Origin: Escherichia phage RB43
Reading direction: 5' to 3' (one strand)
Length of the DNA stretch: 64,000 nucleotides
Sequence record: NC_007023.1
Shown: positions 1-64,000 of the stretch, in pieces
Layout of the letters: the number at the start of each line of letters is the position of its first letter
Position numbering within the stretch: position 1 is the first letter of the stretch
Translations under genes and position numbers: made by a program
Notes under the pieces: generated by a model
Database searches by the model: none
Seen by the model: only the letters and a program-made list of their open reading frames with translations
Told to the model about the DNA's origin: nothing

Positions 1-17
1 TTTCGTATCTTCTAATT

Positions 18-422
18 TCATTTCATATCCCATAATTCATATTGTGCGCGAAGGATAGCGTACAGGCTACCTATGTGGATCGTGTCTACCGGACACTGGA
101 ACATATCACTACGCATCATGTTAAACTCAATATCGTTCTGTTCAACGAAGTTGCCGATCATTGATGTCCAGCCCATCACCAGGTTATAGCCGTCCTCCGA
201 TAACCCGTAAGCCAGCTTAACCATGATACAGCGTTTATCAGCCAGTTCTACGCGCATATGGGTACTGCTATGCGTGACCTTGCTGGGGAATCTGCGGAAC
301 ATCTTGGTAAGGAGTTTAGCCGTTTCAATATTGAACGCCAGTTCTTGATCCTTACTAACCTGATTATCATGACGACGATCCAGGTATTTTTTCATCTTAG
401 GGTTAGTGTTCACATGTTGCAT
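18..422 (-). CDS. hypothetical protein (134 aa)
   Basis: ORF in co-oriented minus-strand early-gene block; no recognisable motif. Confidence 0.45.
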   Translation of the reverse strand: MQHVNTNPKMKKYLDRRHDNQVSKDQELAFNIETAKLLTKMFRRFPSKVTHSSTHMRVELADKRCIMVKLAYGLSEDGYNLVMGWTSMIGNFVEQNDIEFNMMRSDMFQCPVDTIHIGSLYAILRAQYELWDMK

Positions 423-595
423 AATGTATCCTTAAAACGTTCTTTTCCAGTGCCATTGCATGAACTGCATTTTGGCGATCCGTGGTTATCATACCGACCC
501 GAACCGTTACATGCAAGACATTTCCGTAATTTCCAACCATACACGAACCGCATATAGTAATCGGTTCGTGCGGCTTTGCGTTCGTGGAAGTTCAT
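410..595 (-). CDS. small Cys-rich zinc-ribbon-like protein (about 61 aa)
   Basis: Two CxxC pairs (CLACNGSG...CSSCNG); ATG at 595 overlaps upstream stop (ATGA); ORF-track N-extension trimmed. Confidence 0.4.
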   Translation of the reverse strand: MNFHERKAARTDYYMRFVYGWKLRKCLACNGSGRYDNHGSPKCSSCNGTGKERFKDTLCNM

Positions 596-798
596 ACTTT
601 GCTGTAAACCTGAACCAACCACATTTCGATGTTCGGCGCGTAAGTAACGTTTACCATCGGCATAGTGCGGTATTTGTAAGCGGCTTTGTATGCTTCCAGT
701 TCGGTCGCAACACAGAAAGAGAAACCGTTGTCATAACGTTCTGCGTTAGCAACTTCACAACCAACAACAGCAGCAATGTTTTTGTTCATGTTCATGAT
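592..798 (-). CDS. hypothetical small protein (about 68 aa)
   Basis: ATG at 798 preceded by AAGGAAAA; translation MNMNKNIAAVVG... Confidence 0.4.
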   Translation of the reverse strand: MMNMNKNIAAVVGCEVANAERYDNGFSFCVATELEAYKAAYKYRTMPMVNVTYAPNIEMWLVQVYSKV

Positions 799-842
799 GA
801 TTTTCCTTTCTCTGTTTCGTTTCGATGTGTGTAATATAACAA

Positions 843-868
843 AGACCCTGCACGGATGCAAGGGCTTT
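843..868 (-). terminator. terminator-like hairpin (CCCTGCA-CGGA-TGCAAGGG)
   Basis: GC hairpin just downstream of a minus-strand stop; near-identical hairpin at 4890-4911. Confidence 0.35.
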
Positions 869-875
869 AATGAAA

Positions 876-1176
876 TTATTTCGATTCTTTTGGCAATTGT
901 TCGATAATCGATTGAGTTTGTTTAAGTTCTTCACTCAAATTATTTCGATATGTAGCAAGTTCGCGGATTCTCGCGTTCGCATATGTGATGACCCTTTCCT
1001 CAGTCACCGCATAATGATAACCACCATTAGAAGTAAGTTCCAAACGGTAATTATCCCCCGTTAGGTACTTTGATATGCTGGTACTGTAAAAATACCTTTA
1101 CTGCTTCCAGAAGATTATAGTCTTCTTTACCGATAATAAACTGGTTCGGTTCCATTTCTTCAATATCAGGATTCAT
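876..1176 (-). pseudogene. hypothetical ~100-aa protein gene needing a 1-nt frame change at a C5/G5 run (1055-1059)
   Basis: ATG at 1176 (ATGA overlap with upstream stop) gives 41 codons then TAA; downstream frame stays open to 876 with no ATG; joining restores one ORF. Confidence 0.4.
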
Positions 1177-1709
1177 TTTGTAGCCTTATACATTTCAATT
1201 ACGCGTTTCATGTGCTCTTGTGATTGAGGCACACCAGCGAAGTTCAGTTTAATAAAGAATTCAAGACGATCTTTTTTATTGCATTCATCCAGCCCCAGGG
1301 CAGGTAATGACAGGTTTTCAAAGGCGCGTTGTTCGTGTCGCTGCATATCGTCCCAGAACAGACGGGAACCATCCGGCATAGGAATCCCTATCTCACCTTC
1401 ATAAACCTTGATGATCGTCGTCAATCGTTGTTTGCCGTCGATTACTTCGACCCAGTGAGATTCGTTAAACTCGCTATCAACAGCGATCGCGATAATACCG
1501 CAAGGGAACCCAGTGATCAAAGTTGTCAAGAATTCATCTTGTTCTTTCTGCGTCCACACATAAGGGCGCTGATAGGATGGATTCAGATCCAGATCCTTAT
1601 TTTTCCACCAGTGAATATAACTTCCAACAATGATCGCATGTTCACGGCTTCTGAAAGTTATCTGTTCGCGAATCCGGTTTCTTGCCGGAATATCATCTTT
1701 ATTAGACAT
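1173..1709 (-). CDS. DUF262 / ParB-like NTPase-domain protein (GmrSD N-terminal domain family), standalone
   Basis: Motifs SYQRPYVW...LITGFPCGIIAI...VIDGKQRLTT match the DUF262 signature; no nuclease domain follows. Confidence 0.6.
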   Translation of the reverse strand: MSNKDDIPARNRIREQITFRSREHAIIVGSYIHWWKNKDLDLNPSYQRPYVWTQKEQDEFLTTLITGFPCGIIAIAVDSEFNESHWVEVIDGKQRLTTIIKVYEGEIGIPMPDGSRLFWDDMQRHEQRAFENLSLPALGLDECNKKDRLEFFIKLNFAGVPQSQEHMKRVIEMYKATK

Positions 1710-2040
1710 GTTTGACTACCCACATCAATAAACCAGCATTGATAATAGCAAAAGTAGTACAAATCGCAGCATAAACACGCGCATTATGAACGTAGGTTTT
1801 CAGTTCTGCGATCTCTTGATCCTTTTCACTTTCGAACTCTTCACGGGTTCCGTAGTAACCAGGATCAGCAGGAGTAGCAACGCGCACAGCATCTTTTTCG
1901 AATAATGTCGATTTACCATGATCAGGCCCAACAACACCCAAAATGTCACCACGGTCGGTGTTAACGATTCCGTGTGTTCCGGCTTTGGCAAATTTACAAT
2001 CTTTGATTGTGACTACACGATCGCCAGCTTTGTAATTCAT
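1702..2040 (-). CDS. hypothetical protein with C-terminal hydrophobic helix (112 aa)
   Basis: ORF; C-terminus AAICTTFAIINAGLLMWVV is hydrophobic. Confidence 0.45.
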   Translation of the reverse strand: MNYKAGDRVVTIKDCKFAKAGTHGIVNTDRGDILGVVGPDHGKSTLFEKDAVRVATPADPGYYGTREEFESEKDQEIAELKTYVHNARVYAAICTTFAIINAGLLMWVVKHV

Positions 2041-2054
2041 AATATATCCTCAAA

Positions 2055-2068
2055 GGGGCCGAAGCCCC
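2055..2068 (-). other. intergenic GC hairpin (GGGGC-CGAA-GCCCC)
   Basis: Perfect 5-bp stem between two minus-strand ORFs; weak U-tract, so attenuator or processing site rather than strong terminator. Confidence 0.3.
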
Positions 2069-2325
2069 TATTTCGCTTTCTGTTGGAGGTACTCTAACAG
2101 TTTACCTTCTTCCTGCAAAGCAGAAACTTTATTCAGCTTTGCAATGTTCTGGAAATCAGATTGATCGGAATACTCCCAAACACCATCATCAGCAATAATT
2201 GCACCTGCTGATTCTCCGGTATGTGGATTGCGAGTCAATGCCAGCCCCAGGGGATGCAGGATCTCTTTATTGATTTTCCAGAGCAACCCCATTTCAGACA
2301 GAGTATTGAAATCGACGGTTTTCAT
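2068..2325 (-). CDS. hypothetical protein (85 aa)
   Basis: ORF in co-oriented block, overlapping stop/start with neighbours. Confidence 0.45.
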   Translation of the reverse strand: MKTVDFNTLSEMGLLWKINKEILHPLGLALTRNPHTGESAGAIIADDGVWEYSDQSDFQNIAKLNKVSALQEEGKLLEYLQQKAK

Positions 2326-2708
2326 TTTGCAATAATGCCGAAAGCAAGCAAACCACCGCGATGATCGTTATCCGCACTCTCCTGGAAGAAAAAGTATTCA
2401 TCACCGGAAATACTGGTAACACGAACACCTTCTTTCAGATACGGTAACAGATACAGAGGGATCAGCATGATTTCTAAATCATCGCTCCATTTACGGAACC
2501 CCAGATTTTTCATTTCTTCCATCGTCAGGTCATTAGGATCGACGGGTTCAAAATCAGGTGATGCCTGGAGTCGTCCAGGAAGTGAACGTATATGGTTGAG
2601 AGCAAATTCTTCTCCCCATGACTGATACGCGATAGGTTCAGCGGCACGGGTTGCAGTAGCCAACAGAATCATTTGGCAGATTTGGAAAGTCGTTGCTTTT
2701 GTTTTCAT
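2322..2708 (-). CDS. hypothetical protein with hydrophobic N-terminus (128 aa)
   Basis: N-terminus MKTKATTFQICQMILLATATRAA resembles a signal peptide. Confidence 0.45.
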   Translation of the reverse strand: MKTKATTFQICQMILLATATRAAEPIAYQSWGEEFALNHIRSLPGRLQASPDFEPVDPNDLTMEEMKNLGFRKWSDDLEIMLIPLYLLPYLKEGVRVTSISGDEYFFFQESADNDHRGGLLAFGIIAK

Positions 2709-3118
2709 GATGTATATCCCACAAGTTTAGTAAGGAGGTGTCCCATAGTCTTACGCGCATGATCGCGGATTTCGCTATAAGGAACATATTTGAAACCGTC
2801 CATTTCTGTAATGGTTCGACCGTTCTTCACGAACGTTGACGCACAGAAACATTTATCGGCTTCGGGGTAATTATCGCCTTTGTAGATGAACAATGCAAGT
2901 TTTTTCTTACTTGTATAATCCAAAACACCCAGGCTGATCAGTTGGTCAGGACGCACTTCGAAACCAGTTTCTTCGAAGCATTCGCGAATAGCAGCATCAT
3001 ATGGGCTTTCACCCTTTTCTACATGCCCCTTTGGAATATCCCAGTGGGGCGTTTCGGTAGCGTGACCCATTAGAATACTGCCGTTATTCAGAAAGAGAAT
3101 ACCAGCAGATAATTCCAT
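2705..3118 (-). CDS. nudE: NUDIX hydrolase
   Basis: Nudix box GHVEKGESPYDAAIRECFEETG (Gx5Ex7REUxEExGU). Confidence 0.8.
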   Translation of the reverse strand: MELSAGILFLNNGSILMGHATETPHWDIPKGHVEKGESPYDAAIRECFEETGFEVRPDQLISLGVLDYTSKKKLALFIYKGDNYPEADKCFCASTFVKNGRTITEMDGFKYVPYSEIRDHARKTMGHLLTKLVGYTS

Positions 3119-3354
3119 TATGCGTTTCCTGAACTAAATTTCTCGTCGTATGCGGAAAGCGCATTATCTGCACGTTTTTTCGCTTCTGTATGTCCACGGC
3201 TATCATTGATACCGCGACGATACATTTCGATCCAGAAAGAACGTCGAGTATCTTCGTTCATTTCGGTCAGTTTAATATCGCGAAATACGTTTTGTTCTTT
3301 GATCAGTCGTGCCAGTTCAGCATCTTGTTCAGTTCTTGATAGTACAGTGTTCAT
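3118..3354 (-). CDS. hypothetical protein (78 aa)
   Basis: ORF in co-oriented block. Confidence 0.4.
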   Translation of the reverse strand: MNTVLSRTEQDAELARLIKEQNVFRDIKLTEMNEDTRRSFWIEMYRRGINDSRGHTEAKKRADNALSAYDEKFSSGNA

Positions 3355-3375
3355 AGTTCACCTATTTCTTTCAGT

Positions 3376-3603
3376 TCAGTTTTCAGTTTTTCGAGGAGTG
3401 GATTGGTATTGGATTTGTGAATCACTCAACCGCGCATAGAACAGAGTACGGGTTTCGTTGATTTCAGACAATACCTCTTGATCGAGTTTTTCGATACCCG
3501 CACCGAATGCCATTTGAAACAGAGTTTCAGCAGTTTGCGCGAATCCGTGTTGAAACATTCGATCGAATTTTGGTTCGTATTGTATTAAACGGACACTAGC
3601 CAT
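3376..3603 (-). CDS. hypothetical protein (about 75 aa)
   Basis: Internal ATG chosen to avoid long overlap with 3596-3889 ORF. Confidence 0.35.
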   Translation of the reverse strand: MASVRLIQYEPKFDRMFQHGFAQTAETLFQMAFGAGIEKLDQEVLSEINETRTLFYARLSDSQIQYQSTPRKTEN

Positions 3604-3889
3604 AATATTCTTCGTAATCCTCACAATCTGGGAGGTATGTTTCGCAGAACATACAGAGTGTGAAAAATGCGGTTTGGCGAATGCCTGGGTTATCCGGTAG
3701 ATACATCCAGAATGTGTTTGCAAACACAATGAACGTTTTCAGATTTTCAACGGTTACTTCGCTGATACCATCATAACCAGATTGCGCGATCGCTCGCTCC
3801 AGAGGAACAGGATATTGCTGGCAGTAGTCAGCGTAATGTTCACTCGTTACAAGGTCATTAGCGACCTTCACTAAATTGGTGATTTTCAT
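3596..3889 (-). CDS. hypothetical protein (97 aa)
   Basis: ORF in co-oriented block. Confidence 0.4.
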   Translation of the reverse strand: MKITNLVKVANDLVTSEHYADYCQQYPVPLERAIAQSGYDGISEVTVENLKTFIVFANTFWMYLPDNPGIRQTAFFTLCMFCETYLPDCEDYEEYYG

Positions 3890-4152
3890 TCAATATACCC
3901 CCAGCGAATCATAATATTATTGTCATCGGCAGGACCGTATACCGAAGGGTACGGATAAACTTCTGCTTTATAAAGATACACGATAGAATGCTTACGCATT
4001 TCATTGATAATATCGCTAAACGTACCTACTGATGTTTTTAGAGGCAGTGCCATTGGATTATCGCTGGTTTCTACTGTTGCTATCGGTCCATCAACCAGGA
4101 TAACACGAACTATCGTATGTTCGGTCAAATAAGCATATATTTTGTTTTTCAT
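3886..4152 (-). CDS. hypothetical protein (88 aa)
   Basis: ORF in co-oriented block. Confidence 0.4.
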   Translation of the reverse strand: MKNKIYAYLTEHTIVRVILVDGPIATVETSDNPMALPLKTSVGTFSDIINEMRKHSIVYLYKAEVYPYPSVYGPADDNNIMIRWGYIE

Positions 4153-4469
4153 GCTTTTACGTATTCCACTTTAACAGGTTTTGCGACAAGGCGGTCTTTG
4201 GTGTAACCTTGCCCGTTACAGATATCACACACGTACTTGATATCTTCCATTTGGTCAACCCATCCAGAATCAGGCAAGCCAGAAGGATATGTGTTAACAC
4301 GGCGCACAACATATCCCTTACTTTCGCATTTCGGGCATTTGTGGGGATATTTTGATTTCAGTTCATTGGAGATCTGACGCAGCGTTTTCTCACCGCCGAG
4401 AACGGCGCACATGTGTTCGAGATCTGGAATTCTTAAATCAGCAGCCGTAACCAGGTTGAACTTTGACAT
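4149..4469 (-). CDS. zinc-ribbon protein (about 106 aa)
   Basis: CPKC...CDIC motifs; internal ATG (MSKFNLV...) preferred over ORF-track start. Confidence 0.4.
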   Translation of the reverse strand: MSKFNLVTAADLRIPDLEHMCAVLGGEKTLRQISNELKSKYPHKCPKCESKGYVVRRVNTYPSGLPDSGWVDQMEDIKYVCDICNGQGYTKDRLVAKPVKVEYVKA

Positions 4470-4479
4470 AATATATTTC

Positions 4480-4620
4480 TCACTTAAAGAATTTTTTGAT
4501 GAAAGATAGGAACAAGCCACCACCGAACATGATCCAGTAACCAGCACCATCGCCATGAAACAAGACATAGACGGCAACACCGTAACAAAATAGTTCTGCA
4601 ATGTTCAGTAAGTTTCTCAT
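4480..4620 (-). CDS. small hydrophobic membrane peptide (46 aa)
   Basis: Strong SD AAGGAGGAAGG before ATG; MRNLLNIAELFCYGVAVYVLFHGDGAGYWIMFGGGLFLSF; below ORF-track size cut-off. Confidence 0.4.
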   Translation of the reverse strand: MRNLLNIAELFCYGVAVYVLFHGDGAGYWIMFGGGLFLSFIKKFFK

Positions 4621-4709
4621 ACCTTCCTCCTTTGTCTACACCAGGTATTTTACCAGAATATAGACCATAGTCAACAACAAAGTTTTATCAACAATACGAT
4701 CGCCTGTCA

Positions 4710-4850
4710 TTAGTAGTCTCCCATAGGTTGAGAAGATGCGACACTCAGAACTTTGAAAGTGCATTTGTTCCACTCACAATAAGTTTTTGCACAGTGAACG
4801 CTACCTTTCATAACAAACCCATTTGAGAAAATAAGCCAGTACAGTTTCAT
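4710..4850 (-). CDS. small protein (about 46 aa)
   Basis: AAAGGAG SD before ATG at 4850. Confidence 0.3.
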   Translation of the reverse strand: MKLYWLIFSNGFVMKGSVHCAKTYCEWNKCTFKVLSVASSQPMGDY

Positions 4851-4885
4851 GATTGTCTCCTTTGTTTCAACACCCCCAATATAGC

Positions 4886-4917
4886 AAAAGCCCCTGCACG
4901 AATGCAAGGGCTTTTTT
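4886..4917. terminator. rho-independent terminator (GCCCCTGCACGAATGCAAGGGGC plus T-run)
   Basis: Hairpin 4890-4911 flanked by A-run and T6; follows stop of minus-strand gene 4917-5453. Confidence 0.45.
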
Positions 4918-5453
4918 CAAATACTTTTCAACATGCGTAGTTGAGGTGGACAATCTGGGGAAGCAATCAGGCGATCCAAGCGCGACATAACGCGACGGTA
5001 GCCGTCATACTCGAACTTGATTTTAGGCGGTACATAGTTAACGTTGATTGCGTTTCTCGCGTTAATGTTCGCCTCATACTCAGGGATCACGGTGCGCAAG
5101 CGTAACGCAATCACTGGCTTTTCTTCTTCGAACAATTGGACAGTACAAACACAGGCAAACACTTTACCGTTAACGCGACGGTATGCGATAAGCTCCCGTG
5201 CTCCACCACCTTTAGTTTGTACTGCGTGATACAGAACGTTACACGAATAATGTTTTGCAAGGCTATGCAAAATGTCACGGTACAACTCAAAATCTTTTTT
5301 GATTGATGCAGAGCGATCGATAAAACGGTCTGCAATATGATCTCGCGTTGCCGATACCTTGACGGTATAGAAATCGCCCAACACCATATTAAACAAGTCG
5401 TTTACTTCTTTGCGTACATCGTTGATACGTGACATTAATCGTGTTCTGTTCAT
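4917..5453 (-). CDS. hypothetical protein (178 aa)
   Basis: ORF immediately downstream of 57B homolog. Confidence 0.5.
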   Translation of the reverse strand: MNRTRLMSRINDVRKEVNDLFNMVLGDFYTVKVSATRDHIADRFIDRSASIKKDFELYRDILHSLAKHYSCNVLYHAVQTKGGGARELIAYRRVNGKVFACVCTVQLFEEEKPVIALRLRTVIPEYEANINARNAINVNYVPPKIKFEYDGYRRVMSRLDRLIASPDCPPQLRMLKSI

Positions 5454-5456
5454 AAA

Positions 5457-6080
5457 TCACCCATTATGTTTAAAGTATTCGATCTGACGCAGACGTTTTT
5501 CTGCTGCATCTTTCGAATCATATTCACCAAGTTCTTTCGTGCGGTCCTGATTGAGTATAACCCATTTATCGCCGCGCTGTTCGATGTGCTCCGTGATATC
5601 TTCAACAGTCTTATCGAGATCCAACGATTCAGCATCTTCCTCGATAATAGTCAAATCAACAGGCAGTGTCAACAGCCTTTTCACTCCGCTGATATCTTCT
5701 ATGCGGGAATCATACGCAAGCGTAACATGCGGTTTGTAATCGTCGAAATCATACGTTGCTCCGGCATCCATCGCATCTTTGAAACGGCTATGCAGATAAT
5801 CAGACTCCAGAACACCAACGATTGTATTACCATATTTCGTGTCCCACTTTTCGACATCAACCAAACGGGCAGGTTCAGAGATACCGGACGCAGGGAACAA
5901 ATCAACCGTTTTGCGGCTATACACAATCGTTGTATGCAGTTTTGCAGCAGAAACAGGATTCTCTACACCCAGAAGTTTTTGCACCTGTGCAAGCGCTTCA
6001 CAGGAAGCCTGATCGAACTTCGCACACATATACACACCTGGATCTTTCACAGGTTTTGCAACTTCAAGAAAACTTTTCAT
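5457..6080 (-). CDS. 57B: 2H phosphoesterase, T4 gene 57B / Acb1-like
   Basis: Two H-x-T/S-x motifs (HTTIVYS, HVTLAYD); position next to 57A and gene 1 as in T4; GGAG SD before ATG. Confidence 0.6.
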   Translation of the reverse strand: MKSFLEVAKPVKDPGVYMCAKFDQASCEALAQVQKLLGVENPVSAAKLHTTIVYSRKTVDLFPASGISEPARLVDVEKWDTKYGNTIVGVLESDYLHSRFKDAMDAGATYDFDDYKPHVTLAYDSRIEDISGVKRLLTLPVDLTIIEEDAESLDLDKTVEDITEHIEQRGDKWVILNQDRTKELGEYDSKDAAEKRLRQIEYFKHNG

Positions 6081-6091
6081 GTGTACTCCAA

Positions 6092-6116
6092 ATAAAAAAG
6101 GGGCTTTCGCCCCTGA
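6092..6116 (-). terminator. rho-independent terminator (GGGGC-TTTC-GCCCC)
   Basis: Hairpin 6100-6114 followed on minus strand by U-run; between 57A and 57B. Confidence 0.5.
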
Positions 6117-6138
6117 TGGTTAAACGCCTAAGCGTTAA

Positions 6139-6420
6139 TTATGCCTTTGAGCGGTCGATCGCTTCGTCGTCTGCTTTCGCTTCATCAGCTTCTGGAAGCA
6201 GTGCTTTGATAGCACCGATCAGAGCATCAGCGGATACGCCCTGGGAACCGTCGATTTCCAACAGTTGACAAATCTGGCCTACCAGTTGGCGATGATTGGT
6301 CAGCTCTTGTTCTTTACCCTGAATGATTTCATTCAGATCGAAAACACGCGCTTTCAGGATCAGTACATCGTTTTGCAGTTGCTGGGTTTGATTTTGGGTT
6401 TGTTCAGTCATTTTATACAC
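6139..6420 (-). CDS. 57A: gp57A-like tail fibre assembly chaperone
   Basis: Small coiled-coil protein (MTEQTQNQTQQLQNDVLILKARVFDL...) beside gene 1 as in T4. Confidence 0.5.
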   Translation of the reverse strand: MYKMTEQTQNQTQQLQNDVLILKARVFDLNEIIQGKEQELTNHRQLVGQICQLLEIDGSQGVSADALIGAIKALLPEADEAKADDEAIDRSKA

Positions 6421-6422
6421 TC

Positions 6423-7085
6423 TTAAAAGTTAATTACACTAAGCACGTTAGCTTTCAATTCACTAAGCGTACCATTATTTAGGATGATAATATCAGTTGG
6501 TTGAGGGTTCAAACCTTTCTCAGTTGAATGGCTGTCATCCTCTCCGGTTTTCTCGTTCGATGAATACGAACTTAGGCCCCGAACTTGCTCAGGTATTTTA
6601 TATTCATGTTTTTGTCGAACATCCGTAATGATAAAGTTATCTTTATCGGAACGCAACATTTTCTTCAATACAATATCGACCCATACAATATCGTTATGAT
6701 TACACACGATATCAGTACCGAAAACCTGCATCAGTCGGCGTATTGTCCAGGGCTGTGTATTGGTTCTACAGATTTCATATACTGCTGTATCAACAGCACC
6801 AAGCCAATAGCCCCGCTTCTCTAACCGCTTAACCCCGAAGTCGAAGACTTTTAGTGCATCTTCGTTAGACATCAACAGGGGCGCTTCTCGATCGCCTGTA
6901 TAGAATGGGTTGGTTTTAGTCAGTTCACGCAAGTAACGGTTTCCCGATTCCTTCATCCCGTCCGACAGAATACTTTTGATCTCGTCAGCGAGCGCGAACG
7001 CTTCGACGTTTTGATAGTCATCTAAAACGAACTGGGTAGCGGTGTCTTTACCCGTTCGTTTTTTACCACAAATGCAATAAATCAT
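6423..7085 (-). CDS. 1: deoxynucleoside monophosphate kinase
   Basis: P-loop GKKRTGKDT; RRLMQVFGTD, ITDVRQKHE, NNGTLSEL match T4 gp1. Confidence 0.85.
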   Translation of the reverse strand: MIYCICGKKRTGKDTATQFVLDDYQNVEAFALADEIKSILSDGMKESGNRYLRELTKTNPFYTGDREAPLLMSNEDALKVFDFGVKRLEKRGYWLGAVDTAVYEICRTNTQPWTIRRLMQVFGTDIVCNHNDIVWVDIVLKKMLRSDKDNFIITDVRQKHEYKIPEQVRGLSSYSSNEKTGEDDSHSTEKGLNPQPTDIIILNNGTLSELKANVLSVINF

Positions 7086-7087
7086 TG

Positions 7088-7621
7088 TTATTTTTTCCGT
7101 GGAGTCGGCACGATTACCTTTCCGTCAATTTCAATCTCCATATATGCGAAGTTGAACATAGCCATACAGGAAACGGCTTCATCCGAATCATTAGTGTACA
7201 TAAGCTCAAGCTCTCCCAGGTTGGAGGGCCAAGCACCATAAAAGCGAAATGTCGCCACAGTTTTTGATTGCGAGTTATCCAGGATATGCAAAGCCATTGC
7301 CTGTTGTGATTCACTCCATCGAATAGATTCGAAGGTGTTAAAATCGACGGTTCCAAGCATCCATAGGTAAACACCAAGATAGGATCGCAATTCTTCATCA
7401 ACAGCAAACCGAATAGTTAACGGATCGAACTCCATTGCTGAACCAGGGATCTTACTACGGATCATTGGGTTCAAGGGTGCATCCGTAATCGGTATTTTGA
7501 TAGATGGTAGTGTAACACCCTGAACCTGTAGTTTCAACCCTTTCATGTAATCATTATCAGGAATGTCTAAAAGAAAGTTGGTTGGTGAAATTTGGTTCAG
7601 GATCATAGCAGTTGTATTCAT
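7088..7621 (-). CDS. 3: tail completion / sheath stabiliser protein gp3
   Basis: 177 aa; tube-like fold pattern paralogous to gp19; T4 synteny (1-3-2-4-53-5). Confidence 0.65.
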   Translation of the reverse strand: MNTTAMILNQISPTNFLLDIPDNDYMKGLKLQVQGVTLPSIKIPITDAPLNPMIRSKIPGSAMEFDPLTIRFAVDEELRSYLGVYLWMLGTVDFNTFESIRWSESQQAMALHILDNSQSKTVATFRFYGAWPSNLGELELMYTNDSDEAVSCMAMFNFAYMEIEIDGKVIVPTPRKK

Positions 7622-7661
7622 AACATGATCTCCGTTTATAGATATTTATAACCAAGACCGT

Positions 7662-7829
7662 GAGCGAAGCGAACACACGAACGAAGTGAGTGTTTGGTAA
7701 CTCAACTACAGAACTACATAATTATATTTTAATATTTTATATATAGAGAAAAATGTAGTTTTTGGTATACTTTTTGTACAGATGTTAACTATCCGTCTTC
7801 GCTTCGCTTGACGGAACTCGCTTCGCTCG
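7662..7829. repeat. dyad-symmetric intergenic element, copy A
   Basis: Arms GAGCGAAGCGAA...CGAACGAAGTGAGTG / CTCGCTTCGCTCG around a 57-bp core (7712-7768) identical to 42423-42479; core is itself palindromic (AACTACAT...ATGTAGTT). Confidence 0.75.
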
Positions 7830-7903
7830 TAACCTTGAAAAAGTTATTGATCAATTCAATAAATAGGTATATCATACCCATACTTTCAAAAGAGATTGAA
7901 AAC

Positions 7904-8512
7904 ATGAAATCATTCAAAGAACTTATTTCTGAATCTGTTCAGAACAAAAAATTTGCAAAGACAGTTGATCTGGTTGACCGTGGTAATGCTTCAAAAGGTC
8001 AGATCGGTTTCTTACACTTCGCACATGGTGCTGACTACGATGTGTATGCTCCTGATTCTCACGATCTGGCTTACTTCGGTAAAGGCGTTGTTCGTTTGAA
8101 AGGTAAAACCACTGGCAAAACTCAGGCTGCTTATGTTGACTGGGCGAAAGGCACGGTTTCATTCTACAGCGGTGATCCTGCTGATGACCTGAAATTTGAC
8201 AAGCCAGCAAAATTCAAAGGTGCTTCCCTGTACAAAGAAGCGGAAGAGAACATTGATCTGTATAACCAGTTAGCGGAAGATTTCGAAATCGATCTTCCTC
8301 TGGATGAAGCGCTGGTGAAAGGCGGGATCTATAAACTGCCGAGTAACGATATGCACTTGCTGTATACCGGACGCACCAAAACCAAACCAACTGGGGAATA
8401 TGCGGTATTCACTGTTGTTGATGCTTCTGGTAAACCTCGTCTGGTATCCGGCGCACGATTCACCCAGGAATACAAAGGCGACGTAGTAGCCAAACTGGAA
8501 AAAGTCAAATAA
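7904..8512 (+). CDS. internal-protein-like protein with capsid targeting sequence (about 203 aa)
   Basis: N-terminus MKSFKELISE matches T4 CTS consensus MKTYQEFIAE; + gene inside minus-strand block; ATG at 7904 preferred over ORF-track start 7808. Confidence 0.6.
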   Translation: MKSFKELISESVQNKKFAKTVDLVDRGNASKGQIGFLHFAHGADYDVYAPDSHDLAYFGKGVVRLKGKTTGKTQAAYVDWAKGTVSFYSGDPADDLKFDKPAKFKGASLYKEAEENIDLYNQLAEDFEIDLPLDEALVKGGIYKLPSNDMHLLYTGRTKTKPTGEYAVFTVVDASGKPRLVSGARFTQEYKGDVVAKLEKVK

Positions 8513-8516
8513 AAAT

Positions 8517-8547
8517 AAAGCCCCTTCCTTTCGGTTGGGGCTTTTTG
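8517..8547. terminator. bidirectional rho-independent terminator
   Basis: AAAGCCCCTTCCTTTCGGTTGGGGCTTTTT; identical hairpin at 43536-43557. Confidence 0.6.
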
Positions 8548-9402
8548 TTAATATCTGTTCCAGACTTTTTTTGCCGAGAACGGTTTTCCTTTCGACACAA
8601 ACGCCTGTGTAGGCAACCAGACAGCTTTAGCCCAATCTTTCGGGGCTATTTCTGCAAGTGGTGAACGCAAATGGGCTGGTAGGTAGACTTTGATCATTTG
8701 ATCAGCCCCGCGCATTCCTTTTACGTTGTTCCAGTTGATTTTCAATCTGGTTTTGTTTGAAAGGCGATCCGTAGATCCGTAACCGCGTTTCAAGAGTTCT
8801 TCTAAGAATTCCTGTCGTGCTTTCGGTGGCGCATAGTGCAAGTTCAATCCATATAGAACCACGTTACCCGCTTTAGAACGTCCTGAACCCAGGAAGATGA
8901 TTAGCGGGAACCGATCCCAGTACGGTAGGGTGTCTTTATACTTCGCGTCATACACGAACGTATACAGGCGACCTGTTGCTGGTTTCGCTACCCTGTGCGT
9001 CTTGATACTGGTTTTGATGAAGTCACCAAACCATTCAGTCGATTCTTTCTGACGTTTCGCAGCGGGAACACCAACTGTAATTTTCCTTAAACTGTTTCGG
9101 AAATCGTTGATGATGTCAACCGTATGTTTTTTGCGATAGTCGTTACGTTTTCGTCGGGCTTCGGTTTCTGCCGTGCGTCGTGCGATTTCGTCATCAATTT
9201 GCTGTTTGTAACGGTGCATCGACTTCGTGAACGTCGCATATGCAATTCCGTTATCGTCTGCGAATTTTTTGGCTGTCATGCCTTTTAATTTTGCGCGTCG
9301 GAATTTAATACCAATCTCAACCCATTCCCCCAGCTTTCGCTTCGGTGGCGGTTTTGGCTTATCTTCTTCTGCGATGATCTCGAATTCAAATATAAAGCTC
9401 AT
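8548..9402 (-). CDS. 2: DNA end protector protein gp2
   Basis: 284 aa, basic; position between gp3 and gp4 as in T4. Confidence 0.6.
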   Translation of the reverse strand: MSFIFEFEIIAEEDKPKPPPKRKLGEWVEIGIKFRRAKLKGMTAKKFADDNGIAYATFTKSMHRYKQQIDDEIARRTAETEARRKRNDYRKKHTVDIINDFRNSLRKITVGVPAAKRQKESTEWFGDFIKTSIKTHRVAKPATGRLYTFVYDAKYKDTLPYWDRFPLIIFLGSGRSKAGNVVLYGLNLHYAPPKARQEFLEELLKRGYGSTDRLSNKTRLKINWNNVKGMRGADQMIKVYLPAHLRSPLAEIAPKDWAKAVWLPTQAFVSKGKPFSAKKVWNRY

Positions 9403-9423
9403 AATTCCCTCCGTTTAGGGTAT

Positions 9424-9891
9424 TTATTGCCCTTTCCATCCGAACACACGTTTTAACGTATCTTCTGTGATGATTTTAAATTCCCAGCCCTTTTGCTTCG
9501 CTGCTGTGTTCGCTGCTTTCCATTTGTCAATGTTCACTGCATAAGTATACAGGGCATCGACAAATTTCTTTTTGTTGTGAACATTATTGTTCGCTGGTTT
9601 AGGCGGGGGCAATGTTTCTTTCATTGGCTTGACTTCCCATAGGTAAGTAACGCCATTATCCATTTCAACATAAAAATCCATGAAGTAACGCCGTCTTTTA
9701 CCGTCTGCGTTGCTGAAATATGGGATCACTACCTCTTCACTGTTCCAGCGTTTTACATGCGGGTTTCTATCAAGCCAGTTCATGATGTATTTTTCCCAGC
9801 TTGAACGATACGTTATCTTTCGCGGATCGCCTTTATATTTTGATATGTTCTGGGGCATAAAAGACCCCTTGTACGTCTGTCTTCCAGCCAT
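9424..9891 (-). CDS. 4: head completion protein gp4
   Basis: 155 aa; MAGRQTYKGSFMPQNISKYKGDP...SEEVVIPY resembles T4 gp4; synteny. Confidence 0.65.
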   Translation of the reverse strand: MAGRQTYKGSFMPQNISKYKGDPRKITYRSSWEKYIMNWLDRNPHVKRWNSEEVVIPYFSNADGKRRRYFMDFYVEMDNGVTYLWEVKPMKETLPPPKPANNNVHNKKKFVDALYTYAVNIDKWKAANTAAKQKGWEFKIITEDTLKRVFGWKGQ

Positions 9892-9935
9892 TATAGATCC
9901 TAAATATAGTAAACATTAGATAGGGGAAATTACAA

Positions 9936-10490
9936 ATGTTATTTTCGTTCTTTCCACCAGTTGATTACAACGGTACACCAACTACTGATATCTTTCGTGA
10001 TTATCGTTTTTACTTTAATCGTGTGATCAGGAATTATAAGCCGCGTACATATCAACTGACAGGTTCATTAAGACCTGAACAATTAGCTGAAACGCTATAC
10101 GGAAACCAACAATATTATTGGGTTATCCTGATGCTCAATGACAACTATGACCCGTTTTATGGTTGGATCACAGATCAGGAAACAGCTTATCAATGCGCTG
10201 TTCAACGTTATTCAAAAGTAGGTGGTGAGCAGGTTCTTTATCACATGGATGGGAAAAACAACCGATATTACAATCTGGTTGAAGATCCTAACAACCCTGG
10301 TCATTGGTATGACAAAGGTGATAAAGACATGCGTTATTTGCAGTATCAGGGAACATTAGTCCCTATTGATATTTATGAAGACGCAGTGTTGAAAAATGAA
10401 TCAATGCGAACCATTAAGATTATTAACCCTTCGGATATTCAATCGTTTGTAAGCGATTATATCAAGGAAATGGAAAAGGCAAACACATGA
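9936..10490 (+). CDS. 53: baseplate wedge protein gp53
   Basis: MLFSFFPP...TDIFRDY...NDNYDPFYGWIT...WYDKGDK...IKII matches T4 gp53. Confidence 0.85.
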   Translation: MLFSFFPPVDYNGTPTTDIFRDYRFYFNRVIRNYKPRTYQLTGSLRPEQLAETLYGNQQYYWVILMLNDNYDPFYGWITDQETAYQCAVQRYSKVGGEQVLYHMDGKNNRYYNLVEDPNNPGHWYDKGDKDMRYLQYQGTLVPIDIYEDAVLKNESMRTIKIINPSDIQSFVSDYIKEMEKANT

Positions 10491-12256
10491 AATACGGTGG
10501 AAACCCATATTCCCCTTTCTTCGAAGGGGTGGTCGAAAATGTCGATGATCCTCGTTATCTGGGGCGCGTACAAGTTCGTGTGTTCGGTGAACATCCGGCA
10601 CAGAAACAAAAATCTGAAACTATCGGTATTCCGGTAGAAGAATTGCCGTGGATGATCCCTATCCAGGACATCACAAGCGCTGCTGTATCGGGTGTGGGTT
10701 TCTCTCCTACTGGTATCGTAAGGGGTAGCTTCGTTGTAGGTTACTGGCGTGATAAATGGCATCAGGACGGGGTTATATTAGGAACCTATGCAGGACAGTA
10801 CACAGAAAAGCCGGATACGCAGAAAGGCTTCTGTGACCCTCTGGGTGAATATCCACGTTATGTGGGTAACGATGTCAACGTTCTGGCTCGTGGTGGTTTA
10901 GACGGTAAAACATCGTCAAGTGTTGTTATCCGTGATGCAAACAGCACACTCGCTGTTAATCCAGACGATAGGCCGTTAGATGAAATTCCAGAAGATAACC
11001 GACCGGATACTGGGGGCTTTACAATTGAAAAAATGATCCGTGGTGATGAAGGTATTCGATTGACATGGTATTATGATGTCAAAGGGTATACCATCGGGAT
11101 TGGACACTTTTTCTTAACCGCTCCACAAGGTACAGATCCAGCAGTTGTTAACGCAGCGTTATCTAAACAAATTGGTAGAACTGTTACGGGTGTTCCTGGA
11201 TCAATCACAGCAGAAGAAGCGGGTGTTTTATTCCAGCAAGATTTGGCTAAAGTTCGTAACGATATTCAGAATAACAGCAAAGTTCGTGAAGTTTATGTTG
11301 GGTTAAATCGCCCACGTCAAATGGCGATCGAAAACATGTGCTTCCAGATGGGTGTTGGTGGTGTCGCCAAATTTACGAATGCTCTTGCAGCAATGAAAGC
11401 ACAGGATTGGAAGACAGCCTATAATGAGTTGCGAAATTCAACATGGGCTAATCAAACTCCTGGGCGTTCTTCGCGCGTATCTAAAATCGTGTTGACAGGA
11501 AACCTTGAATCATATGGTGTTATGGTTCCAGATCCAGAAGGACGCAGTTTAAGTGCTGCTTTTTCTGGTGTTGTTTTGCAAACTGATTCAAACCCAGAAG
11601 ATCCGTTTGTTCCTGGCGATACTCGCGTAATGTTCGAAGAACCGAAATCATCGTATAACGCATCATATCCATATAACATGGTATTTGAATCACGTTCAGG
11701 GCATATTCAGGAATTCGATGATACACCAGGTTATGAACGATATAACCGAGTACACCCAGCAGGAACATATGAAGAAATTCGACCTGATGGAACCCGCGTT
11801 GTTAAAATAGTTGGTGATGATTATCTTATTGTTCAACAGGGCAGAAAGGTAAACATCAAAGGCAATTTACAAGTGGTAATTGAAGGTGACGCGTTCATTT
11901 ACAATATGGGTAACGTTCAACAGACTGTTGACGGAAACGTGACTGAGTTTGTACGCGGAAATGTTAACCAGACTGTCGAAGGTGAATACGTTGGACGCAT
12001 TAAGGGCAACGCTGAATTGACTGTTGAAAAAGATGCTACCGTAAACGTTGACCAGAATTTAATGGCTAACGTTAAACAAAACGCAACTGTTCACGTCACA
12101 GAGGATGCACTTGTTACCGCGAAAAACGCAATGATGGATATTGAGCAAGATTTCGATCTTAACGCAGAAAATATCACAATGGTTGCGCGAACAAATACAT
12201 TCATCGATTCCGGTTCTCTGACTAAGATAACTGGTGGAACGGTTCAGGTGGGTTAA
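10487..12256 (+). CDS. 5: baseplate hub subunit and tail lysozyme gp5
   Basis: N-terminal OB region, lysozyme motif GYTIGIGHF, C-terminal beta-helix VxGxxxxx repeats. Confidence 0.9.
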   Translation: MKYGGNPYSPFFEGVVENVDDPRYLGRVQVRVFGEHPAQKQKSETIGIPVEELPWMIPIQDITSAAVSGVGFSPTGIVRGSFVVGYWRDKWHQDGVILGTYAGQYTEKPDTQKGFCDPLGEYPRYVGNDVNVLARGGLDGKTSSSVVIRDANSTLAVNPDDRPLDEIPEDNRPDTGGFTIEKMIRGDEGIRLTWYYDVKGYTIGIGHFFLTAPQGTDPAVVNAALSKQIGRTVTGVPGSITAEEAGVLFQQDLAKVRNDIQNNSKVREVYVGLNRPRQMAIENMCFQMGVGGVAKFTNALAAMKAQDWKTAYNELRNSTWANQTPGRSSRVSKIVLTGNLESYGVMVPDPEGRSLSAAFSGVVLQTDSNPEDPFVPGDTRVMFEEPKSSYNASYPYNMVFESRSGHIQEFDDTPGYERYNRVHPAGTYEEIRPDGTRVVKIVGDDYLIVQQGRKVNIKGNLQVVIEGDAFIYNMGNVQQTVDGNVTEFVRGNVNQTVEGEYVGRIKGNAELTVEKDATVNVDQNLMANVKQNATVHVTEDALVTAKNAMMDIEQDFDLNAENITMVARTNTFIDSGSLTKITGGTVQVG

Positions 12257-12258
12257 TC

Positions 12259-14331
12259 ATGATCATGGATTATGAATCAATAATTGATGGTATTATGCAA
12301 GATTTTCAGCATCCGTGTGATGCTGAAATACCTGCTGGATCGTACAGGCGTATTATCTGGCAGGGACACACAGAAGATTACCCCGCTGTTGGGGTAGAAT
12401 GGGATACAGAAATCATTCCGATCGGGACGCATCTTTACACGCAATCCCCGTTTGGACAGAAAAGCGATCCGCTTCCGGTTGTCAACTCCCCAGGTACAGA
12501 TCCGGGTACTGGGGAAGCAACAGGGATTCTCGTTGCTAAAATTGGTTATTATTTCGCTACTCAACAAGAAATTGATGACTATATCACCTCTATCGGGGCT
12601 ACTAAGCTCGCAGGTAATGATTGGTATGGTGCGGATCTGACAAAAGCGAACCTGTTCAAAAACCCAGGCGAACTTGCAATGTACAAGGTCGAGAACTCAG
12701 GCGGTTATCTACTGACTTCTGGCCCACAATGCGATCAGCGTATCAGACAGGCGTATAATAGCGACACAGGCGCGTTTACAAGCGTTGATTACTATTGGAA
12801 TGGTAATCGTATTGCCTACATGAAACATGACGACACAGGGGCGCACAATTGCAAATACGTGGGTATGGTGGTTAACACCAACGCAGACACAAGCATTCCC
12901 CCTGTACCTCCGGCTATGCCGTCAATTTACGGGGCATTGCCTAGCGAAATTTCAATGATGCGCTCCGGTTTGGGTTGTCTTCCTGCAACGGTAGGTTTTG
13001 CGTACACGAATATCAGTGATGCAATGCTATCCGCATGGAACGAAACGCGCAAGTCGTTTAAGCTCGTGTTTGATATGCTTACGGGTATCACTAAAACGGG
13101 TTCCGGTGGTATCTCCACGATGTACGATGGTTTGTCTATCGCAATGGAGGAAATCACAGCGGGTGCTCTTGCGTTGTCACAGCAAGCATGGCAAGCCGCA
13201 ATTAAGGTGTTCAAAGATATTATGTCTTCTGCGTTAAACATCGTAGGTGGTGCGTGGAACATGATAATGAGTTTTTTACCAACTGTTACGATTCTGGGTG
13301 TTTCAATAAACATCTATGATCTGATTTTCGGTGATAACTCAGTGCAGACACTGAAAGATTCATTCCAGGCGATCATTGATGCTGGTACAGAAACCTATGA
13401 GAACGTCATAAACGCAATATACAGCGCTATAGGCAGTGCATACAATTATACCGTTGAATATGTCAAGGCTGGCGCTCGCGACCTCGTGGATGCTTGCAGT
13501 ACGCTTTTTGACTGGTGTATTACCATGTTTCAAAATGGTTGTGTTGCTCTGGTGGATCTGTATGGGCGAATAATGCAAATCTGGGCTATGCCTCCAACGG
13601 TTCCAAACCCTTTATGGGCTGCTGTTCTGGCTATCCGTAACATTATGATGCAGATCAAGCCGCTTGATGTGATCCTGGGTGGAAACTTCCCTGGGTTTAC
13701 GGCAATGGATTTGTACCAAATGGCACAGGAGAAGGTGAAAGAGTTTATCGATCAGTCGTATGCGCAAATACGCGTGTATTATGAACAGGTGAAGGATCTG
13801 ACTAGCACGTTGACTACACAGACACAAGAAAGGGATGCGATTAAACGCAAGTTCGATCAATACCTTAACTGGATGTGGGGCGCTGTTACAGATGCTGCTA
13901 CCGCTGCATATCAGGCTGCATTAGATGCTGCAAACGAGGCAATCGAGCAAACCAAAGCGCTTATCGCTGGCGTTAAAGCACAGATAGCCGCTCTACAGGA
14001 CGCGATGAAAGATACGTACAGCCTTGCGATGGAAGAACTTAAAAAACTTCCTTTGATGCAGCAGATTAATGAATTCTTAGGCTTCTGTGGGATTGCTTTT
14101 GATGATCTGCTGAAAACCTATGATAACGCGGTTACTGGGGCGAAATCATTATATAAAAACTTTGTTGACAGTTCCCGATCGTTTAAGGATACATGCAAAG
14201 TCATATATAACCAGATATGCACACTTGCTCTAAGTAAGGTGACTCAATACGTGAATAAACTGTTGTCTTTAATCGGACTCGCGATCACTTTTGCGTCAAT
14301 TAATATCTGCGTCCCTATGATTCAACTATAA
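12259..14331 (+). CDS. hypothetical 690-aa protein at the gp5-gp6 junction (helical, coiled-coil, hydrophobic segments)
   Basis: Long ORF tightly coupled to gp5 stop; no PAAR-like or other recognised motif. Confidence 0.6.
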   Translation: MIMDYESIIDGIMQDFQHPCDAEIPAGSYRRIIWQGHTEDYPAVGVEWDTEIIPIGTHLYTQSPFGQKSDPLPVVNSPGTDPGTGEATGILVAKIGYYFATQQEIDDYITSIGATKLAGNDWYGADLTKANLFKNPGELAMYKVENSGGYLLTSGPQCDQRIRQAYNSDTGAFTSVDYYWNGNRIAYMKHDDTGAHNCKYVGMVVNTNADTSIPPVPPAMPSIYGALPSEISMMRSGLGCLPATVGFAYTNISDAMLSAWNETRKSFKLVFDMLTGITKTGSGGISTMYDGLSIAMEEITAGALALSQQAWQAAIKVFKDIMSSALNIVGGAWNMIMSFLPTVTILGVSINIYDLIFGDNSVQTLKDSFQAIIDAGTETYENVINAIYSAIGSAYNYTVEYVKAGARDLVDACSTLFDWCITMFQNGCVALVDLYGRIMQIWAMPPTVPNPLWAAVLAIRNIMMQIKPLDVILGGNFPGFTAMDLYQMAQEKVKEFIDQSYAQIRVYYEQVKDLTSTLTTQTQERDAIKRKFDQYLNWMWGAVTDAATAAYQAALDAANEAIEQTKALIAGVKAQIAALQDAMKDTYSLAMEELKKLPLMQQINEFLGFCGIAFDDLLKTYDNAVTGAKSLYKNFVDSSRSFKDTCKVIYNQICTLALSKVTQYVNKLLSLIGLAITFASINICVPMIQL

Positions 14332-14334
14332 ATA
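14327..14334 (+). promoter_or_regulatory. T4-type late promoter box TATAAATA
   Basis: Exact TATAAATA about 20 nt upstream of gp6 ATG. Confidence 0.4.
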
Positions 14335-14354
14335 CCCGATAAAGAGGGGTAATA

Positions 14355-16269
14355 ATGGCTACCGTAAAGAAACAAATTAATCAGATCCCCGATATTTTTG
14401 TCGGGGCTACTTTTGATGAAATCAAATCGGAGTTTGATTAACTGGCTCCGAGGTCAGGACGAATTCAAAGATTATGATTTCTCTGGCTCGCGTATGAACG
14501 TGCTTGTTGACCTGCTGTCTTACGCGACATTGTATATTCAACAGATGGGTAACAGTGCTCTATTCGAATCATTTATTCGAACTGCGGCGCTTCGTAGTTC
14601 TGTTGTGCAACATGCTCAGGATTTTGGTTATATGCCGGATTCCCGTACTGCTGCAAACACTTCGATTCTGATTACAGCAAATAACCCACTGAACCCAACT
14701 TCAATTCGTATTCCTCGTGGTACGAAATTCATTGGTACAGTAAAAGATACGAACAGCTTCCCGTTTGTTGTGTCTGATGACGTTGTAATCGTTCGTGATA
14801 AAGATAACAACTATGTGTCGATGCTGAATATCGTACAGGGGCGTTTGGTTCGTACCGAAGTAATCTATGATGGTTCTACTATCCTGATCCGAGATCCGAA
14901 CATTGACCGTAGTCAGGTTCGAGTGACGATCAACGGCGCACAGTGGGACGATTGGACAAACGAAAGTATCGTTAACGCAACGGGCGCAAGTACCGTTTTC
15001 TATATGCGTGAAACGGTAGACGGACATACAGAGGTTTATTTCGGTGAAGGTGAGACAAGTCAACAGGTCGCGGGTGGTGCTCTTACCGCTGACTATATCG
15101 GGGGCTTGAAACCTGCAAACGGTTCTGTCGTTGTTATTGAATACATTTCAACCAACGGCGAAGAAGCAAACGGTGCTGAAAACTTTGTTTACGTGGATAC
15201 GTTGACAAACATCAGCATTACAAGTATTGTTGAGAACCCGACCAACTCTGCTGATTATGTCGGTGCTGATGGTGGTGGTGAACCGGAAGACATTGAACGA
15301 ATTCGAGAATTAGCCCCGATCATGCGTGAAACGCAGCGTCGTTGTGTTACTGCATCGGATTACGAATCATTCCTGTCGCATCGTTTCGGCTCTGTGATTC
15401 AGGCGGTTCAGTGCTTTACCGATAGTGAAAAACCTGGATATGCGTTCATCGCGGTTAAACCGAAATCAGGGTTGCGCCTAACCTCAGTACAGAAAGAGGA
15501 TATGCAAAACTATCTGGCTAAGTATAACCTTGCGACAATTACGCCGTCGATTCTCGACCCTAACTATCTGTATATCGTACAAAGCATTAAAGTCACGTAT
15601 GATATCAGTAAGTTAATCGAGTCAGAAGAATGGCTACGTGGTCAGGTTATCAATGAAATTGACAAGTATTACACTGATAACGTTGAAATTTTCAACAGAT
15701 CATTCAGTAAATCGAAGATGTTGACTTATGTCGATAACGCTGATGTGTCAATCATTGGTTCCTCTGCGACGATTAGCCTGTTGCGTGAACTGGATAACTA
15801 TTACAGTGCGCCGATGTCTGGTATTCACTTCTTAAACCAGGTTGCGTCAAGATCTGTTATTTCTAACGGGTTCAAATATACCAACGCAGATGATGATTCA
15901 TATGATGTGCGCTATGCGTCAACTGATATGGATACATCGACCGGACGTGCTAAGATTGTAATTGGCCCGTTTAAAGATGGTGATATTGCGATAACTCCGT
16001 ATGCTGGTAACGATTTTGATAAATACCCAGGGGTGACAGACAGAACGAAATACTATGAGGTTGGCTATATCGAACATTATAGCGATTTCATCAGCTTCGA
16101 TCTGGGTGTGCTTAACGTCCCAGCAGAACGCTTTAGCGCTGCATATATCGAACTGACTGCAAAACCATTGGAAGAAACCATTTTTACTCGTGATGGTTCT
16201 CTGATTGTATTTGAAAATGACCTTCGTCCTCAGTATACCACGCTGACGATGAATCCAATCAGTCAATAA
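14355..16269 (+). CDS. 6: baseplate wedge protein gp6 (needs +1 frame change near codon 26)
   Basis: ATG 14355 with AGAGGGG SD encodes MATVKKQINQIPDIFVGATFDEIK (matches T4 gp6 N-terminus) then TAA at 14439; rest of gp6 is in +1 frame from about 14434. Confidence 0.85.
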
Positions 16270-16274
16270 TTTTA

Positions 16275-16302
16275 ACCCCTGTCTTATGGCAGGGGTTTTT
16301 TG
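16275..16302 (+). terminator. terminator-like hairpin (CCCCTG...CAGGGG plus T-run) between gp6 and gp7
   Basis: 6-bp GC stem followed by TTTTTTGTTT. Confidence 0.45.
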
Positions 16303-16347
16303 TTTGCTAAATATGGGATATAAGTAACGCAAATTTGGAGAAACATA

Positions 16348-19300
16348 ATGATTAAAGCGCCATCAATTACCAGTTTGCGCGTTGATAAACTGGCTGCTAA
16401 CTTCGTTTATTTGAAGTGGGATAGCGTCGGCATGGATTTTTACTATGTCGTAGAAATGGCTGAAACTCGCGGCGCGGGTGGTGCAGTGATTCCAGATGCG
16501 GATTTAACATGGTTTCAGTTAGGCTATGCTTATGCGAACGAATGGTTCTCTACTGCTGTGCAGCCTAATAGCTTCTATAAATTCCGTATTAAGGTTACGC
16601 ATCAGGGCTTTGAACCGTCTGATTGGGTTTACAGTGATGAACTCTGGACATTCACTCTCAACGCCTACGCATATTCAACCATGCGAGAATTTACACCGAG
16701 TGACGCATTTATAAACGAAAAATTCGCTAAAAACAATCAGAACTATGTGAACTTTAACAATGATGTGATCATGGCAGCGCTGATGAAAGAAGACTTTGTT
16801 TTCTCTCCGCTGTATACGGACGTATCCCAGATCAGTGATAAAATTCTTACTCAGGAAAACTATCACGAGATACAGGATCATATTGAACACGTTTGTAATG
16901 ACATTAACAGAACGTTTCTGGTTGCGTCAAATGGTTTGTTATACCTGTTCGAACGTTTTCAGAACATGGCTAAGGTATCCAATGACAAGGGCCAAACATG
17001 GCATTACTACAAAGCGTTTAACGACCGCGTAGGAAACCCTGTAGCGCGTTCTATCGCGTACCAAAGCACAAACACAACTTACGTATTGGGTTACGATCGT
17101 ATCTTCTACGGGCGCACCTCAACGGATATTCGCTGGTCTGCTGACGATGTGCGATTCTCTGCTGACGATATCACCTTTACAAAACTGGGGAACCAGACAG
17201 GGTTAGATTTTGATGTTGACTCATACAATACCTTTGCAAAACTTCCTGGTGATGTATCGAAATATGCAGAAGCAATGGCATGTTCCGACGATTGGCTTTA
17301 TGTTGCAGCGAAAAACATAGTTCGTCGTATTGCTCTGAAACAAACACCGATCGACACCGATCCGAGTTCTCCAACTTTTGGGGAAAAGATTTTCGACGAA
17401 ACAAGCTATACCATTGTTCCAGGCAATGATAAAATTGTTGTTAAGAAAATGGATGTGATGGACAGCAAACTTTACGTGCTCGTTACAGGCGAAGTTAAAG
17501 TTGCTCTGCAAGATCCAACAAAACCGGAAAACGTAGTTCCTTCTGTTGATTCTGGTGTGTATCAGTGGCAAGAAGACACTAAAACCTTTGTGCGCCTGTA
17601 TGGGAACACTGAGGAAGAACGTTTCTTCATTGAACATGAATACACCAATATGTCAACAAACGGAAAAGAAATTTATATTTCTGTTGCCAACTACAAATAC
17701 CCAGGAACTTTGCCAGATCCTGAACTGCTGATAACTAATCCTGAATTGGTTGCTGCTGTTAAGTATGATTTGCGTCCTGGCTATACTGCTAGTCTGTCTA
17801 TCAACTTTGCTACTATTCGAGCAAATATTGATGATCCGACCGTGTGGAAATTCGGCGCACAGGAATACTACAACGAGGCAAATTATAGCTGGTTCTTCCG
17901 TGATTCTGTTCGTACATGGATCACGAATGATAACCGTCCGTTGGTTGTGTATCCGAAAATTGTATATGAAATGGTAACTGATACCGCTGGACCTTCTTCT
18001 ACGTTGCGCGTCAACAAAGAGGTGTGGGATCGTGGACATGTTACAATTTACATTAACAACATTAAATTTACCGGATTTACCAAATACACTAACGGTGTGT
18101 TGTTGTATAAAAGTTCTGGTGAAATTATCGGGTTCTTTGAACTGAGTTACCGCGCTCGTGATAGCCTTACGATTTTCTGGAAACCAGATAACACATTACT
18201 GATTGCGGATCTTATTCAGCAGGAAAGGGAACAACCTTATGTACCGGATTTGTCGCCCGGTTTGATTGATCCTGATTTAAGCCATATGATTACTCGCTTT
18301 GCACCACAAAGCTATCTGGATCAGGAATATTTCGAGAAGTTTGGTGAATATTATTTGCAGTTCGTTTCGTTGGGTGAAAACACCTACTATAACAAATTGC
18401 TGAACCTTATCAGGAACAAATATCCACGCGAGAAGAACTGTGTTGAATATTTGTGGTCGGAAGTAAACCGACGCAATATCTATCTGGATAAAACGAAGCG
18501 TGATCAAGTTGTGCGATTCTTTGAATCCCGTGCGAGTGATTTTTACTCCACGAAAGGTATCGAGGCAAGTTATAAATTCCTGTTCAAACTGCTGTACAAC
18601 GAAGACGTATCCGTAGAAATCGAGAGTTCAAACACTCTGGAATATGATATACTGGTTTCTTCGACTAACATCAGTCAGGACATTGTAGGGCGCACGATTT
18701 ATACACCAACAGCAAGAGCAAACGTGACATATATCGAACGTGATTATGAAGACGGGCAATTGCGATGGTCTATGACTCTGCATAACGTGATCGGTAACTT
18801 CCTTGAAGGACAGGTTGTTAAGTCAGAAAAGACTAATTTCACGGGTAGTATTCTGCGTGGTGTTCGTGGTAAGCAAATGGCGAACAACTCGATCGACTAT
18901 TTCAACCGTGGGCGTTCATACTACGTGATGAAAATCCGTTCAAACCTTCCGGCTTCTCGTTATAAAGATGACGTGTTGCGGTTTGTGCATCCGGTAGGTT
19001 TTGGCTTTATCGGGATCACTATGCTGACGGTGTTCATTAACTCCGGTTTGTCGATGACCCATAGTGAAACAATCATTGATATCCTCCGAAACTATCGCTT
19101 TGATAGCGGATATCCTAAGTATTGGCCCGATCGTGTTGCACGTCTTGACGGTAACGGAAACCAGACATTTGACCTTGTAACAGGTGAAGCATTATATGAA
19201 CCACACCCTAAAGCGGGGCAACCGTTCGATGTTCCACCACAATATGACATTGATGAACAACCGTTAAACGGTGTTTTGCCGTCTGCGCGTCGATTCGATC

Positions 19301-19431
19301 AAAGTCCTCTGTTCGATAGTTCAGCGGTTAAATACTCTCAGTTCCGTAACTTAGTGGAAAAACGATTGAAAGACGATGCGGGTAATCCTCGTGATCCGAA
19401 TCCACCGACTCAGAGAAAGGTAGGAAAATAA
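16348..19431 (+). CDS. 7: baseplate wedge protein gp7
   Basis: 1027 aa; size and synteny with T4 gp7. Confidence 0.9.
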   Translation: MIKAPSITSLRVDKLAANFVYLKWDSVGMDFYYVVEMAETRGAGGAVIPDADLTWFQLGYAYANEWFSTAVQPNSFYKFRIKVTHQGFEPSDWVYSDELWTFTLNAYAYSTMREFTPSDAFINEKFAKNNQNYVNFNNDVIMAALMKEDFVFSPLYTDVSQISDKILTQENYHEIQDHIEHVCNDINRTFLVASNGLLYLFERFQNMAKVSNDKGQTWHYYKAFNDRVGNPVARSIAYQSTNTTYVLGYDRIFYGRTSTDIRWSADDVRFSADDITFTKLGNQTGLDFDVDSYNTFAKLPGDVSKYAEAMACSDDWLYVAAKNIVRRIALKQTPIDTDPSSPTFGEKIFDETSYTIVPGNDKIVVKKMDVMDSKLYVLVTGEVKVALQDPTKPENVVPSVDSGVYQWQEDTKTFVRLYGNTEEERFFIEHEYTNMSTNGKEIYISVANYKYPGTLPDPELLITNPELVAAVKYDLRPGYTASLSINFATIRANIDDPTVWKFGAQEYYNEANYSWFFRDSVRTWITNDNRPLVVYPKIVYEMVTDTAGPSSTLRVNKEVWDRGHVTIYINNIKFTGFTKYTNGVLLYKSSGEIIGFFELSYRARDSLTIFWKPDNTLLIADLIQQEREQPYVPDLSPGLIDPDLSHMITRFAPQSYLDQEYFEKFGEYYLQFVSLGENTYYNKLLNLIRNKYPREKNCVEYLWSEVNRRNIYLDKTKRDQVVRFFESRASDFYSTKGIEASYKFLFKLLYNEDVSVEIESSNTLEYDILVSSTNISQDIVGRTIYTPTARANVTYIERDYEDGQLRWSMTLHNVIGNFLEGQVVKSEKTNFTGSILRGVRGKQMANNSIDYFNRGRSYYVMKIRSNLPASRYKDDVLRFVHPVGFGFIGITMLTVFINSGLSMTHSETIIDILRNYRFDSGYPKYWPDRVARLDGNGNQTFDLVTGEALYEPHPKAGQPFDVPPQYDIDEQPLNGVLPSARRFDQSPLFDSSAVKYSQFRNLVEKRLKDDAGNPRDPNPPTQRKVGK

Positions 19432-20423
19432 TGGCTCAACAAAACATCTACCGTGCGGTAGTAACAGGAAAATTCCGCACGGAAAACATGATGAACTTTC
19501 GTGATATGATCGGGGATGACCCCGATCACAACTCGATTTATATGTCAATCGGGAGAACTGAACAATGGGCTGATAACGAATCAGATCCTGAATTCGCTCC
19601 CCCGTATCCAAACGATGATACAGATGGTATTGTTGATATGTGGACGCATATGATCGGGGCGACAAAAGTTCCTGGCGAAATGATTGATGCAATCGTTCCG
19701 CGTAAAGATTGGGGCGATACTCGCTATCCAAACCCTAAAATATTCTATGTGAATGATATCGTGGTTGTCAACTCCGCACCTTACAACCGTACTGACTACG
19801 GGAAAGGATGGATGATTTACCGCGTTGTAGACGTTCCTGATATTGGTTCTTGTTCTATTTCCAGTATCACAGGTAAAGTCGAATGTGTGCGCATTGGTGG
19901 TATCTGGACACCGACCCATGAATCTGTTGAACCTCCACGCGGAGAAGCAAACGGAATTGATATGGGCGACGGGTACAAGTGGGAATATCTTTATACGATC
20001 CCGCCTGATGTCGTTATCAACCGATGCACAAACGAACATATCGTTGTTCCGTTCCCTGATGAACTGGAAGAAGATCCGGTACGCTGGGGTTATGACAACG
20101 TGATCAAATGGTATCCAGATATGTATGATCTGGTGTTCCGTATGAAAGTTCATTCAATGCGATTCCGTGCGTATATGGATTCTCTATTTTTCCCGCAAGC
20201 CTCGCTACCTGGCAACCGTGGATTCCGTCAAATCAGCGTGATTGTTAACCCGCTGTTGAAAAAGGCGCAACCAACAGACCCAGAAGTGAAAGCAACCGGA
20301 CAATTCTATACAAAGGATCAATTCGAACTGGATTCTGGACAGATGATCTATATGGAAAACAGACAACCGATTATTCGATCCCCAGATCAGACCGAAGAAG
20401 TCAGTATTATTTTCGAATTCTAA
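19431..20423 (+). CDS. 8: baseplate wedge protein gp8
   Basis: Extensive match to T4 gp8 (YRAVVTGKFRTE..., IVPRKDWGDTRYP, GYKWEYL, MIYMENRQPII). Confidence 0.9.
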   Translation: MAQQNIYRAVVTGKFRTENMMNFRDMIGDDPDHNSIYMSIGRTEQWADNESDPEFAPPYPNDDTDGIVDMWTHMIGATKVPGEMIDAIVPRKDWGDTRYPNPKIFYVNDIVVVNSAPYNRTDYGKGWMIYRVVDVPDIGSCSISSITGKVECVRIGGIWTPTHESVEPPRGEANGIDMGDGYKWEYLYTIPPDVVINRCTNEHIVVPFPDELEEDPVRWGYDNVIKWYPDMYDLVFRMKVHSMRFRAYMDSLFFPQASLPGNRGFRQISVIVNPLLKKAQPTDPEVKATGQFYTKDQFELDSGQMIYMENRQPIIRSPDQTEEVSIIFEF

Positions 20424-20433
20424 GGAAACCATA

Positions 20434-21297
20434 ATGGCATATCAAACAGGTAAAAAATTAATTGACGTGGGGCAGATCGGCAACCCGTCAACTGGTGACC
20501 CGCTGTATGACGGCGGTGTTAAACTTAACGAAATCATCACCAACGTGTATAATGCGTTCGGTGATGTGCGTTTGCTGACTGCAAATGATGGTGTTGGTAC
20601 AATGCTGCTTCATGCAACTGGATATTTCCAGAAGTTGCCAAGAACGTATTATTCAGCAAACCCGATCGAACTGGGTTCATTGCATGATATGGATACAGCA
20701 ACAGGGCCAATTACGGTTGTTCTTCCGTCTGGTAAGGCTGGCGAAGGGTGCTATTTCATAAATAGTAACGGTAGTATTTCTGTTGATCGTCCTGTTGTAT
20801 TTCGTCCTCAAGTAGGCGATAACATCAAAGGGGTTAAGGATCAGCTTTATATCACTTCTCCTTACACCCAGATTAAATTATGGTGTGTGAAGAAAGAAGG
20901 TTCAGTAACCACATGGGATTATTCAGTCGAATCTATGTTCGGCTCTAAAACAATGCCCGTGGATACTACCAAACTAATTTTGAAAGCATCACCGACCGCA
21001 ATTCCTTTATTCGGTTACAGTGAATTCAGCGGGGCTAAGTTGCTAGTATATGCTGAAAATATGACAGGTACAGTCAACAAAATGGCTGAACTTCTCCTGT
21101 CTGTGGATCGTATCGCAAGGGGCGTATATTCTACGGAATATGCTGTACTGAAAAATAGCGATGATGACATGTATTCACTTACTTTCACTGTCGGTGCTGG
21201 TGACATTGTATATGCAAACGTCCAATCGGTACTCGAAGATCGAATTAAGTTCTCGATTAAAGCGGTTGACACCATTAAATCAGGGATCGCAGCATGA
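20434..21297 (+). CDS. 9: baseplate wedge tail fibre connector gp9
   Basis: 287 aa; synteny and size. Confidence 0.85.
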   Translation: MAYQTGKKLIDVGQIGNPSTGDPLYDGGVKLNEIITNVYNAFGDVRLLTANDGVGTMLLHATGYFQKLPRTYYSANPIELGSLHDMDTATGPITVVLPSGKAGEGCYFINSNGSISVDRPVVFRPQVGDNIKGVKDQLYITSPYTQIKLWCVKKEGSVTTWDYSVESMFGSKTMPVDTTKLILKASPTAIPLFGYSEFSGAKLLVYAENMTGTVNKMAELLLSVDRIARGVYSTEYAVLKNSDDDMYSLTFTVGAGDIVYANVQSVLEDRIKFSIKAVDTIKSGIAA

Positions 21298-23111
21298 AAC
21301 AAGAAATTATTATTGGTAACGTGGTTGATGATGGCGCTGGCGATTACTTACGCCGTGGTGGTCAGAAAACAAACGCGAACTTTACCGAACTATACGAAAA
21401 GCTGGGTGATGGGGAGATCCCACACCCAGCGGGTGCATGGAAAACACATTCAGCACCGACTCTGAACCCGATTTTCGGTGATTCATGGGCGCTGAATACC
21501 AGCAACAACCGTATTACTGTAAACCTCCCTAAAGGCGGCGTAGGCGATTATAACAAGGTTATTCGTCTGCGTGACGTATGGAGTAAATGGGCTGTAAACA
21601 ACGTCCGTATTGTTCCTGCAACTGGTGATACCATCAAAGGATCACCAACTTACAAAGAACTGTACAAAGATTTCATGGATGTTGAGTTAGTTTATTGTGC
21701 GCCTGGTCGTTGGGAATATGTCGAAAACAAACAGGTTGACAAAATCACAACTTCCGATCTGGCTACTGTAGCAAAAGAAACATATATTGCTACACAAGGA
21801 CAGACAGATTTCCCGAATGTGTTTGGCCCTGGTAACTCGTACAACGTCCGTGCTCTGGAAGTTTACTATCGTGGTAACTTGCTGTACATCGACGACAAAA
21901 ACGGATTTGTTGAAGCAAACAGCGATTATGGTTCACCTGGTACAAACCCTGGAGAATTGATTGACCTTGATGGTACTAACATACGCCTTAAACGTCCGTG
22001 TAACGCTGGAGACACGCTTCAATTCGTAACCTATATGGATGGTATAGCGACATGGCGATCGACGTATGAGGCGCATACTATGCGCGTATACAACACGGGT
22101 GATACTGAACTGGTAAGCGTACCTGGTGAAATCTGGGTTGGCAACCTTGCAACCAAAAAAGAATTTACCACTGCTGAATTCGGGATCAGTTCTCGTGTAT
22201 TGATTAATCCGAACTCTTTCGAACTGCTGTTGAACGGTCGCCAACTTGTTAAAGCAGGTGACGCGGATCTTCCTACATTCGTGTGTGAAGGGGCAGAAGG
22301 TTATGATGAAGATAGCTGTTTAGCTAACTCCGGTGCGTGGGTTCCTTCTGGACAGGACTACAGTTTGATCTTTGTTGATTCCATTGTAACAGGTATCAAA
22401 TTCAGTCAACCTCTTGAAAGTCGCGATGTTGTTACGATCCGTTGGTTCAATAACGATATCGGAACTGTAATGGAATGGGAAGGTGTTGGCGGTATTAAAG
22501 AGCATACCGATAAAATCTATCTGAACAACGAAGAAGAGTTAACCCTAGTTGGACGGATTGAATATACCGACTATAACAACCCGTCGCAGAAAACGATGCG
22601 TAAAATTACGGAACCTTTCAGCGGTCGATTGCTGGATCTGCAAGCGTTTTTTGATGTGATTCATCCGATCGGGACGATCTACGAAAACGCGCATAACGAC
22701 GCAAACCCAGGCGAATACATGGGCTTCGGTATCTGGAAACGGTACGCAGAAGGTCAATTTATCGCTGGTTGGACAACTGATGCAGCAGATAGCGATTTTG
22801 GTTTAAACAACAACGATTTGGATGGTTCTGGACAGCCTACACACACAGCAGGTGGTTCTGGTGGTGAACGTGGTTATGAAATTCATCCGATCAACGTTCC
22901 ACAAATTGAATCAACCGATAAAGTTCTGATTAAGGACGACAACGGGATCATTATCATTGGTGGCTGTCAGGTTGACCCAGATGCAACAGGGCCAGGATAC
23001 ACTAAATACCGTGAGGATGTATTGAAAGTAAATCAGGGTAACACTACCCCAGATAAACTTAAAACGCTCCCTCCGTATATTACTGCACATCGCTGGATAA
23101 GGGTAGCATAA
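21294..23111 (+). CDS. 10: baseplate wedge subunit and tail pin gp10
   Basis: 605 aa; synteny and size. Confidence 0.85.
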   Translation: MKQEIIIGNVVDDGAGDYLRRGGQKTNANFTELYEKLGDGEIPHPAGAWKTHSAPTLNPIFGDSWALNTSNNRITVNLPKGGVGDYNKVIRLRDVWSKWAVNNVRIVPATGDTIKGSPTYKELYKDFMDVELVYCAPGRWEYVENKQVDKITTSDLATVAKETYIATQGQTDFPNVFGPGNSYNVRALEVYYRGNLLYIDDKNGFVEANSDYGSPGTNPGELIDLDGTNIRLKRPCNAGDTLQFVTYMDGIATWRSTYEAHTMRVYNTGDTELVSVPGEIWVGNLATKKEFTTAEFGISSRVLINPNSFELLLNGRQLVKAGDADLPTFVCEGAEGYDEDSCLANSGAWVPSGQDYSLIFVDSIVTGIKFSQPLESRDVVTIRWFNNDIGTVMEWEGVGGIKEHTDKIYLNNEEELTLVGRIEYTDYNNPSQKTMRKITEPFSGRLLDLQAFFDVIHPIGTIYENAHNDANPGEYMGFGIWKRYAEGQFIAGWTTDAADSDFGLNNNDLDGSGQPTHTAGGSGGERGYEIHPINVPQIESTDKVLIKDDNGIIIIGGCQVDPDATGPGYTKYREDVLKVNQGNTTPDKLKTLPPYITAHRWIRVA

Positions 23112-23773
23112 TGACACAATTTATTTCAAAGACAAGGGAGGGGGCGAAAGTCCCTTCCCGTGAAGCAGACTTTTTGCAATATGAAATGGGTACTAAAGAC
23201 CCTCTTATCGGTGGTAAACGTACTATCGGTGGTGCAAACGTCGATCAGCTTCGTAAAGGGGTAGATTATCCCAACGTGCAATCAGCAATCGATGACCTGT
23301 ATACTCTGTCTCAACAGATCCCGATCAACGGGGTTATCATGATGACAGAAGACAGTCCTCCGACCGCTGTTCAGCAGGTAGAGACTATAACTTTTGATGG
23401 TACTGTACAAAACACAGATCCAGACCAGACAAAAGCAACAATTCATGTTTATGGATTCCCGTTCGTGTTCGATAACACAACGAACGCATCAACCGTATGC
23501 GAAACAGTCTACAACAAGTTTACTGAATTTGTCAATGACGAAAAATATTTCGATCTGGTAACTCGCAAGGGCTTGAACGGTGAAATTCTGGAAGTTCGGT
23601 TTATTGATTGTGTTCCGCATCCGGTAACAAATACTACTGAAAACGGAATATCTATGGTAGGAACAATCGATGTACAGGCACGATCTGGTTACGGTACGTG
23701 GTCGAAACTGGGTGAGGTGGATCTTGCTGTAACTCCGGCAGTTCCAATTTTCTACTTTAAACGTATTGCGTAA
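23111..23773 (+). CDS. 11: baseplate wedge subunit and tail pin gp11
   Basis: 220 aa; synteny and size. Confidence 0.85.
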   Translation: MTQFISKTREGAKVPSREADFLQYEMGTKDPLIGGKRTIGGANVDQLRKGVDYPNVQSAIDDLYTLSQQIPINGVIMMTEDSPPTAVQQVETITFDGTVQNTDPDQTKATIHVYGFPFVFDNTTNASTVCETVYNKFTEFVNDEKYFDLVTRKGLNGEILEVRFIDCVPHPVTNTTENGISMVGTIDVQARSGYGTWSKLGEVDLAVTPAVPIFYFKRIA

Positions 23774-23782
23774 GGATAACCA

Positions 23783-25174
23783 ATGAGTAACAACACAATT
23801 AACCACGTAAGCGATGCGTCCGTTTACGTGACTTTTGATCCGGCAGGTACGCAATGGCCCTCGACTTTCGTCAACGTACAGCAAGCATTAGCCTCTATAG
23901 GCCCGTGGGCGCGTACTGATGTTGGTTTGCCTAACGCGGCTCCTGGTATGCGTGGTATTGCTGCTATTGCTACCGAGGCGATGATTGACGCAGGGACAGA
24001 CAACGAAACGATCGTTACTCCTGCATTGCTGGCATATCGTTTACAAAATCCTCATGCGTCACAAACCGTTTGGGGATATACCAAATACGCAACTGATGCG
24101 GAAGCGGTTGATGTCGCAAACGATCTGGTTTCATTAACTCCGCGTTCGATCAATGTGGTTTTCAATACCAGACACGCATCAGAAACCGTGTGGGGTTCTT
24201 CTAAACTGTCAACGACAGCACAGGCAACAGCGGGTACTGATGATACAACCTCAATGACACCATTGAAGGTAAAACAAGCAATCTCTGCTCTGGTTCCGGT
24301 ACAATCCAACGCAACAGAAAGCGCGTTCGGTTTGGTTCAGTTGGCTACGGTTTCAGAAGTCCGCGCGGGTACTATTCGCGACGGTTTCGCAATTTCACCG
24401 TATACGTTTATTCGTCTGAATGCAACAGAAAGCGATCTGGGTATTGTTCGCCTAGCAAGTCAGGCAGAAGTAAACGCAGGAACTGATGATACCAAAGCCG
24501 TTACCCCGTTAAAACTGGCTAACCTTAAAGGCTCCGGTGGTTCTTTCGGTTTGGTTAAATTATCAACAGAAGTAAACGCAGGGCTGGCTAACACTGCTCT
24601 TTCTGCGGGTGCTAACGTAGTACCGAGCAACCGTGACAGCGCTATCACTGGTGGTGCATTGTATCAGGGTTCAGTTGCTGCTGCTAATAAATACCAGACA
24701 CATAGCGATATCGAAGCATCGTTACCGATTGGCTGTATGATGATGGCTGCATTTAACTCCGATTACGGAAACCTGTGTATTGCCAACGGTCGCGGGATGT
24801 ATACATACGAATACCCTGAACTGTTTGCACTTATAGGTTATACGTATGGCGGTAGTGGTAACATTTTCAACCTTCCCGATATGCGAGGCGTGGTTGCTCG
24901 TGGATTTGATGCGGGACGTGGTTTAGACCCAGGTCGCGGTTTTGGTACATACCAGCATCACGAAGTACAGTCACATGAACACCCTCTGCAAATGATCTAT
25001 CAGTCTGGTGGTAACTTACCATCATGGCAGTGTGTTTATGAACTGCGTACTGCGGAGAAAAACGACCAGCAATTATACTGGCCTGATCCTTCACTCAGTA
25101 AAGCAATGGCTGTTGGCGGCAACGAAACGCGAATGAAGAACCTTGCGATCAACTATGTAATTCGAGTACGATAA
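23783..25174 (+). CDS. 12: short tail fibre protein gp12
   Basis: Repeats (SQTVWGYTKYATDAEA, SETVWGSSKLSTTAQATAGTDDT, SAFGLVQLAT, GSFGLVKLST) and C-terminal His-rich site HHEVQSHEH. Confidence 0.85.
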   Translation: MSNNTINHVSDASVYVTFDPAGTQWPSTFVNVQQALASIGPWARTDVGLPNAAPGMRGIAAIATEAMIDAGTDNETIVTPALLAYRLQNPHASQTVWGYTKYATDAEAVDVANDLVSLTPRSINVVFNTRHASETVWGSSKLSTTAQATAGTDDTTSMTPLKVKQAISALVPVQSNATESAFGLVQLATVSEVRAGTIRDGFAISPYTFIRLNATESDLGIVRLASQAEVNAGTDDTKAVTPLKLANLKGSGGSFGLVKLSTEVNAGLANTALSAGANVVPSNRDSAITGGALYQGSVAAANKYQTHSDIEASLPIGCMMMAAFNSDYGNLCIANGRGMYTYEYPELFALIGYTYGGSGNIFNLPDMRGVVARGFDAGRGLDPGRGFGTYQHHEVQSHEHPLQMIYQSGGNLPSWQCVYELRTAEKNDQQLYWPDPSLSKAMAVGGNETRMKNLAINYVIRVR

Positions 25175-25186
25175 AGGGGTTAATCC

Positions 25187-27475
25187 ATGATTTCAAAACT
25201 TAACCCGTTACCAAAGATCCCGTTTGTTGATGGTGTCCCTTCGGACACCACACAAACCCCGATCAACTGGATAATTAACGGCGAAACTCTCGATGGTGCT
25301 AAAACCAAAGTCACTAACGAGGGTTCTTTAAACAGGTGCGGTGTTCTGGTACAAAAGAACGCGGTGCAATTAGAAACCAACACCATTACACAGACTGCAA
25401 AAATCAACGAAGTTATCGATCAGGTTAACCTCATTAGTGAAAACCTCGCGGCTATTTCTGATGAAAGCGTGATTGACAAACTGGATCAGGTTGTTGCTGA
25501 TGTAGAAGTGTTGAAAGTTGATATGACTGCGGTTCAAGGTTCTACTGCAAGCAATACCCTGAAAATCCAGGATCTCGATAAAGAGATCGGGACGTGGGAC
25601 GCTTCAACAGATCCTAAACACCGTACCATTCGAAAAGATATTATTTTCCTGAAAGGGGAAATGGGTGCGTACCCTGGGTTTAACGAAAACGGCGACGTAG
25701 ATCCGACATCAACGGGTTCCGGCATGAAATACAAAATCATGACGAACGCGCAAGCGATTTCGATTCATGAAGGACGTATTACGCGCCTTGAAGATGATTG
25801 GGCTAACTCAGACGTAGGTCATTTAACTGATGAAGTAACCGATCTGCGTAACGAAATGGGGCCAAAACATTTAGCGACATTTGAATCTGTATATGTTCGC
25901 CTGAACACTATCGGTACTGAGATCACTGGTATCAATTCCGAACTAACCAGCATCAACCAATATATCGGTCGTACTGGCACGGGTGGAACTGGTAGTATTT
26001 CTGCGCGTATGACTACGGCAGAATCGAATATCGCAACCCTGCAAACGCAGATGAATGATTCTGCTACTGGTGTATTACCTCGCGTAATTTCTTTGGAAAA
26101 TGCTGTCGGTAACTCTCAGATCCCTGGTAGTATTCGTTACGACATCAGCGCAATCAAACGTGACATCGGTGATATCAACATGATCGTCGGTGAATCAAGC
26201 GATGATGGTCTTCGTGGGGAAATGGCTCAGGTTATGACCGATATCGGTACTGATTCACAGCCTACGAGCATCAAAGGCCGTTTGCTGAACGTTGAGAACA
26301 CCCAACGTGACGATCATCAGAAACTGATTGACGTTGAATCTGTTGTTGGTAATACTTCAAGTGGACTCGTTGCGGCTAATATCGCGATGGGTAAAGCTGT
26401 TTACGGTGATGCAACGAGTTCTGATCCATTCCTGAAAGACGGTATTCAGAAAACAGCGCGTGACAGTAAAGCGGCTATCGGTGTAAACACAACCGGATCT
26501 GAAACAGGGATCTATAAACTGATTTCGGATTTGACTGCTCGTGTTGCTGCACTTGAAAGCGGTACTGGTGGCGAACTTGAACAACGTGTTTCTGATTTGG
26601 AAACCAATAAAGCATCGCATCAGGACGTTGCAAACGCATTGGTTCCGTATATTACCGAAGCGGAAGCAGATGTTAAGTACGAACCGAAGAAAATTCCGTT
26701 ATCGTTTACGCAAAACCTTGTTGGGCGTGGCGATTATATCGAAGGTGATGACATTTCTTTCATGGTTACGGTAACAGGTGGTAAACTGCCTTATGTCTAC
26801 CAGTGGAAGAAAGGAACCGCTGATGTAGGTACTAACGCATCGAGCATTCTGATCCAAAGCATTACCTCTGCCGACGCTGGCGTGTATAAAGTTGTTGTTA
26901 CCGATGCAGACAACACCGTAATTACTTCTGACGAAGTGACGGTTGCTGTTTATCCGGTTCCTCAGTTTGATACTAACCTGGCTGACAAATCGGTGGTTGA
27001 CGGTGATCCTCTGACTCTGGAAGTTGTATACAGCGGTGGTAAACCTCCGTACACTTACGAATGGTTCAAAGATAACTCTGTTATCTCTGGGGAAACATCA
27101 GCAACATTTACCAAATCTGCTGTTACAAGCGCTGATGCTGGTGAATACTATGTTTCTGTAACTGACGCAATGAACAACCAAAACGATTCAGTGAAAGCAA
27201 CCGTGACTGTAACACCTCGTCCGGCTCTTGCATTCACTACGGATCTGAGTGCTACTAAATCATACAGCACAGGTGCTAACATGGATCTTGCTGTTGTCGT
27301 GACTGGTGGTAAAACACCATATACGTATAAATGGTTTAAAGACACTGCGGAAATTTCCGGTCAGACAGGTGCAAGCCTTACCACTGTAGCAGAAGATGGG
27401 GTGTATAAAGTCGAAGTGACGGATGCACTAACGACTAAAATCACATCAACTGAATGCACGGTAACTGTGGCATAA
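25187..27475 (+). CDS. wac: fibritin (neck whisker) with C-terminal triple Ig-like domain array
   Basis: N-terminus LPKIPFVDGVP...NEGSLNR like T4 wac; coiled-coil middle; C-terminus has three repeats with PYxYxWxKD...SADAGxYxVxVTD; no foldon. Confidence 0.8.
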   Translation: MISKLNPLPKIPFVDGVPSDTTQTPINWIINGETLDGAKTKVTNEGSLNRCGVLVQKNAVQLETNTITQTAKINEVIDQVNLISENLAAISDESVIDKLDQVVADVEVLKVDMTAVQGSTASNTLKIQDLDKEIGTWDASTDPKHRTIRKDIIFLKGEMGAYPGFNENGDVDPTSTGSGMKYKIMTNAQAISIHEGRITRLEDDWANSDVGHLTDEVTDLRNEMGPKHLATFESVYVRLNTIGTEITGINSELTSINQYIGRTGTGGTGSISARMTTAESNIATLQTQMNDSATGVLPRVISLENAVGNSQIPGSIRYDISAIKRDIGDINMIVGESSDDGLRGEMAQVMTDIGTDSQPTSIKGRLLNVENTQRDDHQKLIDVESVVGNTSSGLVAANIAMGKAVYGDATSSDPFLKDGIQKTARDSKAAIGVNTTGSETGIYKLISDLTARVAALESGTGGELEQRVSDLETNKASHQDVANALVPYITEAEADVKYEPKKIPLSFTQNLVGRGDYIEGDDISFMVTVTGGKLPYVYQWKKGTADVGTNASSILIQSITSADAGVYKVVVTDADNTVITSDEVTVAVYPVPQFDTNLADKSVVDGDPLTLEVVYSGGKPPYTYEWFKDNSVISGETSATFTKSAVTSADAGEYYVSVTDAMNNQNDSVKATVTVTPRPALAFTTDLSATKSYSTGANMDLAVVVTGGKTPYTYKWFKDTAEISGQTGASLTTVAEDGVYKVEVTDALTTKITSTECTVTVA

Positions 27476-27481
27476 TTTAAC

Positions 27482-27503
27482 AAGGGGCGCAAGCCCCTTT
27501 TGA
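27482..27503 (+). terminator. rho-independent terminator (GGGGCGCAAGCCCC plus T4)
   Basis: Hairpin after wac stop; same hairpin at 63675-63688. Confidence 0.5.
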
Positions 27504-27510
27504 GGATCAT

Positions 27511-28434
27511 ATGATTACGAACAATCCTGAACAATTGAAGGATGAAATTCTTCGTCGTCTGGGCGCACCAATCATCAAAATCGAAATCACACAAGACCAG
27601 ATTTACGATTGCATTCAACGCGCACTGGATCTGTATGCGGAATATCACTACAACGGAACAAACAAAAGTTACATTATCCTTACGTTAGGCGAAGACAACC
27701 CGCGAAACGTATTTGATTTGAGTAAAGAACATATTTTCGCGGTTACAAAAGTATTGCGTACAAATATCGGTTCATTGGTTTCTATGGACGGTACAGCGGT
27801 TTATCCGTGGTTTACTGATTTCCTGATGGGGCTTACTGGTGGTTCTCTGGGCGGTCGCTGTGCATCAAGCGTGTACGGTATGAATGCATATGGCGCGGAT
27901 CTGGGGTATTTTACACAGATGATGTCATATCAACGTTCAATGCAAGAGTTGCTGGCTCCATTACCTGATTACTGGTACAACGATGACACTGGTCAGTTTT
28001 GTGTATGGGGTAAAGTCAACAACGGTGATATTATTGTCATTGAAGTGATGGTAAGATCCTTTGTCGATGTTCCTAGTGCCGTAGGAAGCGTTGCAGGATA
28101 CGCTACAGCGGGTTCTAACGCAGTAGAAGACCAATCCATAGCCGACATCTACGATAACCCGTATAACGCGGTTGTGGGCGGTGTACGAGCGGGACAGGGT
28201 ACAACTGTTACTGGTGGAACCTCTGCATATAACAACCGTTGGGTAAAAGACTACTCAACCGCGCTGGTAAAAGAAATCAACGGGCAAATTCTGGCTAAGT
28301 TTCAGGGTATGCAATTGCCTGGTGGTGTTGCTCCAGATGGAACACGACTGATTCAGGAAGCGGAAACCAAATTACAAGGATTGCGCGACGAACTGATTTC
28401 TATGTCTGACGCAGTTCCTATTATTATGGTGTAG
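27511..28434 (+). CDS. 13: neck protein gp13
   Basis: 307 aa; synteny after wac. Confidence 0.85.
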   Translation: MITNNPEQLKDEILRRLGAPIIKIEITQDQIYDCIQRALDLYAEYHYNGTNKSYIILTLGEDNPRNVFDLSKEHIFAVTKVLRTNIGSLVSMDGTAVYPWFTDFLMGLTGGSLGGRCASSVYGMNAYGADLGYFTQMMSYQRSMQELLAPLPDYWYNDDTGQFCVWGKVNNGDIIVIEVMVRSFVDVPSAVGSVAGYATAGSNAVEDQSIADIYDNPYNAVVGGVRAGQGTTVTGGTSAYNNRWVKDYSTALVKEINGQILAKFQGMQLPGGVAPDGTRLIQEAETKLQGLRDELISMSDAVPIIMV

Positions 28435-28442
28435 GGGGAATA

Positions 28443-29189
28443 ATGCAAAACTGGGATGAAAGTTTATTCGCTCAGTTGTCAACGGGGGAGGGAGTCGATC
28501 GCAACTTAAAGGATCAAGTCACTAACCCGTATGTAAACTGGTACAAATATAACCCAACACAACAGCTACATGATTCACTTACAGCAGAATCAATCCAGAT
28601 GAAATCACCTGATATGTATTATGTCAGACGTGAATTTGTGAATATAGATAAAATTCTGGGTGAAGACCGAGAGTCTAAATTCACGAAATCGTGGAAGATC
28701 GCTGCATATATTGAATCATATGCTAACTATGAAGGACAGCGGGACTTCTTTAGCAAATTCGGGTTGAGTTCTAACGACGAAATGACGCTGGTACTAAATC
28801 CGCGTTTATTTGCACATCAAACTGATGGTGGTATTCCGGTGCTGGGGGATTTGGTTTATTTCCCAATGGATAACAGCTTGTTTGAAATTACATGGGTGGA
28901 AGCAGATCCGTTCTATCAGTTCGGTGATCGTCCTCAACGTAAAATCAACCTGGCTAAATTCATCTACACGGGCGAAGAATTGGCTCCTGAATTGCAGCGA
29001 AACGAAGGAATCCATATCGAACCTGATGCAGAACTGGATCTTGAACCTATTCGAAATCTTGACGGGCTGGCAGATATTAACATTGAACAGTACGAAGAAG
29101 ACAAAGAATTTGAAAGAGAAGGTGACGAGTTTATCGAATCTTTTGATGTTGTCAACGGTCGCGGTTCTCCGTTTGCTACACTGCCCTAA
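28443..29189 (+). CDS. 14: neck protein gp14
   Basis: 248 aa; synteny. Confidence 0.8.
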   Translation: MQNWDESLFAQLSTGEGVDRNLKDQVTNPYVNWYKYNPTQQLHDSLTAESIQMKSPDMYYVRREFVNIDKILGEDRESKFTKSWKIAAYIESYANYEGQRDFFSKFGLSSNDEMTLVLNPRLFAHQTDGGIPVLGDLVYFPMDNSLFEITWVEADPFYQFGDRPQRKINLAKFIYTGEELAPELQRNEGIHIEPDAELDLEPIRNLDGLADINIEQYEEDKEFEREGDEFIESFDVVNGRGSPFATLP

Positions 29190-29261
29190 ATACAAATAGG
29201 GGAAACCCTATATATGTTGGGGTGTATGGTGAAAACCTGCACCCGATTCAAAGAGGATCTT

Positions 29262-29876
29262 ATGATATACACAAAACTTAAAGAATGGTTGCCTCATGAT
29301 CTATACGTTGAGTATGTTGATATCATAACGGCTTCACCAAAAACAGAATACACAGAAAAACATCATATATTACCACGATCGCTATTTCCTGAATTTGAAA
29401 ACGACCCAGACAACTTAGTAGAACTTGATGTGATGAAGCATTTGATGGCTCATAGGACATTAGCAAAAACCAATGACCATAAAATGATTCTCGCGTTTTT
29501 CATGATGTTCACCTACGAACATAAACGTTATTCTACATTGTCAGAACAGGAACAACAATTTATTCTTGAAGAAAAGACAAAAGCCCGTGAAGCAATGCGT
29601 GTTGTTAAAAAAGAACAGATGAAAGGTAAATATGATGGTGAAAACAACCCATTTTACGGAAAACGACATACTGATGAATTTAAGAAAATGATGGGTTCTG
29701 TGCATAAAGGTAAGAAGTTATCACCAGAACATTTAGCAAATCTCGTTGCCGCACACAAAGGCAAAAAACGAGAAAAAGTAAAATGCCCCCATTGTGGGAT
29801 AATGTGCGCCGCTAATACAGCAAAGCGCTGGCACTTCGATAACTGTAAGTCTGGACTTGTCCAGCAGGGGGATTAG
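29262..29876 (+). CDS. free-standing HNH homing endonuclease (NUMOD3-type repeats)
   Basis: EKHHILPRS HNH core; NPFYGKRHTDEFKKMM and HKGKKLSPEH repeats; C-terminal CPHC; inserted between gp14 and gp15; ATG 29262 with AAGAGGA SD. Confidence 0.7.
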   Translation: MIYTKLKEWLPHDLYVEYVDIITASPKTEYTEKHHILPRSLFPEFENDPDNLVELDVMKHLMAHRTLAKTNDHKMILAFFMMFTYEHKRYSTLSEQEQQFILEEKTKAREAMRVVKKEQMKGKYDGENNPFYGKRHTDEFKKMMGSVHKGKKLSPEHLANLVAAHKGKKREKVKCPHCGIMCAANTAKRWHFDNCKSGLVQQGD

Positions 29877-29927
29877 AAAATTTTCGGATATTGGTATAAT
29901 AGTTCGCTGCGTAACTATATCGTTCTT

Positions 29928-30703
29928 ATGGGACAATTGTTTAACCATGTTCAAGTTAAACGAGTGCGTGGCGAACAAGAAAAATTCATTAAGGTTCCGA
30001 TTACCTATGCTTCAAAAGAGAAGTTTCTCGCTTCCATGAACAAACTCAACTACACGTTGAGTCAGGAAAACGTAGCGAAAACGGAAACCATTTTACCGCG
30101 AATGAATCTATCACTGGTGGACCTGCAATATAACGCAATTCGTAAAACCAGTATCGCGGTTAACCAGAAAATGTCGCAGTTACAAGCACCGCGTAAAACG
30201 ATCACACAGTTTAACCCTGTGCCATATCGTCTAATCTTTGAACTGGGTGTGTACACTCGTTACGAAGACGATATGTTTCAGATCGCAGAACAGATTTTGC
30301 CTTATTTTCAACCGCATTTCAACTGCAAGATTACCGAACTGCATAAGAACGAAATCAAAGTTGACCGAGACATCAAAATTAGTCTCCAATCGGTTGCACC
30401 AGATACAACGTTTGAAGGTGATGTTACCCAGCGCCGACACGTTGAATGGTCTTTCATGTTTGAATTACAGGGTTATCTGTACCCGCCTGTGACTGATGTC
30501 AAAGGTGAAATCAGAACAGTATACACGGATTTCTTTGCAAATATGAACCCACTGGACAAGGATAACTTTGAATCAGTGGACAGTCAAGCAGATCCGGTTG
30601 ATTTACCGCTTCAAGATTATACAGGCGAAGAATACATTCAGACTTATTCGCGCAACACGCCGATCCCGTCTGGTGATGAACCTCCGAAGCCGAGGGGAAC
30701 ATA

Positions 30704-30704
<1 letters not shown>
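29928..30704 (+). CDS. 15: tail sheath stabiliser / tail terminator gp15
   Basis: KFIKVPITYASKE, TILPRMNL, YTRYEDDMFQIAEQILPYFQPHFN match T4 gp15. Confidence 0.85.
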
Positions 30705-33038
<2,334 letters not shown>

Positions 33039-33055
33039 ATTAGAGGAAATCTATA

Positions 33056-35050
33056 ATGGCTTTACAATCTCCAGGTATTGAAACCAAAGAAACATCGGTA
33101 CAATCTACCGTTGTTCGAAATTCAACTGGTCGCGCTGCCATTGTTGGTAAATTTTCATGGGGGCCAGCTTATCAGATCCGTCAGATTTCTAATGAAGTCG
33201 AACTGGTAAACTATTTTGGTGCTCCAGACAACCTAACCGCTGACTATTTCATGAGTGCTGTTAACTTCTTGCAGTACGGTAATGATCTCCGTCTGGTTCG
33301 TGTTGTTGATAAAGATGCCGCAAAAAACGCAAGCGCAATTTTTAACCAGATTAAAACAACTATCGCATCACAGGGTTCTAACTATAACGTTGGCGACGTG
33401 ATCAAGGTAAAATATAGCAACACCGTAGTAGAAGAAAACGGTAAAGTAACTCAGGTTGACAGTAACGGTAAGATCCTTGCGGTAACTATCCCCAAGCGAA
33501 AAAAATCGTTGCTCGTGCTAAACAGATCGGTACTTACCCAGATATTTCTACTGGTTGGAACTACTGAAATTGTTTCTCAGTCTTCCGGTGTATCTGCGTC
33601 AATCACGATCGATGGTATCGAAAGCGATTCTGGGATCACTCTGTTGAACCTGGACATTGCAAAAGAAACCATTCAGGGAACTTCGTTCCAGACGCTGACC
33701 CAGAAATATCAGATCCCGTCTGTTGTGGCTCTGTATCCTGGTGAACTGGGTTCTACTGTACAGGTAGAGATCATTTCCAAAGCTGCTTACGACACTGGCG
33801 CTATGATTTCCGGCTATCCTTCTGGGATCTCCGTTAAAAACAGCGGTCGTTCTGTGATGACCTATGGTCCACAAACCGATAATCAGTACGCTTTTGTTGT
33901 GCGTCGTGGTGGTATTGTACAAGAATCTTTCATCGTGTCAACCGATAAAACCGATAAAGATATCTATGGCGTAAATATCTACATGGATGACTTTTTCGCG
34001 AACGGTGGTTCTCAGTACGTATTCGGTACTTCTATGAACTGGCCTAAAGGTTTCTCCGGTATTCTGGAATTTGGCGGCGGTCTGTCTTCAAACGACACCG
34101 TAGGCGCTGATGAACTGATGACGGGTTGGGATATGTTCGCAGACCGCGAAGCCTTACACGTTCCGCTGCTGATTGCAGGTGGCTGTGCTGGTGAAAGCGT
34201 GGAAATCGCTTCTACTGTTCAGAAACATGTTATTTCAATCGGTGATGAACGTCAAGACTGTACGGTTTTCGTATCGCCTCCGCGCTCTCTTCTGGTTAAT
34301 ATTCCGCTGGCAACTGCGGTTGATAACATCGTTGAATGGCGTACTGGTTATAAAATCAGTGGTGGTACTCCGGTAGACAATAACCTGAACGTAAGTTCAA
34401 GCTATGGCTTCCTGGATGGTAACTATAAATATCAGTATGATAAATACAATGACGTGAACCGTTGGGTTCCGCTGGCAGGTGATATCGCTGGCCTGTGTGT
34501 TTACACTGATAGCGTTGCTAACCCGTGGATGTCTCCGGCTGGTTATAACCGTGGTCAGATCCGTAACTGTATTAAACTGGCTATTGAACCGCGCACAGCA
34601 CACCGTGACGCGATGTATCAGGTTCAGATTAACCCGGTAACTGGTTTTGCAGGTGGCTCTGGTTTCGTTCTGTACGGTGATAAAACACTGACTAGCGTTC
34701 CAAGTCCGTTCGATCGCATAAACGTTCGTCGCTTGTTCAACATGATCAAGAAAGACATTGGCGATAATGCGAAATACAAACTGTTCGAAAACAACGACGA
34801 TTTCACCCGTGCTTCGTTCCGTATGGATACTGGTCAGTACATGACGAATATTCGTGCGCTGGGTGGTTGCTATGATTACCGTGTAATCTGCGACACCACG
34901 AACAACACACCAGACGTAATCGATCGTAACGAGTTTGTAGCGACTGTTTACGTGAAACCGCCTCGTTCTATCAACTACATCACTCTGAACTTCGTAGCAA
35001 CGTCTACAGGTGCGGATTTCGATGAATTGGTAGGCCCACAAGCCGTATAA
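33056..35050 (+). CDS. 18: tail sheath protein gp18 (about 22-codon segment out of frame relative to T4)
   Basis: Strong match to T4 gp18 throughout except codons at 33494-33562, where the alternative frame gives the conserved AKKIVARAKQIGTYPDISTGW. Confidence 0.9.
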   Translation: MALQSPGIETKETSVQSTVVRNSTGRAAIVGKFSWGPAYQIRQISNEVELVNYFGAPDNLTADYFMSAVNFLQYGNDLRLVRVVDKDAAKNASAIFNQIKTTIASQGSNYNVGDVIKVKYSNTVVEENGKVTQVDSNGKILAVTIPKRKKSLLVLNRSVLTQIFLLVGTTEIVSQSSGVSASITIDGIESDSGITLLNLDIAKETIQGTSFQTLTQKYQIPSVVALYPGELGSTVQVEIISKAAYDTGAMISGYPSGISVKNSGRSVMTYGPQTDNQYAFVVRRGGIVQESFIVSTDKTDKDIYGVNIYMDDFFANGGSQYVFGTSMNWPKGFSGILEFGGGLSSNDTVGADELMTGWDMFADREALHVPLLIAGGCAGESVEIASTVQKHVISIGDERQDCTVFVSPPRSLLVNIPLATAVDNIVEWRTGYKISGGTPVDNNLNVSSSYGFLDGNYKYQYDKYNDVNRWVPLAGDIAGLCVYTDSVANPWMSPAGYNRGQIRNCIKLAIEPRTAHRDAMYQVQINPVTGFAGGSGFVLYGDKTLTSVPSPFDRINVRRLFNMIKKDIGDNAKYKLFENNDDFTRASFRMDTGQYMTNIRALGGCYDYRVICDTTNNTPDVIDRNEFVATVYVKPPRSINYITLNFVATSTGADFDELVGPQAV

Positions 35051-35096
35051 CGTCAAGGGGGCTGAAAAGCCCCCATAAATAATCCGAGGTTAAAAA

Positions 35097-35582
35097 ATGC
35101 TTACTGACATTTTACGTGCCTTTGAATCCGGCGATTTCGCACGTCCGAACTTGTTCGAAGTAGAGATCCCGTATCTGGGCAAAAATTTTAGATTCAAATG
35201 TAAAGCGGCAACCATGCCAGCGGCTACAGTTGAAAAAGTTCCCGTAGGCTACCAGAACCGCAAAATAAACGTTGCTGGCGACCGTACCTATGACGATTGG
35301 ACAATCACAATCTATAACGATGACGCGCATAATACGCGTGATGCCCTGGTAGCATGGTCAAACATGATGCACGGAATGGGTGATCAGATTAGTGGTGATA
35401 TTCCAGCGAACTACAAGAAAACCGCTACGGTTAAACAGAAAAACCGTAACGATGAAATTACCGCTGAACATACCATTCATGGCCTTTTCCCGACCAACGT
35501 TGGTGAAGTAACCCTTGATTGGGACAGCAACAACGAAATCTCAACCTTTGAGTGTACGTTTGCGCTGGATTGGTGGGAATAA
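35097..35582 (+). CDS. 19: tail tube protein gp19
   Basis: 161 aa; synteny after gp18. Confidence 0.9.
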   Translation: MLTDILRAFESGDFARPNLFEVEIPYLGKNFRFKCKAATMPAATVEKVPVGYQNRKINVAGDRTYDDWTITIYNDDAHNTRDALVAWSNMMHGMGDQISGDIPANYKKTATVKQKNRNDEITAEHTIHGLFPTNVGEVTLDWDSNNEISTFECTFALDWWE

Positions 35583-35587
35583 AGAGT

Positions 35588-35595
35588 TATAAATA
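35588..35595 (+). promoter_or_regulatory. T4-type late promoter box TATAAATA
   Basis: Exact TATAAATA upstream of gp20, followed by a hairpin. Confidence 0.45.
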
Positions 35596-35636
35596 CAGGG
35601 GTAGCAATACCCCTATCATTATTTTTCGGAGTTACT

Positions 35637-37211
35637 ATGAACTTTTTGGGCTTTGGCAATGTACTTAGCTTTTTCAAGAATTTCGCCCGTGAGGATGAAA
35701 TTGAACTTGAACAGCAATTAAAAAATGATACAGGTTCGGTCGCGCCTCCTAAAAATAATGATGGTGCATATGAAATTGAAACCGACCTGAATAACCAGAA
35801 ATATGCTGGTGTATTTCAGCAGTTTTATTCTGGACAAGATCCGGCGATTCAGAACAAAGAACAATTAATCAATACCTATCGCGGTATCATGTCTTATCCA
35901 GAAGTTGAAAACGCTGTTTCAGAAATTATTGACGATGCGATCGTTAATGAACAGGGTAAAGATATCATTACAATGGATTTGGCTAAGACTAATTTTAGTA
36001 AAGCAATCCAGGATAAGATCGTTGAAGAGTTTGACAACGTTCTAAATATCTATGACTTTGATAACATGGGCGCTCGCTTGTTCCGTGATTGGTATGTGGA
36101 TTCTCGAATCTACTTCCATAAAATCATGCACAAAGACGAGTCCAAAGGTATCCGTGAATTGCGCCAACTTGATCCGCGCTGCATGGAACTGATCCGCGAA
36201 TCTATCACAGAAACCCTTGACGGTGGCGTGAAAGTATTCCGTGGTTATCGCGAATTTTTTGTGTATAGCGCACCGAAAGCGGGCTATACATACAACGGGC
36301 AGATCTACCAGGCTAACCAGAAAATTAAAATCCCGCGTTCCGCTATCGTGTACGCACATTCTGGTCTGGAAGATTGCAGCAACAACATTATCGGATATCT
36401 GCACCGCGCTGTCAAGCCAGCAAACCAATTACGTTTGTTGGAGGATGCGATGGTCATTTACCGCATCACCCGCGCACCTGAACGCCGTGTGTTCTATATC
36501 GACGTAGGTCAGATGGGTGGCAACAAAGCTACACAGTATGTAAATAACATTGCACAGGGGCTTAAAAACCGCGTTGTGTACGATGCTCGCACGGGTACTG
36601 TGAAGAACCAGCAAAACAACCTGTCTATGACAGAAGATTACTGGTTGATGCGTCGTGACGGTAAAGCGATCACAGAAGTTTCTACACTGCCTGGCGGTCA
36701 GAACTTCTCTGATATGGACGATATCAAATGGTTTAACCGTAAGCTCTATGAAGCACTGCGTGTGCCGTTAAGCCGTATGCCTCGCGATGATGGGGGTATG
36801 CAAATTGGTGGGGGTGGTGAAATCACCCGTGATGAACTGAAATTTAGTAAGTTTATCCGCACACTGCAAATTCAGTTCAGCCCTGTGCTTTCCGATCCGT
36901 TAAAAACTAACCTGATCGCGAAGAAAATTATCACAGAGGATGAATGGGAAGAAAACGTAAGTAAAATTTCGTTTGTATTCCAGCAAGATTCATATTATGC
37001 CGAAGTTAAAGACATCGAAATACTTGAGCGTCGTCTGAATCTAATGTCTCAGGTTGAAGGTGTGGTCGGGAAATATGTCTCCCATAAATACATTATGAAA
37101 GAGATTCTTCGAATGTCCGACGAGGATATTGATGAACAGGCGAAACTGATCGAAGAAGAATCTAAAGAAGAACGTTTTAAAAATCCAGAAGCGGAAGAGG
37201 AAAACTTTTGA
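35637..37211 (+). CDS. 20: portal vertex protein gp20
   Basis: 524 aa; SGLEDC..IIGYLHRAVKPANQLRLLEDA, RITRAPERRV, TEDYWLMRRDGKA match T4 gp20. Confidence 0.9.
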   Translation: MNFLGFGNVLSFFKNFAREDEIELEQQLKNDTGSVAPPKNNDGAYEIETDLNNQKYAGVFQQFYSGQDPAIQNKEQLINTYRGIMSYPEVENAVSEIIDDAIVNEQGKDIITMDLAKTNFSKAIQDKIVEEFDNVLNIYDFDNMGARLFRDWYVDSRIYFHKIMHKDESKGIRELRQLDPRCMELIRESITETLDGGVKVFRGYREFFVYSAPKAGYTYNGQIYQANQKIKIPRSAIVYAHSGLEDCSNNIIGYLHRAVKPANQLRLLEDAMVIYRITRAPERRVFYIDVGQMGGNKATQYVNNIAQGLKNRVVYDARTGTVKNQQNNLSMTEDYWLMRRDGKAITEVSTLPGGQNFSDMDDIKWFNRKLYEALRVPLSRMPRDDGGMQIGGGGEITRDELKFSKFIRTLQIQFSPVLSDPLKTNLIAKKIITEDEWEENVSKISFVFQQDSYYAEVKDIEILERRLNLMSQVEGVVGKYVSHKYIMKEILRMSDEDIDEQAKLIEEESKEERFKNPEAEEENF

Positions 37212-37459
37212 TGAAAGAATTTATCGAAGCAATCAAAAGCGGCGATCTGGTGGAGGCTAAAAAGCAATTTTACTCCATCATGGAAGACCGTACCGAAGCC
37301 CTTCGCCAAGAAATGCGCGTTGAAATTGCAGAAGCAGTACGAATCGAAGGTGAAACCGACGAAGACGACAGCGACGACGACAAAGACGACAAAGAAAATG
37401 GCGACGGCGACAAAGAAAAAGACAAAAAGCCGTCTGATAAAGACGACAAAGACGAATAA
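37208..37459 (+). CDS. 67: prohead core protein gp67
   Basis: 83 aa, acidic tail; position after portal. Confidence 0.75.
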   Translation: MMKEFIEAIKSGDLVEAKKQFYSIMEDRTEALRQEMRVEIAEAVRIEGETDEDDSDDDKDDKENGDGDKEKDKKPSDKDDKDE

Positions 37460-37471
37460 GAGGTGTAAATA

Positions 37472-37879
37472 ATGCAACTCGAACTCGAAGAAATTAGTGT
37501 TGAAGAACTCGAACCCCATTTAACCGAAGCGAAAGCCCGTGTTGATATTCTGGGGATCGATGAAGCCACTATTAAGATCATCGAAAATTTGGCGGTCGAT
37601 GAACCTCATTTAGCACTTGCGATGATGTCCATTGTCGAGGGTTTGAGTTTAGATGAAGTCATTGTTAAACACGTTGATTCTCGTGGTAATGTTGAGCGTC
37701 GAAAAGACCGCAAAACCCGTGAACGTAACGCGTATCAAACAACTGGCCTTACTAAGTCTCAACGTCGCCAAATCGCGCGTCGTGCTATGAAAACGAAACG
37801 TGCAAATCCTTCTATTACAACCCGCGCACAACGTAAGCGCAAAAAAGCGCTCCGTAAACGCGCCGCATTGGGGCTATAA
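37472..37879 (+). CDS. 68: prohead core protein gp68
   Basis: 135 aa, basic C-terminus; synteny. Confidence 0.75.
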   Translation: MQLELEEISVEELEPHLTEAKARVDILGIDEATIKIIENLAVDEPHLALAMMSIVEGLSLDEVIVKHVDSRGNVERRKDRKTRERNAYQTTGLTKSQRRQIARRAMKTKRANPSITTRAQRKRKKALRKRAALGL

Positions 37880-37881
37880 AT

Positions 37882-38529
37882 ATGAATGAATCCCAACTCA
37901 ATGAAAACGGCGATATGCTGCTAATCGAGGAATGGGGTTTACCTTGTGCGGATATTTCTGATTCTATTTTGGAATCGGTCGGAACGTCGAAAGACGGTAA
38001 ACTTAGGATTGAAGGTATTTTCCTGCAAGCCGAAAAAGTTAACCGAAATAAACGACTGTATCCGAAAAAAGTATTAGAAGAAGCAGTAAATGACTATATC
38101 AGAACTCAGGTTAATACCCGTCAAGCTCTGGGTGAAATGAATCACCCGCCGCGACCGAACGTCGATCCGCGTAATGCTTGCATCCTCATTGAAAAAATGT
38201 GGTGGAAGGGTAATGACGTTTGGGGCCGTGCTGTTGTTGTCGAAGGTGACAATGGTGATGGTGATAAACTTGCAGCGTTAATTCGTGCTGGTTGGGTTCC
38301 TGGTGTTTCTTCTCGCGGATTAGGTAAACTTGCCGATTCTGGTAAAGGTTACGGTATCGTACAAGAAGGTTTTAAATTGGCAGTAGGTGTTGATGTTGTT
38401 TGGGGGCCAAGCGCTCCAGATGCTTACGTTAAGCCAATTACCGAATCTCAGCAGACAAAACCGCTTGTTGAGAATATTAGTGCTGATGACGCTTTCAGAA
38501 AACTTTCTGAACGTTTGAAAGGTCTATAA
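37882..38529 (+). CDS. 21: prohead core protease gp21
   Basis: NRNKRLYPK, NHPPRPNVDP, MWWKGNDVWGRA, GWVPGVSSRGLG match T4 gp21. Confidence 0.9.
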   Translation: MNESQLNENGDMLLIEEWGLPCADISDSILESVGTSKDGKLRIEGIFLQAEKVNRNKRLYPKKVLEEAVNDYIRTQVNTRQALGEMNHPPRPNVDPRNACILIEKMWWKGNDVWGRAVVVEGDNGDGDKLAALIRAGWVPGVSSRGLGKLADSGKGYGIVQEGFKLAVGVDVVWGPSAPDAYVKPITESQQTKPLVENISADDAFRKLSERLKGL

Positions 38530-38532
38530 ATA
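38525..38532 (+). promoter_or_regulatory. T4-type late promoter box TATAAATA
   Basis: Exact TATAAATA about 28 nt upstream of gp22 ATG. Confidence 0.45.
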
Positions 38533-38559
38533 ATATCATATCAAACAGGAAACTTAGAA

Positions 38560-39348
38560 ATGCTAAAAGAACAACTGTTGGCAGAAGCCCAGAACCTGGA
38601 TACCCCAGTTGAGTTAGACAGCATTTTCGAATCAGTTGAACTTTCTGATGAAGTGAAAGCGAATTTCACCACTGTATTCGAACAAGCTGTAAAAGCAAAC
38701 GCTGTTAAACTCGCTGAATCCCATATCAATCAGATCGCGGAACGTTCCGACGAATTGGTTGAAGCCCAGGTTGCCGAAAAAGCTGGCGAAATCGAAACAC
38801 GACTGTACGAAGATGCAAATAAATACTTCGACCACATCGCGCAAGAATGGCTCTCTGAAAATAAAGAAGCCGTATCCCGCGATATTAAGGCCGACCTATT
38901 CGAATCTCTGGTTACTGGCATGAAAGAATTGTTCGTTGATCACAACGTAATTATTCCAGAAGCCCAGGTTGATGTTGTTGCAGAACTCGAAGATGAACTG
39001 ACCGAAAATCAGCAGGAAGTTAAACGCCTGTTCGAAGCAAATCAGGCTCAGGCTAAAGAGATCGCCAACATGAAACGCGATACCATCGTTTCAGAAAAAA
39101 CCAAAGATTTAACTGAATCTCAGGTTGAGAAAGTTCACAATCTGATCGAAGGTTTGGAATATTCCGACAAGTTCGAATCCAAACTGACCGCAATTGTCGA
39201 AATGGTAGCGACTAAAGCGGAAAAACAGGTTGACGAGAGTACCACTACTCAGACAACCAAAGACGATTTTGTTCCGGTGAATGAAAACACTCCGGCAGAG
39301 AAATCGAAGATCAATAAATATGTTGAAGCGGCTAAACGCCTTTCCTAA
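38560..39348 (+). CDS. 22: prohead core scaffold protein gp22
   Basis: 262 aa acidic coiled-coil; synteny. Confidence 0.8.
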   Translation: MLKEQLLAEAQNLDTPVELDSIFESVELSDEVKANFTTVFEQAVKANAVKLAESHINQIAERSDELVEAQVAEKAGEIETRLYEDANKYFDHIAQEWLSENKEAVSRDIKADLFESLVTGMKELFVDHNVIIPEAQVDVVAELEDELTENQQEVKRLFEANQAQAKEIANMKRDTIVSEKTKDLTESQVEKVHNLIEGLEYSDKFESKLTAIVEMVATKAEKQVDESTTTQTTKDDFVPVNENTPAEKSKINKYVEAAKRLS

Positions 39349-39369
39349 TCTTTTATAAGGTAAGAAACA

Positions 39370-40944
39370 ATGTCTAAGAAAAACGAATTGATGGAAAAAT
39401 GGAACGATCTTCTGGAATCTCAGGAAGGTTTACCGGATATCGCTACCAAATCCAAAAAACAACTGGTTGCTGCCATTCTGGAAGCCCAGGAAAAAGACGC
39501 TGAAACCGATCCGGTTTATCGCGACGAAAAAATCGTGGAATCCTTCGGTGGTTTCCTGGCCGAAGCAGAAATTGCTGGCGACCACAACTATGACCAGACT
39601 AACATCGCGTCTGGTAAATCCAGCGGTGCTATCACCAACATCGGTCCTGCTGTAATCGGTATGGTTCGCCGTGCGATCCCTAACCTGATTGCATTCGACA
39701 TTTGCGGTGTTCAGCCTATGACTGGCCCTACTGGTCAGGTGTTCGCTCTCCGTGCTGTCTACGGTAAAGATCCTCTGGCTGGCGGTACTCCGGCAGATGT
39801 TCGTGAAGCGTTCCATCCGATGTTTGCCCCGGATACCATGTATTCTGGTGAAGGTGCTCACACCGCATTCGCGAAAATCACCACTGGTACAGCGATCGCT
39901 ACTGGCGCTATCGTATACCACATTTTCCAGGAAACTGGTATTGCATACTTCCAGAACGTTACCTCCGGCAACGTGACTGTAACTGGTGCTGATCCGGCTG
40001 CTCTGGATGCTGCTGTAATCGCAGAGAACGAAAAAGGTACTCTGGCTGAAATCTCTGTTGGTATGGCTACCAGTGTAGCAGAACTGCAAGAGAACTTCAA
40101 CGGTTCTAGCGCTAACCCGTGGAACGAAATGGCTTTCCGTATCGACAAACAGGTTATCGAAGCCCGTAGCCGCCAACTGAAAGCACAGTATTCTGTTGAA
40201 CTGGCACAGGATCTTCGCGCTGTTCACGGTATGGATGCTGACGCAGAACTGTCTGCAATTCTGGCAACTGAAATCATGCTGGAAATCAACCGCGAAATCG
40301 TTGATCTGATCAACTATACCGCTCAGGTTGGTAAATCTGGTTTCACCCAGACCGTAGGCTCTAAAGCTGGTTCCTTCGACTTCCAAGATCCGGTAGATAT
40401 TCGCGGCGCTCGTTGGGCTGGTGAAAGCTACAAGGCTCTGCTGATTCAGATCGACAAAGAAGCAAACGAAATCGCACGTCAGACAGGCCGTGGTGCTGGT
40501 AACTTCATCATCGCTTCCCGTAACGTGGTTTCCGCTCTGGCTCGTATCGACAGCGGCATCACTCCGGCAAGTCAAGGTCTCCAGAAGACTCTGAACGTTG
40601 ATACCACGAAAGCAGTATTCGCTGGTGTTCTGGGTGGCACTTACAAAGTGTACATTGACCAGTACGCACGTCAGGATTACTTCACCGTTGGCTTCAAGGG
40701 CGACAACGAAATGGATGCTGGTATCTACTACGCGCCATACGTTGCACTGACCCCGCTGCGTGGTTCTGATCCGAAGAACTTCCAGCCAGTAATGGGCTTC
40801 AAAACTCGTTACGGTATCGGTATCAACCCGTTTGCGAACTCTCGCTCTCAGGCTCCGGCAGATCGTATCACCTCTGGTATGATCAGCAAAGAAATGTGCG
40901 GTAAAAACGCATACTTCCGTAAGGTCTGGGTTAAAGGTCTGTAA
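39370..40944 (+). CDS. 23: major capsid protein gp23
   Basis: Near-colinear with T4 gp23 (GPAVIGMVRRAIPNLIAFDICGVQPM, DAGIYYAPYVALTPLRGSDPKNFQPVMGFKTRYGIGINPFA). Confidence 0.95.
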   Translation: MSKKNELMEKWNDLLESQEGLPDIATKSKKQLVAAILEAQEKDAETDPVYRDEKIVESFGGFLAEAEIAGDHNYDQTNIASGKSSGAITNIGPAVIGMVRRAIPNLIAFDICGVQPMTGPTGQVFALRAVYGKDPLAGGTPADVREAFHPMFAPDTMYSGEGAHTAFAKITTGTAIATGAIVYHIFQETGIAYFQNVTSGNVTVTGADPAALDAAVIAENEKGTLAEISVGMATSVAELQENFNGSSANPWNEMAFRIDKQVIEARSRQLKAQYSVELAQDLRAVHGMDADAELSAILATEIMLEINREIVDLINYTAQVGKSGFTQTVGSKAGSFDFQDPVDIRGARWAGESYKALLIQIDKEANEIARQTGRGAGNFIIASRNVVSALARIDSGITPASQGLQKTLNVDTTKAVFAGVLGGTYKVYIDQYARQDYFTVGFKGDNEMDAGIYYAPYVALTPLRGSDPKNFQPVMGFKTRYGIGINPFANSRSQAPADRITSGMISKEMCGKNAYFRKVWVKGL

Positions 40945-40957
40945 TCGACTTTACACT

Positions 40958-40990
40958 AAAAGGCAACCTACGGGTTGCCTTTTTTGTTTG
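40958..40990 (+). terminator. rho-independent terminator (GGCAACC-TACG-GGTTGCC plus T-run)
   Basis: Perfect 7-bp stem and TTTTTTGTTT after gp23 stop. Confidence 0.7.
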
Positions 40991-41037
40991 TGTAAATAGA
41001 TACAGGTAAAACACCATATAATTCAGGAACCATAGAA

Positions 41038-42360
41038 ATGAGTGATAAACACTACACAATTCACAAGTTGATGCGTCAGTCTACGCTTCCGTCTGGTAAA
41101 CGCGAAAAGGTTATCAACGAAGCAACAGGCACGACAGATATCAACGTACAGAACACGCGCCCAGAACTGGTTTCTTTAACTCGCGCCGTGAACAACCTGA
41201 TCTATCATGAACTGGTTGCAGTACAAGAAACTGATTTACCAGTAGCAACGCTTTTTGGTGTTCGTTATCGTAACCCTAACGGCGATATGACTTTCTCCAG
41301 CGCTGCAACCTATTCAGGCCGAATTTCAGGGCGTACAGGCATCGATGATATCGATCTGGCTAAAGCATACGTTAAGGGTGATTTATTCAAGCACGATGTC
41401 ACTGACGTTGTTTATGAGGTTATCGCACCGATTACGCTAAACACCCTGGATACTGACAAAGACACCGCACTGATGAAAGGTGTTTTCCAAAGTAAAATTC
41501 GTCTGGTGAGTGAAGCCGCTGATACATCGAAATACGAAACAAGCGAAGATATCGCATCAACTTCGTTCCAGATGGATCGCTGGAATATTCCGGTACGCTC
41601 TCGTAAGTTTAAAACCGAAATGACGGTTGAACTTATACAGGATCTGGAAGCAAACCAGTTTGAAGCAGATGGGGTTATCGAGGATATTCTGGGTACTGTT
41701 GCCAGTGAAGAAGTTAACAAAGATATCATCCAGACTCTGATCACCGTATCTAAGCGTTATAACGTTAACGGTGTTGTGACTGACGGTATTTTTGATGCTA
41801 CCACGTCTTACACTGCTGCTGATGCTCCGGCATTAGGCCGTATGCTGTATCAATTAGCGTGTGAAATGGGGCAGGAAATGAATAAAACCACTTCATTTGA
41901 TGCTACCTACGTCCTTTGCTCTGCTCGCGTCACAGGCATTCTGGCTGCGTCTGGTTGGATGACCGAAACTGACGAACAACACCCGCTGGCAACTGGTAAG
42001 CTACAGAACGGTTATTATGTCTATACAGACACGAACACCCCGTTTGATTATCTGCTGACAGGCTGTAAGTACGATCTGGGTGATATGGACCATGTTGGTT
42101 CTCTGTTCTTCACTCCGTACACCGAAGCCGACGAAGCAGGTTCAATCAAGGTATCCGTAGATCCGGCATCACTGCAACCGAAAGTAGCAATTCTGATGCG
42201 TTACGGTTTGTCTGTGAACCCGTATACAACTGAAACCGATTCTGATCGCCTGATCAAAGGTGACGATTGGTCTAACCTCGCAGGTAAATCTAAATTGAGT
42301 CAGATCGTAGGTGTTAAATTACCTACCTGGGTTAATCATGTTTTGAGAAGACCATTATAG
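41038..42360 (+). CDS. 24: head vertex protein gp24
   Basis: 440 aa; gp23-like fold motifs (VELIQDLEANQFEA, SLQPKVAILMRYGLSVNPYT). Confidence 0.9.
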   Translation: MSDKHYTIHKLMRQSTLPSGKREKVINEATGTTDINVQNTRPELVSLTRAVNNLIYHELVAVQETDLPVATLFGVRYRNPNGDMTFSSAATYSGRISGRTGIDDIDLAKAYVKGDLFKHDVTDVVYEVIAPITLNTLDTDKDTALMKGVFQSKIRLVSEAADTSKYETSEDIASTSFQMDRWNIPVRSRKFKTEMTVELIQDLEANQFEADGVIEDILGTVASEEVNKDIIQTLITVSKRYNVNGVVTDGIFDATTSYTAADAPALGRMLYQLACEMGQEMNKTTSFDATYVLCSARVTGILAASGWMTETDEQHPLATGKLQNGYYVYTDTNTPFDYLLTGCKYDLGDMDHVGSLFFTPYTEADEAGSIKVSVDPASLQPKVAILMRYGLSVNPYTTETDSDRLIKGDDWSNLAGKSKLSQIVGVKLPTWVNHVLRRPL

Positions 42361-42384
42361 TAATAAAGATCAACAAGGTCAAAT

Positions 42385-42543
42385 GAGCGAAGCGAATTTT
42401 CACGAACGAAGTGAGTGATAGGAACTACATAATTATATTTTAATATTTTATATATAGAGAAAAATGTAGTTTTTGGTATGGTTTTTAACCAGATGTAAAC
42501 TAACATTCACTCACTACGTTCGTTCATGTACTCGCTTCGCTCG
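42385..42543. repeat. dyad-symmetric intergenic element, copy B
   Basis: Same arms and identical 57-bp core (42423-42479) as copy A; arms form an imperfect ~34-bp inverted repeat. Confidence 0.75.
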
Positions 42544-42548
42544 TAAAT

Positions 42549-42576
42549 TTGACTTCTTGATCATAGTGGTTATAAT
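42549..42576 (+). promoter_or_regulatory. sigma70-like promoter (TTGACT-16-TATAAT) upstream of uvsY
   Basis: -35 TTGACT 42549-42554, -10 TATAAT 42571-42576. Confidence 0.4.
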
Positions 42577-42599
42577 GATTCTTTGTTTTGAGGTGATAC

Positions 42600-43022
42600 A
42601 TGACTGAACTAAAACTTGAAGATTTACAGGCTGAACTCGAACAGGATATGTTGATTGATCCTCTGAAACTACAGAGTGAATCAGCAGACATTCCGAAGAT
42701 TTGGTCAAAATGGCTTCGATATCATTCGAATGCTAAGAAAAAACTGATCCAGCTACAGGCCAGGAAAGAAGCAGATGTTAAAGAACGTCTTCTGTATTAC
42801 ACTGGACGGCATGAGACTGAAATGACTGATGTCATTTACACAGGTTCAGGTGAAATTAAGATTGCGATCAATGGTGATCCGAAAATTGTTGAGGTTAACA
42901 AGCTGATCCAGTATTTCGAATTGATTGCAGAATTCACCAGCAAAGCGCTGGACATTGTTAAGAACAAAGGATATTCTATCAAAAATATGTTGGAAATCCG
43001 AAAACTTGAGAGTGGTGCATAA
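42600..43022 (+). CDS. uvsY: recombination mediator UvsY
   Basis: LEDLQAELEQDMLIDPLKLQ, YSKWLRYHS, RLLYYTGR, AFEAG-like C-terminus match T4 UvsY. Confidence 0.85.
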   Translation: MTELKLEDLQAELEQDMLIDPLKLQSESADIPKIWSKWLRYHSNAKKKLIQLQARKEADVKERLLYYTGRHETEMTDVIYTGSGEIKIAINGDPKIVEVNKLIQYFELIAEFTSKALDIVKNKGYSIKNMLEIRKLESGA

Positions 43023-43023
43023 A

Positions 43024-43215
43024 ATGTCAAATCAATTTGAAAGCCAGCACGACGCTAAATGCGTGGTGTGCAAACGTCCAATGGTAACAGCTACTGGGTT
43101 TGTTACCGAATCCGGTCCCGTTTGTGGTCCTATCTGTGCTCAGTATCTGATTGAGCGTGATAAATCTGGACTGAACGAAGCCGACGATCTGAACGAAGTT
43201 CAAATGTTGCTGTAG
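43024..43215 (+). CDS. uvsY.-2-like small Cys-containing protein (63 aa)
   Basis: ATG 43024 just after uvsY stop; CVVCKRP...CGPIC. Confidence 0.5.
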   Translation: MSNQFESQHDAKCVVCKRPMVTATGFVTESGPVCGPICAQYLIERDKSGLNEADDLNEVQMLL

Positions 43216-43532
43216 GTGGGAATATGAACACGGAAGATGTTGACTTTTTCGACGAAAGGCCGGATCTGATTGATTCCGGTTGTTTCGAAGATGAACACCC
43301 AGATTTTTAATCAGTAAATAGATGTGTACCCCTTGTTGGGCTTGGGCTTGCCGTATGGCGTACCCATTTGCGCCGTCCGATAGAATTTACTTTCGGCGGG
43401 GTGATTGGTAAAATACCTTCGAGTAAAGGCCAGTGAATAGTAATTCGGAATAGTACCGCACCGAAATAAATAAATGTACTTCCTCGCGGTTCTGTTATGC
43501 CGCTGTTTATATGACTGCGGTTATATAAAATT

Positions 43533-43566
43533 AAAGCCCCTTCCTTTCGGTTGGGGCTTCTTTTTT
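43533..43566. terminator. bidirectional rho-independent terminator
   Basis: AAAGCCCCTTCCTTTCGGTTGGGGCTTCTTTTTT; hairpin identical to 8520-8541. Confidence 0.6.
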
Positions 43567-43795
43567 AGAACTTCTCTTCTTCTCCGGTTTCAAGTTCGGC
43601 TTTGAGTTCTTCACGCCGTCCCTTGATCGCGTCACGCATTGAAATGTCATCGGATGCTGCAACTTCAACTTCCTTGACCCGCGTATTGTAATACTTTTCC
43701 AACTCTTTCAAACCGTCCAATGTACGGCACGAAGCAACTTTATTCATGAAATCATCAATTGCGGCTTCGTTAACGAATTCAGTAAAACTTTTCAT
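43565..43795 (-). CDS. small capsid-targeting-sequence protein (76 aa)
   Basis: N-terminus MKSFTEFVNEA matches T4 CTS; GAGG SD; co-transcribed downstream of uvsW. Confidence 0.55.
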   Translation of the reverse strand: MKSFTEFVNEAAIDDFMNKVASCRTLDGLKELEKYYNTRVKEVEVAASDDISMRDAIKGRREELKAELETGEEEKF

Positions 43796-43804
43796 CTTAA
43801 CCTC

Positions 43805-45304
43805 TTAAATTTCTACCTGTTTGATCACGTAGTCGAATCGTTCTTCATTGTAGATCCGCACACGTTCCATAGCATGTTTCATGCCGTAGTTAGTTGCACT
43901 ATATTTATTTTTGGCTGTCTTCGACTTCGCCAGCGTTGCCAGGTTATCGACGATATCCCATACAGTAGCCAGCGCTTTCGAACCATGCTTACGCAACACG
44001 CGCCCGATCGACTGCTTAACAACAACGGCAGATTTGCAAGGGTGTGCAAAAATGATGTGATGCAGGTTCTTGATTGAAATACCTGTACTCAGTACCCCGA
44101 TCGAACCGATTACAATCAAACCCTTTGTTGATTCCGCAATCTTTTTCATTTCGTTGCGGTCGTCAATGTCCGTATCGCCGTTGATCAACACAACGTTGTC
44201 ATAAACCTTGCTCAACTTCTCGTACAGCCATTTTCCGTGTTCTTTATACCGGAACATCACGAATGTGTTTTCGTTCTTCTCACGGGCTAATTTAAGCGCT
44301 AATTTTAGAATCCATGCGTTGCGCCGTGTATGGCTTGTAACGTACTTGATTTCTGTCTGGTAGTCCGCACCTTTTAACTTCTTAACCTCTTCTTCTTTGT
44401 ATCGAAGAAAGATTGTGTTAATTTTCAGGTTGGTGACTTGTCCATCATCCATCAAACGACGCGTATCAACTGGTTTAAAGACTTTACCGAACGCACCGAT
44501 GTATTGCATCATGTTCGTTTTCCCTTCTTTCAGGGAACCGGATAACCCCAGTTTGAAAATGCACTGATCCATTGTGTCGATAATCTTTTTGATGCTCAAC
44601 CCTGTTGAGAGGTGGCATTCATCAACCATCAGGCACATGAACTGCTGGAACCACTCAGCAGGCATTTTAACCGCTGATTGCCAGGTTGAAACATAGATTA
44701 GCGCGTTGCTGTTCTTAGCAGTACCGGAACGAATACCCAGCATTGCCGATTTCGGAAACAGTCGATAGTTTGCGATGTCCTCGATCATTTGGTCAACCAG
44801 CGCCGTAGTTGGAACGATAATCAGCACTTTACCGCTGTAATGTTCCAGACACCAACGGGAGATAAGACCCTGAATCAGTGATTTACCCGCTGACGTTGGC
44901 AGGTTCAGAACACCTCGACGGTTTTTGATACCGTGGAATACGGATTCGCGTTGATACCAGTAAGGATCGATCTTTTTGTCGCCGTCATAAACTGGATGCT
45001 CGTTTACCCACTTGTCAAAATCTTCTTGCGTGATATCCTCTGTCTCGTGGATCTTCGGATCTACCCAGATTGAATACCCGCGCGATTCTGCGAATTTTGC
45101 TACCAGATAGGCTAATCCATACGGGAGTTTTCCGTTGTAGTCCATCAGGTAAATGTACCCGTTCCATCCACCATATTTGTACTTGTTTTGGTACTGATAG
45201 CCTGGAGGCTGGAATGAAAAATAGTCACGCAGTTCATAGACAATGTTTGCTTCTGCCTGAATCTGTACGTGGCTTGTGTTTAAATATTTGACTTCAATAT
45301 CCAC
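43805..45304 (-). CDS. uvsW: DNA/RNA helicase UvsW
   Basis: LNLPTSAGKSLIQ (Walker A), MVDECHL (DECH box), GRVLRKHGSKALATVWD; near-colinear with T4 UvsW. Confidence 0.9.
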   Translation of the reverse strand: MDIEVKYLNTSHVQIQAEANIVYELRDYFSFQPPGYQYQNKYKYGGWNGYIYLMDYNGKLPYGLAYLVAKFAESRGYSIWVDPKIHETEDITQEDFDKWVNEHPVYDGDKKIDPYWYQRESVFHGIKNRRGVLNLPTSAGKSLIQGLISRWCLEHYSGKVLIIVPTTALVDQMIEDIANYRLFPKSAMLGIRSGTAKNSNALIYVSTWQSAVKMPAEWFQQFMCLMVDECHLSTGLSIKKIIDTMDQCIFKLGLSGSLKEGKTNMMQYIGAFGKVFKPVDTRRLMDDGQVTNLKINTIFLRYKEEEVKKLKGADYQTEIKYVTSHTRRNAWILKLALKLAREKNENTFVMFRYKEHGKWLYEKLSKVYDNVVLINGDTDIDDRNEMKKIAESTKGLIVIGSIGVLSTGISIKNLHHIIFAHPCKSAVVVKQSIGRVLRKHGSKALATVWDIVDNLATLAKSKTAKNKYSATNYGMKHAMERVRIYNEERFDYVIKQVEI

Positions 45305-45375
45305 TATGATTACCCTATGTACAAAGTATATAGGTATTTATTGCCTAAATATTGAATAAACACTGGAGATAGACA

Positions 45376-46296
45376 ATGAAAATTGATTACGAATTGGTAG
45401 AAGGGTTCCGTGCTCTGCCTACTAAAGAACAGAAAGGCGCACTGGCTGACTACGCTCAAAGCACCTTTGAAGTAAAATTGAACAAACAAAAATCATTCGA
45501 TAACATGCTGGCTGATCTGGAAGCTGCTGTACCAGCGGAAGAAGAAAAACCGGAACTGCTGATTGATTCCCCAGAATCCGCGATCGTTTCGTACACTGGT
45601 AGCGTTGCAATGGATGAACCTGTTGTTAACGCTCCGAACATTCCTGATGTTGTTGTCGATGTGTCGCAGGACTTTATGGATTACGTCAAAGACGTTGCGC
45701 CGGAAGTGGCTGATCAGATTAAATTAGTCCCTGATGTTGTTGTCGATGTGTCGCAGGACTTTATGGATTACGTCAAAGACGTTGCGCCGGAAGTGGCTGA
45801 TCAGATTAAATTAGTCCCTGATGTTGTTGTCGATGTGTCGCAGGACTTTATGGATTACGTCAAAGACGTTGCGCCGGAAGTGGCTGATCAGATTAAATTA
45901 GTCCCTGATGTTGTTGTCGATGTGTCGCAGGACTTTATGGATTACGTCAAAGACGTTGCGCCGGAAGTGGCTGATCAGATTAAATTAGTCCCTGATGTTG
46001 TAGAAGCGTCTGTAACCGCTTCTGACGAGTCCAAAGCTGATATGGCATGGTTGGACGGGTTTAGCCCTACAATCGTTCTGATGGGGCGTAGCGCTCGTTC
46101 TAACGGCTATTATACGTGTCCCTGGTGGATCTACGATTGGATTAAGAAAAATCCAGATTGGTACAAAGATCCTGACCAGTGTCCACACTACAGCGCACGG
46201 GATACCCTGAAATCGCTGGTGTACTACATCAAACGTGATGGTCAAGTTACTGTGCGTGAAACGCGCAACAGCAGTTTCGATACCTTCAAATTTTAG
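45376..46296 (+). CDS. hypothetical protein with 4 identical 29-aa repeats and C-terminal PWWIYD domain
   Basis: 306-aa ORF; repeat PDVVVDVSQDFMDYVKDVAPEVADQIKLV x4; C-terminal YYTCPWWIYDWIKKNPDWY. Confidence 0.6.
   Translation: MKIDYELVEGFRALPTKEQKGALADYAQSTFEVKLNKQKSFDNMLADLEAAVPAEEEKPELLIDSPESAIVSYTGSVAMDEPVVNAPNIPDVVVDVSQDFMDYVKDVAPEVADQIKLVPDVVVDVSQDFMDYVKDVAPEVADQIKLVPDVVVDVSQDFMDYVKDVAPEVADQIKLVPDVVVDVSQDFMDYVKDVAPEVADQIKLVPDVVEASVTASDESKADMAWLDGFSPTIVLMGRSARSNGYYTCPWWIYDWIKKNPDWYKDPDQCPHYSARDTLKSLVYYIKRDGQVTVRETRNSSFDTFKF
45643..45990 (+). repeat. perfect tandem repeat, 4 x 87 bp (plus 11-bp partial fifth unit)
   Basis: Units at 45643, 45730, 45817, 45904 identical by eye; in-frame inside CDS. 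Confidence 0.9.
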
Positions 46297-46317
46297 CACT
46301 TTTTGCTAAAAATCTGG

Positions 46318-46346
46318 TTGACTCGTACCCCGCTTTAAAGTATATT
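46318..46346 (+). promoter_or_regulatory. sigma70-like promoter (TTGACT-17-TATATT)
   Basis: Upstream of ORF 46397. Confidence 0.35.
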
Positions 46347-46396
46347 TGTACTCGAAGGCGGGGGAAAGGCTCTCGCAGTGAAAGAAGGAAAGCAAA

Positions 46397-46714
46397 ATGA
46401 AAAACGAAATGATGAAAAATGCTTATTATCCGGTTTTGTTTGTTTGGGGCGGGGAAAAAGTTAAAACTATCGTTAATTCACAAGCTCCGTATTACACTGT
46501 AGGTGAAGCACTTCGTCACGCCGCCGAAGCTGATTATCCGGTATCATTTGAACCTGGTTATGCTCGTTGGAACGGTTCTAAGTGGGTTGCTGATAGCTGG
46601 GACAACTACGAAGAATCAAGAATGGAACATGATCCTGATTATGTTTCTCGCCAGATGGAAGCGCACATGATTGCAGACCGTCGCCTCGATAATGAAGCTC
46701 GCGGATTCTGGTAA
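46397..46714 (+). CDS. hypothetical protein (105 aa)
   Basis: ORF with GAAGGAAAG SD. Confidence 0.5.
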   Translation: MKNEMMKNAYYPVLFVWGGEKVKTIVNSQAPYYTVGEALRHAAEADYPVSFEPGYARWNGSKWVADSWDNYEESRMEHDPDYVSRQMEAHMIADRRLDNEARGFW

Positions 46715-46720
46715 AATTTA

Positions 46721-46745
46721 AGGGGGCGAAAGCCTCCTTTTTTAT
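46721..46745 (+). terminator. terminator-like hairpin (GGGGGCGAAAGCCTCC plus T-run)
   Basis: Imperfect GC stem followed by TTTTTTAT. Confidence 0.4.
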
Positions 46746-46787
46746 AGGTGAATAATGAATAAATAAAATCATGAATGTCTGAAAGAT

Positions 46788-47324
46788 TTGTCAGATGGTA
46801 AAGAAATCGAGAACGTTATATTCCTCGATATTGACGGCGTGTTAAATAATATGCGCTCTATGAAATTCGGTGAACATATGGACATCGAATGTGCGCGACA
46901 TCTACGCCGGATCGTCAACCATGCAAATTGTGATATCGTTGTTTCTTCAACGTGGCGCATTGGGAACACGACACACACCCTACGCGAAATCCTGTACCCC
47001 TGGGGCTTGTATCGCGTTATCGGTCGAACCTGTAGCAACATGGTTGGTAATTGTGTGCGTGGTGATGAAATAAAGGCGTGGATCGATACGTTCGGATGTA
47101 AGAACTACATGATCCTTGATGATGATTGTGATATGTTGCCAGAACAAAAAGATCACTTCGTCAGAACAGATCCTGAAATCGGGCTTACCGAAGAACAATC
47201 AACCTTTGCGATCCGCAATATATTTGGAGTAACAACCCCGTTTTGTCCTGAATGCAACGGCTATGGGCGCGTGAACCAATACGATAAATGCGGTAGCTGT
47301 AACGGTAAAAAATTGCGTCTATAA
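46788..47324 (+). CDS. HAD-superfamily phosphatase-like protein with C-terminal zinc ribbon
   Basis: FLDIDGVLNN (motif I), ILDDD, CPECNGYG...CGSCNG; start ambiguous (TTG 46788, or ATG 46775 if A3 run 46782-46784 is read as A2). Confidence 0.5.
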   Translation: MSDGKEIENVIFLDIDGVLNNMRSMKFGEHMDIECARHLRRIVNHANCDIVVSSTWRIGNTTHTLREILYPWGLYRVIGRTCSNMVGNCVRGDEIKAWIDTFGCKNYMILDDDCDMLPEQKDHFVRTDPEIGLTEEQSTFAIRNIFGVTTPFCPECNGYGRVNQYDKCGSCNGKKLRL

Positions 47325-47327
47325 ATA
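47320..47327 (+). promoter_or_regulatory. T4-type late promoter box TATAAATA
   Basis: Exact TATAAATA about 19 nt upstream of ATG 47346. Confidence 0.4.
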
Positions 47328-47345
47328 CAGAAAAACTAAGAGGTT

Positions 47346-47855
47346 TCAATAATGGCTACTGAAAAATGGACTACGGTTCACCCTATCCCGTGGCGTAACA
47401 CCAGCTTTACCTATCTTCCGTGGTGGATCTATGATATCATCGTTGCTGCTAATACGGCAGGTGGAGATTGGCGTGATTACGCAGAAGAAAAATATGCGAA
47501 AGAATTCGTCACGCTGAAACAAGCATACATCGACTAGACCGATGTTGATTTCATCGAATCTCGCAACGGCTACCTGTACAAACTCAGTGATTTTACTCCG
47601 GCTGATCCGGTTGTTACTATCACCCCGAAAACTGCCCCTGCTGATTTTAAAGTAGGCGATCCTGACCTTGCTGCAACCGATCTGTTTACTATCGATCCGA
47701 GCGGTACGGCTATGACTCTGACTGTGGATTCCTCTGGTCATGCGTCGATCGTTGGCGGTAAACTCCATGCTATAAGCGCTGGTGATGTTGTTGTAACGGC
47801 GACCTCCGGTTCTGTTACTGCAAACCTGACTGTAAATGTTAAAGTTGCTCCATAA
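47346..47855 (+). CDS. late gene: PWWIYD N-domain plus Big_2-type Ig-like domain, interrupted by in-frame TAG (47535-47537)
   Basis: 61-codon ORF ends at TAG; same frame continues 106 codons with ...TVDSSGHASIVGGKLHAISAGDVVVTATSGSVTANLTVNV and no start codon of its own. Confidence 0.5.
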
Positions 47856-47870
47856 CTAAGAAGGTAAAAC

Positions 47871-48371
47871 ATGCTTCTATTCGAATTCAATGATGTATTC
47901 GCGAAGTTTAGTGATGCAATTCAGGCAAAATTCGGCAAACGTCCCGAAAACATGACAGAAACAGAATACAATACTGCTGTTTCGTCCCTGGTTCGTACAG
48001 ATTTCTATGAAAAGCTGGCGATCGAGGTGTTGGGCTGGGACATGATGAAATGGGGTATGACTTATCGCGATCGCGAAGTTGGTTTCATTCTCGTCAATGA
48101 GGTTAAAAGCCCTCTGTGGGTAAACAACCAAAAAGTTGCATACATGGATAAGGTGTGTGCGGAAATGGGTATTGTGCGTCTGGATTTCTGGACGTGTAAG
48201 GATCTGAATGAACTGAAAGGTCATGCTTATCGTTGCCCTCTGATTTCTCGCAATGAGAAACATCGTCAAGCATGGGATAGCGCTGGCAAGTATCGCAGTG
48301 TATATCTGAATGATGACATGAACATCACTATTCAGGATGTGAACCGCGCCTTTGCGGATTACACACCATAA
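47871..48371 (+). CDS. hypothetical protein (166 aa)
   Basis: ORF with GAAGG SD. Confidence 0.5.
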   Translation: MLLFEFNDVFAKFSDAIQAKFGKRPENMTETEYNTAVSSLVRTDFYEKLAIEVLGWDMMKWGMTYRDREVGFILVNEVKSPLWVNNQKVAYMDKVCAEMGIVRLDFWTCKDLNELKGHAYRCPLISRNEKHRQAWDSAGKYRSVYLNDDMNITIQDVNRAFADYTP

Positions 48372-48379
48372 ACAAAAAA

Positions 48380-48408
48380 GGGAACCGCAATGGTTCCCTT
48401 TCTTTTTA
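48380..48408. terminator. bidirectional terminator (GGGAACCGCAATGGTTCCC plus T-run)
   Basis: 8-bp stem between convergent genes. Confidence 0.5.
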
Positions 48409-48867
48409 CAGCTTTCTAACTTCTTTCAACGCTTCTTCTTTGCTACCAACGAAGAGGATCGCTTTTCCTCCCGCTTTCCTGAAAGGTAGTACCGCTTTCG
48501 CTCTGTCATCGAACAGTACACCCTGACCTGCATAGGCTGCTTTTTCGCCGCTGCTTTTGGTGTAGTGGAATTCAGGCAGATATCCTAACAGTTTAACAAG
48601 CGCTTTGCGTTTTTGTTCTGCAACTTCTTCGGAATTGTATTTACCGACACTGGTCAAGATCGCAACCTCGCCTAATGTTCTCATATGGCAGAACAGCGCA
48701 ACACCTTCTTCAATCGGTTTTAAATTTTCGTAGAAGTCGGTTTTAGATATTGCCTCTTTTGCCTTTTTGAGTTCATCCTGTGGCATTCTTGCTGGATCAC
48801 CATACATCGGTATGAAAGAACCTTCCCAATCAAACAGTACACCATCCATATCAAAGAAAAATTTCAT
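48406..48867 (-). CDS. HAD-superfamily 5'-nucleotidase-like protein
   Basis: FDMDGVLFDW motif I; internal ATG (MKFFFDMDG...) preferred to avoid overlap with 48917-49750. Confidence 0.55.
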   Translation of the reverse strand: MKFFFDMDGVLFDWEGSFIPMYGDPARMPQDELKKAKEAISKTDFYENLKPIEEGVALFCHMRTLGEVAILTSVGKYNSEEVAEQKRKALVKLLGYLPEFHYTKSSGEKAAYAGQGVLFDDRAKAVLPFRKAGGKAILFVGSKEEALKEVRKL

Positions 48868-48916
48868 ATCAATTCCTCGCTTTGTGTGTGCATCATATTC
48901 ATATATGTTCTCATTG

Positions 48917-49750
48917 TCAACCCCATGTATCGGTTTTGGGTGCGTATGCTGCAACTTTAGCAACCAATTCCTTATCAAGCTGGTCAATAGATTTCTGTGC
49001 TTTACCTTTTGACTTAACTTTGATGTAGTTAGACTTGACAACAAACATACCGCCTTTGTCAGATTTTTTGATCTCGCTATCGATACCAACTTTGTTAAAG
49101 CTGATCCAGATATCACCATCCATATACTGTTTCAGTGAATCGCCCATGTTCAGGATCTTAGCCATAGTAAGAGCGGCCCCTTCGTGGGTATCCATGAGGA
49201 TCTCTTTAGGAACCACACGGTCACGTTTCAGGTTCTGCTGCATAGCAATATGAACATCGTTCATTACCCAAACGATATGGATGTTTTCTTTATGGTATCC
49301 CAGCGTTTCAACGTCACGGGCAATGCTTGCCAGCTTGCTCATGCTTTTTAGGGTAACGTCGAAAATCAGGTTTGGTTTGCGGTCTTCTGGTGCTGCTGCA
49401 ATACCAGCATAAACACGCGCCTGGTTTTTGTTGGATACGTTGAAAACGTCTGCGATCACATGATGCAGGGTTGCCACGTTATCCGGGTTTTTCAGGTTCA
49501 TGGTTTTAACATCATGACCAGTTTTAGCTTTGATTTCTGCCGCCAGTTTGGTGCTACCCATTACCAGCTTTTTCAGTGCGTCAACGTCCAGTGTGATTCC
49601 TTCGATACCTAACAGTTTTTCGAGGGTAAAACCTTTACCGGAACCCGCACCGCCAGCCAGGATCACAACCTGACCAAATTTAGGATATGCCTTGCCGCCA
49701 AACGTAATCAACGCTTCGTCAAGGGATACAAAGTCTTTGAATGATTTCAT
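48917..49750 (-). CDS. capsid-targeting-sequence protein with P-loop kinase-like domain
   Basis: N-terminus MKSFKDFVSLDEA (CTS-like) followed by Walker A VVILAGGAGSGKGFT. Confidence 0.6.
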   Translation of the reverse strand: MKSFKDFVSLDEALITFGGKAYPKFGQVVILAGGAGSGKGFTLEKLLGIEGITLDVDALKKLVMGSTKLAAEIKAKTGHDVKTMNLKNPDNVATLHHVIADVFNVSNKNQARVYAGIAAAPEDRKPNLIFDVTLKSMSKLASIARDVETLGYHKENIHIVWVMNDVHIAMQQNLKRDRVVPKEILMDTHEGAALTMAKILNMGDSLKQYMDGDIWISFNKVGIDSEIKKSDKGGMFVVKSNYIKVKSKGKAQKSIDQLDKELVAKVAAYAPKTDTWG

Positions 49751-49782
49751 CTTAGAACTCCAGGGTTATTTTAATATATTTA

Positions 49783-49812
49783 TTGACACCGTTTATTGGT
49801 TGGGTTTATAGT
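49783..49812 (+). promoter_or_regulatory. sigma70-like promoter (TTGACA-18-TATAGT)
   Basis: In divergent intergenic region upstream of ORF 49863. Confidence 0.4.
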
Positions 49813-49862
49813 GAAGTTGTTCGACGGATAAGCCGGAAGAACTTAACCATAAGGTAAACATC

Positions 49863-50783
49863 ATGAAACTTGAATTAAACCGCTTCATCAAAGCCGCTGC
49901 TGCTGGCGACCAGTCAAAATACAAATCCCGTCGCGATACCCTGATTGACGATTTCTGTAATCTGCTGGGGTTCAAGCGCTGGCATACTCCGTCTATGCGT
50001 CCAGACTGTGATCCAAAATGGGATTACTTCAAATGGACTCCCCGCGATCGTGGTTATGTCGATAACGTCCGCGTAATGACATTCACTCATATGTACGCAA
50101 ATGCAATAATAGAAGTTGCCAAACGTAATAATTCTACGTACCCGAACGGGTGGAAGGTTGCAGAAGTCATTGAAACCCTGATGCAACTGCGCCGTGAATA
50201 TAAAGCTGGAATGATGATGCAACTGCGCCGTGAATATAAAGCTGGAATGATACGTAAATTGGAAGAACAATCCGAAAGACATGAATATAAAGAATGGTCT
50301 ATCGTCGCAAAATATCTGCTGAACATCACCTATTCGGTTTTCTGTCGCTTCGGAACAAAAGAAATCGGGTTCGGTTCTCATGATATCATTGCAGAAGCCC
50401 GTCATCGCCTGACATACGCGATCCTGAAAATTCAAAATTCCGGTGGTCTTGTTCTGGCTGCATTCTGTGATGAAATTGTGTACTACGGCGATCAGGTTGA
50501 AGTTGAAGGTGTTCACCACGAAAAATTCAACAAACTTGTGTTCGGACAATATAACAGCTATTCATACGGAAACGATATCCGCGTGATGATGCACCCGCGT
50601 ATTATGCTGGATATGGAAGGGTGGGAACCTGGACACGGGATCGGTGATATCGAAAGCCAGCGTGAACGCCGTGTTCGTTCTGTCGCAAAAGCTCGCGAAT
50701 TGATGACGGGTAGCCTTACTGATTACCTGTTCAGAACAAAAGAAGACGTTGAAAAAGAATTTGTTGACTTGTCGGGCGAATAG
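49863..50783 (+). CDS. hypothetical protein (306 aa) containing a 36-bp tandem duplication
   Basis: ORF; MQLRREYKAGMM / MQLRREYKAGMI duplicated in frame. Confidence 0.55.
   Translation: MKLELNRFIKAAAAGDQSKYKSRRDTLIDDFCNLLGFKRWHTPSMRPDCDPKWDYFKWTPRDRGYVDNVRVMTFTHMYANAIIEVAKRNNSTYPNGWKVAEVIETLMQLRREYKAGMMMQLRREYKAGMIRKLEEQSERHEYKEWSIVAKYLLNITYSVFCRFGTKEIGFGSHDIIAEARHRLTYAILKIQNSGGLVLAAFCDEIVYYGDQVEVEGVHHEKFNKLVFGQYNSYSYGNDIRVMMHPRIMLDMEGWEPGHGIGDIESQRERRVRSVAKARELMTGSLTDYLFRTKEDVEKEFVDLSGE
50181..50252 (+). repeat. tandem duplication, 2 x 36 bp (35/36 identical)
   Basis: ATGCAACTGCGCCGTGAATATAAAGCTGGAATGAT(G/A) repeated head to tail. Confidence 0.85.
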
Positions 50784-50819
50784 CGATAAGCTGTAATCAC
50801 TGAAAACAAGGAGATAACC

Positions 50820-51138
50820 ATGAATACCATTCACTGCCGCAAAGAGTTCGTTGAGTTCTATCACGGATCATGTACTGCTGCCGGAATCGAAAGGCATGTT
50901 GTTACCTCCTTGTGCGTCTGAAACTCTGTCAGAGAAAGGCAGAAAGAAAAACTTAGACCGTGTTTTCTTCACCGCTGATATAGGTTTAGCCCGTATCTAT
51001 GCTGGAAGGGCTGCACGGTCAATCGGTGGTGATCCGGTACTGTATCGGGTTGTGTGTCCAGTTGACGCGGTATGTATGAACGACGACAAAGGCGCGAGTG
51101 TTTATCATGCTGCATGGGCTTTTTGTGAGGAAATATAA
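50820..51138 (+). pseudogene. small Arr-like (F-Y-H-G motif) ADP-ribosyltransferase-fold candidate; needs +1 frame change
   Basis: ATG 50820 with strong SD AAGGAGATAACC gives MNTIHCRKEFVEFYHGS... then TGA after 33 codons; +1 frame continues ...RVFFTADIGLARIYAG...LYRVVCPVD to 51138; A3 run at 50890-50892. Confidence 0.4.
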
Positions 51139-51275
51139 TGGAAATTTTGGTTCCTTTACTTGTTATTATGTTTATCGTGGTTTGGGTTATTGGTCCACTC
51201 ATTTTCATAGGTTATATCCTTTCAGAACACCAAAAATTTAACGAATGTTTGCGAAAAGGAATAAAATATGAATGA
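51138..51275 (+). CDS. small hydrophobic membrane peptide (45 aa)
   Basis: ATG overlaps upstream stop (TAATG); MEILVPLLVIMFIVVWVIGPLIFIGYIL. Confidence 0.35.
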   Translation: MEILVPLLVIMFIVVWVIGPLIFIGYILSEHQKFNECLRKGIKYE

Positions 51276-51435
51276 TCGTGTTTTAGCAATTCTCGTTTTC
51301 CTTCTGGGGTATCGGGTTGAGGTGTTCGGTGGACACATGATGCTTAATGGTGACTTGACCGCAATTTGGATGGTTGCTGTTGGTGTTATGTTCACTTTCT
51401 TATCATTTGCGATTGTCAACGAGGCTACCCAATGA
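51268..51435 (+). CDS. small hydrophobic membrane peptide (55 aa)
   Basis: MNDRVLAILVFLLGY...IWMVAVGVMFTFLSFAIV; overlaps neighbours. Confidence 0.35.
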   Translation: MNDRVLAILVFLLGYRVEVFGGHMMLNGDLTAIWMVAVGVMFTFLSFAIVNEATQ

Positions 51436-51758
51436 AACTATTTCATGTAGTGTATAGCGGTATGGTTAATGTTGATGTTCCCTTGCTTTCCGTCGAAACG
51501 ATTGATACACTCGAAGGGAAGATCGGAAAACGTTTTAAAACTACCGTATCCGAAATCAGTACGGTGTTTGTTGACCATCCGTCAGATCTGGAAAATTTAA
51601 TCAACACTCTCGATGATTTACAAATCCCGTTTGCGGAAATTTTTCATCATCAATCGGGGCTGTATCTGATTGTGACATTTGTTCTAAAAAATGTTGACAG
51701 CAGAAATCCAGAAGTGCTAGATTTTATCCGTAACATTGATTCAAACAAAGGAAAGTGA
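51432..51758 (+). CDS. hypothetical protein (about 108 aa)
   Basis: ATG 51432 (ATGA overlap) preferred over ORF-track start. Confidence 0.45.
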   Translation: MKLFHVVYSGMVNVDVPLLSVETIDTLEGKIGKRFKTTVSEISTVFVDHPSDLENLINTLDDLQIPFAEIFHHQSGLYLIVTFVLKNVDSRNPEVLDFIRNIDSNKGK

Positions 51759-52099
51759 TTATGAAAATCGTTCAGCGTAATATCAGCGAAGTTAGCCAGG
51801 AAGAAAAAGTTCAGATCCATTTCAAATTCAATGATCTGAAACGTGGTTATGCAGAAATTGCCCGTGTTCATAAGTTGGACAATGGCGACATTTATATGAT
51901 TGTCCAAGAAATTGAACGAATCCGCGCTTTCCGTGCCGAAAACCCGAAAGTAAAACGTGTTCTTCGTCGTGTGTATGTGAATAAACATCGTAAGGCTGCG
52001 AAACCAGTTAAACCAAAACGCGAACCGCGTCCAGACAACAAACGCAAAGCAATTAACGGTGCTATGGCGCTGGCTTTCCAGGAAGCAGGTTTAGTGTAA
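51755..52099 (+). CDS. hypothetical basic protein (114 aa)
   Basis: Lys/Arg-rich C-terminus; possible nucleic-acid binding. Confidence 0.5.
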   Translation: MIMKIVQRNISEVSQEEKVQIHFKFNDLKRGYAEIARVHKLDNGDIYMIVQEIERIRAFRAENPKVKRVLRRVYVNKHRKAAKPVKPKREPRPDNKRKAINGAMALAFQEAGLV

Positions 52100-52108
52100 G
52101 GGGTTAAC

Positions 52109-52636
52109 ATGAGTCGTAGAAATATGGAACGCTGGAATACTATTGTAACCAGCAGTATCAAACCAGTTGCGCCAGCGTTCAAGGAAGTTGTAGAAGAAAC
52201 TCCAGTTAAAACACAGACTGTTGTATCTTTGTGTGAAGAAGATTTAGAGCACCGTCGCCGTGCGAATCAAATTGAATTCGATCTGCGTATTGCCCGTTCA
52301 TACAACAGTAAAAACGATGATGCGCGTAGCCGTAACCTGCAATTTGCTCTTACGTTGAGCGATTGGACTGTGTTAATGAGTCAAACTACTTGTGCGTATT
52401 CCGGTAAGGTGTTTAGCACTCGCGGAGACAGCCCGAACTCTCGAACGATGGAACGTATTAACCCGATGTTGGGTTATACCCCAGAAAACACGATCGCAGT
52501 GACAAAAGCCGCTAACAGTGAAAAATCATCACTTGATGCGTTCATGAAGGGTTCTGTAATCCTTCCTGAAGTAAAACTGAAATTGTTACGCAAAGCCGCG
52601 TACCAAATTGAAAAACAATTGAAAATTAAAGGTTAA
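52109..52636 (+). CDS. hypothetical protein (175 aa)
   Basis: ORF upstream of rnlB. Confidence 0.5.
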   Translation: MSRRNMERWNTIVTSSIKPVAPAFKEVVEETPVKTQTVVSLCEEDLEHRRRANQIEFDLRIARSYNSKNDDARSRNLQFALTLSDWTVLMSQTTCAYSGKVFSTRGDSPNSRTMERINPMLGYTPENTIAVTKAANSEKSSLDAFMKGSVILPEVKLKLLRKAAYQIEKQLKIKG

Positions 52637-52640
52637 TATT

Positions 52641-53684
52641 ATGTTTGTGAAATATTCTTCTCTTACGAACCATTATGAAGGTAAATTCATCAATGGTGTG
52701 ATCATGAATGGTTTGACGGGCGGTGTGTGGGTTGCTCGTGAAAAGATCCACGGTGCTAACTTTAGTCTGATTACTTCTGACGGCGAAAGGGTTATTCCGG
52801 CAAAGCGTAGCGGTGAAATCCTTCCTACTGAACAGTTTTACGGTTGCGAACCTGTTGTTGCCCGATATGCCCCAGCAATCCGCAAACTGTGGGATGTCAT
52901 CAATACCGCACAACAGGTTAGCGGGATTTACGTTGATTCTCTGGTAATTCAGGTGTATGGTGAATTTGCGGGGCGCGGTGTTCAGAAAGATGTTGATTAC
53001 GGTGAAAAAGATTTCTACGTGTTCGATATCCGCGTAAATGGTAAATTCCTGCATGATAACATCGTTGCGGTGTATGCAAAAACTGTTGGCTTGAAAATGG
53101 CCCCGCTGTTAGCATACGGTACTTTTGACGAGATCCGAGCACTTCCGATCACGTTTGATTCAGTGGTTAACCTGGCGAACTCCGGCGCGATTCCTGCACA
53201 TAACGGGGTTGAACCTGAATTCAAAAACTTCATGACGCTGAAAGATGGTGAAGGTGAGAACATCGCAGAAGGTTTTGTTATGAAGCCCGTACACCCTGCT
53301 TTCATGCCGAACGGTGAACGTGTTGCAATTAAATGCAAAACGACGAAGTTTAGCGAGAAGAAAAACAAACAAGCGAACCGCTTCAATGCTCCGGCTGAAC
53401 TGTCGGAAAATGATAAAGTTAAACTGGATGTGTTCACCTGCTACCTGACAGAAAACCGCGTTAAAAACGTCCTGTCTAAAATTGACAGCACGAACCTTAC
53501 CGCGAAAGACTTCGGTCGCGTCATGGGGCTGACTGTACAGGATGCTCTTGAAGAAATCGAACGCAACTACGGACCGTTTATCGAACAGTTTGAAAACCCG
53601 ACGCTGGCGAAGAAAACTTTCACCAACGAAGCCTCAAGCCTGATTCGTACAAACTGGGGCGCAATCCTGAACAATGAATTTTAA
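52641..53684 (+). CDS. rnlB: RNA ligase 2
   Basis: VAREKIHGANFSL (ligase KxHG motif), VAIKCKTTKFSEKK, GRVMGLTVQDALEE match T4 Rnl2. Confidence 0.85.
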   Translation: MFVKYSSLTNHYEGKFINGVIMNGLTGGVWVAREKIHGANFSLITSDGERVIPAKRSGEILPTEQFYGCEPVVARYAPAIRKLWDVINTAQQVSGIYVDSLVIQVYGEFAGRGVQKDVDYGEKDFYVFDIRVNGKFLHDNIVAVYAKTVGLKMAPLLAYGTFDEIRALPITFDSVVNLANSGAIPAHNGVEPEFKNFMTLKDGEGENIAEGFVMKPVHPAFMPNGERVAIKCKTTKFSEKKNKQANRFNAPAELSENDKVKLDVFTCYLTENRVKNVLSKIDSTNLTAKDFGRVMGLTVQDALEEIERNYGPFIEQFENPTLAKKTFTNEASSLIRTNWGAILNNEF

Positions 53685-54257
53685 AACTGTTCTCGAAAAC
53701 GCAAAAACGGCTACCCTGATCGGTAGCCGTGAACCCCCCGAACGTATAGCAAACATCGCTATCAAGATCGGACGGCATTAAGTGATCGAGACATTTTAGC
53801 TTATTCTGGTGGTGCTCCTGGAATGGATAGCCATTTCTTGTTTGACTACGCACCAGAAAGACGGCGCATAATTCTCCCTGAAAACGGTTTTAACGGGCTT
53901 TACTCGAATGGTATGGATATCATCGACTATAACGAGTTAGACACGTACAAAGCCGCTGACGAAGCGAGAAAGGTAGCTGGGAACTTCGATTACCAAAATG
54001 AATGGACACAAAGGCGTTATGCGAGAAATGCAGTTCAGATATTGCGCGAAAATTTAGACAGCCCGACTGACTTCGTGTTATTTTGGGCTATCGAAAAGGA
54101 TTTTTGTGTCAAGGGCGGTACGGCTATCGCAACACGCCTTGCACGATTATACGGTGTTCCCAGTTTCAACCTGTGGAAAGAAAACGTATTGAATGATGTT
54201 TGTGATACTTTGGGGATTAATATCAAACCTCCAACTTTGGATTTTCTCTGGTGCTAA
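53674..54257 (+). pseudogene. DprA/SLOG-like (Rossmann) protein candidate; needs 1-nt frame change near C6 run 53734-53739
   Basis: ATG 53674 gives MNFKTVLENAKTATLIGSREPP... then TAA; adjacent frame continues ...DILAYSGGAPGMDSHFL... to 54257. Confidence 0.4.
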
Positions 54258-54323
54258 CTCCCGAACAATCACGTAATTACGAACGCCTCTCAGTTGAAGA
54301 GGCACTTAAAAAGGTTAAGAACA

Positions 54324-54527
54324 ATGGTAGAGATCAACGGAATCGGGGTGAACCCGAACGCATTAATTTCAAAGAACGATCCTCGTTGCGGTCGTAGTCC
54401 TACGCTGGCAGAACGTGCGCGTAAGCTGGTAGAGGAAACAAACGGCAAGATGTTTGAAACATGCCGTGAAGAAATCACCCGCAACATTCTAAGTTTTCCA
54501 ACAAAACAATCATACACGTTGATATGA
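54324..54527 (+). CDS. hypothetical protein (about 67 aa)
   Basis: Internal ATG with AAGG SD preferred over ORF-track start. Confidence 0.35.
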   Translation: MVEINGIGVNPNALISKNDPRCGRSPTLAERARKLVEETNGKMFETCREEITRNILSFPTKQSYTLI

Positions 54528-54745
54528 AACGTTTTGTTGGTACGACGATGGGGCAAGAATGCACCAAACGTGCGTTTGATATGATCGGGGAATGGCTGAC
54601 CGAAGAAGGTTTAACCTATGAAACCCAAGCGGTAAGAACGTCTGCCGCAATACAATATGCAATGAGTAACCGCCGTATTTCAGGAAACGCCCCTGTAACT
54701 GAAAGAACTGGGTATAGCGAATACACGTATTTCATCACCTGGTAA
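54524..54745 (+). CDS. hypothetical protein (73 aa)
   Basis: ORF with overlapping start/stop. Confidence 0.4.
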   Translation: MKRFVGTTMGQECTKRAFDMIGEWLTEEGLTYETQAVRTSAAIQYAMSNRRISGNAPVTERTGYSEYTYFITW

Positions 54746-54832
54746 AAAAGTTTGAAATAGTTGTTGACGGGAGTTCTGATTATGATAAGATAGCTCCCGT
54801 AGACAAGACAACTAACCCAGAAGGAAAACATC

Positions 54833-55090
54833 ATGGAAATCAAATTAATCCCTACTTGCGCTGGTTACTGCTTGGCACTGAACGGTGTAGCAAACAACGG
54901 CAAAGGCTTACGGGCTAACGTTGAAGCAATGCTGAATGAACTGGCGTTGCGGAGTGAACCTGGGATGCAGTATGAGTATGATGACGTTGCAACCAGCGTT
55001 AAAATCTCTAATCTGGTGATGAATGGTGTTGACTGTGCGGGTGGTGGGATTGCTACATCGACTATGCAGACAATCGGGTTTTCTTACTGA
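54833..55090 (+). CDS. hypothetical protein (85 aa)
   Basis: ORF with GAAGGAAAA SD. Confidence 0.4.
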   Translation: MEIKLIPTCAGYCLALNGVANNGKGLRANVEAMLNELALRSEPGMQYEYDDVATSVKISNLVMNGVDCAGGGIATSTMQTIGFSY

Positions 55091-55109
55091 CCAGCAACTA
55101 AGGAATGTT

Positions 55110-55520
55110 ATGAAAGATTATATTTCAGAAGCAGAAGCGCTTGAAGAAAGCGGTTTTCAAGTCACCATTGACGATGAAGAAGATGGTGGCTATGATGGCG
55201 GTGTTATGTGGGGGCTTAAACGTCCACAACGTAAAACCCCTGTTCAATATTCTGATGGTTCAGTAAGATACGAAACGGTTGTTAAAGAAGTAAACGGGCG
55301 CGTCATTACGTCCGAACGGCAGAAGGACATTAAACAATTGTATGATGTCGCAAAAGCCGCTAAAGTAGGAACCGAGATTGTTTGTCCGGTGTGCAAAGAG
55401 AAACACAAGAAGACGACCTATCATAAGGTGTTCTGCTCTAATGGCAAAAAATCCAGGAAAGACTGCAAGAGTAAATACTGGAACACGATTCATCCTGAAC
55501 GTTTGGATCGTATCTTTTAA
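55110..55520 (+). CDS. hypothetical protein with C-terminal Cys/His cluster (about 136 aa)
   Basis: ATG 55110 with AAGGA SD; CPVCKEKHKK...HKVFCSNGKKSRKDC. Confidence 0.45.
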   Translation: MKDYISEAEALEESGFQVTIDDEEDGGYDGGVMWGLKRPQRKTPVQYSDGSVRYETVVKEVNGRVITSERQKDIKQLYDVAKAAKVGTEIVCPVCKEKHKKTTYHKVFCSNGKKSRKDCKSKYWNTIHPERLDRIF

Positions 55521-55542
55521 TCAAAACGTGGAGTACGTTTAA

Positions 55543-56973
55543 ATGCAAACTTTTAATGAACTGAATAGCATCATCACCTCAACCGATTCCTACAAAGTGT
55601 CTCACTGGATGCAGTATCCGCAAGGCACTGATGCAGCGATGTTCTATATCGAATCTCGCGGTGGTAAATTTGATGAAGTAGTAACCGCTGGCGTTAACTA
55701 CGTTGCGCGGGTTCTCGCTGAACCAATTACCATGAAGCAGGTTGAGTTAGCGCGGGTACTTTACCGTAAACACTTCGGAAAAGAGATCTTTAACTACGAA
55801 GGGTGGAAAAAGATTGCTGAACTGGGTTACACCCCTGTAATTTTCCGTGCGATCCCAGAAGGTACGGTGTTCCGGGAAAAATGCCGTGCGACTGTGTACG
55901 CCGAAAACGAATTCTCGTGGCTGGCTGGGTGGCTGGAGACAATGACGATTCGCGGTATTTGGTATCCGTCATCTGTAGCAACGCTATCGCGTGAGTGTAA
56001 AAAGGTTCTGGCACACTACCTGGATATGACTTCTGACCTTACTGGCGAAGCATATAACATCACACTGGGTACACGTCTGCATGATTTTGGGGCGCGGGGC
56101 GCGACCTCTGCTGAATCTGCTGGCATTGGTGGGCTGGCACACCTTTATAACTTCATCGGCACTGATACCGTAGAAGGGATGATTATGGCAATCAGCCTCT
56201 TTGCGGATTATCAAACACTGTTTGATGAAGTTGAAAACGTAGAAGTAGCTGGGGTTTCCATCCCTGCTCGTGAGCATTCAACTACGATTTCCTACGGTAA
56301 AGAAAACGAAGACGAAGCATATAAAAACAGCATTGAAATGTTCGGTGATGGGTTCTACGCTTGCGTATACGATTCATGGGACTACAAAGCCGCTGTTGAC
56401 CGGATCGATAGTTATAAAGAGAAAATCATTGCATCTGGCGGTGTGTTGGTAGTGCGTCCAGACTCAGGGGATATGATAGACAACATCATGTACACCTTGC
56501 GCAAACTGGGGCAAATCTTCGGATATACTGTCAACTCCAAAGGGTACAAAGTTCTTCATAACTCTGTTCGTATCATCCAGGGTGACGAGATCCACGGGCC
56601 TGAAACAATCAACCGTGTATTAAGCTGGATGGAAGCGAACAAATGGTCGAGCGAAAACATTGCGTTCGGTATGGGTGGCGGTTTGCTGCAAGAAGTTACC
56701 CGCGATACCCAGAAATATGCTGAAAAACTTTGCGCTATCCGTATCAACGGTGTGTGGAAAGGCGTTTACAAATGCCCGAAAGGTTCGGAATGGAAAAAGA
56801 GCAAGAAAGGTTTATTGATGACCATCACTAACGGGATGGAATTCAAGACAATCGATTCTCTCGAAGAATCTATTCCTGCTGGGTGGTTTGATGCGATGGT
56901 AACTTATTATGACAATGGTTATCTGAACAAAACTGACACTTTAGGGGAAATTCGTGAGCGTAGCCGGATTTAA
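55543..56973 (+). CDS. nadV: nicotinamide phosphoribosyltransferase (NAMPT)
   Basis: TDSYKVSHW, GTRLHDFGARGATS, VVRPDSGD, IQGDEI, FGMGGGLLQ are NAMPT signatures. Confidence 0.85.
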   Translation: MQTFNELNSIITSTDSYKVSHWMQYPQGTDAAMFYIESRGGKFDEVVTAGVNYVARVLAEPITMKQVELARVLYRKHFGKEIFNYEGWKKIAELGYTPVIFRAIPEGTVFREKCRATVYAENEFSWLAGWLETMTIRGIWYPSSVATLSRECKKVLAHYLDMTSDLTGEAYNITLGTRLHDFGARGATSAESAGIGGLAHLYNFIGTDTVEGMIMAISLFADYQTLFDEVENVEVAGVSIPAREHSTTISYGKENEDEAYKNSIEMFGDGFYACVYDSWDYKAAVDRIDSYKEKIIASGGVLVVRPDSGDMIDNIMYTLRKLGQIFGYTVNSKGYKVLHNSVRIIQGDEIHGPETINRVLSWMEANKWSSENIAFGMGGGLLQEVTRDTQKYAEKLCAIRINGVWKGVYKCPKGSEWKKSKKGLLMTITNGMEFKTIDSLEESIPAGWFDAMVTYYDNGYLNKTDTLGEIRERSRI

Positions 56974-57262
56974 TATCCGCGCCAACGATAACGGATCTGT
57001 AATCTTCTATAACAATCAGCCCCTTGTTGCTCGCAAGGGGCTTTTTTGTAAGTTAGTTGGGTATGGGTTCAAGTTGGAACAGGTGGATAATGCAACACTA
57101 AAAGAGATCGTGCGCATAGCCTATCTCCTGAAAGATAAGAAAGATGAACATAAGGCGGTTGCAATGCTGGAGAAATTGGGAGAAAATCATTGCTTCATCA
57201 TAAATCGTGGATACAAATACGATACAATCGCTTTATTTGAAAAAGGGCTTAGTGAACTATGA
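56954..57262 (+). CDS. hypothetical protein (102 aa)
   Basis: ORF between nadV and dam; start codon uncertain (GTG). Confidence 0.35.
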   Translation: MSVAGFNIRANDNGSVIFYNNQPLVARKGLFCKLVGYGFKLEQVDNATLKEIVRIAYLLKDKKDEHKAVAMLEKLGENHCFIINRGYKYDTIALFEKGLSEL

Positions 57263-58110
57263 ATTATTTGGGTGTGATACCTTACACGGGCAACAAACAG
57301 GATCTATTGCATAAGTTGTTTGAACTGTTTCCCGACCACCGACACTATCGTAGATTTGTCGATTGCTTCTGTGGTGGATTGAGCGTGTCGTTAAACGTTC
57401 CCAAACCAGTTCTAAGCAACGATTTCGATAAGACACTGATTGATGTATATAAGGTTCTTAAACGCGCTCCTGATCTCTCAGAGGTGCGAGAATTGATTGC
57501 TAAGAAGGGACTGAACAAAGAAAACAAAGATGCGTACCTGGCTTTTCGTGAAGAATACAACCAGCATCGCGATCCGCTGTGGCTGTACGTTCTGATCCTT
57601 CATTCATTCAGCAATGTCAACCGCACCAATGAGAAGGGAGAGTTTAACGCGCATTTTGGATACCGGACGATAAACGCATCAACGGTTAAGCGCTTTGAAC
57701 ACTTCAAGGCAAACGTAGCCGGAATTGAATTCACTTCTGGTTCTTACTCTGATATTGAAATCAGGGACACCGATTTTGTATACTGCGATCCTCCGTACCT
57801 GATTACGGATGCGGTGTATAATAAATTCTGGAATGCTGATCGCGAACGCGAGTTATACGCATTTCTTGACTCGCTTAACGAGCGGGGCATTTGGTTTGGA
57901 TTGTCCAACGTGACACACCATGCCGGAAAACAAAACGATATCCTGATTGAATGGATGAAGAAATACACCGTTCACAACCTGGATAAAAAGTATCTGTTAG
58001 GCCAGCATACAGAATCCTATGAGCAAAACAAAACTCAGGAGGTGTACGTGTGCAACTATCAGAAACGTGATGTAAATACATTCCCCTTAACACTCGATGA
58101 TTTAATGTAG
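57259..58110 (+). CDS. dam: DNA adenine methyltransferase
   Basis: Motif I DCFCGGLSV and motif IV DPPY. Confidence 0.85.
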   Translation: MNYLGVIPYTGNKQDLLHKLFELFPDHRHYRRFVDCFCGGLSVSLNVPKPVLSNDFDKTLIDVYKVLKRAPDLSEVRELIAKKGLNKENKDAYLAFREEYNQHRDPLWLYVLILHSFSNVNRTNEKGEFNAHFGYRTINASTVKRFEHFKANVAGIEFTSGSYSDIEIRDTDFVYCDPPYLITDAVYNKFWNADRERELYAFLDSLNERGIWFGLSNVTHHAGKQNDILIEWMKKYTVHNLDKKYLLGQHTESYEQNKTQEVYVCNYQKRDVNTFPLTLDDLM

Positions 58111-58116
58111 GTTAAC

Positions 58117-58389
58117 ATGTTTAAAATTTATGGTTATATTCCATCCGTTTATAATTGCGCTCCATGCCTGAACTGTAAGCGACTGCTGGACGCGAAAAAA
58201 CATGAATATGAATTCGTATCCGTTGCCGATTCCAAAGGCGAAGACGGGAAGCCGATCCTGAATGAATCGGTGATTGACGAACTCGAAGGACTGTTAGGAA
58301 CACGCCGGATGACCATGCCTCAGATTTTCCATGACGGGAAACACATTGGCGGGTTTGACCAACTTCGGGATTACGTTCGCACCCTGTGA
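58117..58389 (+). CDS. nrdC: thioredoxin/glutaredoxin
   Basis: MFKIYGY, TMPQIF, HIGGFDQLRDY match T4 NrdC. Confidence 0.8.
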   Translation: MFKIYGYIPSVYNCAPCLNCKRLLDAKKHEYEFVSVADSKGEDGKPILNESVIDELEGLLGTRRMTMPQIFHDGKHIGGFDQLRDYVRTL

Positions 58390-58408
58390 TAAATAATGAC
58401 ACCTTACT

Positions 58409-58906
58409 TTGAATGGTGTTATTATGCTGACGAAACGAATTACCAAAAAAGATTACCCCTCAATCAAGCAAGCTCTCTTTGACAAACAAGGGGGCTGCTG
58501 TGCTTTATGCAAGCGTCCTTTAGAGGGAGACATTGAAAAACATCACCTCGATCATGACCATGCTTTAGACGGCGAAAACGCCGGACGTGTGCGCGGCCTA
58601 CTGTGTAACCTATGCAACGGTACAGAAGGTATTGTAAAGCACAAATTTAACCGATCCGGTCTTGTGTCTCGTGATGTTGATTATATTGTCTGGTTGGAAA
58701 ACCTGCTTGCATATCTGAAACAAGATTATTCCGAAAACCGTATTCATGACAAATTCATACCAGATAAGGTAAAATGGTTTTCAAGACTTACCAAACCTGA
58801 TATGATTGCCGAAATGGTTTCTATGGGCTTCGAGTACGCCGAAAAAGACGAACGCAAAGCCTTAACCGCAAAATATAGAAAGCAATTAATGAAGGCAACG
58901 AAATGA
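58409..58906 (+). CDS. 49: endonuclease VII (Holliday junction resolvase)
   Basis: CALCKRPLEGDIEKHHLDHDHALDGENAGRVRGLLCNLCNGTEGIVKHKFNRSG near-identical to T4 gp49 motifs. Confidence 0.85.
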   Translation: MNGVIMLTKRITKKDYPSIKQALFDKQGGCCALCKRPLEGDIEKHHLDHDHALDGENAGRVRGLLCNLCNGTEGIVKHKFNRSGLVSRDVDYIVWLENLLAYLKQDYSENRIHDKFIPDKVKWFSRLTKPDMIAEMVSMGFEYAEKDERKALTAKYRKQLMKATK

Positions 58907-59409
58907 ATGAAAAATATACGGAACTTGATGAACTTCTCAAGTGCGTAAGTGTAGACATTTGTAGCGGTGTTGTTACGTGGACTAAGCCAACAAACCGAAA
59001 AATTTGTATAGGCCAATCTGCTGGTGTTGTTGATAAAAACGGGTATACTGTTATCGGGTTCAAAGGGAAGAAATTCTTCCGACACCACGTTATATGGTAT
59101 GCGATTCATGGTACACTACCAGAAAAACCGTATGTTATTGATCATGTTCACGGAGTTGAACGTGGCGATGGGGTTTCGAACCTACAAAAGATTACACAAC
59201 AACAAAACATCATGAAGAAAAAGGTTCAGAGAAATAATAAATCTGGACATAAAGGCGTACATTGGTGCAACACATACAACAAATGGGTTGCAAAAATAAA
59301 GTTCAATGGAAAATCAATTTATATCGGAGAGTATGACGATTTGAATGATGCTATCAACGCAAGAATTCGCAAATCTCAAGAACTCTTTGGTGAGTTTGGA
59401 GAAATATAA
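58903..59409 (+). CDS. HNH homing endonuclease with AP2-type DNA-binding domain
   Basis: HNH core IDHVHGVERGDGVSNLQKIT; AP2-like SGHKGVHWCNTYNKWVAKIKFNGKSIYIGEYDDLNDAINA; inserted between gene 49 and nrdD. Confidence 0.7.
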   Translation: MNEKYTELDELLKCVSVDICSGVVTWTKPTNRKICIGQSAGVVDKNGYTVIGFKGKKFFRHHVIWYAIHGTLPEKPYVIDHVHGVERGDGVSNLQKITQQQNIMKKKVQRNNKSGHKGVHWCNTYNKWVAKIKFNGKSIYIGEYDDLNDAINARIRKSQELFGEFGEI

Positions 59410-61532
59410 TGCTTGTAGAAAAACGCGACGGCAAAACCGTTGATTTTGATAAAGAAAAAATCCGTATTGCTGTAGAAAAAGCTGGCGGGACTATGACGGA
59501 TGCTGATGCCGCAATCATGCTGGTTCAGTACAATCAGATCCGCGATGGTAGCGCAATGAAGATCGCCCGTATCCAGGAACTCGTTGAAGAATCCCTGATG
59601 AAAACGAACCCAGCGGTCGCCCGTGCATACATCGAATATCGTCACGATCGCGATATTGCCCGTGAACAGAAAAGTAAGCTGTTCAAAGATATCTCCGGTA
59701 TGGTGAATCTGTCCAACAAAGAGATCACCAACGAGAACGCGAACAAACACGCAAGGGTATTCCCGACACAGCGCAATTTGCTGGCGGGTATTGTAGCGAA
59801 GCATTTCGCCCGTAATCATATCCTTCCGAAACATATCGTAGAAGCGCATGACTCCGGCGACATCCACTATCATGATCTGGATTACAGCCCGTTCACGCCA
59901 TACACAAACTGCTGTCTGGTGGATTTGAAAGGTATGCTGGCTAATGGCTTCAAGATGGGTAACGCAGACATCGAACCCCCGAAATCAATCGGTGTTGCGA
60001 CTGCTCTTATGGCACAGATCACCGCACAGATTGCTTCTCACCAGTACGGCGGGACAACCTTTGCAAACGTGGATAAAGTGCTGGCTCCGTATGCAGAAAT
60101 GACATATGAAAAGCATGTTAAGGATGCTAAAAAGTATAAAATTTCGTTAGATCGTACATATGCGATGGAAAAGACTGAAAAAGATGTGTTTGATGCTTTC
60201 CAATCGTATGAATACGAAGTTAACACGCTGCATACTGCCAACGGACAAACACCTTTCGTTACTATTACTTTCGGTACTGGTACGGGAATGTTTGAACGGA
60301 TGATCCAGAAAGCTATTCTGAAAAACCGTATCCGTGGCCTGGGTAAAAAAGGTATTACTCCGGTATTCCCTAAACTGGTTATGTTCATGGAAAAAGGCAT
60401 TAACCTTGATCCAGAGGATCGCAACTATGACATCAAACAACTGGCTCTGGAATGCGCTTCAAAACGTATGTACCCAGATATCATTAGTGCATATAATAAC
60501 CGTCGCATCACTGGTTCTAGCGTTCCTGTATCTCCTATGGGTTGTCGCAGTTTCCTTAGTGTGTGGCATGATGATAACGGTAATGAAGTTCTGGATGGAC
60601 GTAATAACCTGGGTGTGGTGACAATCAACCTCCCGCGTATTGCTCTTGAAGCACAATCGCAGGAAGATGAAGACGCACATGACGCATTCTGGCGTATCCT
60701 TGATGAACGTCTGGAACTGTGCTTTGAAGCCCTGATGACTCGCATCGATAGCCTACGCGGTGTTAAAGCCAGTGTAGCCCCGATCCTGTACACGGAAGGT
60801 GCATTCGGTGTTCGTCTGAATCCTGATGATGAAATCCTGGAACTGTTCAAAAATGGGCGTAGCTCTATCAGTCTGGGTTATATCGGATTGCATGAAACGC
60901 TGTTAATGTTCGGCTCCGGTCAACATCCGTTCGATCGTATTGGCTCTCAAAATGTGGGTAAACTGATTCTGGAATATCTACGCGCCGCGACCGAGGCATG
61001 GAAAAAGAAAACTGGATTTGGTTTCAGTCTGTATTCAACCCCTGCCGAATCTCTCTGCCATCGCTTCTGTAAGCTGGACTTTGAGAAGTTCGGGAGTGTG
61101 AAAGGGATCACGGATAAAGGCTGGTACACAAACAGTTTCCATCTGGACGTAGACCGCACAGTGACACCGTTCGAGAAAATCGACTATGAAGCCGATTATC
61201 ATTACATTGCATCTGCTGGTCATATCAGTTATGTCGAATTCCCTGATATGAAAAACAACCTGCAAGCCCTGGAAAAAGTCTGGGATTATGCAATGGAAAA
61301 ACTGGACTATTTCGGAACTAACCTTCCGGTCGATAAGTGCTTTGAATGTGGTGCTGATGATGAATTCACTCCTACAGAAGACGGTTTCCACTGTAAACAT
61401 TGTGGTAATCACGATCCGGCAAAAATGAGCGTTACACGCCGTACATGCGGTTATCTGGGTGCTCCTGCTGTCCGTGGTTTCAACGAAGGTAAGAACAAAG
61501 AAATGATGCACCGCACTAAGCATCAAAATTAA
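59409..61532 (+). CDS. nrdD: anaerobic ribonucleoside-triphosphate reductase
   Basis: ATP-cone N-terminus, C-terminal CxxC pairs and glycyl-radical motif RRTCGYLG; uninterrupted. Confidence 0.9.
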   Translation: MLVEKRDGKTVDFDKEKIRIAVEKAGGTMTDADAAIMLVQYNQIRDGSAMKIARIQELVEESLMKTNPAVARAYIEYRHDRDIAREQKSKLFKDISGMVNLSNKEITNENANKHARVFPTQRNLLAGIVAKHFARNHILPKHIVEAHDSGDIHYHDLDYSPFTPYTNCCLVDLKGMLANGFKMGNADIEPPKSIGVATALMAQITAQIASHQYGGTTFANVDKVLAPYAEMTYEKHVKDAKKYKISLDRTYAMEKTEKDVFDAFQSYEYEVNTLHTANGQTPFVTITFGTGTGMFERMIQKAILKNRIRGLGKKGITPVFPKLVMFMEKGINLDPEDRNYDIKQLALECASKRMYPDIISAYNNRRITGSSVPVSPMGCRSFLSVWHDDNGNEVLDGRNNLGVVTINLPRIALEAQSQEDEDAHDAFWRILDERLELCFEALMTRIDSLRGVKASVAPILYTEGAFGVRLNPDDEILELFKNGRSSISLGYIGLHETLLMFGSGQHPFDRIGSQNVGKLILEYLRAATEAWKKKTGFGFSLYSTPAESLCHRFCKLDFEKFGSVKGITDKGWYTNSFHLDVDRTVTPFEKIDYEADYHYIASAGHISYVEFPDMKNNLQALEKVWDYAMEKLDYFGTNLPVDKCFECGADDEFTPTEDGFHCKHCGNHDPAKMSVTRRTCGYLGAPAVRGFNEGKNKEMMHRTKHQN

Positions 61533-61539
61533 TCAAAAA

Positions 61540-61568
61540 GCCCCTTGCGAAAGTGAGGGGCTTTTGTT
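61540..61568 (+). terminator. rho-independent terminator
   Basis: GCCCCT...AGGGGC hairpin plus TTTTGTT after nrdD. Confidence 0.6.
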
Positions 61569-61603
61569 ATATTACACATACCGAAACGATGGAGGATGAA
61601 AAG

Positions 61604-61837
61604 ATGAAACTGACAAGAAAAATGACTGATGTTGTTGGGTGTGCATTCGCTTTGGGTTATGAAGTGAAAAATCATCCTACTCGTATTGAGATCATCAACC
61701 CTATCAAGGGTCGCGCGGGGTTGGTTCTGTGTGAAGATGGTACAGCATATCGTAATGATGTTCAGTTGGATCTGGCTATCGCTCTGCGTACCGCAAAACA
61801 AATGAAAGACGTGCTTATAGCAGGTGCTAAAAAATAA
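61604..61837 (+). CDS. hypothetical protein (about 78 aa)
   Basis: ATG 61604 with GGAGGA SD preferred over ORF-track start. Confidence 0.4.
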   Translation: MKLTRKMTDVVGCAFALGYEVKNHPTRIEIINPIKGRAGLVLCEDGTAYRNDVQLDLAIALRTAKQMKDVLIAGAKK

Positions 61838-61847
61838 GGGTTATATT

Positions 61848-62325
61848 ATGTACTGGACAAAAGACAAATTCGTGTTTCGTGATGATGAAAGTTTTGGCAC
61901 GGTATACCGAAATTTAGCTTTGCGTGGTAGTGCTTTATCACCAAATCAACTATCGTCTGTTGTAATGCCGATAAAGGTTACTCACTGTGACCGTTTTGGT
62001 GTCAATGGTCTTGTTGATTCCGCTGGCACTTCCTGGTATTCGAACTGTTCTTATCTGTTAGACAACAACGATCGTGATCTCTTCAAGAAAGCTGTCCCAG
62101 TTGTTAAGAAGTCAAGAATCTGGATGTTCAAAACTTCTGGACTGTGCGCATCTTCTGGGACGAGTTTACGTTAATGGAAAACTGGTCACAAAACAGGGTG
62201 ATCTTGAAAAATATCTTCGTAAACAACGTGAAGTTGCGTTGAAAGAAACAGAAAAAACAGTCAATCGGTTGACCAAATCGTTAGCCGAAGAAACAAAAAA
62301 TCTGAAACTGTTACGGGGTGAATGA
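61848..62325 (+). CDS. hypothetical protein; two overlapping frames joinable at A4 run 62130-62133
   Basis: Frame 1 from ATG 61848 ends 62174; frame 2 (62074-62325, coiled-coil-like) overlaps. Confidence 0.3.
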
Positions 62326-62564
62326 TGTTTCCATTAAAAGCGCGTGTTCGCAACAAAACAGGAACACAGGAATGGATGGAATGTATACGGGAAACAAAAC
62401 ATTTCTACATTTCTCAGGCAGTGGACAACAACGGAAAGAACATCCGTTATAATAAAGTTGGTGGTAAACGTGTGGGTATGGATCAATATCTCCAGGTTGG
62501 TACTGTTCGGCCTGTCAACGTTCCATTTGATTTAAGAATTCCTAACGGTAAACCTGTGATATGA
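62322..62564 (+). CDS. hypothetical protein (80 aa)
   Basis: ORF with overlapping start/stop. Confidence 0.4.
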   Translation: MMFPLKARVRNKTGTQEWMECIRETKHFYISQAVDNNGKNIRYNKVGGKRVGMDQYLQVGTVRPVNVPFDLRIPNGKPVI

Positions 62565-63070
62565 TCGGGAAAATCCTTGATATCCTGTTTCCCTCCCGTG
62601 TACGTGAGCGGGAGAAACAACAACAATTCGACGACATGTTAGAAGAAGTTATGTTCAATTCTTTTATGATGTGGAAGAAAAAACGCGAAGACGAGAAGCA
62701 CCCAAACGCACAAATGGCAAAGGGTGTTTCTAAATGCGCGGTTGGTCGTTACTGGGTTGAAAAAGATTATATTGATCTGATAGGCGCTATAGCTCCTGGG
62801 GTAACGCTGGAAGACTTTTCCCGTGCAACGGGGCGTTCGTATACTGGCTGCATCAATCGTCTGCGTATGCTGTCTATAGTGGTGCGTAGCAAGAATTACG
62901 GATATCGTGATGTTATCCGTCCGGTGATTCCGGTAAGCCGATTAAAAATTCACACGGCTAACGGAAAAAGACTTGACCTGACGGATGAAATGTGTAGAAT
63001 AGGCTATATCAGAGAGGGGAAAGTGTTAAAAGCCCCTGAATGGCTCACTAAACAATTTGAAATAAGGTAA
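62561..63070 (+). CDS. hypothetical protein (169 aa)
   Basis: ORF. Confidence 0.5.
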   Translation: MIGKILDILFPSRVREREKQQQFDDMLEEVMFNSFMMWKKKREDEKHPNAQMAKGVSKCAVGRYWVEKDYIDLIGAIAPGVTLEDFSRATGRSYTGCINRLRMLSIVVRSKNYGYRDVIRPVIPVSRLKIHTANGKRLDLTDEMCRIGYIREGKVLKAPEWLTKQFEIR

Positions 63071-63074
63071 TCAC

Positions 63075-63667
63075 ATGATTAAGAAAATATTTTCGTTCCT
63101 CAACAACAAAGTAGAAACCGTCATCGAGCAAAACACCTCCCCAGAGGACGCATGGCGTAGCGCTGCACGTATCCTGATCAAGAGATTGACCGTCTGCAAC
63201 ATACCCGCATCACGGCTGCTCATGAGATCGCGAAACTAAGCAAAAAAGTTGTTGAGCACAAAGCTCTGCATGAAAGCAAAGAAGCAGAAATCAAAAAACT
63301 GCTGGCTGCTTCTCAGGAAGTTTCAAACAGTCATTACATTCTGGCACTGCAACACCGCAATATCTGGCAGGGGTTGAAAGAAAAGATCAATGAACTGGCA
63401 GAAATGAACAAACAGATCGATCTGTCTGTTGTTGAACTCGATAAAAAACTGGCTGATGTCAAAATGAACCTGGAAATTATCGAACTGAACAAACAGACTG
63501 AAAGCCTGGGTCTGACTGTGCCGGAAGATGTGATTGCAAGCGTGGGTCATACCTCCGTGAACGTCGATACTATCGTAACGAAGATTGATGTTCTGCTGGG
63601 TGGTAAGAACGCCGCCTCCGTGACTTCCGCTGATGTAAGTGCATACATCGAAGCCCTGAAAGCATAA
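63075..63667 (+). pseudogene. hypothetical coiled-coil protein; needs frame change between 63161 and 63237
   Basis: ATG 63075 frame stops at 63237; long downstream coiled-coil frame is open from 63161 with no ATG. Confidence 0.35.
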
Positions 63668-63672
63668 TGAGG

Positions 63673-63694
63673 AAGGGGCGCAAGCCCCTTTTTG
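63673..63694 (+). terminator. rho-independent terminator (GGGGCGCAAGCCCC plus T5)
   Basis: Same hairpin as after wac. Confidence 0.5.
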
Positions 63695-63697
63695 CCT

Positions 63698-63895
63698 ATG
63701 TATTATATTGAGCGTGATGAATTCGATAATTACTTTGTTGTTGATACTGTCCGTATGATTCATGAACCTCTGCCGTTGACTTGGTACTATTTGACCGAAT
63801 CTAAAAGGAAGAGATCGCGAATCAAGTTTACAGAGATGCGCTGTATGCGAAAACCGATATCAAAAGCGCGGCAATACAATCCAAATGTGAATTGA
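63698..63895 (+). CDS. hypothetical protein (about 65 aa)
   Basis: ORF; no clear SD. Confidence 0.3.
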   Translation: MYYIERDEFDNYFVVDTVRMIHEPLPLTWYYLTESKRKRSRIKFTEMRCMRKPISKARQYNPNVN

Positions 63896-64000
63896 TGAAA
63901 GCCCAAACAACAATCAATGTTAGTAGACTTCTTGTTGATGGCAATCAACCGTTTGGTTATAATTGTATAGAAGATGCTTATACAAAAGAGGATGAAAAAA

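What the first reader, a model, noticed from the sequence alone, without database searches (positions are those of the whole stretch)
48917..49750. Capsid-targeted protein with a Walker-A kinase-like body: candidate injected enzyme
The N-terminus MKSFKDFVSLDEA resembles the T4 capsid targeting sequence (MKTYQEFIAE, processed by gp21 after the Glu) that directs internal proteins into the head for co-injection with DNA. The body carries a Walker A motif (ILAGGAGSGKGFT) like adenylate-kinase or zeta-toxin-type P-loop kinases. I do not recall a packaged P-loop kinase in T4, whose known head cargo is IPI-III and Alt, so this would be a new class of injected effector.
Basis: partly seen in the sequence, partly recalled or inferred. 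Interest (0 to 1): 0.75.

Follow-up and report, generated by a model that had tools for sequence, protein, structure and literature searches.

The report
Late-made phage kinase with head-targeting tag
Phage RB43 encodes a widespread, uncharacterised kinase that is switched on late and carries the same short N-terminal tag and protease cut site that phage T4 uses to load proteins into its head, so it is probably packaged and injected with the DNA, though nobody has yet looked for it in virions.

Summary
Window 48917..49750 (-) is a real 277-aa gene of phage RB43 that starts MKSFKDFVSLDE|A and carries the Walker A GGAGSGKG.

The body is a confident P-loop kinase fold (pLDDT 93). Its nearest folds are AvrRxo1, zeta/PezT toxins and polynucleotide kinases, and the catalytic Lys, Asp and Arg are invariant.

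The capsid-targeting idea gained three new lines of support:
- Across about 180 relatives, an aromatic-x-x-aromatic unit stays at the extreme N-terminus. It is followed by a spacer of 0-57 residues and an L/I-x-E (95%) just before the body. This is the layout of T4 IPI.
- The first 10 residues are not part of the predicted fold.
- 60% of distinct loci have a T4 late promoter just upstream, against 4% of neighbouring genes.

Evidence against:
- No virion proteomics exists for any phage carrying the gene.
- UvsW.1 and T4 gp61.1 carry similar N-termini.
- The gene often sits among replication genes.
- It is recurrently paired with an early 5'(3')-nucleotidase.
- Some relatives are fused to nucleotide-metabolism domains.

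Verdict: probably (about 0.55) a gp21-processed, head-packaged kinase with unknown substrate. It would be a new payload for a known delivery system. Virion delivery of zeta-like kinases by another route (MuF fusions) was predicted in silico in 2017.

The parts
48917..49750 (-). Kinase gene, 277 aa precursor (30.3 kDa, pI 9.3); member of phrog_5268 and weak member of Pfam Zeta_toxin
49715..49750 (-). Predicted propeptide MKSFKDFVSLDE (residues 1-12): CTS-like unit MKSFKDF (F4, F7) followed by the cleavage motif
   Evidence: mean pLDDT 57 for residues 1-10
49715..49723 (-). L10-D11-E12, predicted gp21 cleavage site (cut between E12 and A13); the only [L/I]-x-E in the whole protein
   Evidence: cleavage rule from PMC9026906
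48920..49714 (-). Predicted mature protein, residues 13-277 (28.9 kDa, pI 9.4): P-loop kinase core plus a family-specific C-terminal beta subdomain (about residues 205-277)
49631..49654 (-). Walker A GGAGSGKG (G33, G38 and K39 invariant); site of intein insertion in some relatives
49571..49588 (-). D55-V-D57...K60: D57 invariant and aligned to T4 PNK general base D35; K60 aligned to R38
49346..49381 (-). RKPN(124-127)-LIF-DVTLK(131-135): invariant N127, near-invariant D131 and T133 (Walker-B / substrate-loop region)
49217..49225 (-). R176-D-R178, invariant lid arginines (R176 aligned to T4 PNK R126)
49777..49784 (-). AATAAATA, late-promoter variant ending 26 nt before the ATG; conserved in RB16 and KP27, and CATAAATA in POP12
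   Evidence: A or T at -13 is normal in RB43 (PMC1524935); not in Nolan's predicted list
49758..49761 (-). Shine-Dalgarno GGAG
48892..48920 (-). Sigma-70-type early promoter TTGACA-17-TATGAT at the 3' end of the kinase gene, driving the downstream nucleotidase gene (Nolan Pe:144934)
   Evidence: the same arrangement is annotated in KP27
48406..48867 (-). NT5C-type 5'(3')-deoxyribonucleotidase (HAD), recurrent downstream partner; catalytic DMDGV starts at residue 6, so there is no propeptide
48374..48404 (-). Bidirectional intrinsic terminator ending the kinase-nucleotidase unit
   Evidence: also annotated in KP27
37882..38529 (+). gp21 prohead protease of RB43, the enzyme predicted to cut the propeptide; gp22 scaffold lies at 38560..39348 and gp23 at 39370..40944 with the conserved FLAE|AEIAGD site
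   Evidence: T4 counterparts

Best explanation
The gene encodes an active P-loop phosphotransferase of the zeta-toxin / AvrRxo1 / polynucleotide-kinase clade. It is made late in infection with a short N-terminal capsid targeting sequence. The tag (M-K-S-F-K-D-F, aromatic residues at 4 and 7) docks the precursor onto the gp22 scaffolding core of the assembling prohead. The gp21 protease then cuts after L10-D11-E12 and leaves a basic 28.9-kDa enzyme (residues 13-277) inside the head. There it has no ATP and is inactive. Like T4 Alt and the internal proteins, it is then most likely ejected with the DNA and can act before any phage gene is expressed. Its substrate is most likely a sugar hydroxyl of a nucleotide-type molecule found in all bacteria (for example NAD, a nucleotide sugar, a nucleoside or nucleotide, or a nucleic-acid end). 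The neighbouring NT5C 5'(3')-nucleotidase is made early from its own promoter and may reverse or recycle the product. Shown here: fold, catalytic residues, conservation and modularity of the N-terminal signal, late-promoter association, and presence of the protease and scaffold. Inferred: packaging, cleavage, ejection, substrate, and the role of the nucleotidase.
For: (1) Signal conservation. In 176 of 182 relatives a Glu precedes the body, and P3 is L or I in 167 of those 176. P1' is Ala in 87 and Lys in 71. Among 23 relatives with that Glu at position 10, position 4 is F in 21, position 7 is F/Y in 22 and position 8 is L/I/V in 22, while positions 2, 3, 5, 6 and 9 vary. These are the positions T4 mutagenesis defined (PMC9026906). 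(2) Modularity. By the first-ATG rule, 46 of 57 unique N-termini keep the aromatic unit at the extreme N-terminus while the spacer to the body varies from 0 to 57 residues. T4 IPI has this layout: MKTFKEF-linker-ITE|A. (3) Residues 1-10 have mean pLDDT 57 in a model whose overall pLDDT is 93. (4) Late transcription. The ATAAATA core ends 8-60 nt upstream of the ATG in 34 of 57 distinct loci (26 of them full TATAAATA), plus 3 with the CTAAATA form reported for Aeromonas phage Aeh1. The rate is 4.0% for other ORF starts in the same loci and 1.1% for random windows; p about 9e-33. In the window the same NATAAATA variants precede gp19, gp23, gp2 and uvsW. (5) RB43 has gp21, gp22 and a gp23 with the L-x-E|A site. 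(6) In Vibrio phage nt-1 the Walker A is degenerate, yet the N-terminus MLGNFDSFLSE is kept and the gene follows gp24 and gp55 directly. (7) The gene neighbours hoc and inh in RB43, RB16, KP27 and POP12, and hoc-1 in Aeromonas phage 65. (8) L-D-E is the only [L/I]-x-E in the RB43 protein, and the mature part is basic. (9) All phage records with the gene are T4-like myoviruses or relatives with T4-type modules. (10) Kinase fold and invariant K39, D57, R176 and R178.
Against: There is no virion proteome, N-terminal sequence or expression data for any phage that carries the gene. The motif is not exclusive. RB43 and T4 UvsW.1 (MKSFTEFVNE|A and MLLEFKQFLYE|A) and T4 gp61.1 (MKTFKEFIKE) carry it without being known head proteins, and a relaxed pattern also hits T4 lysozyme and Td. 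Nolan et al. 2006 did not list a late promoter upstream of this gene among their 27 RB43 predictions. In most environmental contigs the gene lies among replication genes (gp32, gp33, gp59, gp43, gp44/45, UvsX) on the same strand. It is recurrently paired with an NT5C nucleotidase that has no propeptide. Some relatives are fused at their N-terminus to cytidylyltransferase or NUDIX domains, or at the C-terminus to HD, and several carry inteins in the P-loop; both are typical of cytoplasmic nucleotide enzymes. Unlike T4 IPs the family is large and strongly conserved. Depletion of internal [L/I]-x-E sites across the family is weak: observed/expected 0.89, against 1.16-1.35 in controls.
Confidence: 0.55

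Rival explanations
1. A cytoplasmic enzyme of nucleotide metabolism or nucleic-acid repair that is never packaged. It works in the infected cell together with the adjacent NT5C 5'(3')-nucleotidase, as a kinase/phosphatase substrate cycle or a salvage step, or with the nearby SAK-HAD phosphatase and RNA ligase 2 as an extra end-healing kinase. The conserved N-terminus would serve some other purpose, such as translation efficiency, regulation, or an interaction or degradation signal.
Against: It does not explain why an aromatic unit is held at the extreme N-terminus at a variable distance from the fold, always followed by L/I-x-E. It does not explain why that signal survives where the P-loop has decayed. 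It does not explain why the gene has its own late promoter when its replication-gene neighbours do not; nucleotide-metabolism genes of T4-type phages are early or middle (established knowledge). RB43 already has a canonical PseT/Pnkp (39% identical to T4's over its full length). The NT5C partner has a separate early promoter, so the two genes are not simply co-expressed.
Confidence: 0.3
2. A prohead-resident protein that is targeted and cleaved as proposed but acts inside the particle or during assembly, as an accessory of the scaffolding core or of DNA packaging. It would be lost or retained rather than delivered as an effector to the next host.
For: The same targeting evidence as the main explanation. 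In T4 several core proteins (gp67, gp68, gp22) are targeted, cleaved and largely expelled (PMC9026906). The protein is basic and could bind DNA. A weak PHROG link to a family annotated 'head maturation protease'.
Against: An intact, invariant kinase active site is hard to explain for a purely structural role, and ATP is not expected inside a sealed head. The gene is absent from T4 and many T4-like genera, so it is not needed for assembly in general. There is only one cleavage site, so the body is preserved rather than degraded.
Confidence: 0.1
3. A classical zeta/PezT-type toxin module (a UDP-GlcNAc 3'-kinase) carried by the phage as an addiction or abortive-infection element.
Against: No epsilon/PezA-like antitoxin gene is adjacent. 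The Pfam alignment covers only residues 104-199. TM-scores are 0.35-0.46. The family is confined to lytic T4-like phages. No PADLOC defence model matches.
Confidence: 0.04

Closest known systems
T4 internal proteins IPI, IPII and IPIII (CTS-directed head cargo)
   Same: N-terminal M-K-[ST]-[FY]-x-[DE]-F unit with aromatic residues at positions 4 and 7. A propeptide ending in L/I-x-E|A that fits gp21 specificity. The linker form is identical in layout to IPI (MKTFKEF-TSTTTPVST-ITE|A). Late promoter. Basic mature protein like IPII/IPIII. The host phage has gp21 and gp22.
   Different: It is an enzyme of 265 residues with a conserved active site, not a small non-enzymatic protein. The family is large (about 2,500 sequences and about 800 clusters at 50% identity) and strongly conserved across phages of enterobacteria, Aeromonas, Vibrio, Flavobacteria and marine hosts. 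T4 IPs are lineage-specific and hypervariable. It is not in the ip loci. Packaging has not been demonstrated.
T4 Alt (packaged, gp21-processed ADP-ribosyltransferase injected with the DNA)
   Same: Alt is the precedent for a catalytic host-modifying enzyme that is made late, processed by gp21, stored in the head and ejected with the DNA (PMC9026906; PMC5512222). In Vibrio phage nt-1 the kinase homologue lies about 3 kb from alt.
   Different: Different fold and chemistry (P-loop kinase versus ADP-ribosyltransferase). Alt's propeptide (MELITELFDE) is not the IP-type CTS. Alt has early unpackaged paralogues (ModA, ModB); no such paralogue of the kinase was seen in RB43.
AvrRxo1 (NAD 3'-kinase) and zeta/PezT toxins (UDP-GlcNAc 3'-kinases)
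   Different: Only 12-16% identity and TM 0.35-0.46. It has a family-specific C-terminal beta subdomain with many invariant residues. No antitoxin or chaperone partner. Substrate unknown.
Polynucleotide 5'-kinases (T4 PseT/Pnkp, Clostridium thermocellum Pnkp, Pnkp1)
   Different: The hhalign probability is only 28%. RB43 has its own canonical bifunctional PseT elsewhere. The partner phosphatase is of the NT5C nucleotidase type, not the PNK-HAD type. PseT has no CTS and is not a late gene (established knowledge).
Zeta-toxin-like kinase domains fused to MuF or embedded in phage 'polyvalent proteins' (Iyer et al. 2017)
   Same: A published computational prediction that zeta-like P-loop kinases are carried in virions and injected (PMC5512222). 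BFVD shows such modules inside 900-1,500-aa phage proteins, one of which also carries an Acb1 domain.
   Different: Delivery there is by fusion to the MuF head protein or to giant multidomain proteins, in phages that are not T4-like. Here it is a stand-alone enzyme with a cleavable T4-type CTS. The sequences are only distantly related (11-22% identity).

Membership tests
T4-type CTS-directed internal head proteins | N-terminal capsid targeting sequence with the targeting residues at positions 4 and 7 (aromatic in T4) | tested here: met
   F4 and F7 in RB43. In relatives with Glu at position 10, F at position 4 in 21 of 23 and F/Y at position 7 in 22 of 23. 46 of 57 unique N-termini keep the unit. 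T4 IPs shown for comparison. Rule from PMC9026906.
T4-type CTS-directed internal head proteins | Propeptide ends in a gp21 site, L/I-X-E, usually followed by Ala | tested here: met
   L10-D11-E12|A13. P3 is L or I in 167 of 176 relatives; P1' is Ala in 87 and Lys in 71.
T4-type CTS-directed internal head proteins | The phage encodes the gp21 prohead protease and the gp22 scaffolding core | tested here: met
   gp21 at 37882..38529, gp22 at 38560..39348, and gp23 with FLAE|AEIAGD.
T4-type CTS-directed internal head proteins | Protein is available during prohead assembly (late transcription) | tested here: met
   Met at the level of promoter motifs only. AATAAATA lies 26 nt upstream in RB43, RB16 and KP27. 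34 of 57 loci have the ATAAATA core against 4% background. Caveat: the site is not in Nolan's 27 predicted RB43 late promoters, and no RNA data exist.
T4-type CTS-directed internal head proteins | Physically present in purified virions with a processed N-terminus | not testable with these tools
   No virion proteome was found for any phage carrying the gene.
T4-type CTS-directed internal head proteins | Ejected into the host with the DNA | not testable with these tools
   Requires experiment.
T4-type CTS-directed internal head proteins | Small, lineage-specific, rapidly diversifying protein in a plastic ip locus | tested here: not met
   277 aa and conserved at 45-60% identity across very distant T4-like phages, with about 800 clusters at 50% identity.
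Zeta toxin / PezT (Pfam PF06414) | Match to the family profile above the curated cut-off | tested here: met
   30.7 bits against a cut-off of 22.3, but only residues 104-199 align.
Zeta toxin / PezT (Pfam PF06414) | Zeta-type P-loop kinase fold with Walker A Lys, general-base Asp and lid Arg | tested here: met
Zeta toxin / PezT (Pfam PF06414) | UDP-GlcNAc-binding GTXR motif and UNAG 3'-kinase activity | not tested
   The equivalent stretch reads DVTLK (131-135) by eye only. No residue-level alignment to zeta was made, and activity needs an assay.
Zeta toxin / PezT (Pfam PF06414) | Adjacent cognate antitoxin (epsilon / PezA) | tested here: not met
   The neighbours are an NT5C nucleotidase and an unknown 306-aa ORF, neither antitoxin-like. 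No PADLOC hit.
AvrRxo1-type NAD 3'-kinase | Structural similarity to the AvrRxo1 kinase domain | tested here: met
AvrRxo1-type NAD 3'-kinase | Phosphorylates NAD/NAAD at the adenosine 3'-OH | not testable with these tools
   Needs an enzyme assay. The only hints are fusions of relatives to NMNAT-like cytidylyltransferase and NUDIX domains and an NAPRT-like gene 6 kb away.
Polynucleotide kinase (T4 PseT/Pnkp clade) | Orthology to PseT (bifunctional kinase plus HAD 3'-phosphatase) | tested here: not met
   RB43 has a separate full-length PseT, 39% identical to T4 Pnk at E 3e-54. hhalign probability between this family and the T4 PNK kinase domain is 28%.
Polynucleotide kinase (T4 PseT/Pnkp clade) | Catalytic constellation K15 / D35 / R38 / R126 | tested here: met
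MuF-fused / polyvalent-protein zeta-like kinases (Iyer 2017) | Kinase domain fused to MuF, portal or a giant multidomain virion protein | tested here: not met
   It is a stand-alone 277-aa protein. The longer relatives are intein-containing copies or fusions to cytidylyltransferase, NUDIX, HD or unknown PHROGs, none of them MuF.

The most novel reading that the evidence does not exclude
The kinase is a pre-loaded first-strike enzyme. It is ejected with the DNA and, within seconds and before any phage transcription, phosphorylates a sugar hydroxyl of a universal nucleotide-type metabolite or immune messenger, for example NAD+ (as AvrRxo1 does), UDP-GlcNAc, or a cyclic or linear oligonucleotide signal. 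This would blunt NAD-depleting or nucleotide-signalling defences, or stall the host. The neighbouring NT5C 5'(3')-nucleotidase is transcribed from its own early promoter and then removes that phosphate once the phage is established. Together they would form a two-gene, time-separated kinase/phosphatase switch that many T4-like phages in gut and ocean have conserved.
Probability: 0.15. Interest if true: 0.85.

Novelty: new variant of a known kind. Interest (0 to 1): 0.62.

Why it matters
T4's capsid targeting sequence is the textbook way a phage loads proteins for co-injection. The known natural cargo is small: three internal proteins with the IP-type tag, plus Alt, which has its own propeptide. 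If this family is packaged, it adds a catalytic P-loop kinase to that list. It would also show that the CTS system is an ancient and widely used delivery route: the family has about 800 sequence clusters in phages of enterobacteria, Aeromonas, Vibrio, Flavobacteria and marine bacteria, and is not a T-even peculiarity. It would give an experimentally tractable example (RB43, RB16 and KP15 grow on laboratory hosts) of an injected small-molecule or nucleic-acid kinase, a type of effector so far only predicted in silico. The enzyme's substrate could reveal a new early host-takeover or counter-defence step. The analysis also gives a simple recipe for finding further head cargo in T4-like genomes: an N-terminal aromatic unit, then L/I-x-E, plus a late promoter. 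In RB43 this recipe already flags a 202-aa protein between genes 3 and 2.

Tried and rejected
Literature:
- Ten full-text searches found no virion proteome, processing data or transcriptome for any phage with the gene.
- The vB_EcRAM-01 paper has SDS-PAGE only.
- The ValerieMcCarty virion mass spectrometry is for Jiaodavirus phages, a genus absent from the tblastn hits for this gene.
- The NAR 2026 5-hydroxycytosine paper only cites the CTS reference.
- The original PTm1 proteome paper is not in the library.

The 'anti-RM protein dam3' label on the Roth23 homologue:
- It traces to an automated Pharokka/Phold/AntiDefenseFinder pass in the KlebPhaCol preprint, with no experiment behind it.
- 'Dam3' in the literature is a Mycoplasma methyltransferase.
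- I rejected it as uninformative.

Sequence and structure searches:
- Sequence searches of the PDB gave only P-loop-level hits. NCBIfam and PADLOC gave nothing.
- The weak PHROG hit to 'head maturation protease' (phrog_13257) could not be substantiated. The N-terminal partners of the longer relatives are unknown PHROGs, cytidylyltransferase or NUDIX, not a gp21-like protease.

Hypotheses tested:
- Split-Pnkp replacement: rejected as a simple replacement because RB43 has a canonical PseT.
- Selection against internal gp21 sites in the family: only weakly in the expected direction, observed/expected 0.89 against 1.16-1.35, with non-independent sequences. I treat it as inconclusive.

Other:
- The contig for the distant member P0262 was too short for context.
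- My first 'nearest Met' start assignment mis-set several starts. I replaced it with the first-ATG rule.
Full report
**1. What is there**

The window is phage RB43 (Pseudotevenvirus, Straboviridae). The stretch 48917..49750 is 100% identical to HE981739 and HE858210 and to the 180,500-bp IMG/VR copy. On the minus strand it holds a 277-codon ORF with an ATG start and a GGAG Shine-Dalgarno. Public records call the gene 'protein of unknown function' or 'hypothetical protein'.

**2. The body is a kinase**

- Pfam gives Zeta_toxin above its curated cut-off (30.7 against 22.3 bits), although only residues 104-199 align.
- PHROGs places the whole protein in phrog_5268, function unknown.
- NCBIfam, PADLOC and PDB sequence searches give nothing specific.
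- An AlphaFold2 model built on 68 diverse relatives is confident: mean pLDDT 93.1, pTM 0.90.
- So it is a distinct family inside the clade of P-loop kinases that phosphorylate a sugar hydroxyl of a nucleotide-type substrate.
- Invariant residues across 68 sequences include G33, G38, K39, D57, N127, R176 and R178.
- A profile alignment puts K39, D57, K60 and R176 on the T4 PNK catalytic residues K15, D35, R38 and R126.
- Several relatives carry Hint/LAGLIDADG inteins inserted exactly in the Walker A ('GGAGC...'), which points to a functionally critical site.
- The C-terminal third (about residues 205-277) is a beta subdomain specific to the family. It has many invariant residues, so the substrate is probably specific and common to very different hosts.

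**3. How big is the family and where is it**

About 2,500 proteins match in the 90%-clustered database, and 803 representatives match at 50% clustering. All cultured-phage hits are T4-like myoviruses: Pseudotevenvirus, Slopekvirus, Aeromonas 65/CC2-like phages, KVP40/nt-1-like Vibrio phages, Pectobacterium POP12, Pantoea Phynn and others, plus the jumbo Tenacibaculum phages PTm1/PTm5. T4 itself lacks the gene. Environmental relatives sit on contigs with T4-type replication and head genes.

**4. Is the N-terminus a capsid targeting sequence?**

The rule comes from the Black-laboratory literature (PMC9026906):
- gp21 cuts after L/I-X-E.
- In the IPIII decapeptide, residues 4 and 7 carry targeting.
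- Residues 8 and 10 carry processing.

I read the T4 sequences directly. IPII and IPIII start MKTYQEFIAE|A. IPI starts MKTFKEF-TSTTTPVST-ITE|A. RB43's kinase starts MKSFKDF-VS-LDE|A. It matches IPI at 5 of the first 7 positions, the other two are conservative, and the layout is the same.

Family statistics:
- 176 of 182 members have Glu immediately before the body.
- P3 is L or I in 167 of those 176.
- P1' is Ala (87) or Lys (71).
- The distance from Met1 to that Glu ranges from 7 to 62 residues.
- In the 23 members where the Glu is at position 10, position 4 is F (21), position 7 is F/Y (22) and position 8 is L/I/V (22). Positions 2, 3, 5, 6 and 9 vary freely.

In 80 further loci from viral contigs I used the objective first-ATG rule. 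46 of 57 unique N-termini begin with the aromatic unit, and 23 match the strict T4-like decapeptide. The spacer to the body varies from 0 to 57 residues. A typical marine form is MQSFNSFLKE-EAFLAEEAETL-LE|KLITFGG.

A motif that stays at the extreme N-terminus while its distance from the fold varies is behaving as an autonomous signal, not as part of the kinase. The model agrees: residues 1-10 have mean pLDDT 57.

In Vibrio phage nt-1 the homologous module has a broken Walker A (LGTASTEFSNGKG). It still begins MLGNFDSFLSE and directly follows gp24 and gp55.

RB43 encodes gp21, gp22 and a gp23 with the conserved FLAE|AEIAGD maturation site.

L10-D11-E12 is the only [L/I]-x-E in the RB43 protein. 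The predicted mature product is 28.9 kDa with pI 9.4.

**5. Controls that limit this inference**

- In the whole RB43 genome only two annotated genes fit the strict pattern. The second is UvsW.1 (43565..43795, MKSFTEFVNE|A), a conserved 76-aa protein filed with the UvsW helicase.
- T4 UvsW.1 also starts MLLEFKQFLYE|A, and T4 gp61.1 starts MKTFKEFIKE.
- A relaxed pattern also hits T4 lysozyme and thymidylate synthase.
- The motif is therefore suggestive, not diagnostic. Roughly half to three quarters of strict hits in T4 are true cargo.
- A test for avoidance of internal gp21 sites across the family went only weakly in the expected direction: observed/expected 0.89, against 1.16 in T4 ORFs and 1.35 in RB43 ORFs.

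**6. Timing of expression**

In RB43, AATAAATA ends 26 nt before the ATG. The same element is kept in RB16 and KP27, and POP12 has CATAAATA, although the flanking sequence differs.

Nolan et al. 2006 state that the T at -13 is poorly conserved in these phages, being 'either A or T' (PMC1524935). In this window the NATAAATA variants precede gp19, gp23, gp2 and uvsW, and several of these coincide with Nolan's predicted late promoters. Their list does not include a site upstream of the kinase, and neither does their early-promoter list.

Across 57 loci with distinct upstream sequence:
- 34 have the ATAAATA core ending 8-60 nt upstream of the ATG: 26 are full TATAAATA, 5 AATAAATA and 3 CATAAATA.
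- 3 Aeromonas-phage loci have CTAAATA, the late consensus that Nolan et al. found for Aeromonas phage Aeh1.
- The background is 43 of 1,064 other ORF starts in the same loci (4.0%) and 1.1% of random windows. Binomial p is about 9e-33.

So the gene is a late gene family-wide, even where it is embedded among replication genes. In T4-type phages the late class is dominated by virion, assembly and lysis proteins, while nucleotide-metabolism enzymes are early or middle (established knowledge).

**7. Evidence pointing the other way**

- In RB43, RB16, KP27 and POP12 the gene lies between hoc/inh and srd/rnlB. It is followed on the same strand by an NT5C-type 5'(3')-deoxyribonucleotidase (48406..48867) and a terminator.
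- The same kinase-NT5C pair recurs in marine contigs that share only 54-61% kinase identity. NT5C is adjacent in 10 of 63 loci by tblastn.
- The nucleotidase has no propeptide. It has its own sigma-70-type early promoter inside the 3' end of the kinase gene (48892..48920), which matches Nolan's Pe:144934 and is also annotated in KP27.
- In environmental contigs the neighbours are mostly gp32, gp33, gp59, gp43, gp44/45, UvsX and gp41.
- A few relatives are fused to cytidylyltransferase (NMNAT-like), NUDIX or HD domains.
- Within 4 kb in RB43 there are a 'Swiss-army-knife' RNA-repair HAD phosphatase (46788..47324) and RNA ligase 2.
- RB43 also has a canonical PseT, so the kinase is not simply the phage's polynucleotide kinase.

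These links argue that the chemistry concerns nucleotides or nucleic-acid ends. They keep open a purely cytoplasmic role.

**8. Synthesis**

The best-supported reading (about 0.55) is a late-made kinase precursor that the IP-type CTS targets to the prohead core. gp21 trims it after E12, and it is stored in the head and most likely ejected with the DNA, as Alt and the IPs are.

The separate early promoter of the antagonistic nucleotidase fits a model in which the packaged kinase acts first and the phosphatase later reverses or recycles its product. That step is inference only.

The main rival (about 0.3) is a cytoplasmic late enzyme whose conserved N-terminus has another role. A head-resident but non-ejected role (about 0.1) and a classical zeta toxin-antitoxin module (below 0.05) are less likely.

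**9. Novelty**

CTS-directed head cargo and packaged enzymes (Alt) are known. Iyer et al. 2017 predicted in silico that zeta-toxin-like kinases fused to MuF or embedded in polyvalent proteins are delivered from virions (PMC5512222). BFVD shows such modules in giant phage proteins.

I found no description of this family, of a CTS-tagged kinase, or of any experiment on it. The only functional label in a public record, 'anti-RM protein dam3', is an unsupported automated call. I therefore rate it a new variant of a known kind. It is of moderate to high interest because it is widespread, sharply testable and enzymatically unexplored.

Noticed in passing
window 7904..8512 (+): A 202-aa ORF inserted between gene 3 and gene 2 starts MKSFKELISE|S, a CTS-like N-terminus with an I-x-E site. 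AATAAATA lies 38 nt upstream and coincides with Nolan's late promoter Pl:103833 (and early promoter Pe:103832). It has no Pfam domain and is restricted to Pseudotevenvirus, Slopekvirus and a few relatives. It is a second candidate head-internal protein of RB43.
   Followed up: partly
window 43565..43795 (-); T4 record OL964735.1 111723..111953 (L019 13723..13953): UvsW.1 (76 aa) has a CTS-like N-terminus ending in E|A in both RB43 (MKSFTEFVNE|AA) and T4 (MLLEFKQFLYE|AS), and uvsW has a late promoter. I used it as a negative control, but whether UvsW.1 itself enters the head seems never to have been asked.
   Followed up: partly
L017 16753..16917 (-) (T4 gene 61.1, OL964735.1): T4 gp61.1, a 54-aa protein of unknown function, starts MKTFKEFIKE. 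This is almost identical to the IPI/IPIII targeting sequences, including the I-x-E at residues 8-10.
   Followed up: no
P0165, P0215, P0178; L011 2900..4741 (PTm5 ORF-187): Several family members carry a Hint plus LAGLIDADG intein inserted in the Walker A motif (GGAGC...). PTm5's 613-aa 'fusion' is such an intein-containing copy.
   Followed up: partly
L010 3992..5437 (Vibrio phage nt-1 ORF331): The KVP40/nt-1-type homologue is a 481-aa protein. Its N-terminal kinase-like module has a disrupted Walker A but keeps the CTS-like start and the YPKFGQV strand. The C-terminal 250 residues or so have no Pfam match. It sits directly after gp24 and gp55, about 3 kb from alt.
   Followed up: partly
window 46788..47324 (+): A 178-aa protein with a 'Swiss-army-knife' RNA-repair HAD phosphatase domain (PF18143, E 1e-28) and a C-terminal CXXCXGXG zinc ribbon. 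It lies between inh and hoc, with AATAAATA 22 nt upstream, which matches Nolan's late promoter Pl:142733.
   Followed up: no
window 47871..48371 (+) and 48406..48867 (-): Two paralogous NT5C-type 5'(3')-deoxyribonucleotidase genes (both phrog_2643) lie tail to tail and share a bidirectional terminator at 48374..48404.
   Followed up: no
window 50179..50251 (+), inside ORF 49863..50783: An exact 36-bp tandem duplication (2.0 copies, 100% match) repeats the peptide MQLRREYKAGM in the 306-aa unknown protein (phrog_7439) that is transcribed divergently from the kinase.
   Followed up: partly
window 55545..56978 (+): A nicotinate/nicotinamide phosphoribosyltransferase-like gene (annotated as such in RB16, RB16p239) lies about 6 kb from the kinase and just upstream of dam. 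It may be relevant if the kinase acts on NAD-type substrates.
   Followed up: no
P0131, P0132, P0137; L093, L098: Some environmental relatives have 110-300-residue N-terminal extensions matching unknown PHROGs (2859, 23027, 14518). They still keep an internal aromatic unit plus L-x-E at the junction with the kinase body, as if the junction could be cleaved to release two products.
   Followed up: partly

Follow-up and report, generated by a model that had tools for sequence, protein, structure and literature searches.

The p0068-like proteins are a computationally described family of ADP-ribosyltransferases (ARTs), which Iyer, Burroughs and Aravind assigned in 2022 to the H-Y-[EDQ] clade and which are among the most frequent viral ART families; in phages of Escherichia, Shigella and Salmonella the family pairs with dmd (PMC9503650). 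No experimental paper or assay on any p0068-like member was found in a literature search. Tpt1 and Arr, as we read the same survey, are in or near its H-H-h group (PMC9503650). Rifampin resistance depends on a His-Tyr-Asp triad of Arr, H18, Y48 and D83 (PMC3138739), which are H19, Y49 and D84 in crystal numbering. The authors called the Asp83 variant (Asp84 in crystal numbering) a substrate-binding mutant (PMC3138739). Alt and Mod are ARTs of the R-S-E clade with different active-site residues (PMC5512222); they are two to six times larger than the protein described below and have no sequence similarity to it.

The window analysed here is a stretch of 64,000 nucleotides from the record of Escherichia phage RB43 (NC_007023.1). 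The best explanation of its positions 50820-51138 (+ strand), to which we give as a whole a probability of about 65%, is that they form a gene of RB43 (Pseudotevenvirus, Straboviridae) for a minimal, Arr-related ART-fold protein of the p0068-like family, which is 319 nt long as recorded, with one surplus base, and encodes 105 residues after repair. A Shine-Dalgarno sequence, AAGGAG (50808-50813, + strand), is read six nucleotides before the ATG at 50820, and the alignment shows the same AAGGAG in RB43-GVA and in Cronobacter phage SemperBestia; the well-initiated reading frame of the preliminary description is therefore confirmed.

Frame 1 from this ATG reads MNTIHCRKEFVEFYHGSCTAAGIE-RHVVTSLCV and ends after 33 residues at a stop codon (50919-50921), while a second frame, open from 50851 onwards, runs to a TAA at 51136-51138 (translation ...GMLLPPCASETLSEKGRKKNLDRVFFTADIGLARIYAGRAARSIGGDPVLYRVVCPVDAVCMNDDKGASVYHAAWAFCEEI). 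The record has AAAGGC at 50890-50895 where RB43-GVA and SemperBestia have AAAGC in the alignment, that is, GG at 50893-50894 (+ strand) instead of the single G of aligned relatives. This one-base insertion changes codon 25 from AGC (Ser) to AGG (Arg) and breaks the frame. Without one G at 50893, the gene has 318 nt, matches the RB43-GVA coding sequence (CCK74086.1/CCL97703.1) at every base, and encodes a protein of 105 residues whose repaired junction is ...AAGIE-S-MLLPP... (Ser25). The +1 change of frame with a continuation to the stop at 51138, proposed before any comparison, is thus real in the record, and the predicted length of about 105 residues was exactly right; the end of the first fragment had been placed too early, at 'HGS', the true junction being at Ser25. 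The absence of the extra G was seen at the base level in three relatives, RB43-GVA, SemperBestia and P-KP2. In the other listed relatives the record span falls short of the query span by one or two bases, except for six rows of equal span (Lw1, CfP1, Miller, Xman), and the shorter spans of most of them are consistent with the extra G being absent there as well.

The two pieces are one gene. The window as recorded shows two ORFs, and the P-KP2 record annotates only an 80-residue product starting at Met26, which could be taken to mean that the frames are separate small genes of 33 and about 80-95 residues, an outcome that the preliminary description had allowed for. However, the pieces are one base away from a 105-codon ORF whose full length is conserved in hundreds of phages and which is present in RB43-GVA, SemperBestia and P-KP2. 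It is fully open in P-KP2, where the 80-residue call is an annotation choice, and it is the N-terminal piece that holds the fold's invariant His-Gly motif. The probability of two genes is therefore negligible. The protein collection searched does not contain the truncated products of the window. The open frame of P-KP2 also disposed of a suspicion of recurrent frameshifting, raised by two cluster members of 80 residues.

The extra G is most likely a base-calling error in the deposited record, as judged from the pattern of differences between the records. Over the 64 kb, the window and RB43-GVA differ by 23 one-base indels and by only 14 substitutions. Several of the indels truncate ORFs of the window, a gp24-like vertex gene and a baseplate wedge gene among them. 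There are also triplets of indels of the same sign, lying within 70 nt, that jointly restore the frame. Because indels are more numerous than substitutions and some of them affect head-vertex and baseplate genes, the most economical reading is a base-calling error; the frame change exists in the record, but as biology it most likely does not. It could also be that the extra G is real. A dispensable accessory gene, intact in RB43-GVA, would then be present in the sequenced RB43 stock as an allele inactivated by the frameshift. Such an allele would be null, because a product restarted at Met26 would lack strand 1 and His15. The RB43 and RB43-GVA stocks, whose host ranges differ, had about 20 years of separate propagation on different hosts (PMC3157838). 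Loss of the gene would be tolerable, since the gene belongs to a variable accessory region and some T4-like phages lack it, and the two records have genuine structural differences, such as the copy number of an 87-bp repeat. This reading is nevertheless rather unlikely: the excess of indels occurs in a densely coding genome and reaches essential structural genes, the frame-restoring triplets fit base-calling noise better than mutation, and the extra G is missing from the aligned relatives.

The possibility of a programmed +1 frameshift at GAA-AGG-C has also to be considered. A stall at AGG would let the tRNA-Glu slip onto AAA, and the full-length protein would then carry Gly25. AGG is a rare 'hungry' codon in enterobacteria, X-AGG-C contexts favour +1 shifts in other systems, and position 25 is variable across the family, so that a Ser25Gly change would be tolerable. 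But the shift site occurs only in the RB43 record, whereas the ORF is uninterrupted in SemperBestia, P-KP2 and the otherwise identical RB43-GVA; no conserved stimulatory element was seen, and the extra G, as one among 23 scattered one-base indels, calls for no explanation of its own. The chance that the shift is programmed is accordingly very small, and the non-conservation of the site in the sequences compared effectively refutes it.

The repaired protein is matched end to end by the PHROG family phrog_2110 (E 7.5e-60). A search with it gave 172 protein clusters at E<=0.01, and tblastn found the gene in 608 phage records, whose hosts include Escherichia, Klebsiella, Acinetobacter, Aeromonas, Vibrio and others. 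Compared to SemperBestia, 22 codons differ synonymously and four non-synonymously, which, together with the wide occurrence, indicates that the gene is real and under purifying selection. ZZ1p0068 (P0052) of Acinetobacter phage ZZ1 is found at E 7.6e-43, with 76% identity over 89% of the protein (76.3% in tblastn). Both proteins are solo, of about 100 residues, and come from T4-like myoviruses; we infer that ZZ1p0068 is the prototype after which 'p0068' is named. The members from Escherichia and Shigella phages are directly upstream of dmd, as described for the p0068 family (PMC9503650). Several GenBank records label the orthologue 'putative ADP-ribosyl transferase', and the gene is annotated in RB43-GVA as 'protein of unknown function'. 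Judging by these matches, the RB43 gene is a copy of the p0068-like family already described, from which it differs by having no dmd neighbour and by being frameshifted in the RB43 record. The domain is also reused within giant injected polyvalent proteins, together with portal, GNAT and Toprim modules, and in one polyvalent protein it is fused to a 2H/Acb1-like phosphoesterase.

Comparison of the predicted structure with a fold library showed that the repaired protein has the split β-sheet ART fold, as had been suspected from weak motif resemblance to Arr. Among solved families, Arr ranks first by sequence profile and near the top by structure. Searches with the repaired protein itself gave no match in NCBIfam or PADLOC, none in the PDB (phmmer), and only sub-threshold noise in Pfam (EGF_Pikachurin, BLTP1_C), as did both broken pieces. 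The narrow family profile reached only 29% against Arr in hhalign; a match of the narrow T4-like profile to complement factor I in the PDB (E 1.5) is spurious. The link to Arr appeared only when distant members were added from a profile search of 1.84 billion representatives, which returned 214 matches, with intermediates that score above the gathering score of the Pfam family PF12120 (Arr-ms). The broadened profile aligned with the Arr alignment in hhalign with 94.3% probability (E 1e-7, 70 columns), and Arr chains were its sole matches in the PDB, at a marginal E of 0.022. Nineteen of 41 family members match Pfam Arr-ms and no other family.

The resemblance has limits. PF12120 gives 27-31 bits in the distant relatives (cutoff 25) and covers only positions 1-67 of the 99 in the model, and the relatives score about 26 bits against the NCBIfam rifampin_ARR equivalog NF033144, whose cutoff is 130 bits. 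Arr (2hw2, 9iaf, 9iba) is about 15-16% identical to the RB43 protein, and 86 of its 140 residues superpose on the prediction. Arr has about 140-151 residues compared to 105, the region missing in the RB43 protein being the C-terminal one (about 55 residues, after about residue 85 in Arr-ms), and every profile alignment ends near Arr residue 82, before Asp84. In terms of the Arr triad, the His is present, Tyr49 is replaced by an invariant Phe49, and the Asp lies past the end of the alignment, with no alignable counterpart in the RB43 protein. Arr is encoded on bacterial chromosomes or integrons, whereas the RB43 gene belongs to a phage and has no rifamycin link. By these sequence features the RB43 protein is not an Arr orthologue, because the Tyr49 position is occupied by Phe, the C-terminal third is absent and the Arr equivalog model is not reached. 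The profile evidence supports the p0068-like family as a sister group of Arr at the superfamily level. The Arr-like character first proposed thus holds for the fold and the superfamily (hhalign, and PDB profile matches to Arr only) and not for orthology with rifampin ARTs.

The nearest solved relatives of the p0068-like family are Arr and the RNA 2'-phosphotransferase. Tpt1/KptA (9ld3, 8tfi, 8tg4) has about 180 residues in two lobes, while the RB43 protein has 105 residues in one lobe, on which 73 of the 179 residues of KptA superpose. What is missing is the N-terminal RNA-binding lobe of Tpt1, which bears most of the Arg-His-Arg-Arg catalytic tetrad. The Pfam search of the repaired protein gave no sequence-level match to Tpt1 families. 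The published H-Y-[EDQ] placement is not obviously reproduced here, as the family comes out closest to Arr and Tpt1 and has Phe, not Tyr, at the second position.

The predicted NAD site starts with the strand-1 motif 'YHG[ST]', located by HMM and hhalign alignments at codons Y14-H15-G16-S17 (50859-50870, + strand). His15 and Gly16 are in strand 13-18, and the catalytic His of Arr (His19, crystal numbering) is the residue aligned with His15; H15 is found in 119 of 120 close relatives and in all 142 aligned representatives, and G16 in all. The most conserved loop of the family, S37-E38-K39-G40-R41-K42-K43-N44 (50929-50952, + strand), aligns with E40-A-G42-R43-I-M-N46 of Arr-ms, and its E38 and R41 are near-invariant in 270 aligned sequences. 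Profile alignments place the third element from V48-F49-F50-T51, in strand 2, to Y60, in a helix (50962-51000, + strand). F49, at the position of Arr Tyr49, is Phe in all 120 close relatives, and the representatives have 140 Phe and 8 Tyr. Y60 is near-invariant and follows F49 with an X10 spacing, which we take to resemble the Y-X10-Y of diphtheria toxin and PARP. Over the 270 sequences, T51, G69 and G70 are near-invariant together with H15, G16, E38, R41, F49 and Y60.

In the T4-like solo subfamily, and there only, E103 in the last strand (51127-51129, + strand) is a candidate catalytic acid. Position 103 is Glu in all 120 close relatives and mostly Ile, Val or Leu in the wider family; some distant members have a Glu at position 93, and many have none at either position. 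The H-Y-D/E layout of the preliminary description therefore stands in part: FYHG aligns with the catalytic His motif of Arr and RVFFT with its IY(I/F)(T/S) strand, but an invariant Phe stands at the 'Y' position and the acidic residue cannot be matched, the Asp84 region being not alignable. Because the invariance of E103 is confined to the T4-like subfamily and the region of Arr Asp84 does not align, catalysis by the RB43 protein is not assured.

The ART gene is preceded by an ORF of 306 residues in the same orientation (49863-50783), upstream of which a match to the σ70 consensus (TTGACA-18-TATAGT, 11/12) is found at 49783-49812 (+ strand); σ70-like matches in the region are at chance expectation. 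No late-promoter TATAAATA is nearer than 47320. The promoter-like site and the absence of a late promoter nearby point to early expression, and 49783-49812 is a possible early promoter for a unit made of the 306-residue ORF and the ART gene. A second pair of ORFs (45376-46714) suggested a paralogous '306 aa + 105 aa' module, but the proteins are unrelated and the equal lengths coincidental. Gene neighbourhoods differ between genera. Among those compared, dmd is next to the ART gene only in the T-even group (the two genes overlap in Tequatrovirus JK45, ART stop with dmd start), and no conserved partner or antitoxin gene was seen beside it in ZZ1, Pm5461-like contigs, SemperBestia or RB43. The pairing with dmd is a feature of a subset of the family and not of the whole family. 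In RB43, the downstream ORFs encode small hydrophobic proteins without a Dmd annotation, and an Rnl2-type RNA ligase and a P-loop kinase are encoded near the ART gene.

From the conserved residues, NAD+ would be bound in a cleft formed by His15-Gly16 (strand 1), Phe49 (strand 2), Tyr60 (helix) and the Glu38-x-Gly-Arg41-Lys-Lys-Asn44 loop, and a single ADP-ribose would be moved to an acceptor in the infected cell, as in a mono-ART. The protein would probably be made early, from the σ70-type promoter upstream of the preceding ORF, and would probably act as an accessory host-takeover or counter-defence factor. A host macromolecule would be the favoured acceptor, RNA or an RNA-associated protein being somewhat likelier than a generic protein, and a small molecule, as in Arr, the lesser possibility. 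Nothing in the present data points to RNA polymerase or Cascade as the target. Tpt1 and Arr both pass ADP-ribose to oxygen acceptors other than protein side chains. This chemistry, the coupling to dmd, the 2H/Acb1-like fusion and the RNA ligase and kinase nearby are circumstantial hints of a link to RNA. It may be, as a tentative and rather doubtful proposal, that p0068-like proteins are minimal Arr/Tpt1-related phage ARTs whose acceptor is not a protein side chain but either RNA, for instance at the 2'-OH or a phosphate end of a host mRNA or tRNA or of substrates of the RnlA/LsoA-type toxins that Dmd counters, or a nucleotide-derived immune signal.

Two other functions are less probable. The protein may not be a transferase at all: it would be a 'sponge' for NAD+ or ADP-ribose derivatives, or a NAD+ glycohydrolase, serving as an exclusion factor or a toxin that is neutralised by a partner, Dmd for example. 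The residues of the NAD site are indeed invariant, although the position of the usual catalytic Glu is hydrophobic in most of the wider family, and the ART-dmd pair, whose genes overlap in JK45, was read by Iyer et al. as a toxin-antitoxin module (PMC9503650). Yet RB43 and the Acinetobacter and Proteus phages have no partner gene, Glu103 is invariant in the T4-like subfamily and Glu38 throughout, and depletion of NAD+ would hurt a lytic phage. Tpt1-type ARTs are, moreover, transferases without a catalytic Glu. We thus regard this function as unlikely. Still less likely is a true Arr-type modifier that ADP-ribosylates a rifamycin-like antibiotic or another diffusible compound and so shields the host RNA polymerase which the phage needs. 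It would agree with the rank of Arr in the profile and structure comparisons, and some actinophages have true Arr-family ARTs, for which Iyer et al. suggested the modification of antibiotics or immune compounds (PMC9503650). However, the RB43 protein is about 35-40 residues shorter than Arr, its alignments stop short of Asp84, the rifampin_ARR equivalog is not reached by the protein or its relatives, and the presence of the domain in injected polyvalent proteins fits macromolecular targets. The p0068-like and rifampin-ART families are also separate in the survey of Iyer et al. (PMC9503650).

In practice, the analysis corrects the RB43 record, in which a conserved gene is hidden by one base, most likely spurious, and which carries about two dozen similar one-base discrepancies, including some in structural genes. 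The analysis provides concrete positions for mutants (H15, E38, R41, F49, Y60 and E103) and an intact allele, that of RB43-GVA. The target of a 105-residue ART, if shown, would extend the short list of phage ADP-ribosylation systems that are understood (Alt, ModA, ModB and AcrIF11). An RNA or immune-signal acceptor, if true, would be a new mechanism of enzymatic counter-defence or RNA marking in about 600 sequenced T4-like phages.

The gene for the putative ADP-ribosyltransferase (ART) lies at 50820-51138 on the + strand, and its ATG at 50820 is preceded, with a 6-nt spacer, by the Shine-Dalgarno sequence AAGGAG (50808-50813). Frame 1 runs from 50820 to a stop codon which ends at 50921 and gives the product MNTIHCRKEFVEFYHGSCTAAGIERHVVTSLCV; a second frame, open from 50851 to the TAA at 51136-51138, holds the remainder of the sequence quoted in the preliminary description. 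Alignment with the sister isolate RB43-GVA (HE858210.2 and HE981739.1, 99.9% identity over this region) and with the Cronobacter phage SemperBestia shows a single relevant difference: AAAGGC at 50890-50895 in the window against AAAGC in both of these phages. Removal of one G yields a CDS of 318 nt which is identical to that of RB43-GVA and encodes a 105-aa protein, MNTIHCRKEFVEFYHGSCTAAGIESMLLPP...AFCEEI. The locus is therefore one gene and not two separate small genes, a possibility which had been raised before. The strong Shine-Dalgarno sequence, the two frames, the +1 change and the length of about 105 aa were correctly described from the sequence, but the junction is at codon 25 and not directly after HGS.

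The alignment of the whole 64-kb window with the matching segment of RB43-GVA (HE858210.2 95595-159334) reveals 23 single-base indels and only 14 substitutions. At three sites (6548/6575/6596, 33493/33499/33559 and 55868/55875/55886), one-base indels of the same sign form triplets within 70 nt which jointly restore the frame. Several indels (e.g., 54518, 62105/62129 and 63802) make ORFs shorter in the window than in RB43-GVA, and the genes hit include those of a baseplate wedge subunit (14432) and of a gp24-like head vertex protein (42325). Either this record or that of RB43-GVA probably has systematic base-calling errors. Such an excess of indels over substitutions in a densely coding lytic phage, essential genes included, looks like base-calling noise rather than divergence, and the window is the outlier at the ART gene, the extra G being absent at the base level from Klebsiella phage P-KP2 as it is from RB43-GVA and SemperBestia. 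The extra G is most likely a sequencing error. For most of the other relatives on the list, the span matched in the record is 1-2 bases below that of the query, which is consistent with the same single-base difference; the spans are equal in six rows of the list (Lw1, CfP1, Miller, Xman). The main alternative, a genuine null allele in the sequenced stock, is in line with the fact that two RB43 lineages were propagated apart for about 20 years (PMC3157838), but we consider it unlikely. Although GAA-AGG-C could in principle allow programmed +1 frameshifting, this site is not conserved, and the idea is very improbable.

The gene is real and under purifying selection: 22 synonymous and 4 non-synonymous codon differences separate it from its SemperBestia counterpart. 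About sixty phages of Enterobacter, Cronobacter, Citrobacter and Klebsiella (Pseudotevenvirus, Straboviridae) have a region which is about 90% identical. The 105-aa protein matches PHROG phrog_2110 (unknown function) along its entire length (E 7.5e-60), and a search of 5.8 billion proteins returned 172 clusters at E<=0.01, with 63-96% identity in the best 120 of the 172, from phages of Enterobacter, Escherichia, Klebsiella, Pantoea, Pectobacterium, Erwinia, Serratia, Proteus, Providencia and Acinetobacter. By tblastn, the gene is present in 608 of 50,697 phage records, including those of Aeromonas and Yersinia phages, and of Vibrio phages at 36% identity. The P-KP2 homologue (MT157285.1, locus L010, 526-843) is annotated as an 80-aa protein starting at Met26 despite an open frame of 105 codons. 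Its motif is YYHCS, and the cysteine at the otherwise invariant Gly16 may reflect a sequencing error or an inactive allele. In the Escherichia phages UPEC03 (MW250785.1 20400-20745) and UPEC07, the homologue is labelled "clamp loader subunit DNA polymerase", evidently a propagated misannotation.

The AlphaFold2 model of the 105-aa protein, obtained from a 37-sequence alignment, has a mean pLDDT of 87.6 and a pTM of 0.78. It consists of β-strands 13-18, 48-51, 72-81, 84-87, 94-97 and 99-104, a short helix (30-33) and a longer one (54-68). Foldseek ranks the rifampin ADP-ribosyltransferase Arr with rifampin (2hw2, probability 1.00, TMq 0.63) first in the PDB and another Arr structure second, while the RNA 2'-phosphotransferase Tpt1/KptA, Arr-2, cholera toxin and ParT appear at lower ranks. 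Among viral predicted structures, the top match outside the family is a 94-aa "Ms Rifampin ADP-ribosyl transferase" (E 1e-7, TM 0.73/0.81). The ART fold, proposed as Arr-like in the preliminary description, is as secure as a prediction can make it.

Searches of Pfam, NCBIfam, PADLOC and PDB sequences with the 105-aa protein alone gave no match. A search of 1.84 billion cluster representatives with a T4-like family profile retrieved 214 proteins at E<=0.001, many of them domains within large multidomain proteins of 250 to 3,924 aa, and a Pfam scan found PF12120 (Arr-ms) above its gathering score in 6 of 10 distant matches. In an alignment of 41 sequences that mixes T4-like and distant members (A3), 19 match Arr-ms at E<=0.01 and none matches any other family. 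The A3 profile finds only three sequences in the PDB, all of them Arr (2hw2/9iaf, E 0.022; Arr-2, E 0.94), and hhalign aligns A3 with the Arr alignment over 70 columns (94.3% probability, E 1e-7; phage 9-84 with Arr-ms 13-82), which shows homology at the superfamily level.

In this alignment, phage His15 corresponds to Arr His19, Glu38-x-Gly40-Arg41-x-x-Asn44 to Arr Glu40-x-Gly42-Arg43-x-x-Asn46, and the helix and strand 3 are in register. The His, Tyr and Asp of Arr (H18/Y48/D83 in the numbering of PMC3138739) are each needed for rifampin resistance (PMC3138739). The H-Y-D/E layout suggested in the preliminary description holds for the histidine; the Tyr position (Arr Tyr49) is Phe49 in the phage protein, and Arr Asp84 is beyond the reach of every alignment. 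The phage protein is also about 40 residues shorter and lacks the C-terminal part of Arr. The NCBIfam rifampin_ARR equivalog cutoff is 130 bits, whereas the relatives score about 26 bits and the RB43 protein gives no score. The RB43 protein is a relative of Arr and not an Arr itself.

H15, G16, E38, R41, F49, T51, A57, Y60, A61, G69 and G70 are near-invariant in 270 aligned sequences; NAD-site-type residues are thus conserved. Position 49 is Phe in 120 of 120 close relatives (140 Phe and 8 Tyr among representatives), and the F49-X10-Y60 spacing mirrors that of the Y-X10-Y pair between which nicotinamide is sandwiched in diphtheria toxin and PARPs. Position 103 is invariably Glu in the T4-like solo proteins and mostly Ile, Val or Leu in the other members, a subset of distant ones having a Glu at position 93 instead. 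At the Glu position, Tpt1-type enzymes carry a hydrophobic residue.

Iyer, Burroughs and Aravind (Viruses 2022, PMC9503650) count a "p0068-like" family, assigned to the H-Y-[EDQ] clade, among the viral ARTs that occur most often. For Escherichia, Shigella and Salmonella phages, they describe members that form a pair with a Dmd gene, and they interpret the pair as a toxin-antitoxin system, possibly RNA-acting. The rifampin-ART homologues proper, which occur in Microbacterium, Gordonia and Sinorhizobium phages, make up a family of their own in that study. ZZ1p0068 from Acinetobacter phage ZZ1 (UniRef name "ADP-ribosyl transferase") is a homologue of the RB43 protein, and the tblastn matches in Escherichia and Shigella phages are flanked by "Dmd" as in that study, so the assignment of the RB43 family to the p0068-like family is secure. 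In Shigella phage JK45 (Tequatrovirus, NC_054940.1 19516-20018; locus L009, 2001-2503), the gene of the 105-aa homologue and dmd lie between the gene 41 helicase and imm/sp; their 4-nt overlap, at the start of dmd, looks like translational coupling of the ART with the anti-RnlA/LsoA factor.

No Dmd gene lies beside the RB43 ART gene. The neighbours in ZZ1, in Proteus-phage-like contigs and in T-even phages are entirely different, and no partner is conserved across these genomes. In RB43, the ORF ahead of the ART gene (49863-50783, phrog_7439) encodes a 306-aa protein of unknown function and is itself preceded by a good sigma-70-like match, TTGACA-18-TATAGT (49783-49812), although such matches are as numerous in the region as expected by chance; the closest late-promoter motif, TATAAATA, lies at 47320. 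The ART gene is followed, in the same orientation, by two small hydrophobic ORFs, two unknowns, then (52109-53684) an Srd-like "decoy of host sigma70" (175 aa, with HNH and endonuclease VII profile similarity) and a 347-aa Rnl2-type RNA ligase (Pfam RNA_ligase and T4_Rnl2_C). Upstream of the ART unit and divergent from it, with the RNA ligase close by, a P-loop kinase-type protein of 277 aa is encoded on the - strand (48917-49750; Pfam Zeta_toxin E 2.7e-7, above cutoff; phrog_5268, unknown function). The 306-aa ORF contains a perfect 36-bp tandem duplication (2.0 copies, 50179-50251; MMQLRREYKAGM twice in the protein), and its SemperBestia homologue is 51 nt shorter. The ORF at 45376-46296 carries a perfect 87-bp tandem repeat (4.1 copies, 45643-46001; the 29-aa unit PDVVVDVSQDFMDYVKDVAPEVADQIKLV four times) that is absent from this site in RB43-GVA, whose CDS is 660 nt instead of 921 nt; this is either a true copy-number variation between stocks or an assembly difference.

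The ART domain is also reused in injected polyvalent proteins. Companion domains in the Pfam-scanned proteins (lambda-type portal, GNAT, Toprim, ART-PolyVal, 2H/Acb1-like phosphoesterase) are typical of polyvalent proteins of phages and conjugative elements. The domain, of about 95 residues, occurs within giant proteins of up to 3,924 aa (P0136, P0144, P0161, P0179 and others): P0161 combines portal, ART and 2H/Acb1-like phosphoesterase, and P0179 GNAT, Toprim and ART, while P0132 has an ART-PolyVal domain in addition to the ART.

The 105-aa protein is predicted to be an active transferase of some kind, with a probability of about 0.75. It would bind NAD+ and transfer one ADP-ribose, would be expressed early and would act on a host component. 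A function as a sponge or NADase is improbable, and a true antibiotic modifier still more so. Three pointers hint at an acceptor connected with RNA: of the two closest folds, one acts on a phosphate oxygen in RNA and the other on a small-molecule hydroxyl; T-even phages have the gene coupled to dmd; and a 2H phosphoesterase is fused to the ART domain in one polyvalent protein. A protein acceptor would fit equally well, in view of Alt, Mod and AcrIF11 as precedents and of the occurrence of the domain in polyvalent proteins. A literature search for experimental work on any family member found none. The family has been catalogued before, and close orthologues carry ART annotations ("putative ADP-ribosyl transferase" in several GenBank records).

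What the first reader, a model, noticed from the sequence alone, without database searches (positions are those of the whole stretch)
53674..54257. DprA/SLOG-like Rossmann protein next to rnlB
After frame correction the product contains ...TATLIGSREPP... and ...DILAYSGGAPGMDSHFLFDY..., reminiscent of the GSR and SGGAxGxD motifs of DprA/SLOG-family nucleotide-binding domains, which in phages are candidates for DNA-processing or signalling-nucleotide functions.
Basis: inference. Interest (0 to 1): 0.4.

Follow-up and report, generated by a model that had tools for sequence, protein, structure and literature searches.

The report
Phage DprA-like gene, split by error
This is an ordinary, already annotated phage gene for a small DprA-like nucleotide/DNA-binding protein of untested function, and it looks broken here only because this sequence record is missing one base.

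Summary
Window 53674..54257 holds two ORFs in different frames that join into one 194-codon gene. The window is phage RB43. The near-identical isolate RB43-GVA and phage RB16 carry the same gene intact. The window lacks a single T between 53774 and 53775 (GGACG-GCATT versus GGACGTGCATT).

The missing base is almost certainly a sequencing error. Across 64 kb the window differs from RB43-GVA by 23 single-base indels, some in essential baseplate, sheath and capsid genes. At all 18 sites that can be aligned, RB16 agrees with RB43-GVA.

It is not a canonical DprA. It falls below the Pfam and TIGRFAM cut-offs and is a bare Rossmann domain.

The family is large: 1194 phage records and about 6800 clusters. 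Members are often fused to the ADP-ribose-processing domains NADAR, Macro and DUF4326. Published comparative work already describes such viral SLOG domains.

Function is untested. The most likely role is binding ssDNA or a nucleotide, tied to NAD/ADP-ribose counter-defence.

The parts
53674..53774 (+). N-terminal part of the gene (codons 1-33 plus the first two bases of codon 34). The ATG overlaps the last 11 nt of rnlB.
   Evidence: Continuous with the rest of the gene in RB43-GVA and RB16.
53774..53775 (+). Site of the missing T (GGACG|GCATT here, GGACGTGCATT in RB43-GVA, RB16 and IME-CF2). This is the cause of the apparent frameshift.
53775..54257 (+). Remainder of the gene (codons 35-194 and the stop), one base out of register with the first part. 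ORF finders report only 53823..54257 (144 aa, from internal Met51).
53722..53730 (+). Codons G17-S18-R19, the DprA 'G-S/T/A-R' motif. It aligns with HpDprA G50-T51-R52, and R52 is the ssDNA pocket switch.
   Evidence: PMC3950713.
53805..53828 (+). Codons S45-G-G-A-P-G-M-D52, the SGxAxGxD loop shared with DprA (E. coli Smf S142-GLARGI-D149).
54018..54038 (+). Codons Y116-A-R118-N119-A-V-Q122, the R-N of the DprA 'F/L/Y-x-x-R-N/D' motif plus a family-specific invariant Gln.
   Evidence: PMC3950713.
54114..54122 (+). Codons G148-G149-T150. This loop aligns with HpDprA S163-G164-S165 and sits in the position of the LOG-family PGGxGT motif.
52641..53684 (+). rnlB (RNA ligase 2), the upstream neighbour. 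Its stop overlaps the start of the gene.
   Evidence: RNA_ligase + T4_Rnl2_C. The pair is conserved in T4-like loci.
55543..56973 (+). Nicotinamide phosphoribosyltransferase (NAMPT), 1.3 kb downstream on the same strand. It is context only, not shown to be part of one system.

Best explanation
Window 53674..54257 is one real gene of 194 codons. In this record it is split by a missing T between 53774 and 53775, and that missing base is a base-calling error, not a mutation or a programmed frameshift. The gene encodes a stand-alone DprA-type SLOG Rossmann domain belonging to PHROG 768.

Inferred mechanism: the GSR loop, the R118-N119 helix and the G148-G149-T150 loop form the same small basic pocket that in H. 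pylori DprA holds one base and its phosphate of single-stranded DNA. The protein therefore most likely binds ssDNA, or a nucleotide or ADP-ribose-bearing ligand, rather than catalysing a reaction. It has none of the LOG-type catalytic Glu.

Inferred role: an accessory early function in phage DNA metabolism or counter-defence, working alongside enzymes that process NAD/ADP-ribose. Relatives are repeatedly fused to NADAR, Macro and DUF4326 domains, and two unrelated phage lineages keep the gene within about 1.3 kb of NAMPT.

What is shown: the gene structure, that the indels are derived changes confined to this record (which makes sequencing error the only tenable reading), the fold, the motif conservation, and the fusions and neighbourhoods. 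What is inferred: the ligand, the lack of catalysis and the biological role.
For: Gene structure and artefact:
- Orthologues are intact in RB43-GVA, RB16 and UPEC03.
- The window differs from RB43-GVA by 23 single-base indels against 14 substitutions in 64 kb.
- Six 'missing T after G' events lie within 53775..55887.
- At all 18 alignable indel sites RB16 matches RB43-GVA without gaps. These include sites in gp6, gp18 and gp24, where a frameshift would be lethal.
- NAMPT carries a 7-residue scrambled patch from three dropped T's within 19 nt.

Fold and family:
- PHROG 768 E 4.9e-58.
- Pfam DNA_processg_A 21.9 bits over residues 6-54.
- Family profile against HpDprA E 3.5e-6 and against LOG E 2.5e-3.
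- AlphaFold model pLDDT 95.1.
- Foldseek against HpDprA E 6.5e-7 and against ShosA E 6.8e-5.

Pocket:
- G17, R19, D52, R118, G148, G149 and T150 are invariant, and N119 is N in 202 of 206, across 207 relatives.
- The motifs occur in the same order as in E. coli Smf, with near-identical spacing.
- HpDprA R52, R143, N144 and G164 are the residues that contact ssDNA (PMC3950713).

ADP-ribose link:
- Fusions to NADAR (6), DUF4326 (5), Macro (1) and RecJ (1) among the longer relatives.
- Macro or DUF4326 within 10 kb in 7 of 37 lineages, and NAMPT in 2 more.
- NAMPT and PRPP synthetase lie 1.1 kb from the homologue in a Pakpunavirus.
- The same pattern is described in PMC9503650.
- NADAR gp30.3 removes ADP-ribose from DNA and defeats DarTG1 (PMC11257639).
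Against: - No reads are available, so a real mutation in the sequenced stock cannot be formally excluded.
- Nothing here tests binding or catalysis.
- RB43's own copy has Arg where most relatives and DprA have Leu/Phe/Tyr at the first position of the F/L/Y-x-x-R-N motif.
- No background control was run for the neighbourhood counts.
- My NADAR profile found no NADAR within 10 kb in the 80 viral loci.
- In the close relative RB16 the NADAR gene (30.3) lies about 96 kb away.
- Many homologues sit among unrelated small genes.
- Published prediction favours soluble ADP-ribose derivatives rather than ssDNA as the ligand (PMC9503650).
Confidence: 0.6

Rival explanations
1. The frameshift is real. This RB43 stock carries a pseudogene, or makes only the 144-aa C-terminal fragment from Met51.
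For: The base is absent from the sequence as given. Another record, IME-CF2, also has a 1-nt deletion in the N-terminal part, at a different site, and is annotated with the same 144-aa ORF. The gene is probably dispensable in the laboratory.
Against: The window has 23 single-base indels against RB43-GVA, and all 18 testable ones are derived in the window. They include sites in essential structural genes, which a viable phage could not carry. Same-type errors cluster around the site. A 144-aa product would lack strand 1, the GSR loop and the SGGAPG loop, which form the core of the pocket. The IME-CF2 deletion is a CC-to-C undercount at another position, so it is more likely another record error.
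Confidence: 0.07
2. The site is a programmed -1 frameshift, or the region holds two independent genes (a 35-aa peptide plus a 144-aa protein).
For: Two ORFs in different frames overlap in the window.
Against: Every close relative examined except IME-CF2 (RB43-GVA, RB16, UPEC03) has a single continuous ORF, and IME-CF2's break is at a different site. There is no slippery heptamer in the overlap ATCAAGATCGGACGGCATTAA. Rfam finds nothing. The N-terminal 35 residues carry strand 1 and the invariant GSR motif of the same domain.
Confidence: 0.01
3. The protein acts on soluble NAD-derived immune signals. It would sequester or cleave cyclic ADP-ribose isomers or related molecules made by host TIR/Thoeris-type systems, as predicted for viral SLOG domains.
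Against: The closest relatives by sequence and structure are DprA domains, and the residues conserved are exactly the DprA ssDNA-pocket residues. There is no LOG-like catalytic Glu after GGT. NADAR and DarG-type Macro domains are now known to act on ADP-ribosylated DNA, so the fusions do not single out soluble ligands. RecJ fusions point to ssDNA.
Confidence: 0.22
4. It is a true recombination mediator like bacterial DprA. It would bind ssDNA as a dimer and load a recombinase (phage UvsX or host RecA).
For: This is the RefSeq/PHROG name. DprA is the best structural hit and the DprA signature motifs are present. The DprA domain alone suffices for ssDNA binding in H. pylori.
Against: It scores below the Pfam (21.9 vs 29.6) and TIGR00732 (18 vs 191) cut-offs. 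It lacks the SAM and C-terminal domains. The RB16/RB43 lineage already encodes UvsX, UvsY, gp32 and gp46/47. The fusion partners are mostly ADP-ribose-processing domains, not recombination proteins. RecA/UvsX interaction residues could not be assessed.
Confidence: 0.12
5. It is an orphan antitoxin mimic. A stable phage DprA-like protein would substitute for the labile DprA-like antitoxins ShosA or PsyrA and so disarm the ShosTA/PsyrTA defence systems.
Against: The similarity to ShosA is weaker than to DprA and covers only the shared N-terminal motifs (47 residues). ShosA is 308 aa with extra elements needed for dimerisation and RecA binding. No experimental link exists.
Confidence: 0.08

Closest known systems
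PHROG 768 / RefSeq 'DprA-like DNA recombination-mediator protein' of T4-like phages (e.g. RB16p235, YP_003858535.1)
   Same: It is the same gene. RB16p235 differs from the frame-corrected product at only 3 of 194 residues (tblastn 98%), has the same length and lies in the same position after rnlB. The PHROG match covers 3-188 of 191 profile positions.
   Different: The only difference is the one-base gap in this record. The family name is an annotation by similarity, and no member has been tested.
Bacterial DprA/Smf Rossmann-fold domain (PF02481; H. pylori DprA, PDB 4LJK/4LJR/5MLL)
   Different: It scores below the Pfam and TIGRFAM thresholds. It has no SAM or DML1/winged-helix domains. A different insert of about 35 residues lies between the NGFN and R-N motifs. 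RB43 has Arg at the first position of the F/L/Y-x-x-R-N motif. There is a family-specific invariant Gln122. It is encoded by lytic phages, not competence regulons.
Viral SLOG domains described by Iyer, Burroughs, Anantharaman and Aravind 2022 (PMC9503650)
   Same: Stand-alone SLOG proteins of medium and large phages with sporadic fusions to Macro, NADAR and DUF4326. I recovered the same fusions for this family.
ShosA, the DprA-like antitoxin of the ShosTA defence system (PDB 8ZVA)
   Same: A SLOG/DprA fold with shared N-terminal motifs. ShosA binds ssDNA.
   Different: ShosA is 308 aa, is paired with a PRTase toxin and binds RecA. The phage protein is 194 aa with no toxin partner.
LOG cytokinin-activating phosphoribohydrolases and the ThsA SLOG cADPR sensor
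   Different: The phage protein has no PGGxGTxxE catalytic motif and no Pfam Lysine_decarbox hit. It has no fused SIR2 effector.

Membership tests
SLOG superfamily (SMF/DprA-LOG Rossmannoid domains) | Three-layer alpha/beta Rossmannoid fold with a parallel sheet, most similar to known SLOG structures | tested here: met
SLOG superfamily (SMF/DprA-LOG Rossmannoid domains) | Conserved polar or Gly-rich loops after strand 1 and strand 2, and a GG(x)T loop before the late helix | tested here: met
   IGSR 16-19, SGGAPGMD 45-52 and GGT 148-150 are invariant or nearly so in 207 relatives.
PHROG 768 (phage 'DprA-like DNA recombination-mediator protein') | Full-length match to the family profile | tested here: met
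   E 4.9e-58, 196.8 bits, residues 10-189 on profile positions 3-188 of 191.
DprA/Smf (Pfam PF02481 DNA_processg_A) | Score at or above the Pfam gathering threshold | tested here: not met
   21.9 bits against a cut-off of 29.6, and only residues 6-54 are matched. A few relatives reach it (P0129 at 29.7; precomputed PF02481 on some hits).
DprA/Smf (NCBIfam TIGR00732 equivalog) | Score at or above the equivalog cut-off | tested here: not met
   18.1 bits against 191.15.
DprA/Smf | Signature motif 1 'G-S/T/A-R' (Wang et al. 2014, PMC3950713) | tested here: met
   G17-S18-R19 aligns to HpDprA G50-T51-R52. G and R are present in 204 of 204 relatives.
DprA/Smf | Signature motif 2 'F/L/Y-x-x-R-N/D' (PMC3950713) | tested here: inconclusive
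   R118-N119 is present and invariant. The first position is L, M or F in 179 of 207 relatives but R115 in RB43 and its clade. Placement rests on motif order and spacing relative to E. coli Smf, not on a residue-level structural alignment.
DprA/Smf | Accessory domains (N-terminal SAM-like, C-terminal DML1/winged helix) found in most DprA proteins | tested here: not met
   The protein is 194 aa and a single domain spans essentially the whole model. E. coli Smf is 374 aa.
DprA/Smf | ssDNA binding, dimerisation and RecA loading | not testable with these tools
   This needs biochemistry.
LOG family (PF03641) | PGGxGTxxE motif with catalytic Glu; Pfam match | tested here: not met
   The sequence reads KGGTAIATRLA with no Glu, and there is no Pfam hit even at E <= 10. 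The similarity is at fold level only.
ShosA / PsyrA antitoxins | Full-length match to the antitoxin profile, and an adjacent PRTase or helicase toxin gene | tested here: not met
   The PADLOC hits cover 47 residues only (E 1.5e-4 and 6.7e-3). The neighbours are rnlB and small ORFs.

The most novel reading that the evidence does not exclude
The DprA-type SLOG domain is a reader of damaged single-stranded DNA. It would capture a flipped-out, ADP-ribosylated base in its GSR/R-N/GGT pocket and hand it to NADAR-, Macro- or DUF4326-type hydrolases. These hydrolases are fused to it in many phages and encoded separately in RB43/RB16 as gp30.3. The protein would then be an unrecognised accessory component of phage counter-defence against DarT-like DNA ADP-ribosyltransferases.
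Probability: 0.12. Interest if true: 0.65.

Novelty: already known. Interest (0 to 1): 0.2.

Why it matters
For this window it matters little. The gene is annotated in sister genomes and the frameshift is a record error, which mainly warns that this sequence contains many single-base errors that split or distort genes.

The family is of more interest. It occurs in about 2.4% of deposited phage genomes and in thousands of metagenomic clusters. It keeps the DprA ssDNA-pocket residues invariant and is repeatedly fused to ADP-ribose-removing domains, yet no member has been tested. Finding its ligand would assign a function to a common phage gene and could add a component to the NAD/ADP-ribose arms race between phages and bacteria.

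Tried and rejected
- **AFDB50 fold search:** the library was not available, so BFVD was used instead. It returned only other phage 'DprA-like' or unnamed proteins.
- **hhalign of the family against a single E. coli Smf sequence:** it aligned only the N-terminal 66 columns, and hmmsearch likewise. The R-N motif correspondence therefore rests on motif order and spacing.
- **phmmer with one NADAR seed** found few fusions. A NADAR HMM built from 8 seeds found none within 10 kb in 80 viral loci.
- **Promoter and terminator scan of 50800..57400:** counts were no higher than in shuffles.
- **Rfam on 50000..58000:** no hits.
- **Programmed frameshift and an independent 35-aa gene:** considered and rejected from the orthologues.
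- **A functional rnlB-SLOG pair:** considered. The pair abuts or overlaps in T4-like loci whose SLOG is down to 32-39% identical to RB43's. However, Krischvirus and Aeh1 carry the SLOG gene next to gp24/hoc/inh with no RNA ligase annotated within 4 kb, and, from my own knowledge, T4 has rnlB there with no SLOG gene. I therefore read the pair as inherited synteny.
- **UPEC03's 143-aa 'FHA domain-containing protein':** this is a mis-called start, and the DNA is intact.

Full report
**What is in the sequence.** Window 53674..54257 contains two ORFs. A 35-codon ORF (53674..53781) reads MNFKTVLENAKTATLIGSREPPERIANIAIKIGRH*. A 144-codon ORF (53823..54257) has a reading frame that extends upstream as ...RTALSDRDILAYSGGAPGMDSHFLFDY.... 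The ATG at 53674 overlaps the last 11 nt of the upstream RNA ligase 2 gene rnlB (52641..53684; Pfam RNA_ligase + T4_Rnl2_C).

**Origin of the window and nature of the frameshift.** A 3-kb query around the site matches two Pseudotevenvirus RB43 records (isolate RB43-GVA, HE858210.2 and HE981739.1) at 99.9%. It matches Buttiauxella phage GuL6 at 98.3% and phage RB16 at 97.0%. In RB43-GVA and RB16 the region is a single 585-bp CDS of 194 codons. RefSeq names the RB16 copy 'DprA-like DNA recombination-mediator protein'. The DNA alignment shows one difference responsible for the split. The window reads GGACG-GCATT where the others read GGACGTGCATT, so a T is missing between 53774 and 53775 in codon R34.

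**The missing T is very probably a sequencing error.** I aligned the whole 64-kb window with RB43-GVA.
- There are 23 single-base indels against only 14 substitutions.
- Six events in which the window lacks a T directly after a G fall within 53775..55887. Four A-run undercounts follow at 62106..63803.
- At all 18 indel sites where RB16 can be aligned, the RB43-GVA version aligns without a gap and the window version does not. All the indels are therefore derived in the window.
- Several lie in essential genes: gp6 baseplate wedge at 14432, gp18 sheath at 33493-33559 and gp24 at 42326 (gene names from the RB16 annotation). A viable phage could not carry frameshifts there.
- In NAMPT, three dropped T's within 19 nt produce a scrambled patch, TVFREK-CRATVY against TVVPVKNAVATVY in both RB43-GVA and RB16.

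Together this is the signature of base-calling errors. Only reads could prove it.

Two other records with a '144-aa' version were checked. IME-CF2 has a different one-base deletion (GGTAG-CGTG). UPEC03 is intact at the DNA level and merely has a mis-called start. There is no slippery sequence in the overlap and no Rfam element. A programmed frameshift or an independent 35-codon gene is therefore rejected.

**What the protein is.** The intact product gives these matches.
- PHROG 768, E 4.9e-58, over its full length.
- Pfam DNA_processg_A, 21.9 bits (cut-off 29.6), residues 6-54.
- TIGR00732 dprA, 18 bits (cut-off 191).
- PADLOC ShosA E 1.5e-4 and PsyrA E 6.7e-3, N-terminal 47 residues only.
- A profile of 51 relatives finds H. 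pylori DprA chains in the PDB at E 3.5e-6 and a LOG enzyme at E 2.5e-3.

**Motifs.** Across 207 relatives:
- G17 and R19 are present in 204 of 204.
- D52 is present in 207 of 207.
- R118 is present in 206 of 206.
- N119 is N in 202 of 206.
- Q122 is Q in 202 of 206.
- G148, G149 and T150 are each present in 206 of 206.

E. coli Smf has the same motifs in the same order: GSR 114-116, SGLARGID 142-149, FPRRN 208-212 and SGS 231-233. The Arg-to-Ser spacing is 26 residues in both proteins. Wang et al. (PMC3950713) defined 'G-S/T/A-R' and 'F/L/Y-x-x-R-N/D' as the DprA signatures. They showed that HpDprA R52, F140, R143, N144 and G164 form the pocket that holds one base of ssDNA. The HMM alignment puts R19 on R52 and G149 on G164. 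R118-N119 corresponds to R143-N144 by order and spacing. The first position of motif 2 is L, M or F in 179 of 207 relatives but Arg in the RB43 clade. There is no LOG-type PGGxGTxxE catalytic motif.

**Why it is not a canonical DprA.** It fails both curated thresholds. It is a bare Rossmann domain without SAM or DML1 domains. It carries a different insert of about 35 residues between the NGFN and R-N motifs. The RB16/RB43 lineage already encodes UvsX, UvsY, gp32 and gp46/47.

**Distribution and context.**
- The profile finds 6806 clusters (at 50% identity) at E <= 1e-3 and 3053 at E <= 1e-30. Most are stand-alone proteins of 165-200 aa.
- tblastn finds the family in 1194 of 50,697 phage records. 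These include Klebsiella, Pseudomonas, Vibrio, Aeromonas and Acinetobacter phages, and many copies are already annotated as DprA-like.
- I scanned 30 relatives longer than about 255 aa. The identifiable partners are NADAR (P0063, P0064, P0075, P0096, P0178, P0207), DUF4326 (P0137, P0163, P0105, P0076, plus P0033), Macro (P0145), RecJ DHH-DHHA1-OB (P0199) and DUF7831.
- In 80 IMG/VR loci, which form 37 lineages at 60% identity, Macro lies within 10 kb in 5 lineages, DUF4326 in 3 and NAMPT in 2. Together that is 9 lineages with at least one of these genes nearby.
- A Pakpunavirus, unrelated to T4-like phages, has PRPP synthetase and NAMPT 1.1 kb from its copy. RB43 has NAMPT 1.3 kb downstream.
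- No background control was run, so these counts are suggestive only.
- Rnl2 is within 10 kb in 6 lineages and directly abuts or overlaps the gene in 4 of them, with SLOG identity to RB43 down to 32-39%. All are on contigs of 143-183 kb, the size of T4-like genomes, apart from two shorter fragments in the RB43-like cluster.
- Krischvirus MIZ5 and Aeromonas phage Aeh1 carry the SLOG gene next to gp24/hoc/inh, with no RNA ligase annotated within 4 kb. From my own knowledge, T4 has rnlB at that place with no SLOG gene. The pair is therefore separable and best explained by inherited synteny.

**Literature.**
- Iyer, Burroughs, Anantharaman and Aravind (PMC9503650) already describe viral SLOG domains. 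They report them in 31% of jumbo phages and 19% of medium phages, fused to Macro, NADAR and DUF4326. They predict that these domains sense or process ADP-ribose derivatives and state that they are experimentally uncharacterised.
- ShosA is a DprA-like antitoxin that binds ssDNA and RecA (PMC12961424, PMC11961720).
- T4 gp30.3 is a NADAR DNA ADP-ribosylglycohydrolase that defeats DarTG1 (PMC11257639). RB16 has a 30.3 homologue about 96 kb from the SLOG gene.
- I found no paper testing a phage member of this family.

**Most likely mechanism (inferred).** The protein binds ssDNA or a nucleotide-like ligand through the DprA-type pocket and does not catalyse a reaction. It probably acts early in infection as an accessory to DNA metabolism or counter-defence, functionally linked to NAD/ADP-ribose-processing enzymes. 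Rival readings, in decreasing order of my confidence, are:
1. A sponge or hydrolase for soluble cADPR-type signals.
2. A true recombination mediator.
3. A ShosA/PsyrA antitoxin mimic.

**Verdict.** The feature is a known, annotated phage gene family, and the apparent frameshift is an artefact of the record. Interest for this locus is low. The untested function of the family is the only open question.

Noticed in passing
window, whole 64 kb (sites 1055, 3000, 3007, 3395, 6548, 6575, 6596, 14432, 33493, 33499, 33559, 42326, 50893, 53775, 54519, 55042, 55869, 55876, 55887, 62106, 62130, 63180, 63803): There are 23 single-base indels relative to RB43-GVA against only 14 substitutions. At all 18 testable sites RB16 agrees with RB43-GVA. 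Several fall in essential structural genes (gp6, gp18, gp24), so any ORF oddity in this window should first be suspected as a sequencing error.
   Followed up: yes
window 54294..54745: Two ORFs (54294..54527, 77 aa; 54524..54745, 73 aa) correspond to one 140-aa gene of unknown function in RB43-GVA and a 142-aa gene in RB16. They are split by a missing T at 54519. The intact protein has no Pfam hit.
   Followed up: partly
window 54833..55520: A missing T at 55042 alters the end of an 89-aa gene and artificially lengthens the next ORF upstream (165 aa here against 136 aa in RB43-GVA). Both proteins lack Pfam hits.
   Followed up: partly
window 55869..55887 (inside NAMPT 55543..56973): Three T's are missing within 19 nt. 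They give a 7-residue scrambled patch (TVFREK-CRATVY against TVVPVKNAVATVY) and a protein one residue short.
   Followed up: yes
window 45643..46001: A perfect 87-bp tandem repeat of 4.1 copies lies inside the inh-like head-protease-inhibitor gene (45376..46296, 306 aa). RB43-GVA annotates a 219-aa gene there with fewer copies. This is either in-frame 29-aa repeat expansion or an assembly difference.
   Followed up: partly
window 7711..7832 and 42422..42546: Two copies of a roughly 125-bp intergenic element, 84% identical and in direct orientation. One lies upstream of the ORF at 7808..8512 and the other upstream of uvsY (42600..43022). They may be the mobile promoter/stem-loop cassettes reported for RB43; that is my recollection and was not checked.
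   Followed up: no
L039, L041-L046, L052, L055 (about 8950-10600 in each) and window 52641..54257: An RNA ligase 2 gene directly abuts or overlaps the DprA-like gene in T4-like phages whose SLOG proteins are only 32-39% identical to RB43's. The in vivo role of Rnl2 is unknown, so the conserved pair may deserve a look, although each gene also occurs without the other.
   Followed up: partly
L026 17..4588 (Pseudomonas phage 20Sep416, Pakpunavirus): PRPP synthetase, NAMPT and four small ORFs are followed by the DprA-like gene, all on one strand. This is a second, unrelated lineage that places the gene beside NAD-salvage genes.
   Followed up: partly
P0063, P0064 (about 1480 aa), P0104, P0182; L068 7250..11074; L102 9236..14005: Giant multidomain proteins carry this SLOG domain, and P0063 and P0064 also have YAcAr and SLOG-cluster4 domains and a C-terminal NADAR. 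They look like phage or plasmid polyvalent proteins.
   Followed up: partly
window 57018..57042: A strong terminator-like hairpin (10-bp stem, 6 G-C pairs, T-run) lies inside the 102-codon ORF 56954..57262, just after the NAMPT stop.
   Followed up: no
L015 1575..2158 (Citrobacter phage IME-CF2, NC_029013.1): The RefSeq record has its own one-base deletion in the GSR codons (GGTAG-CGTG), so its 'DprA-like' CDS is annotated as a 144-aa fragment. Escherichia phage UPEC03 annotates an intact gene from the internal Met as an 'FHA domain-containing protein'.
   Followed up: yes
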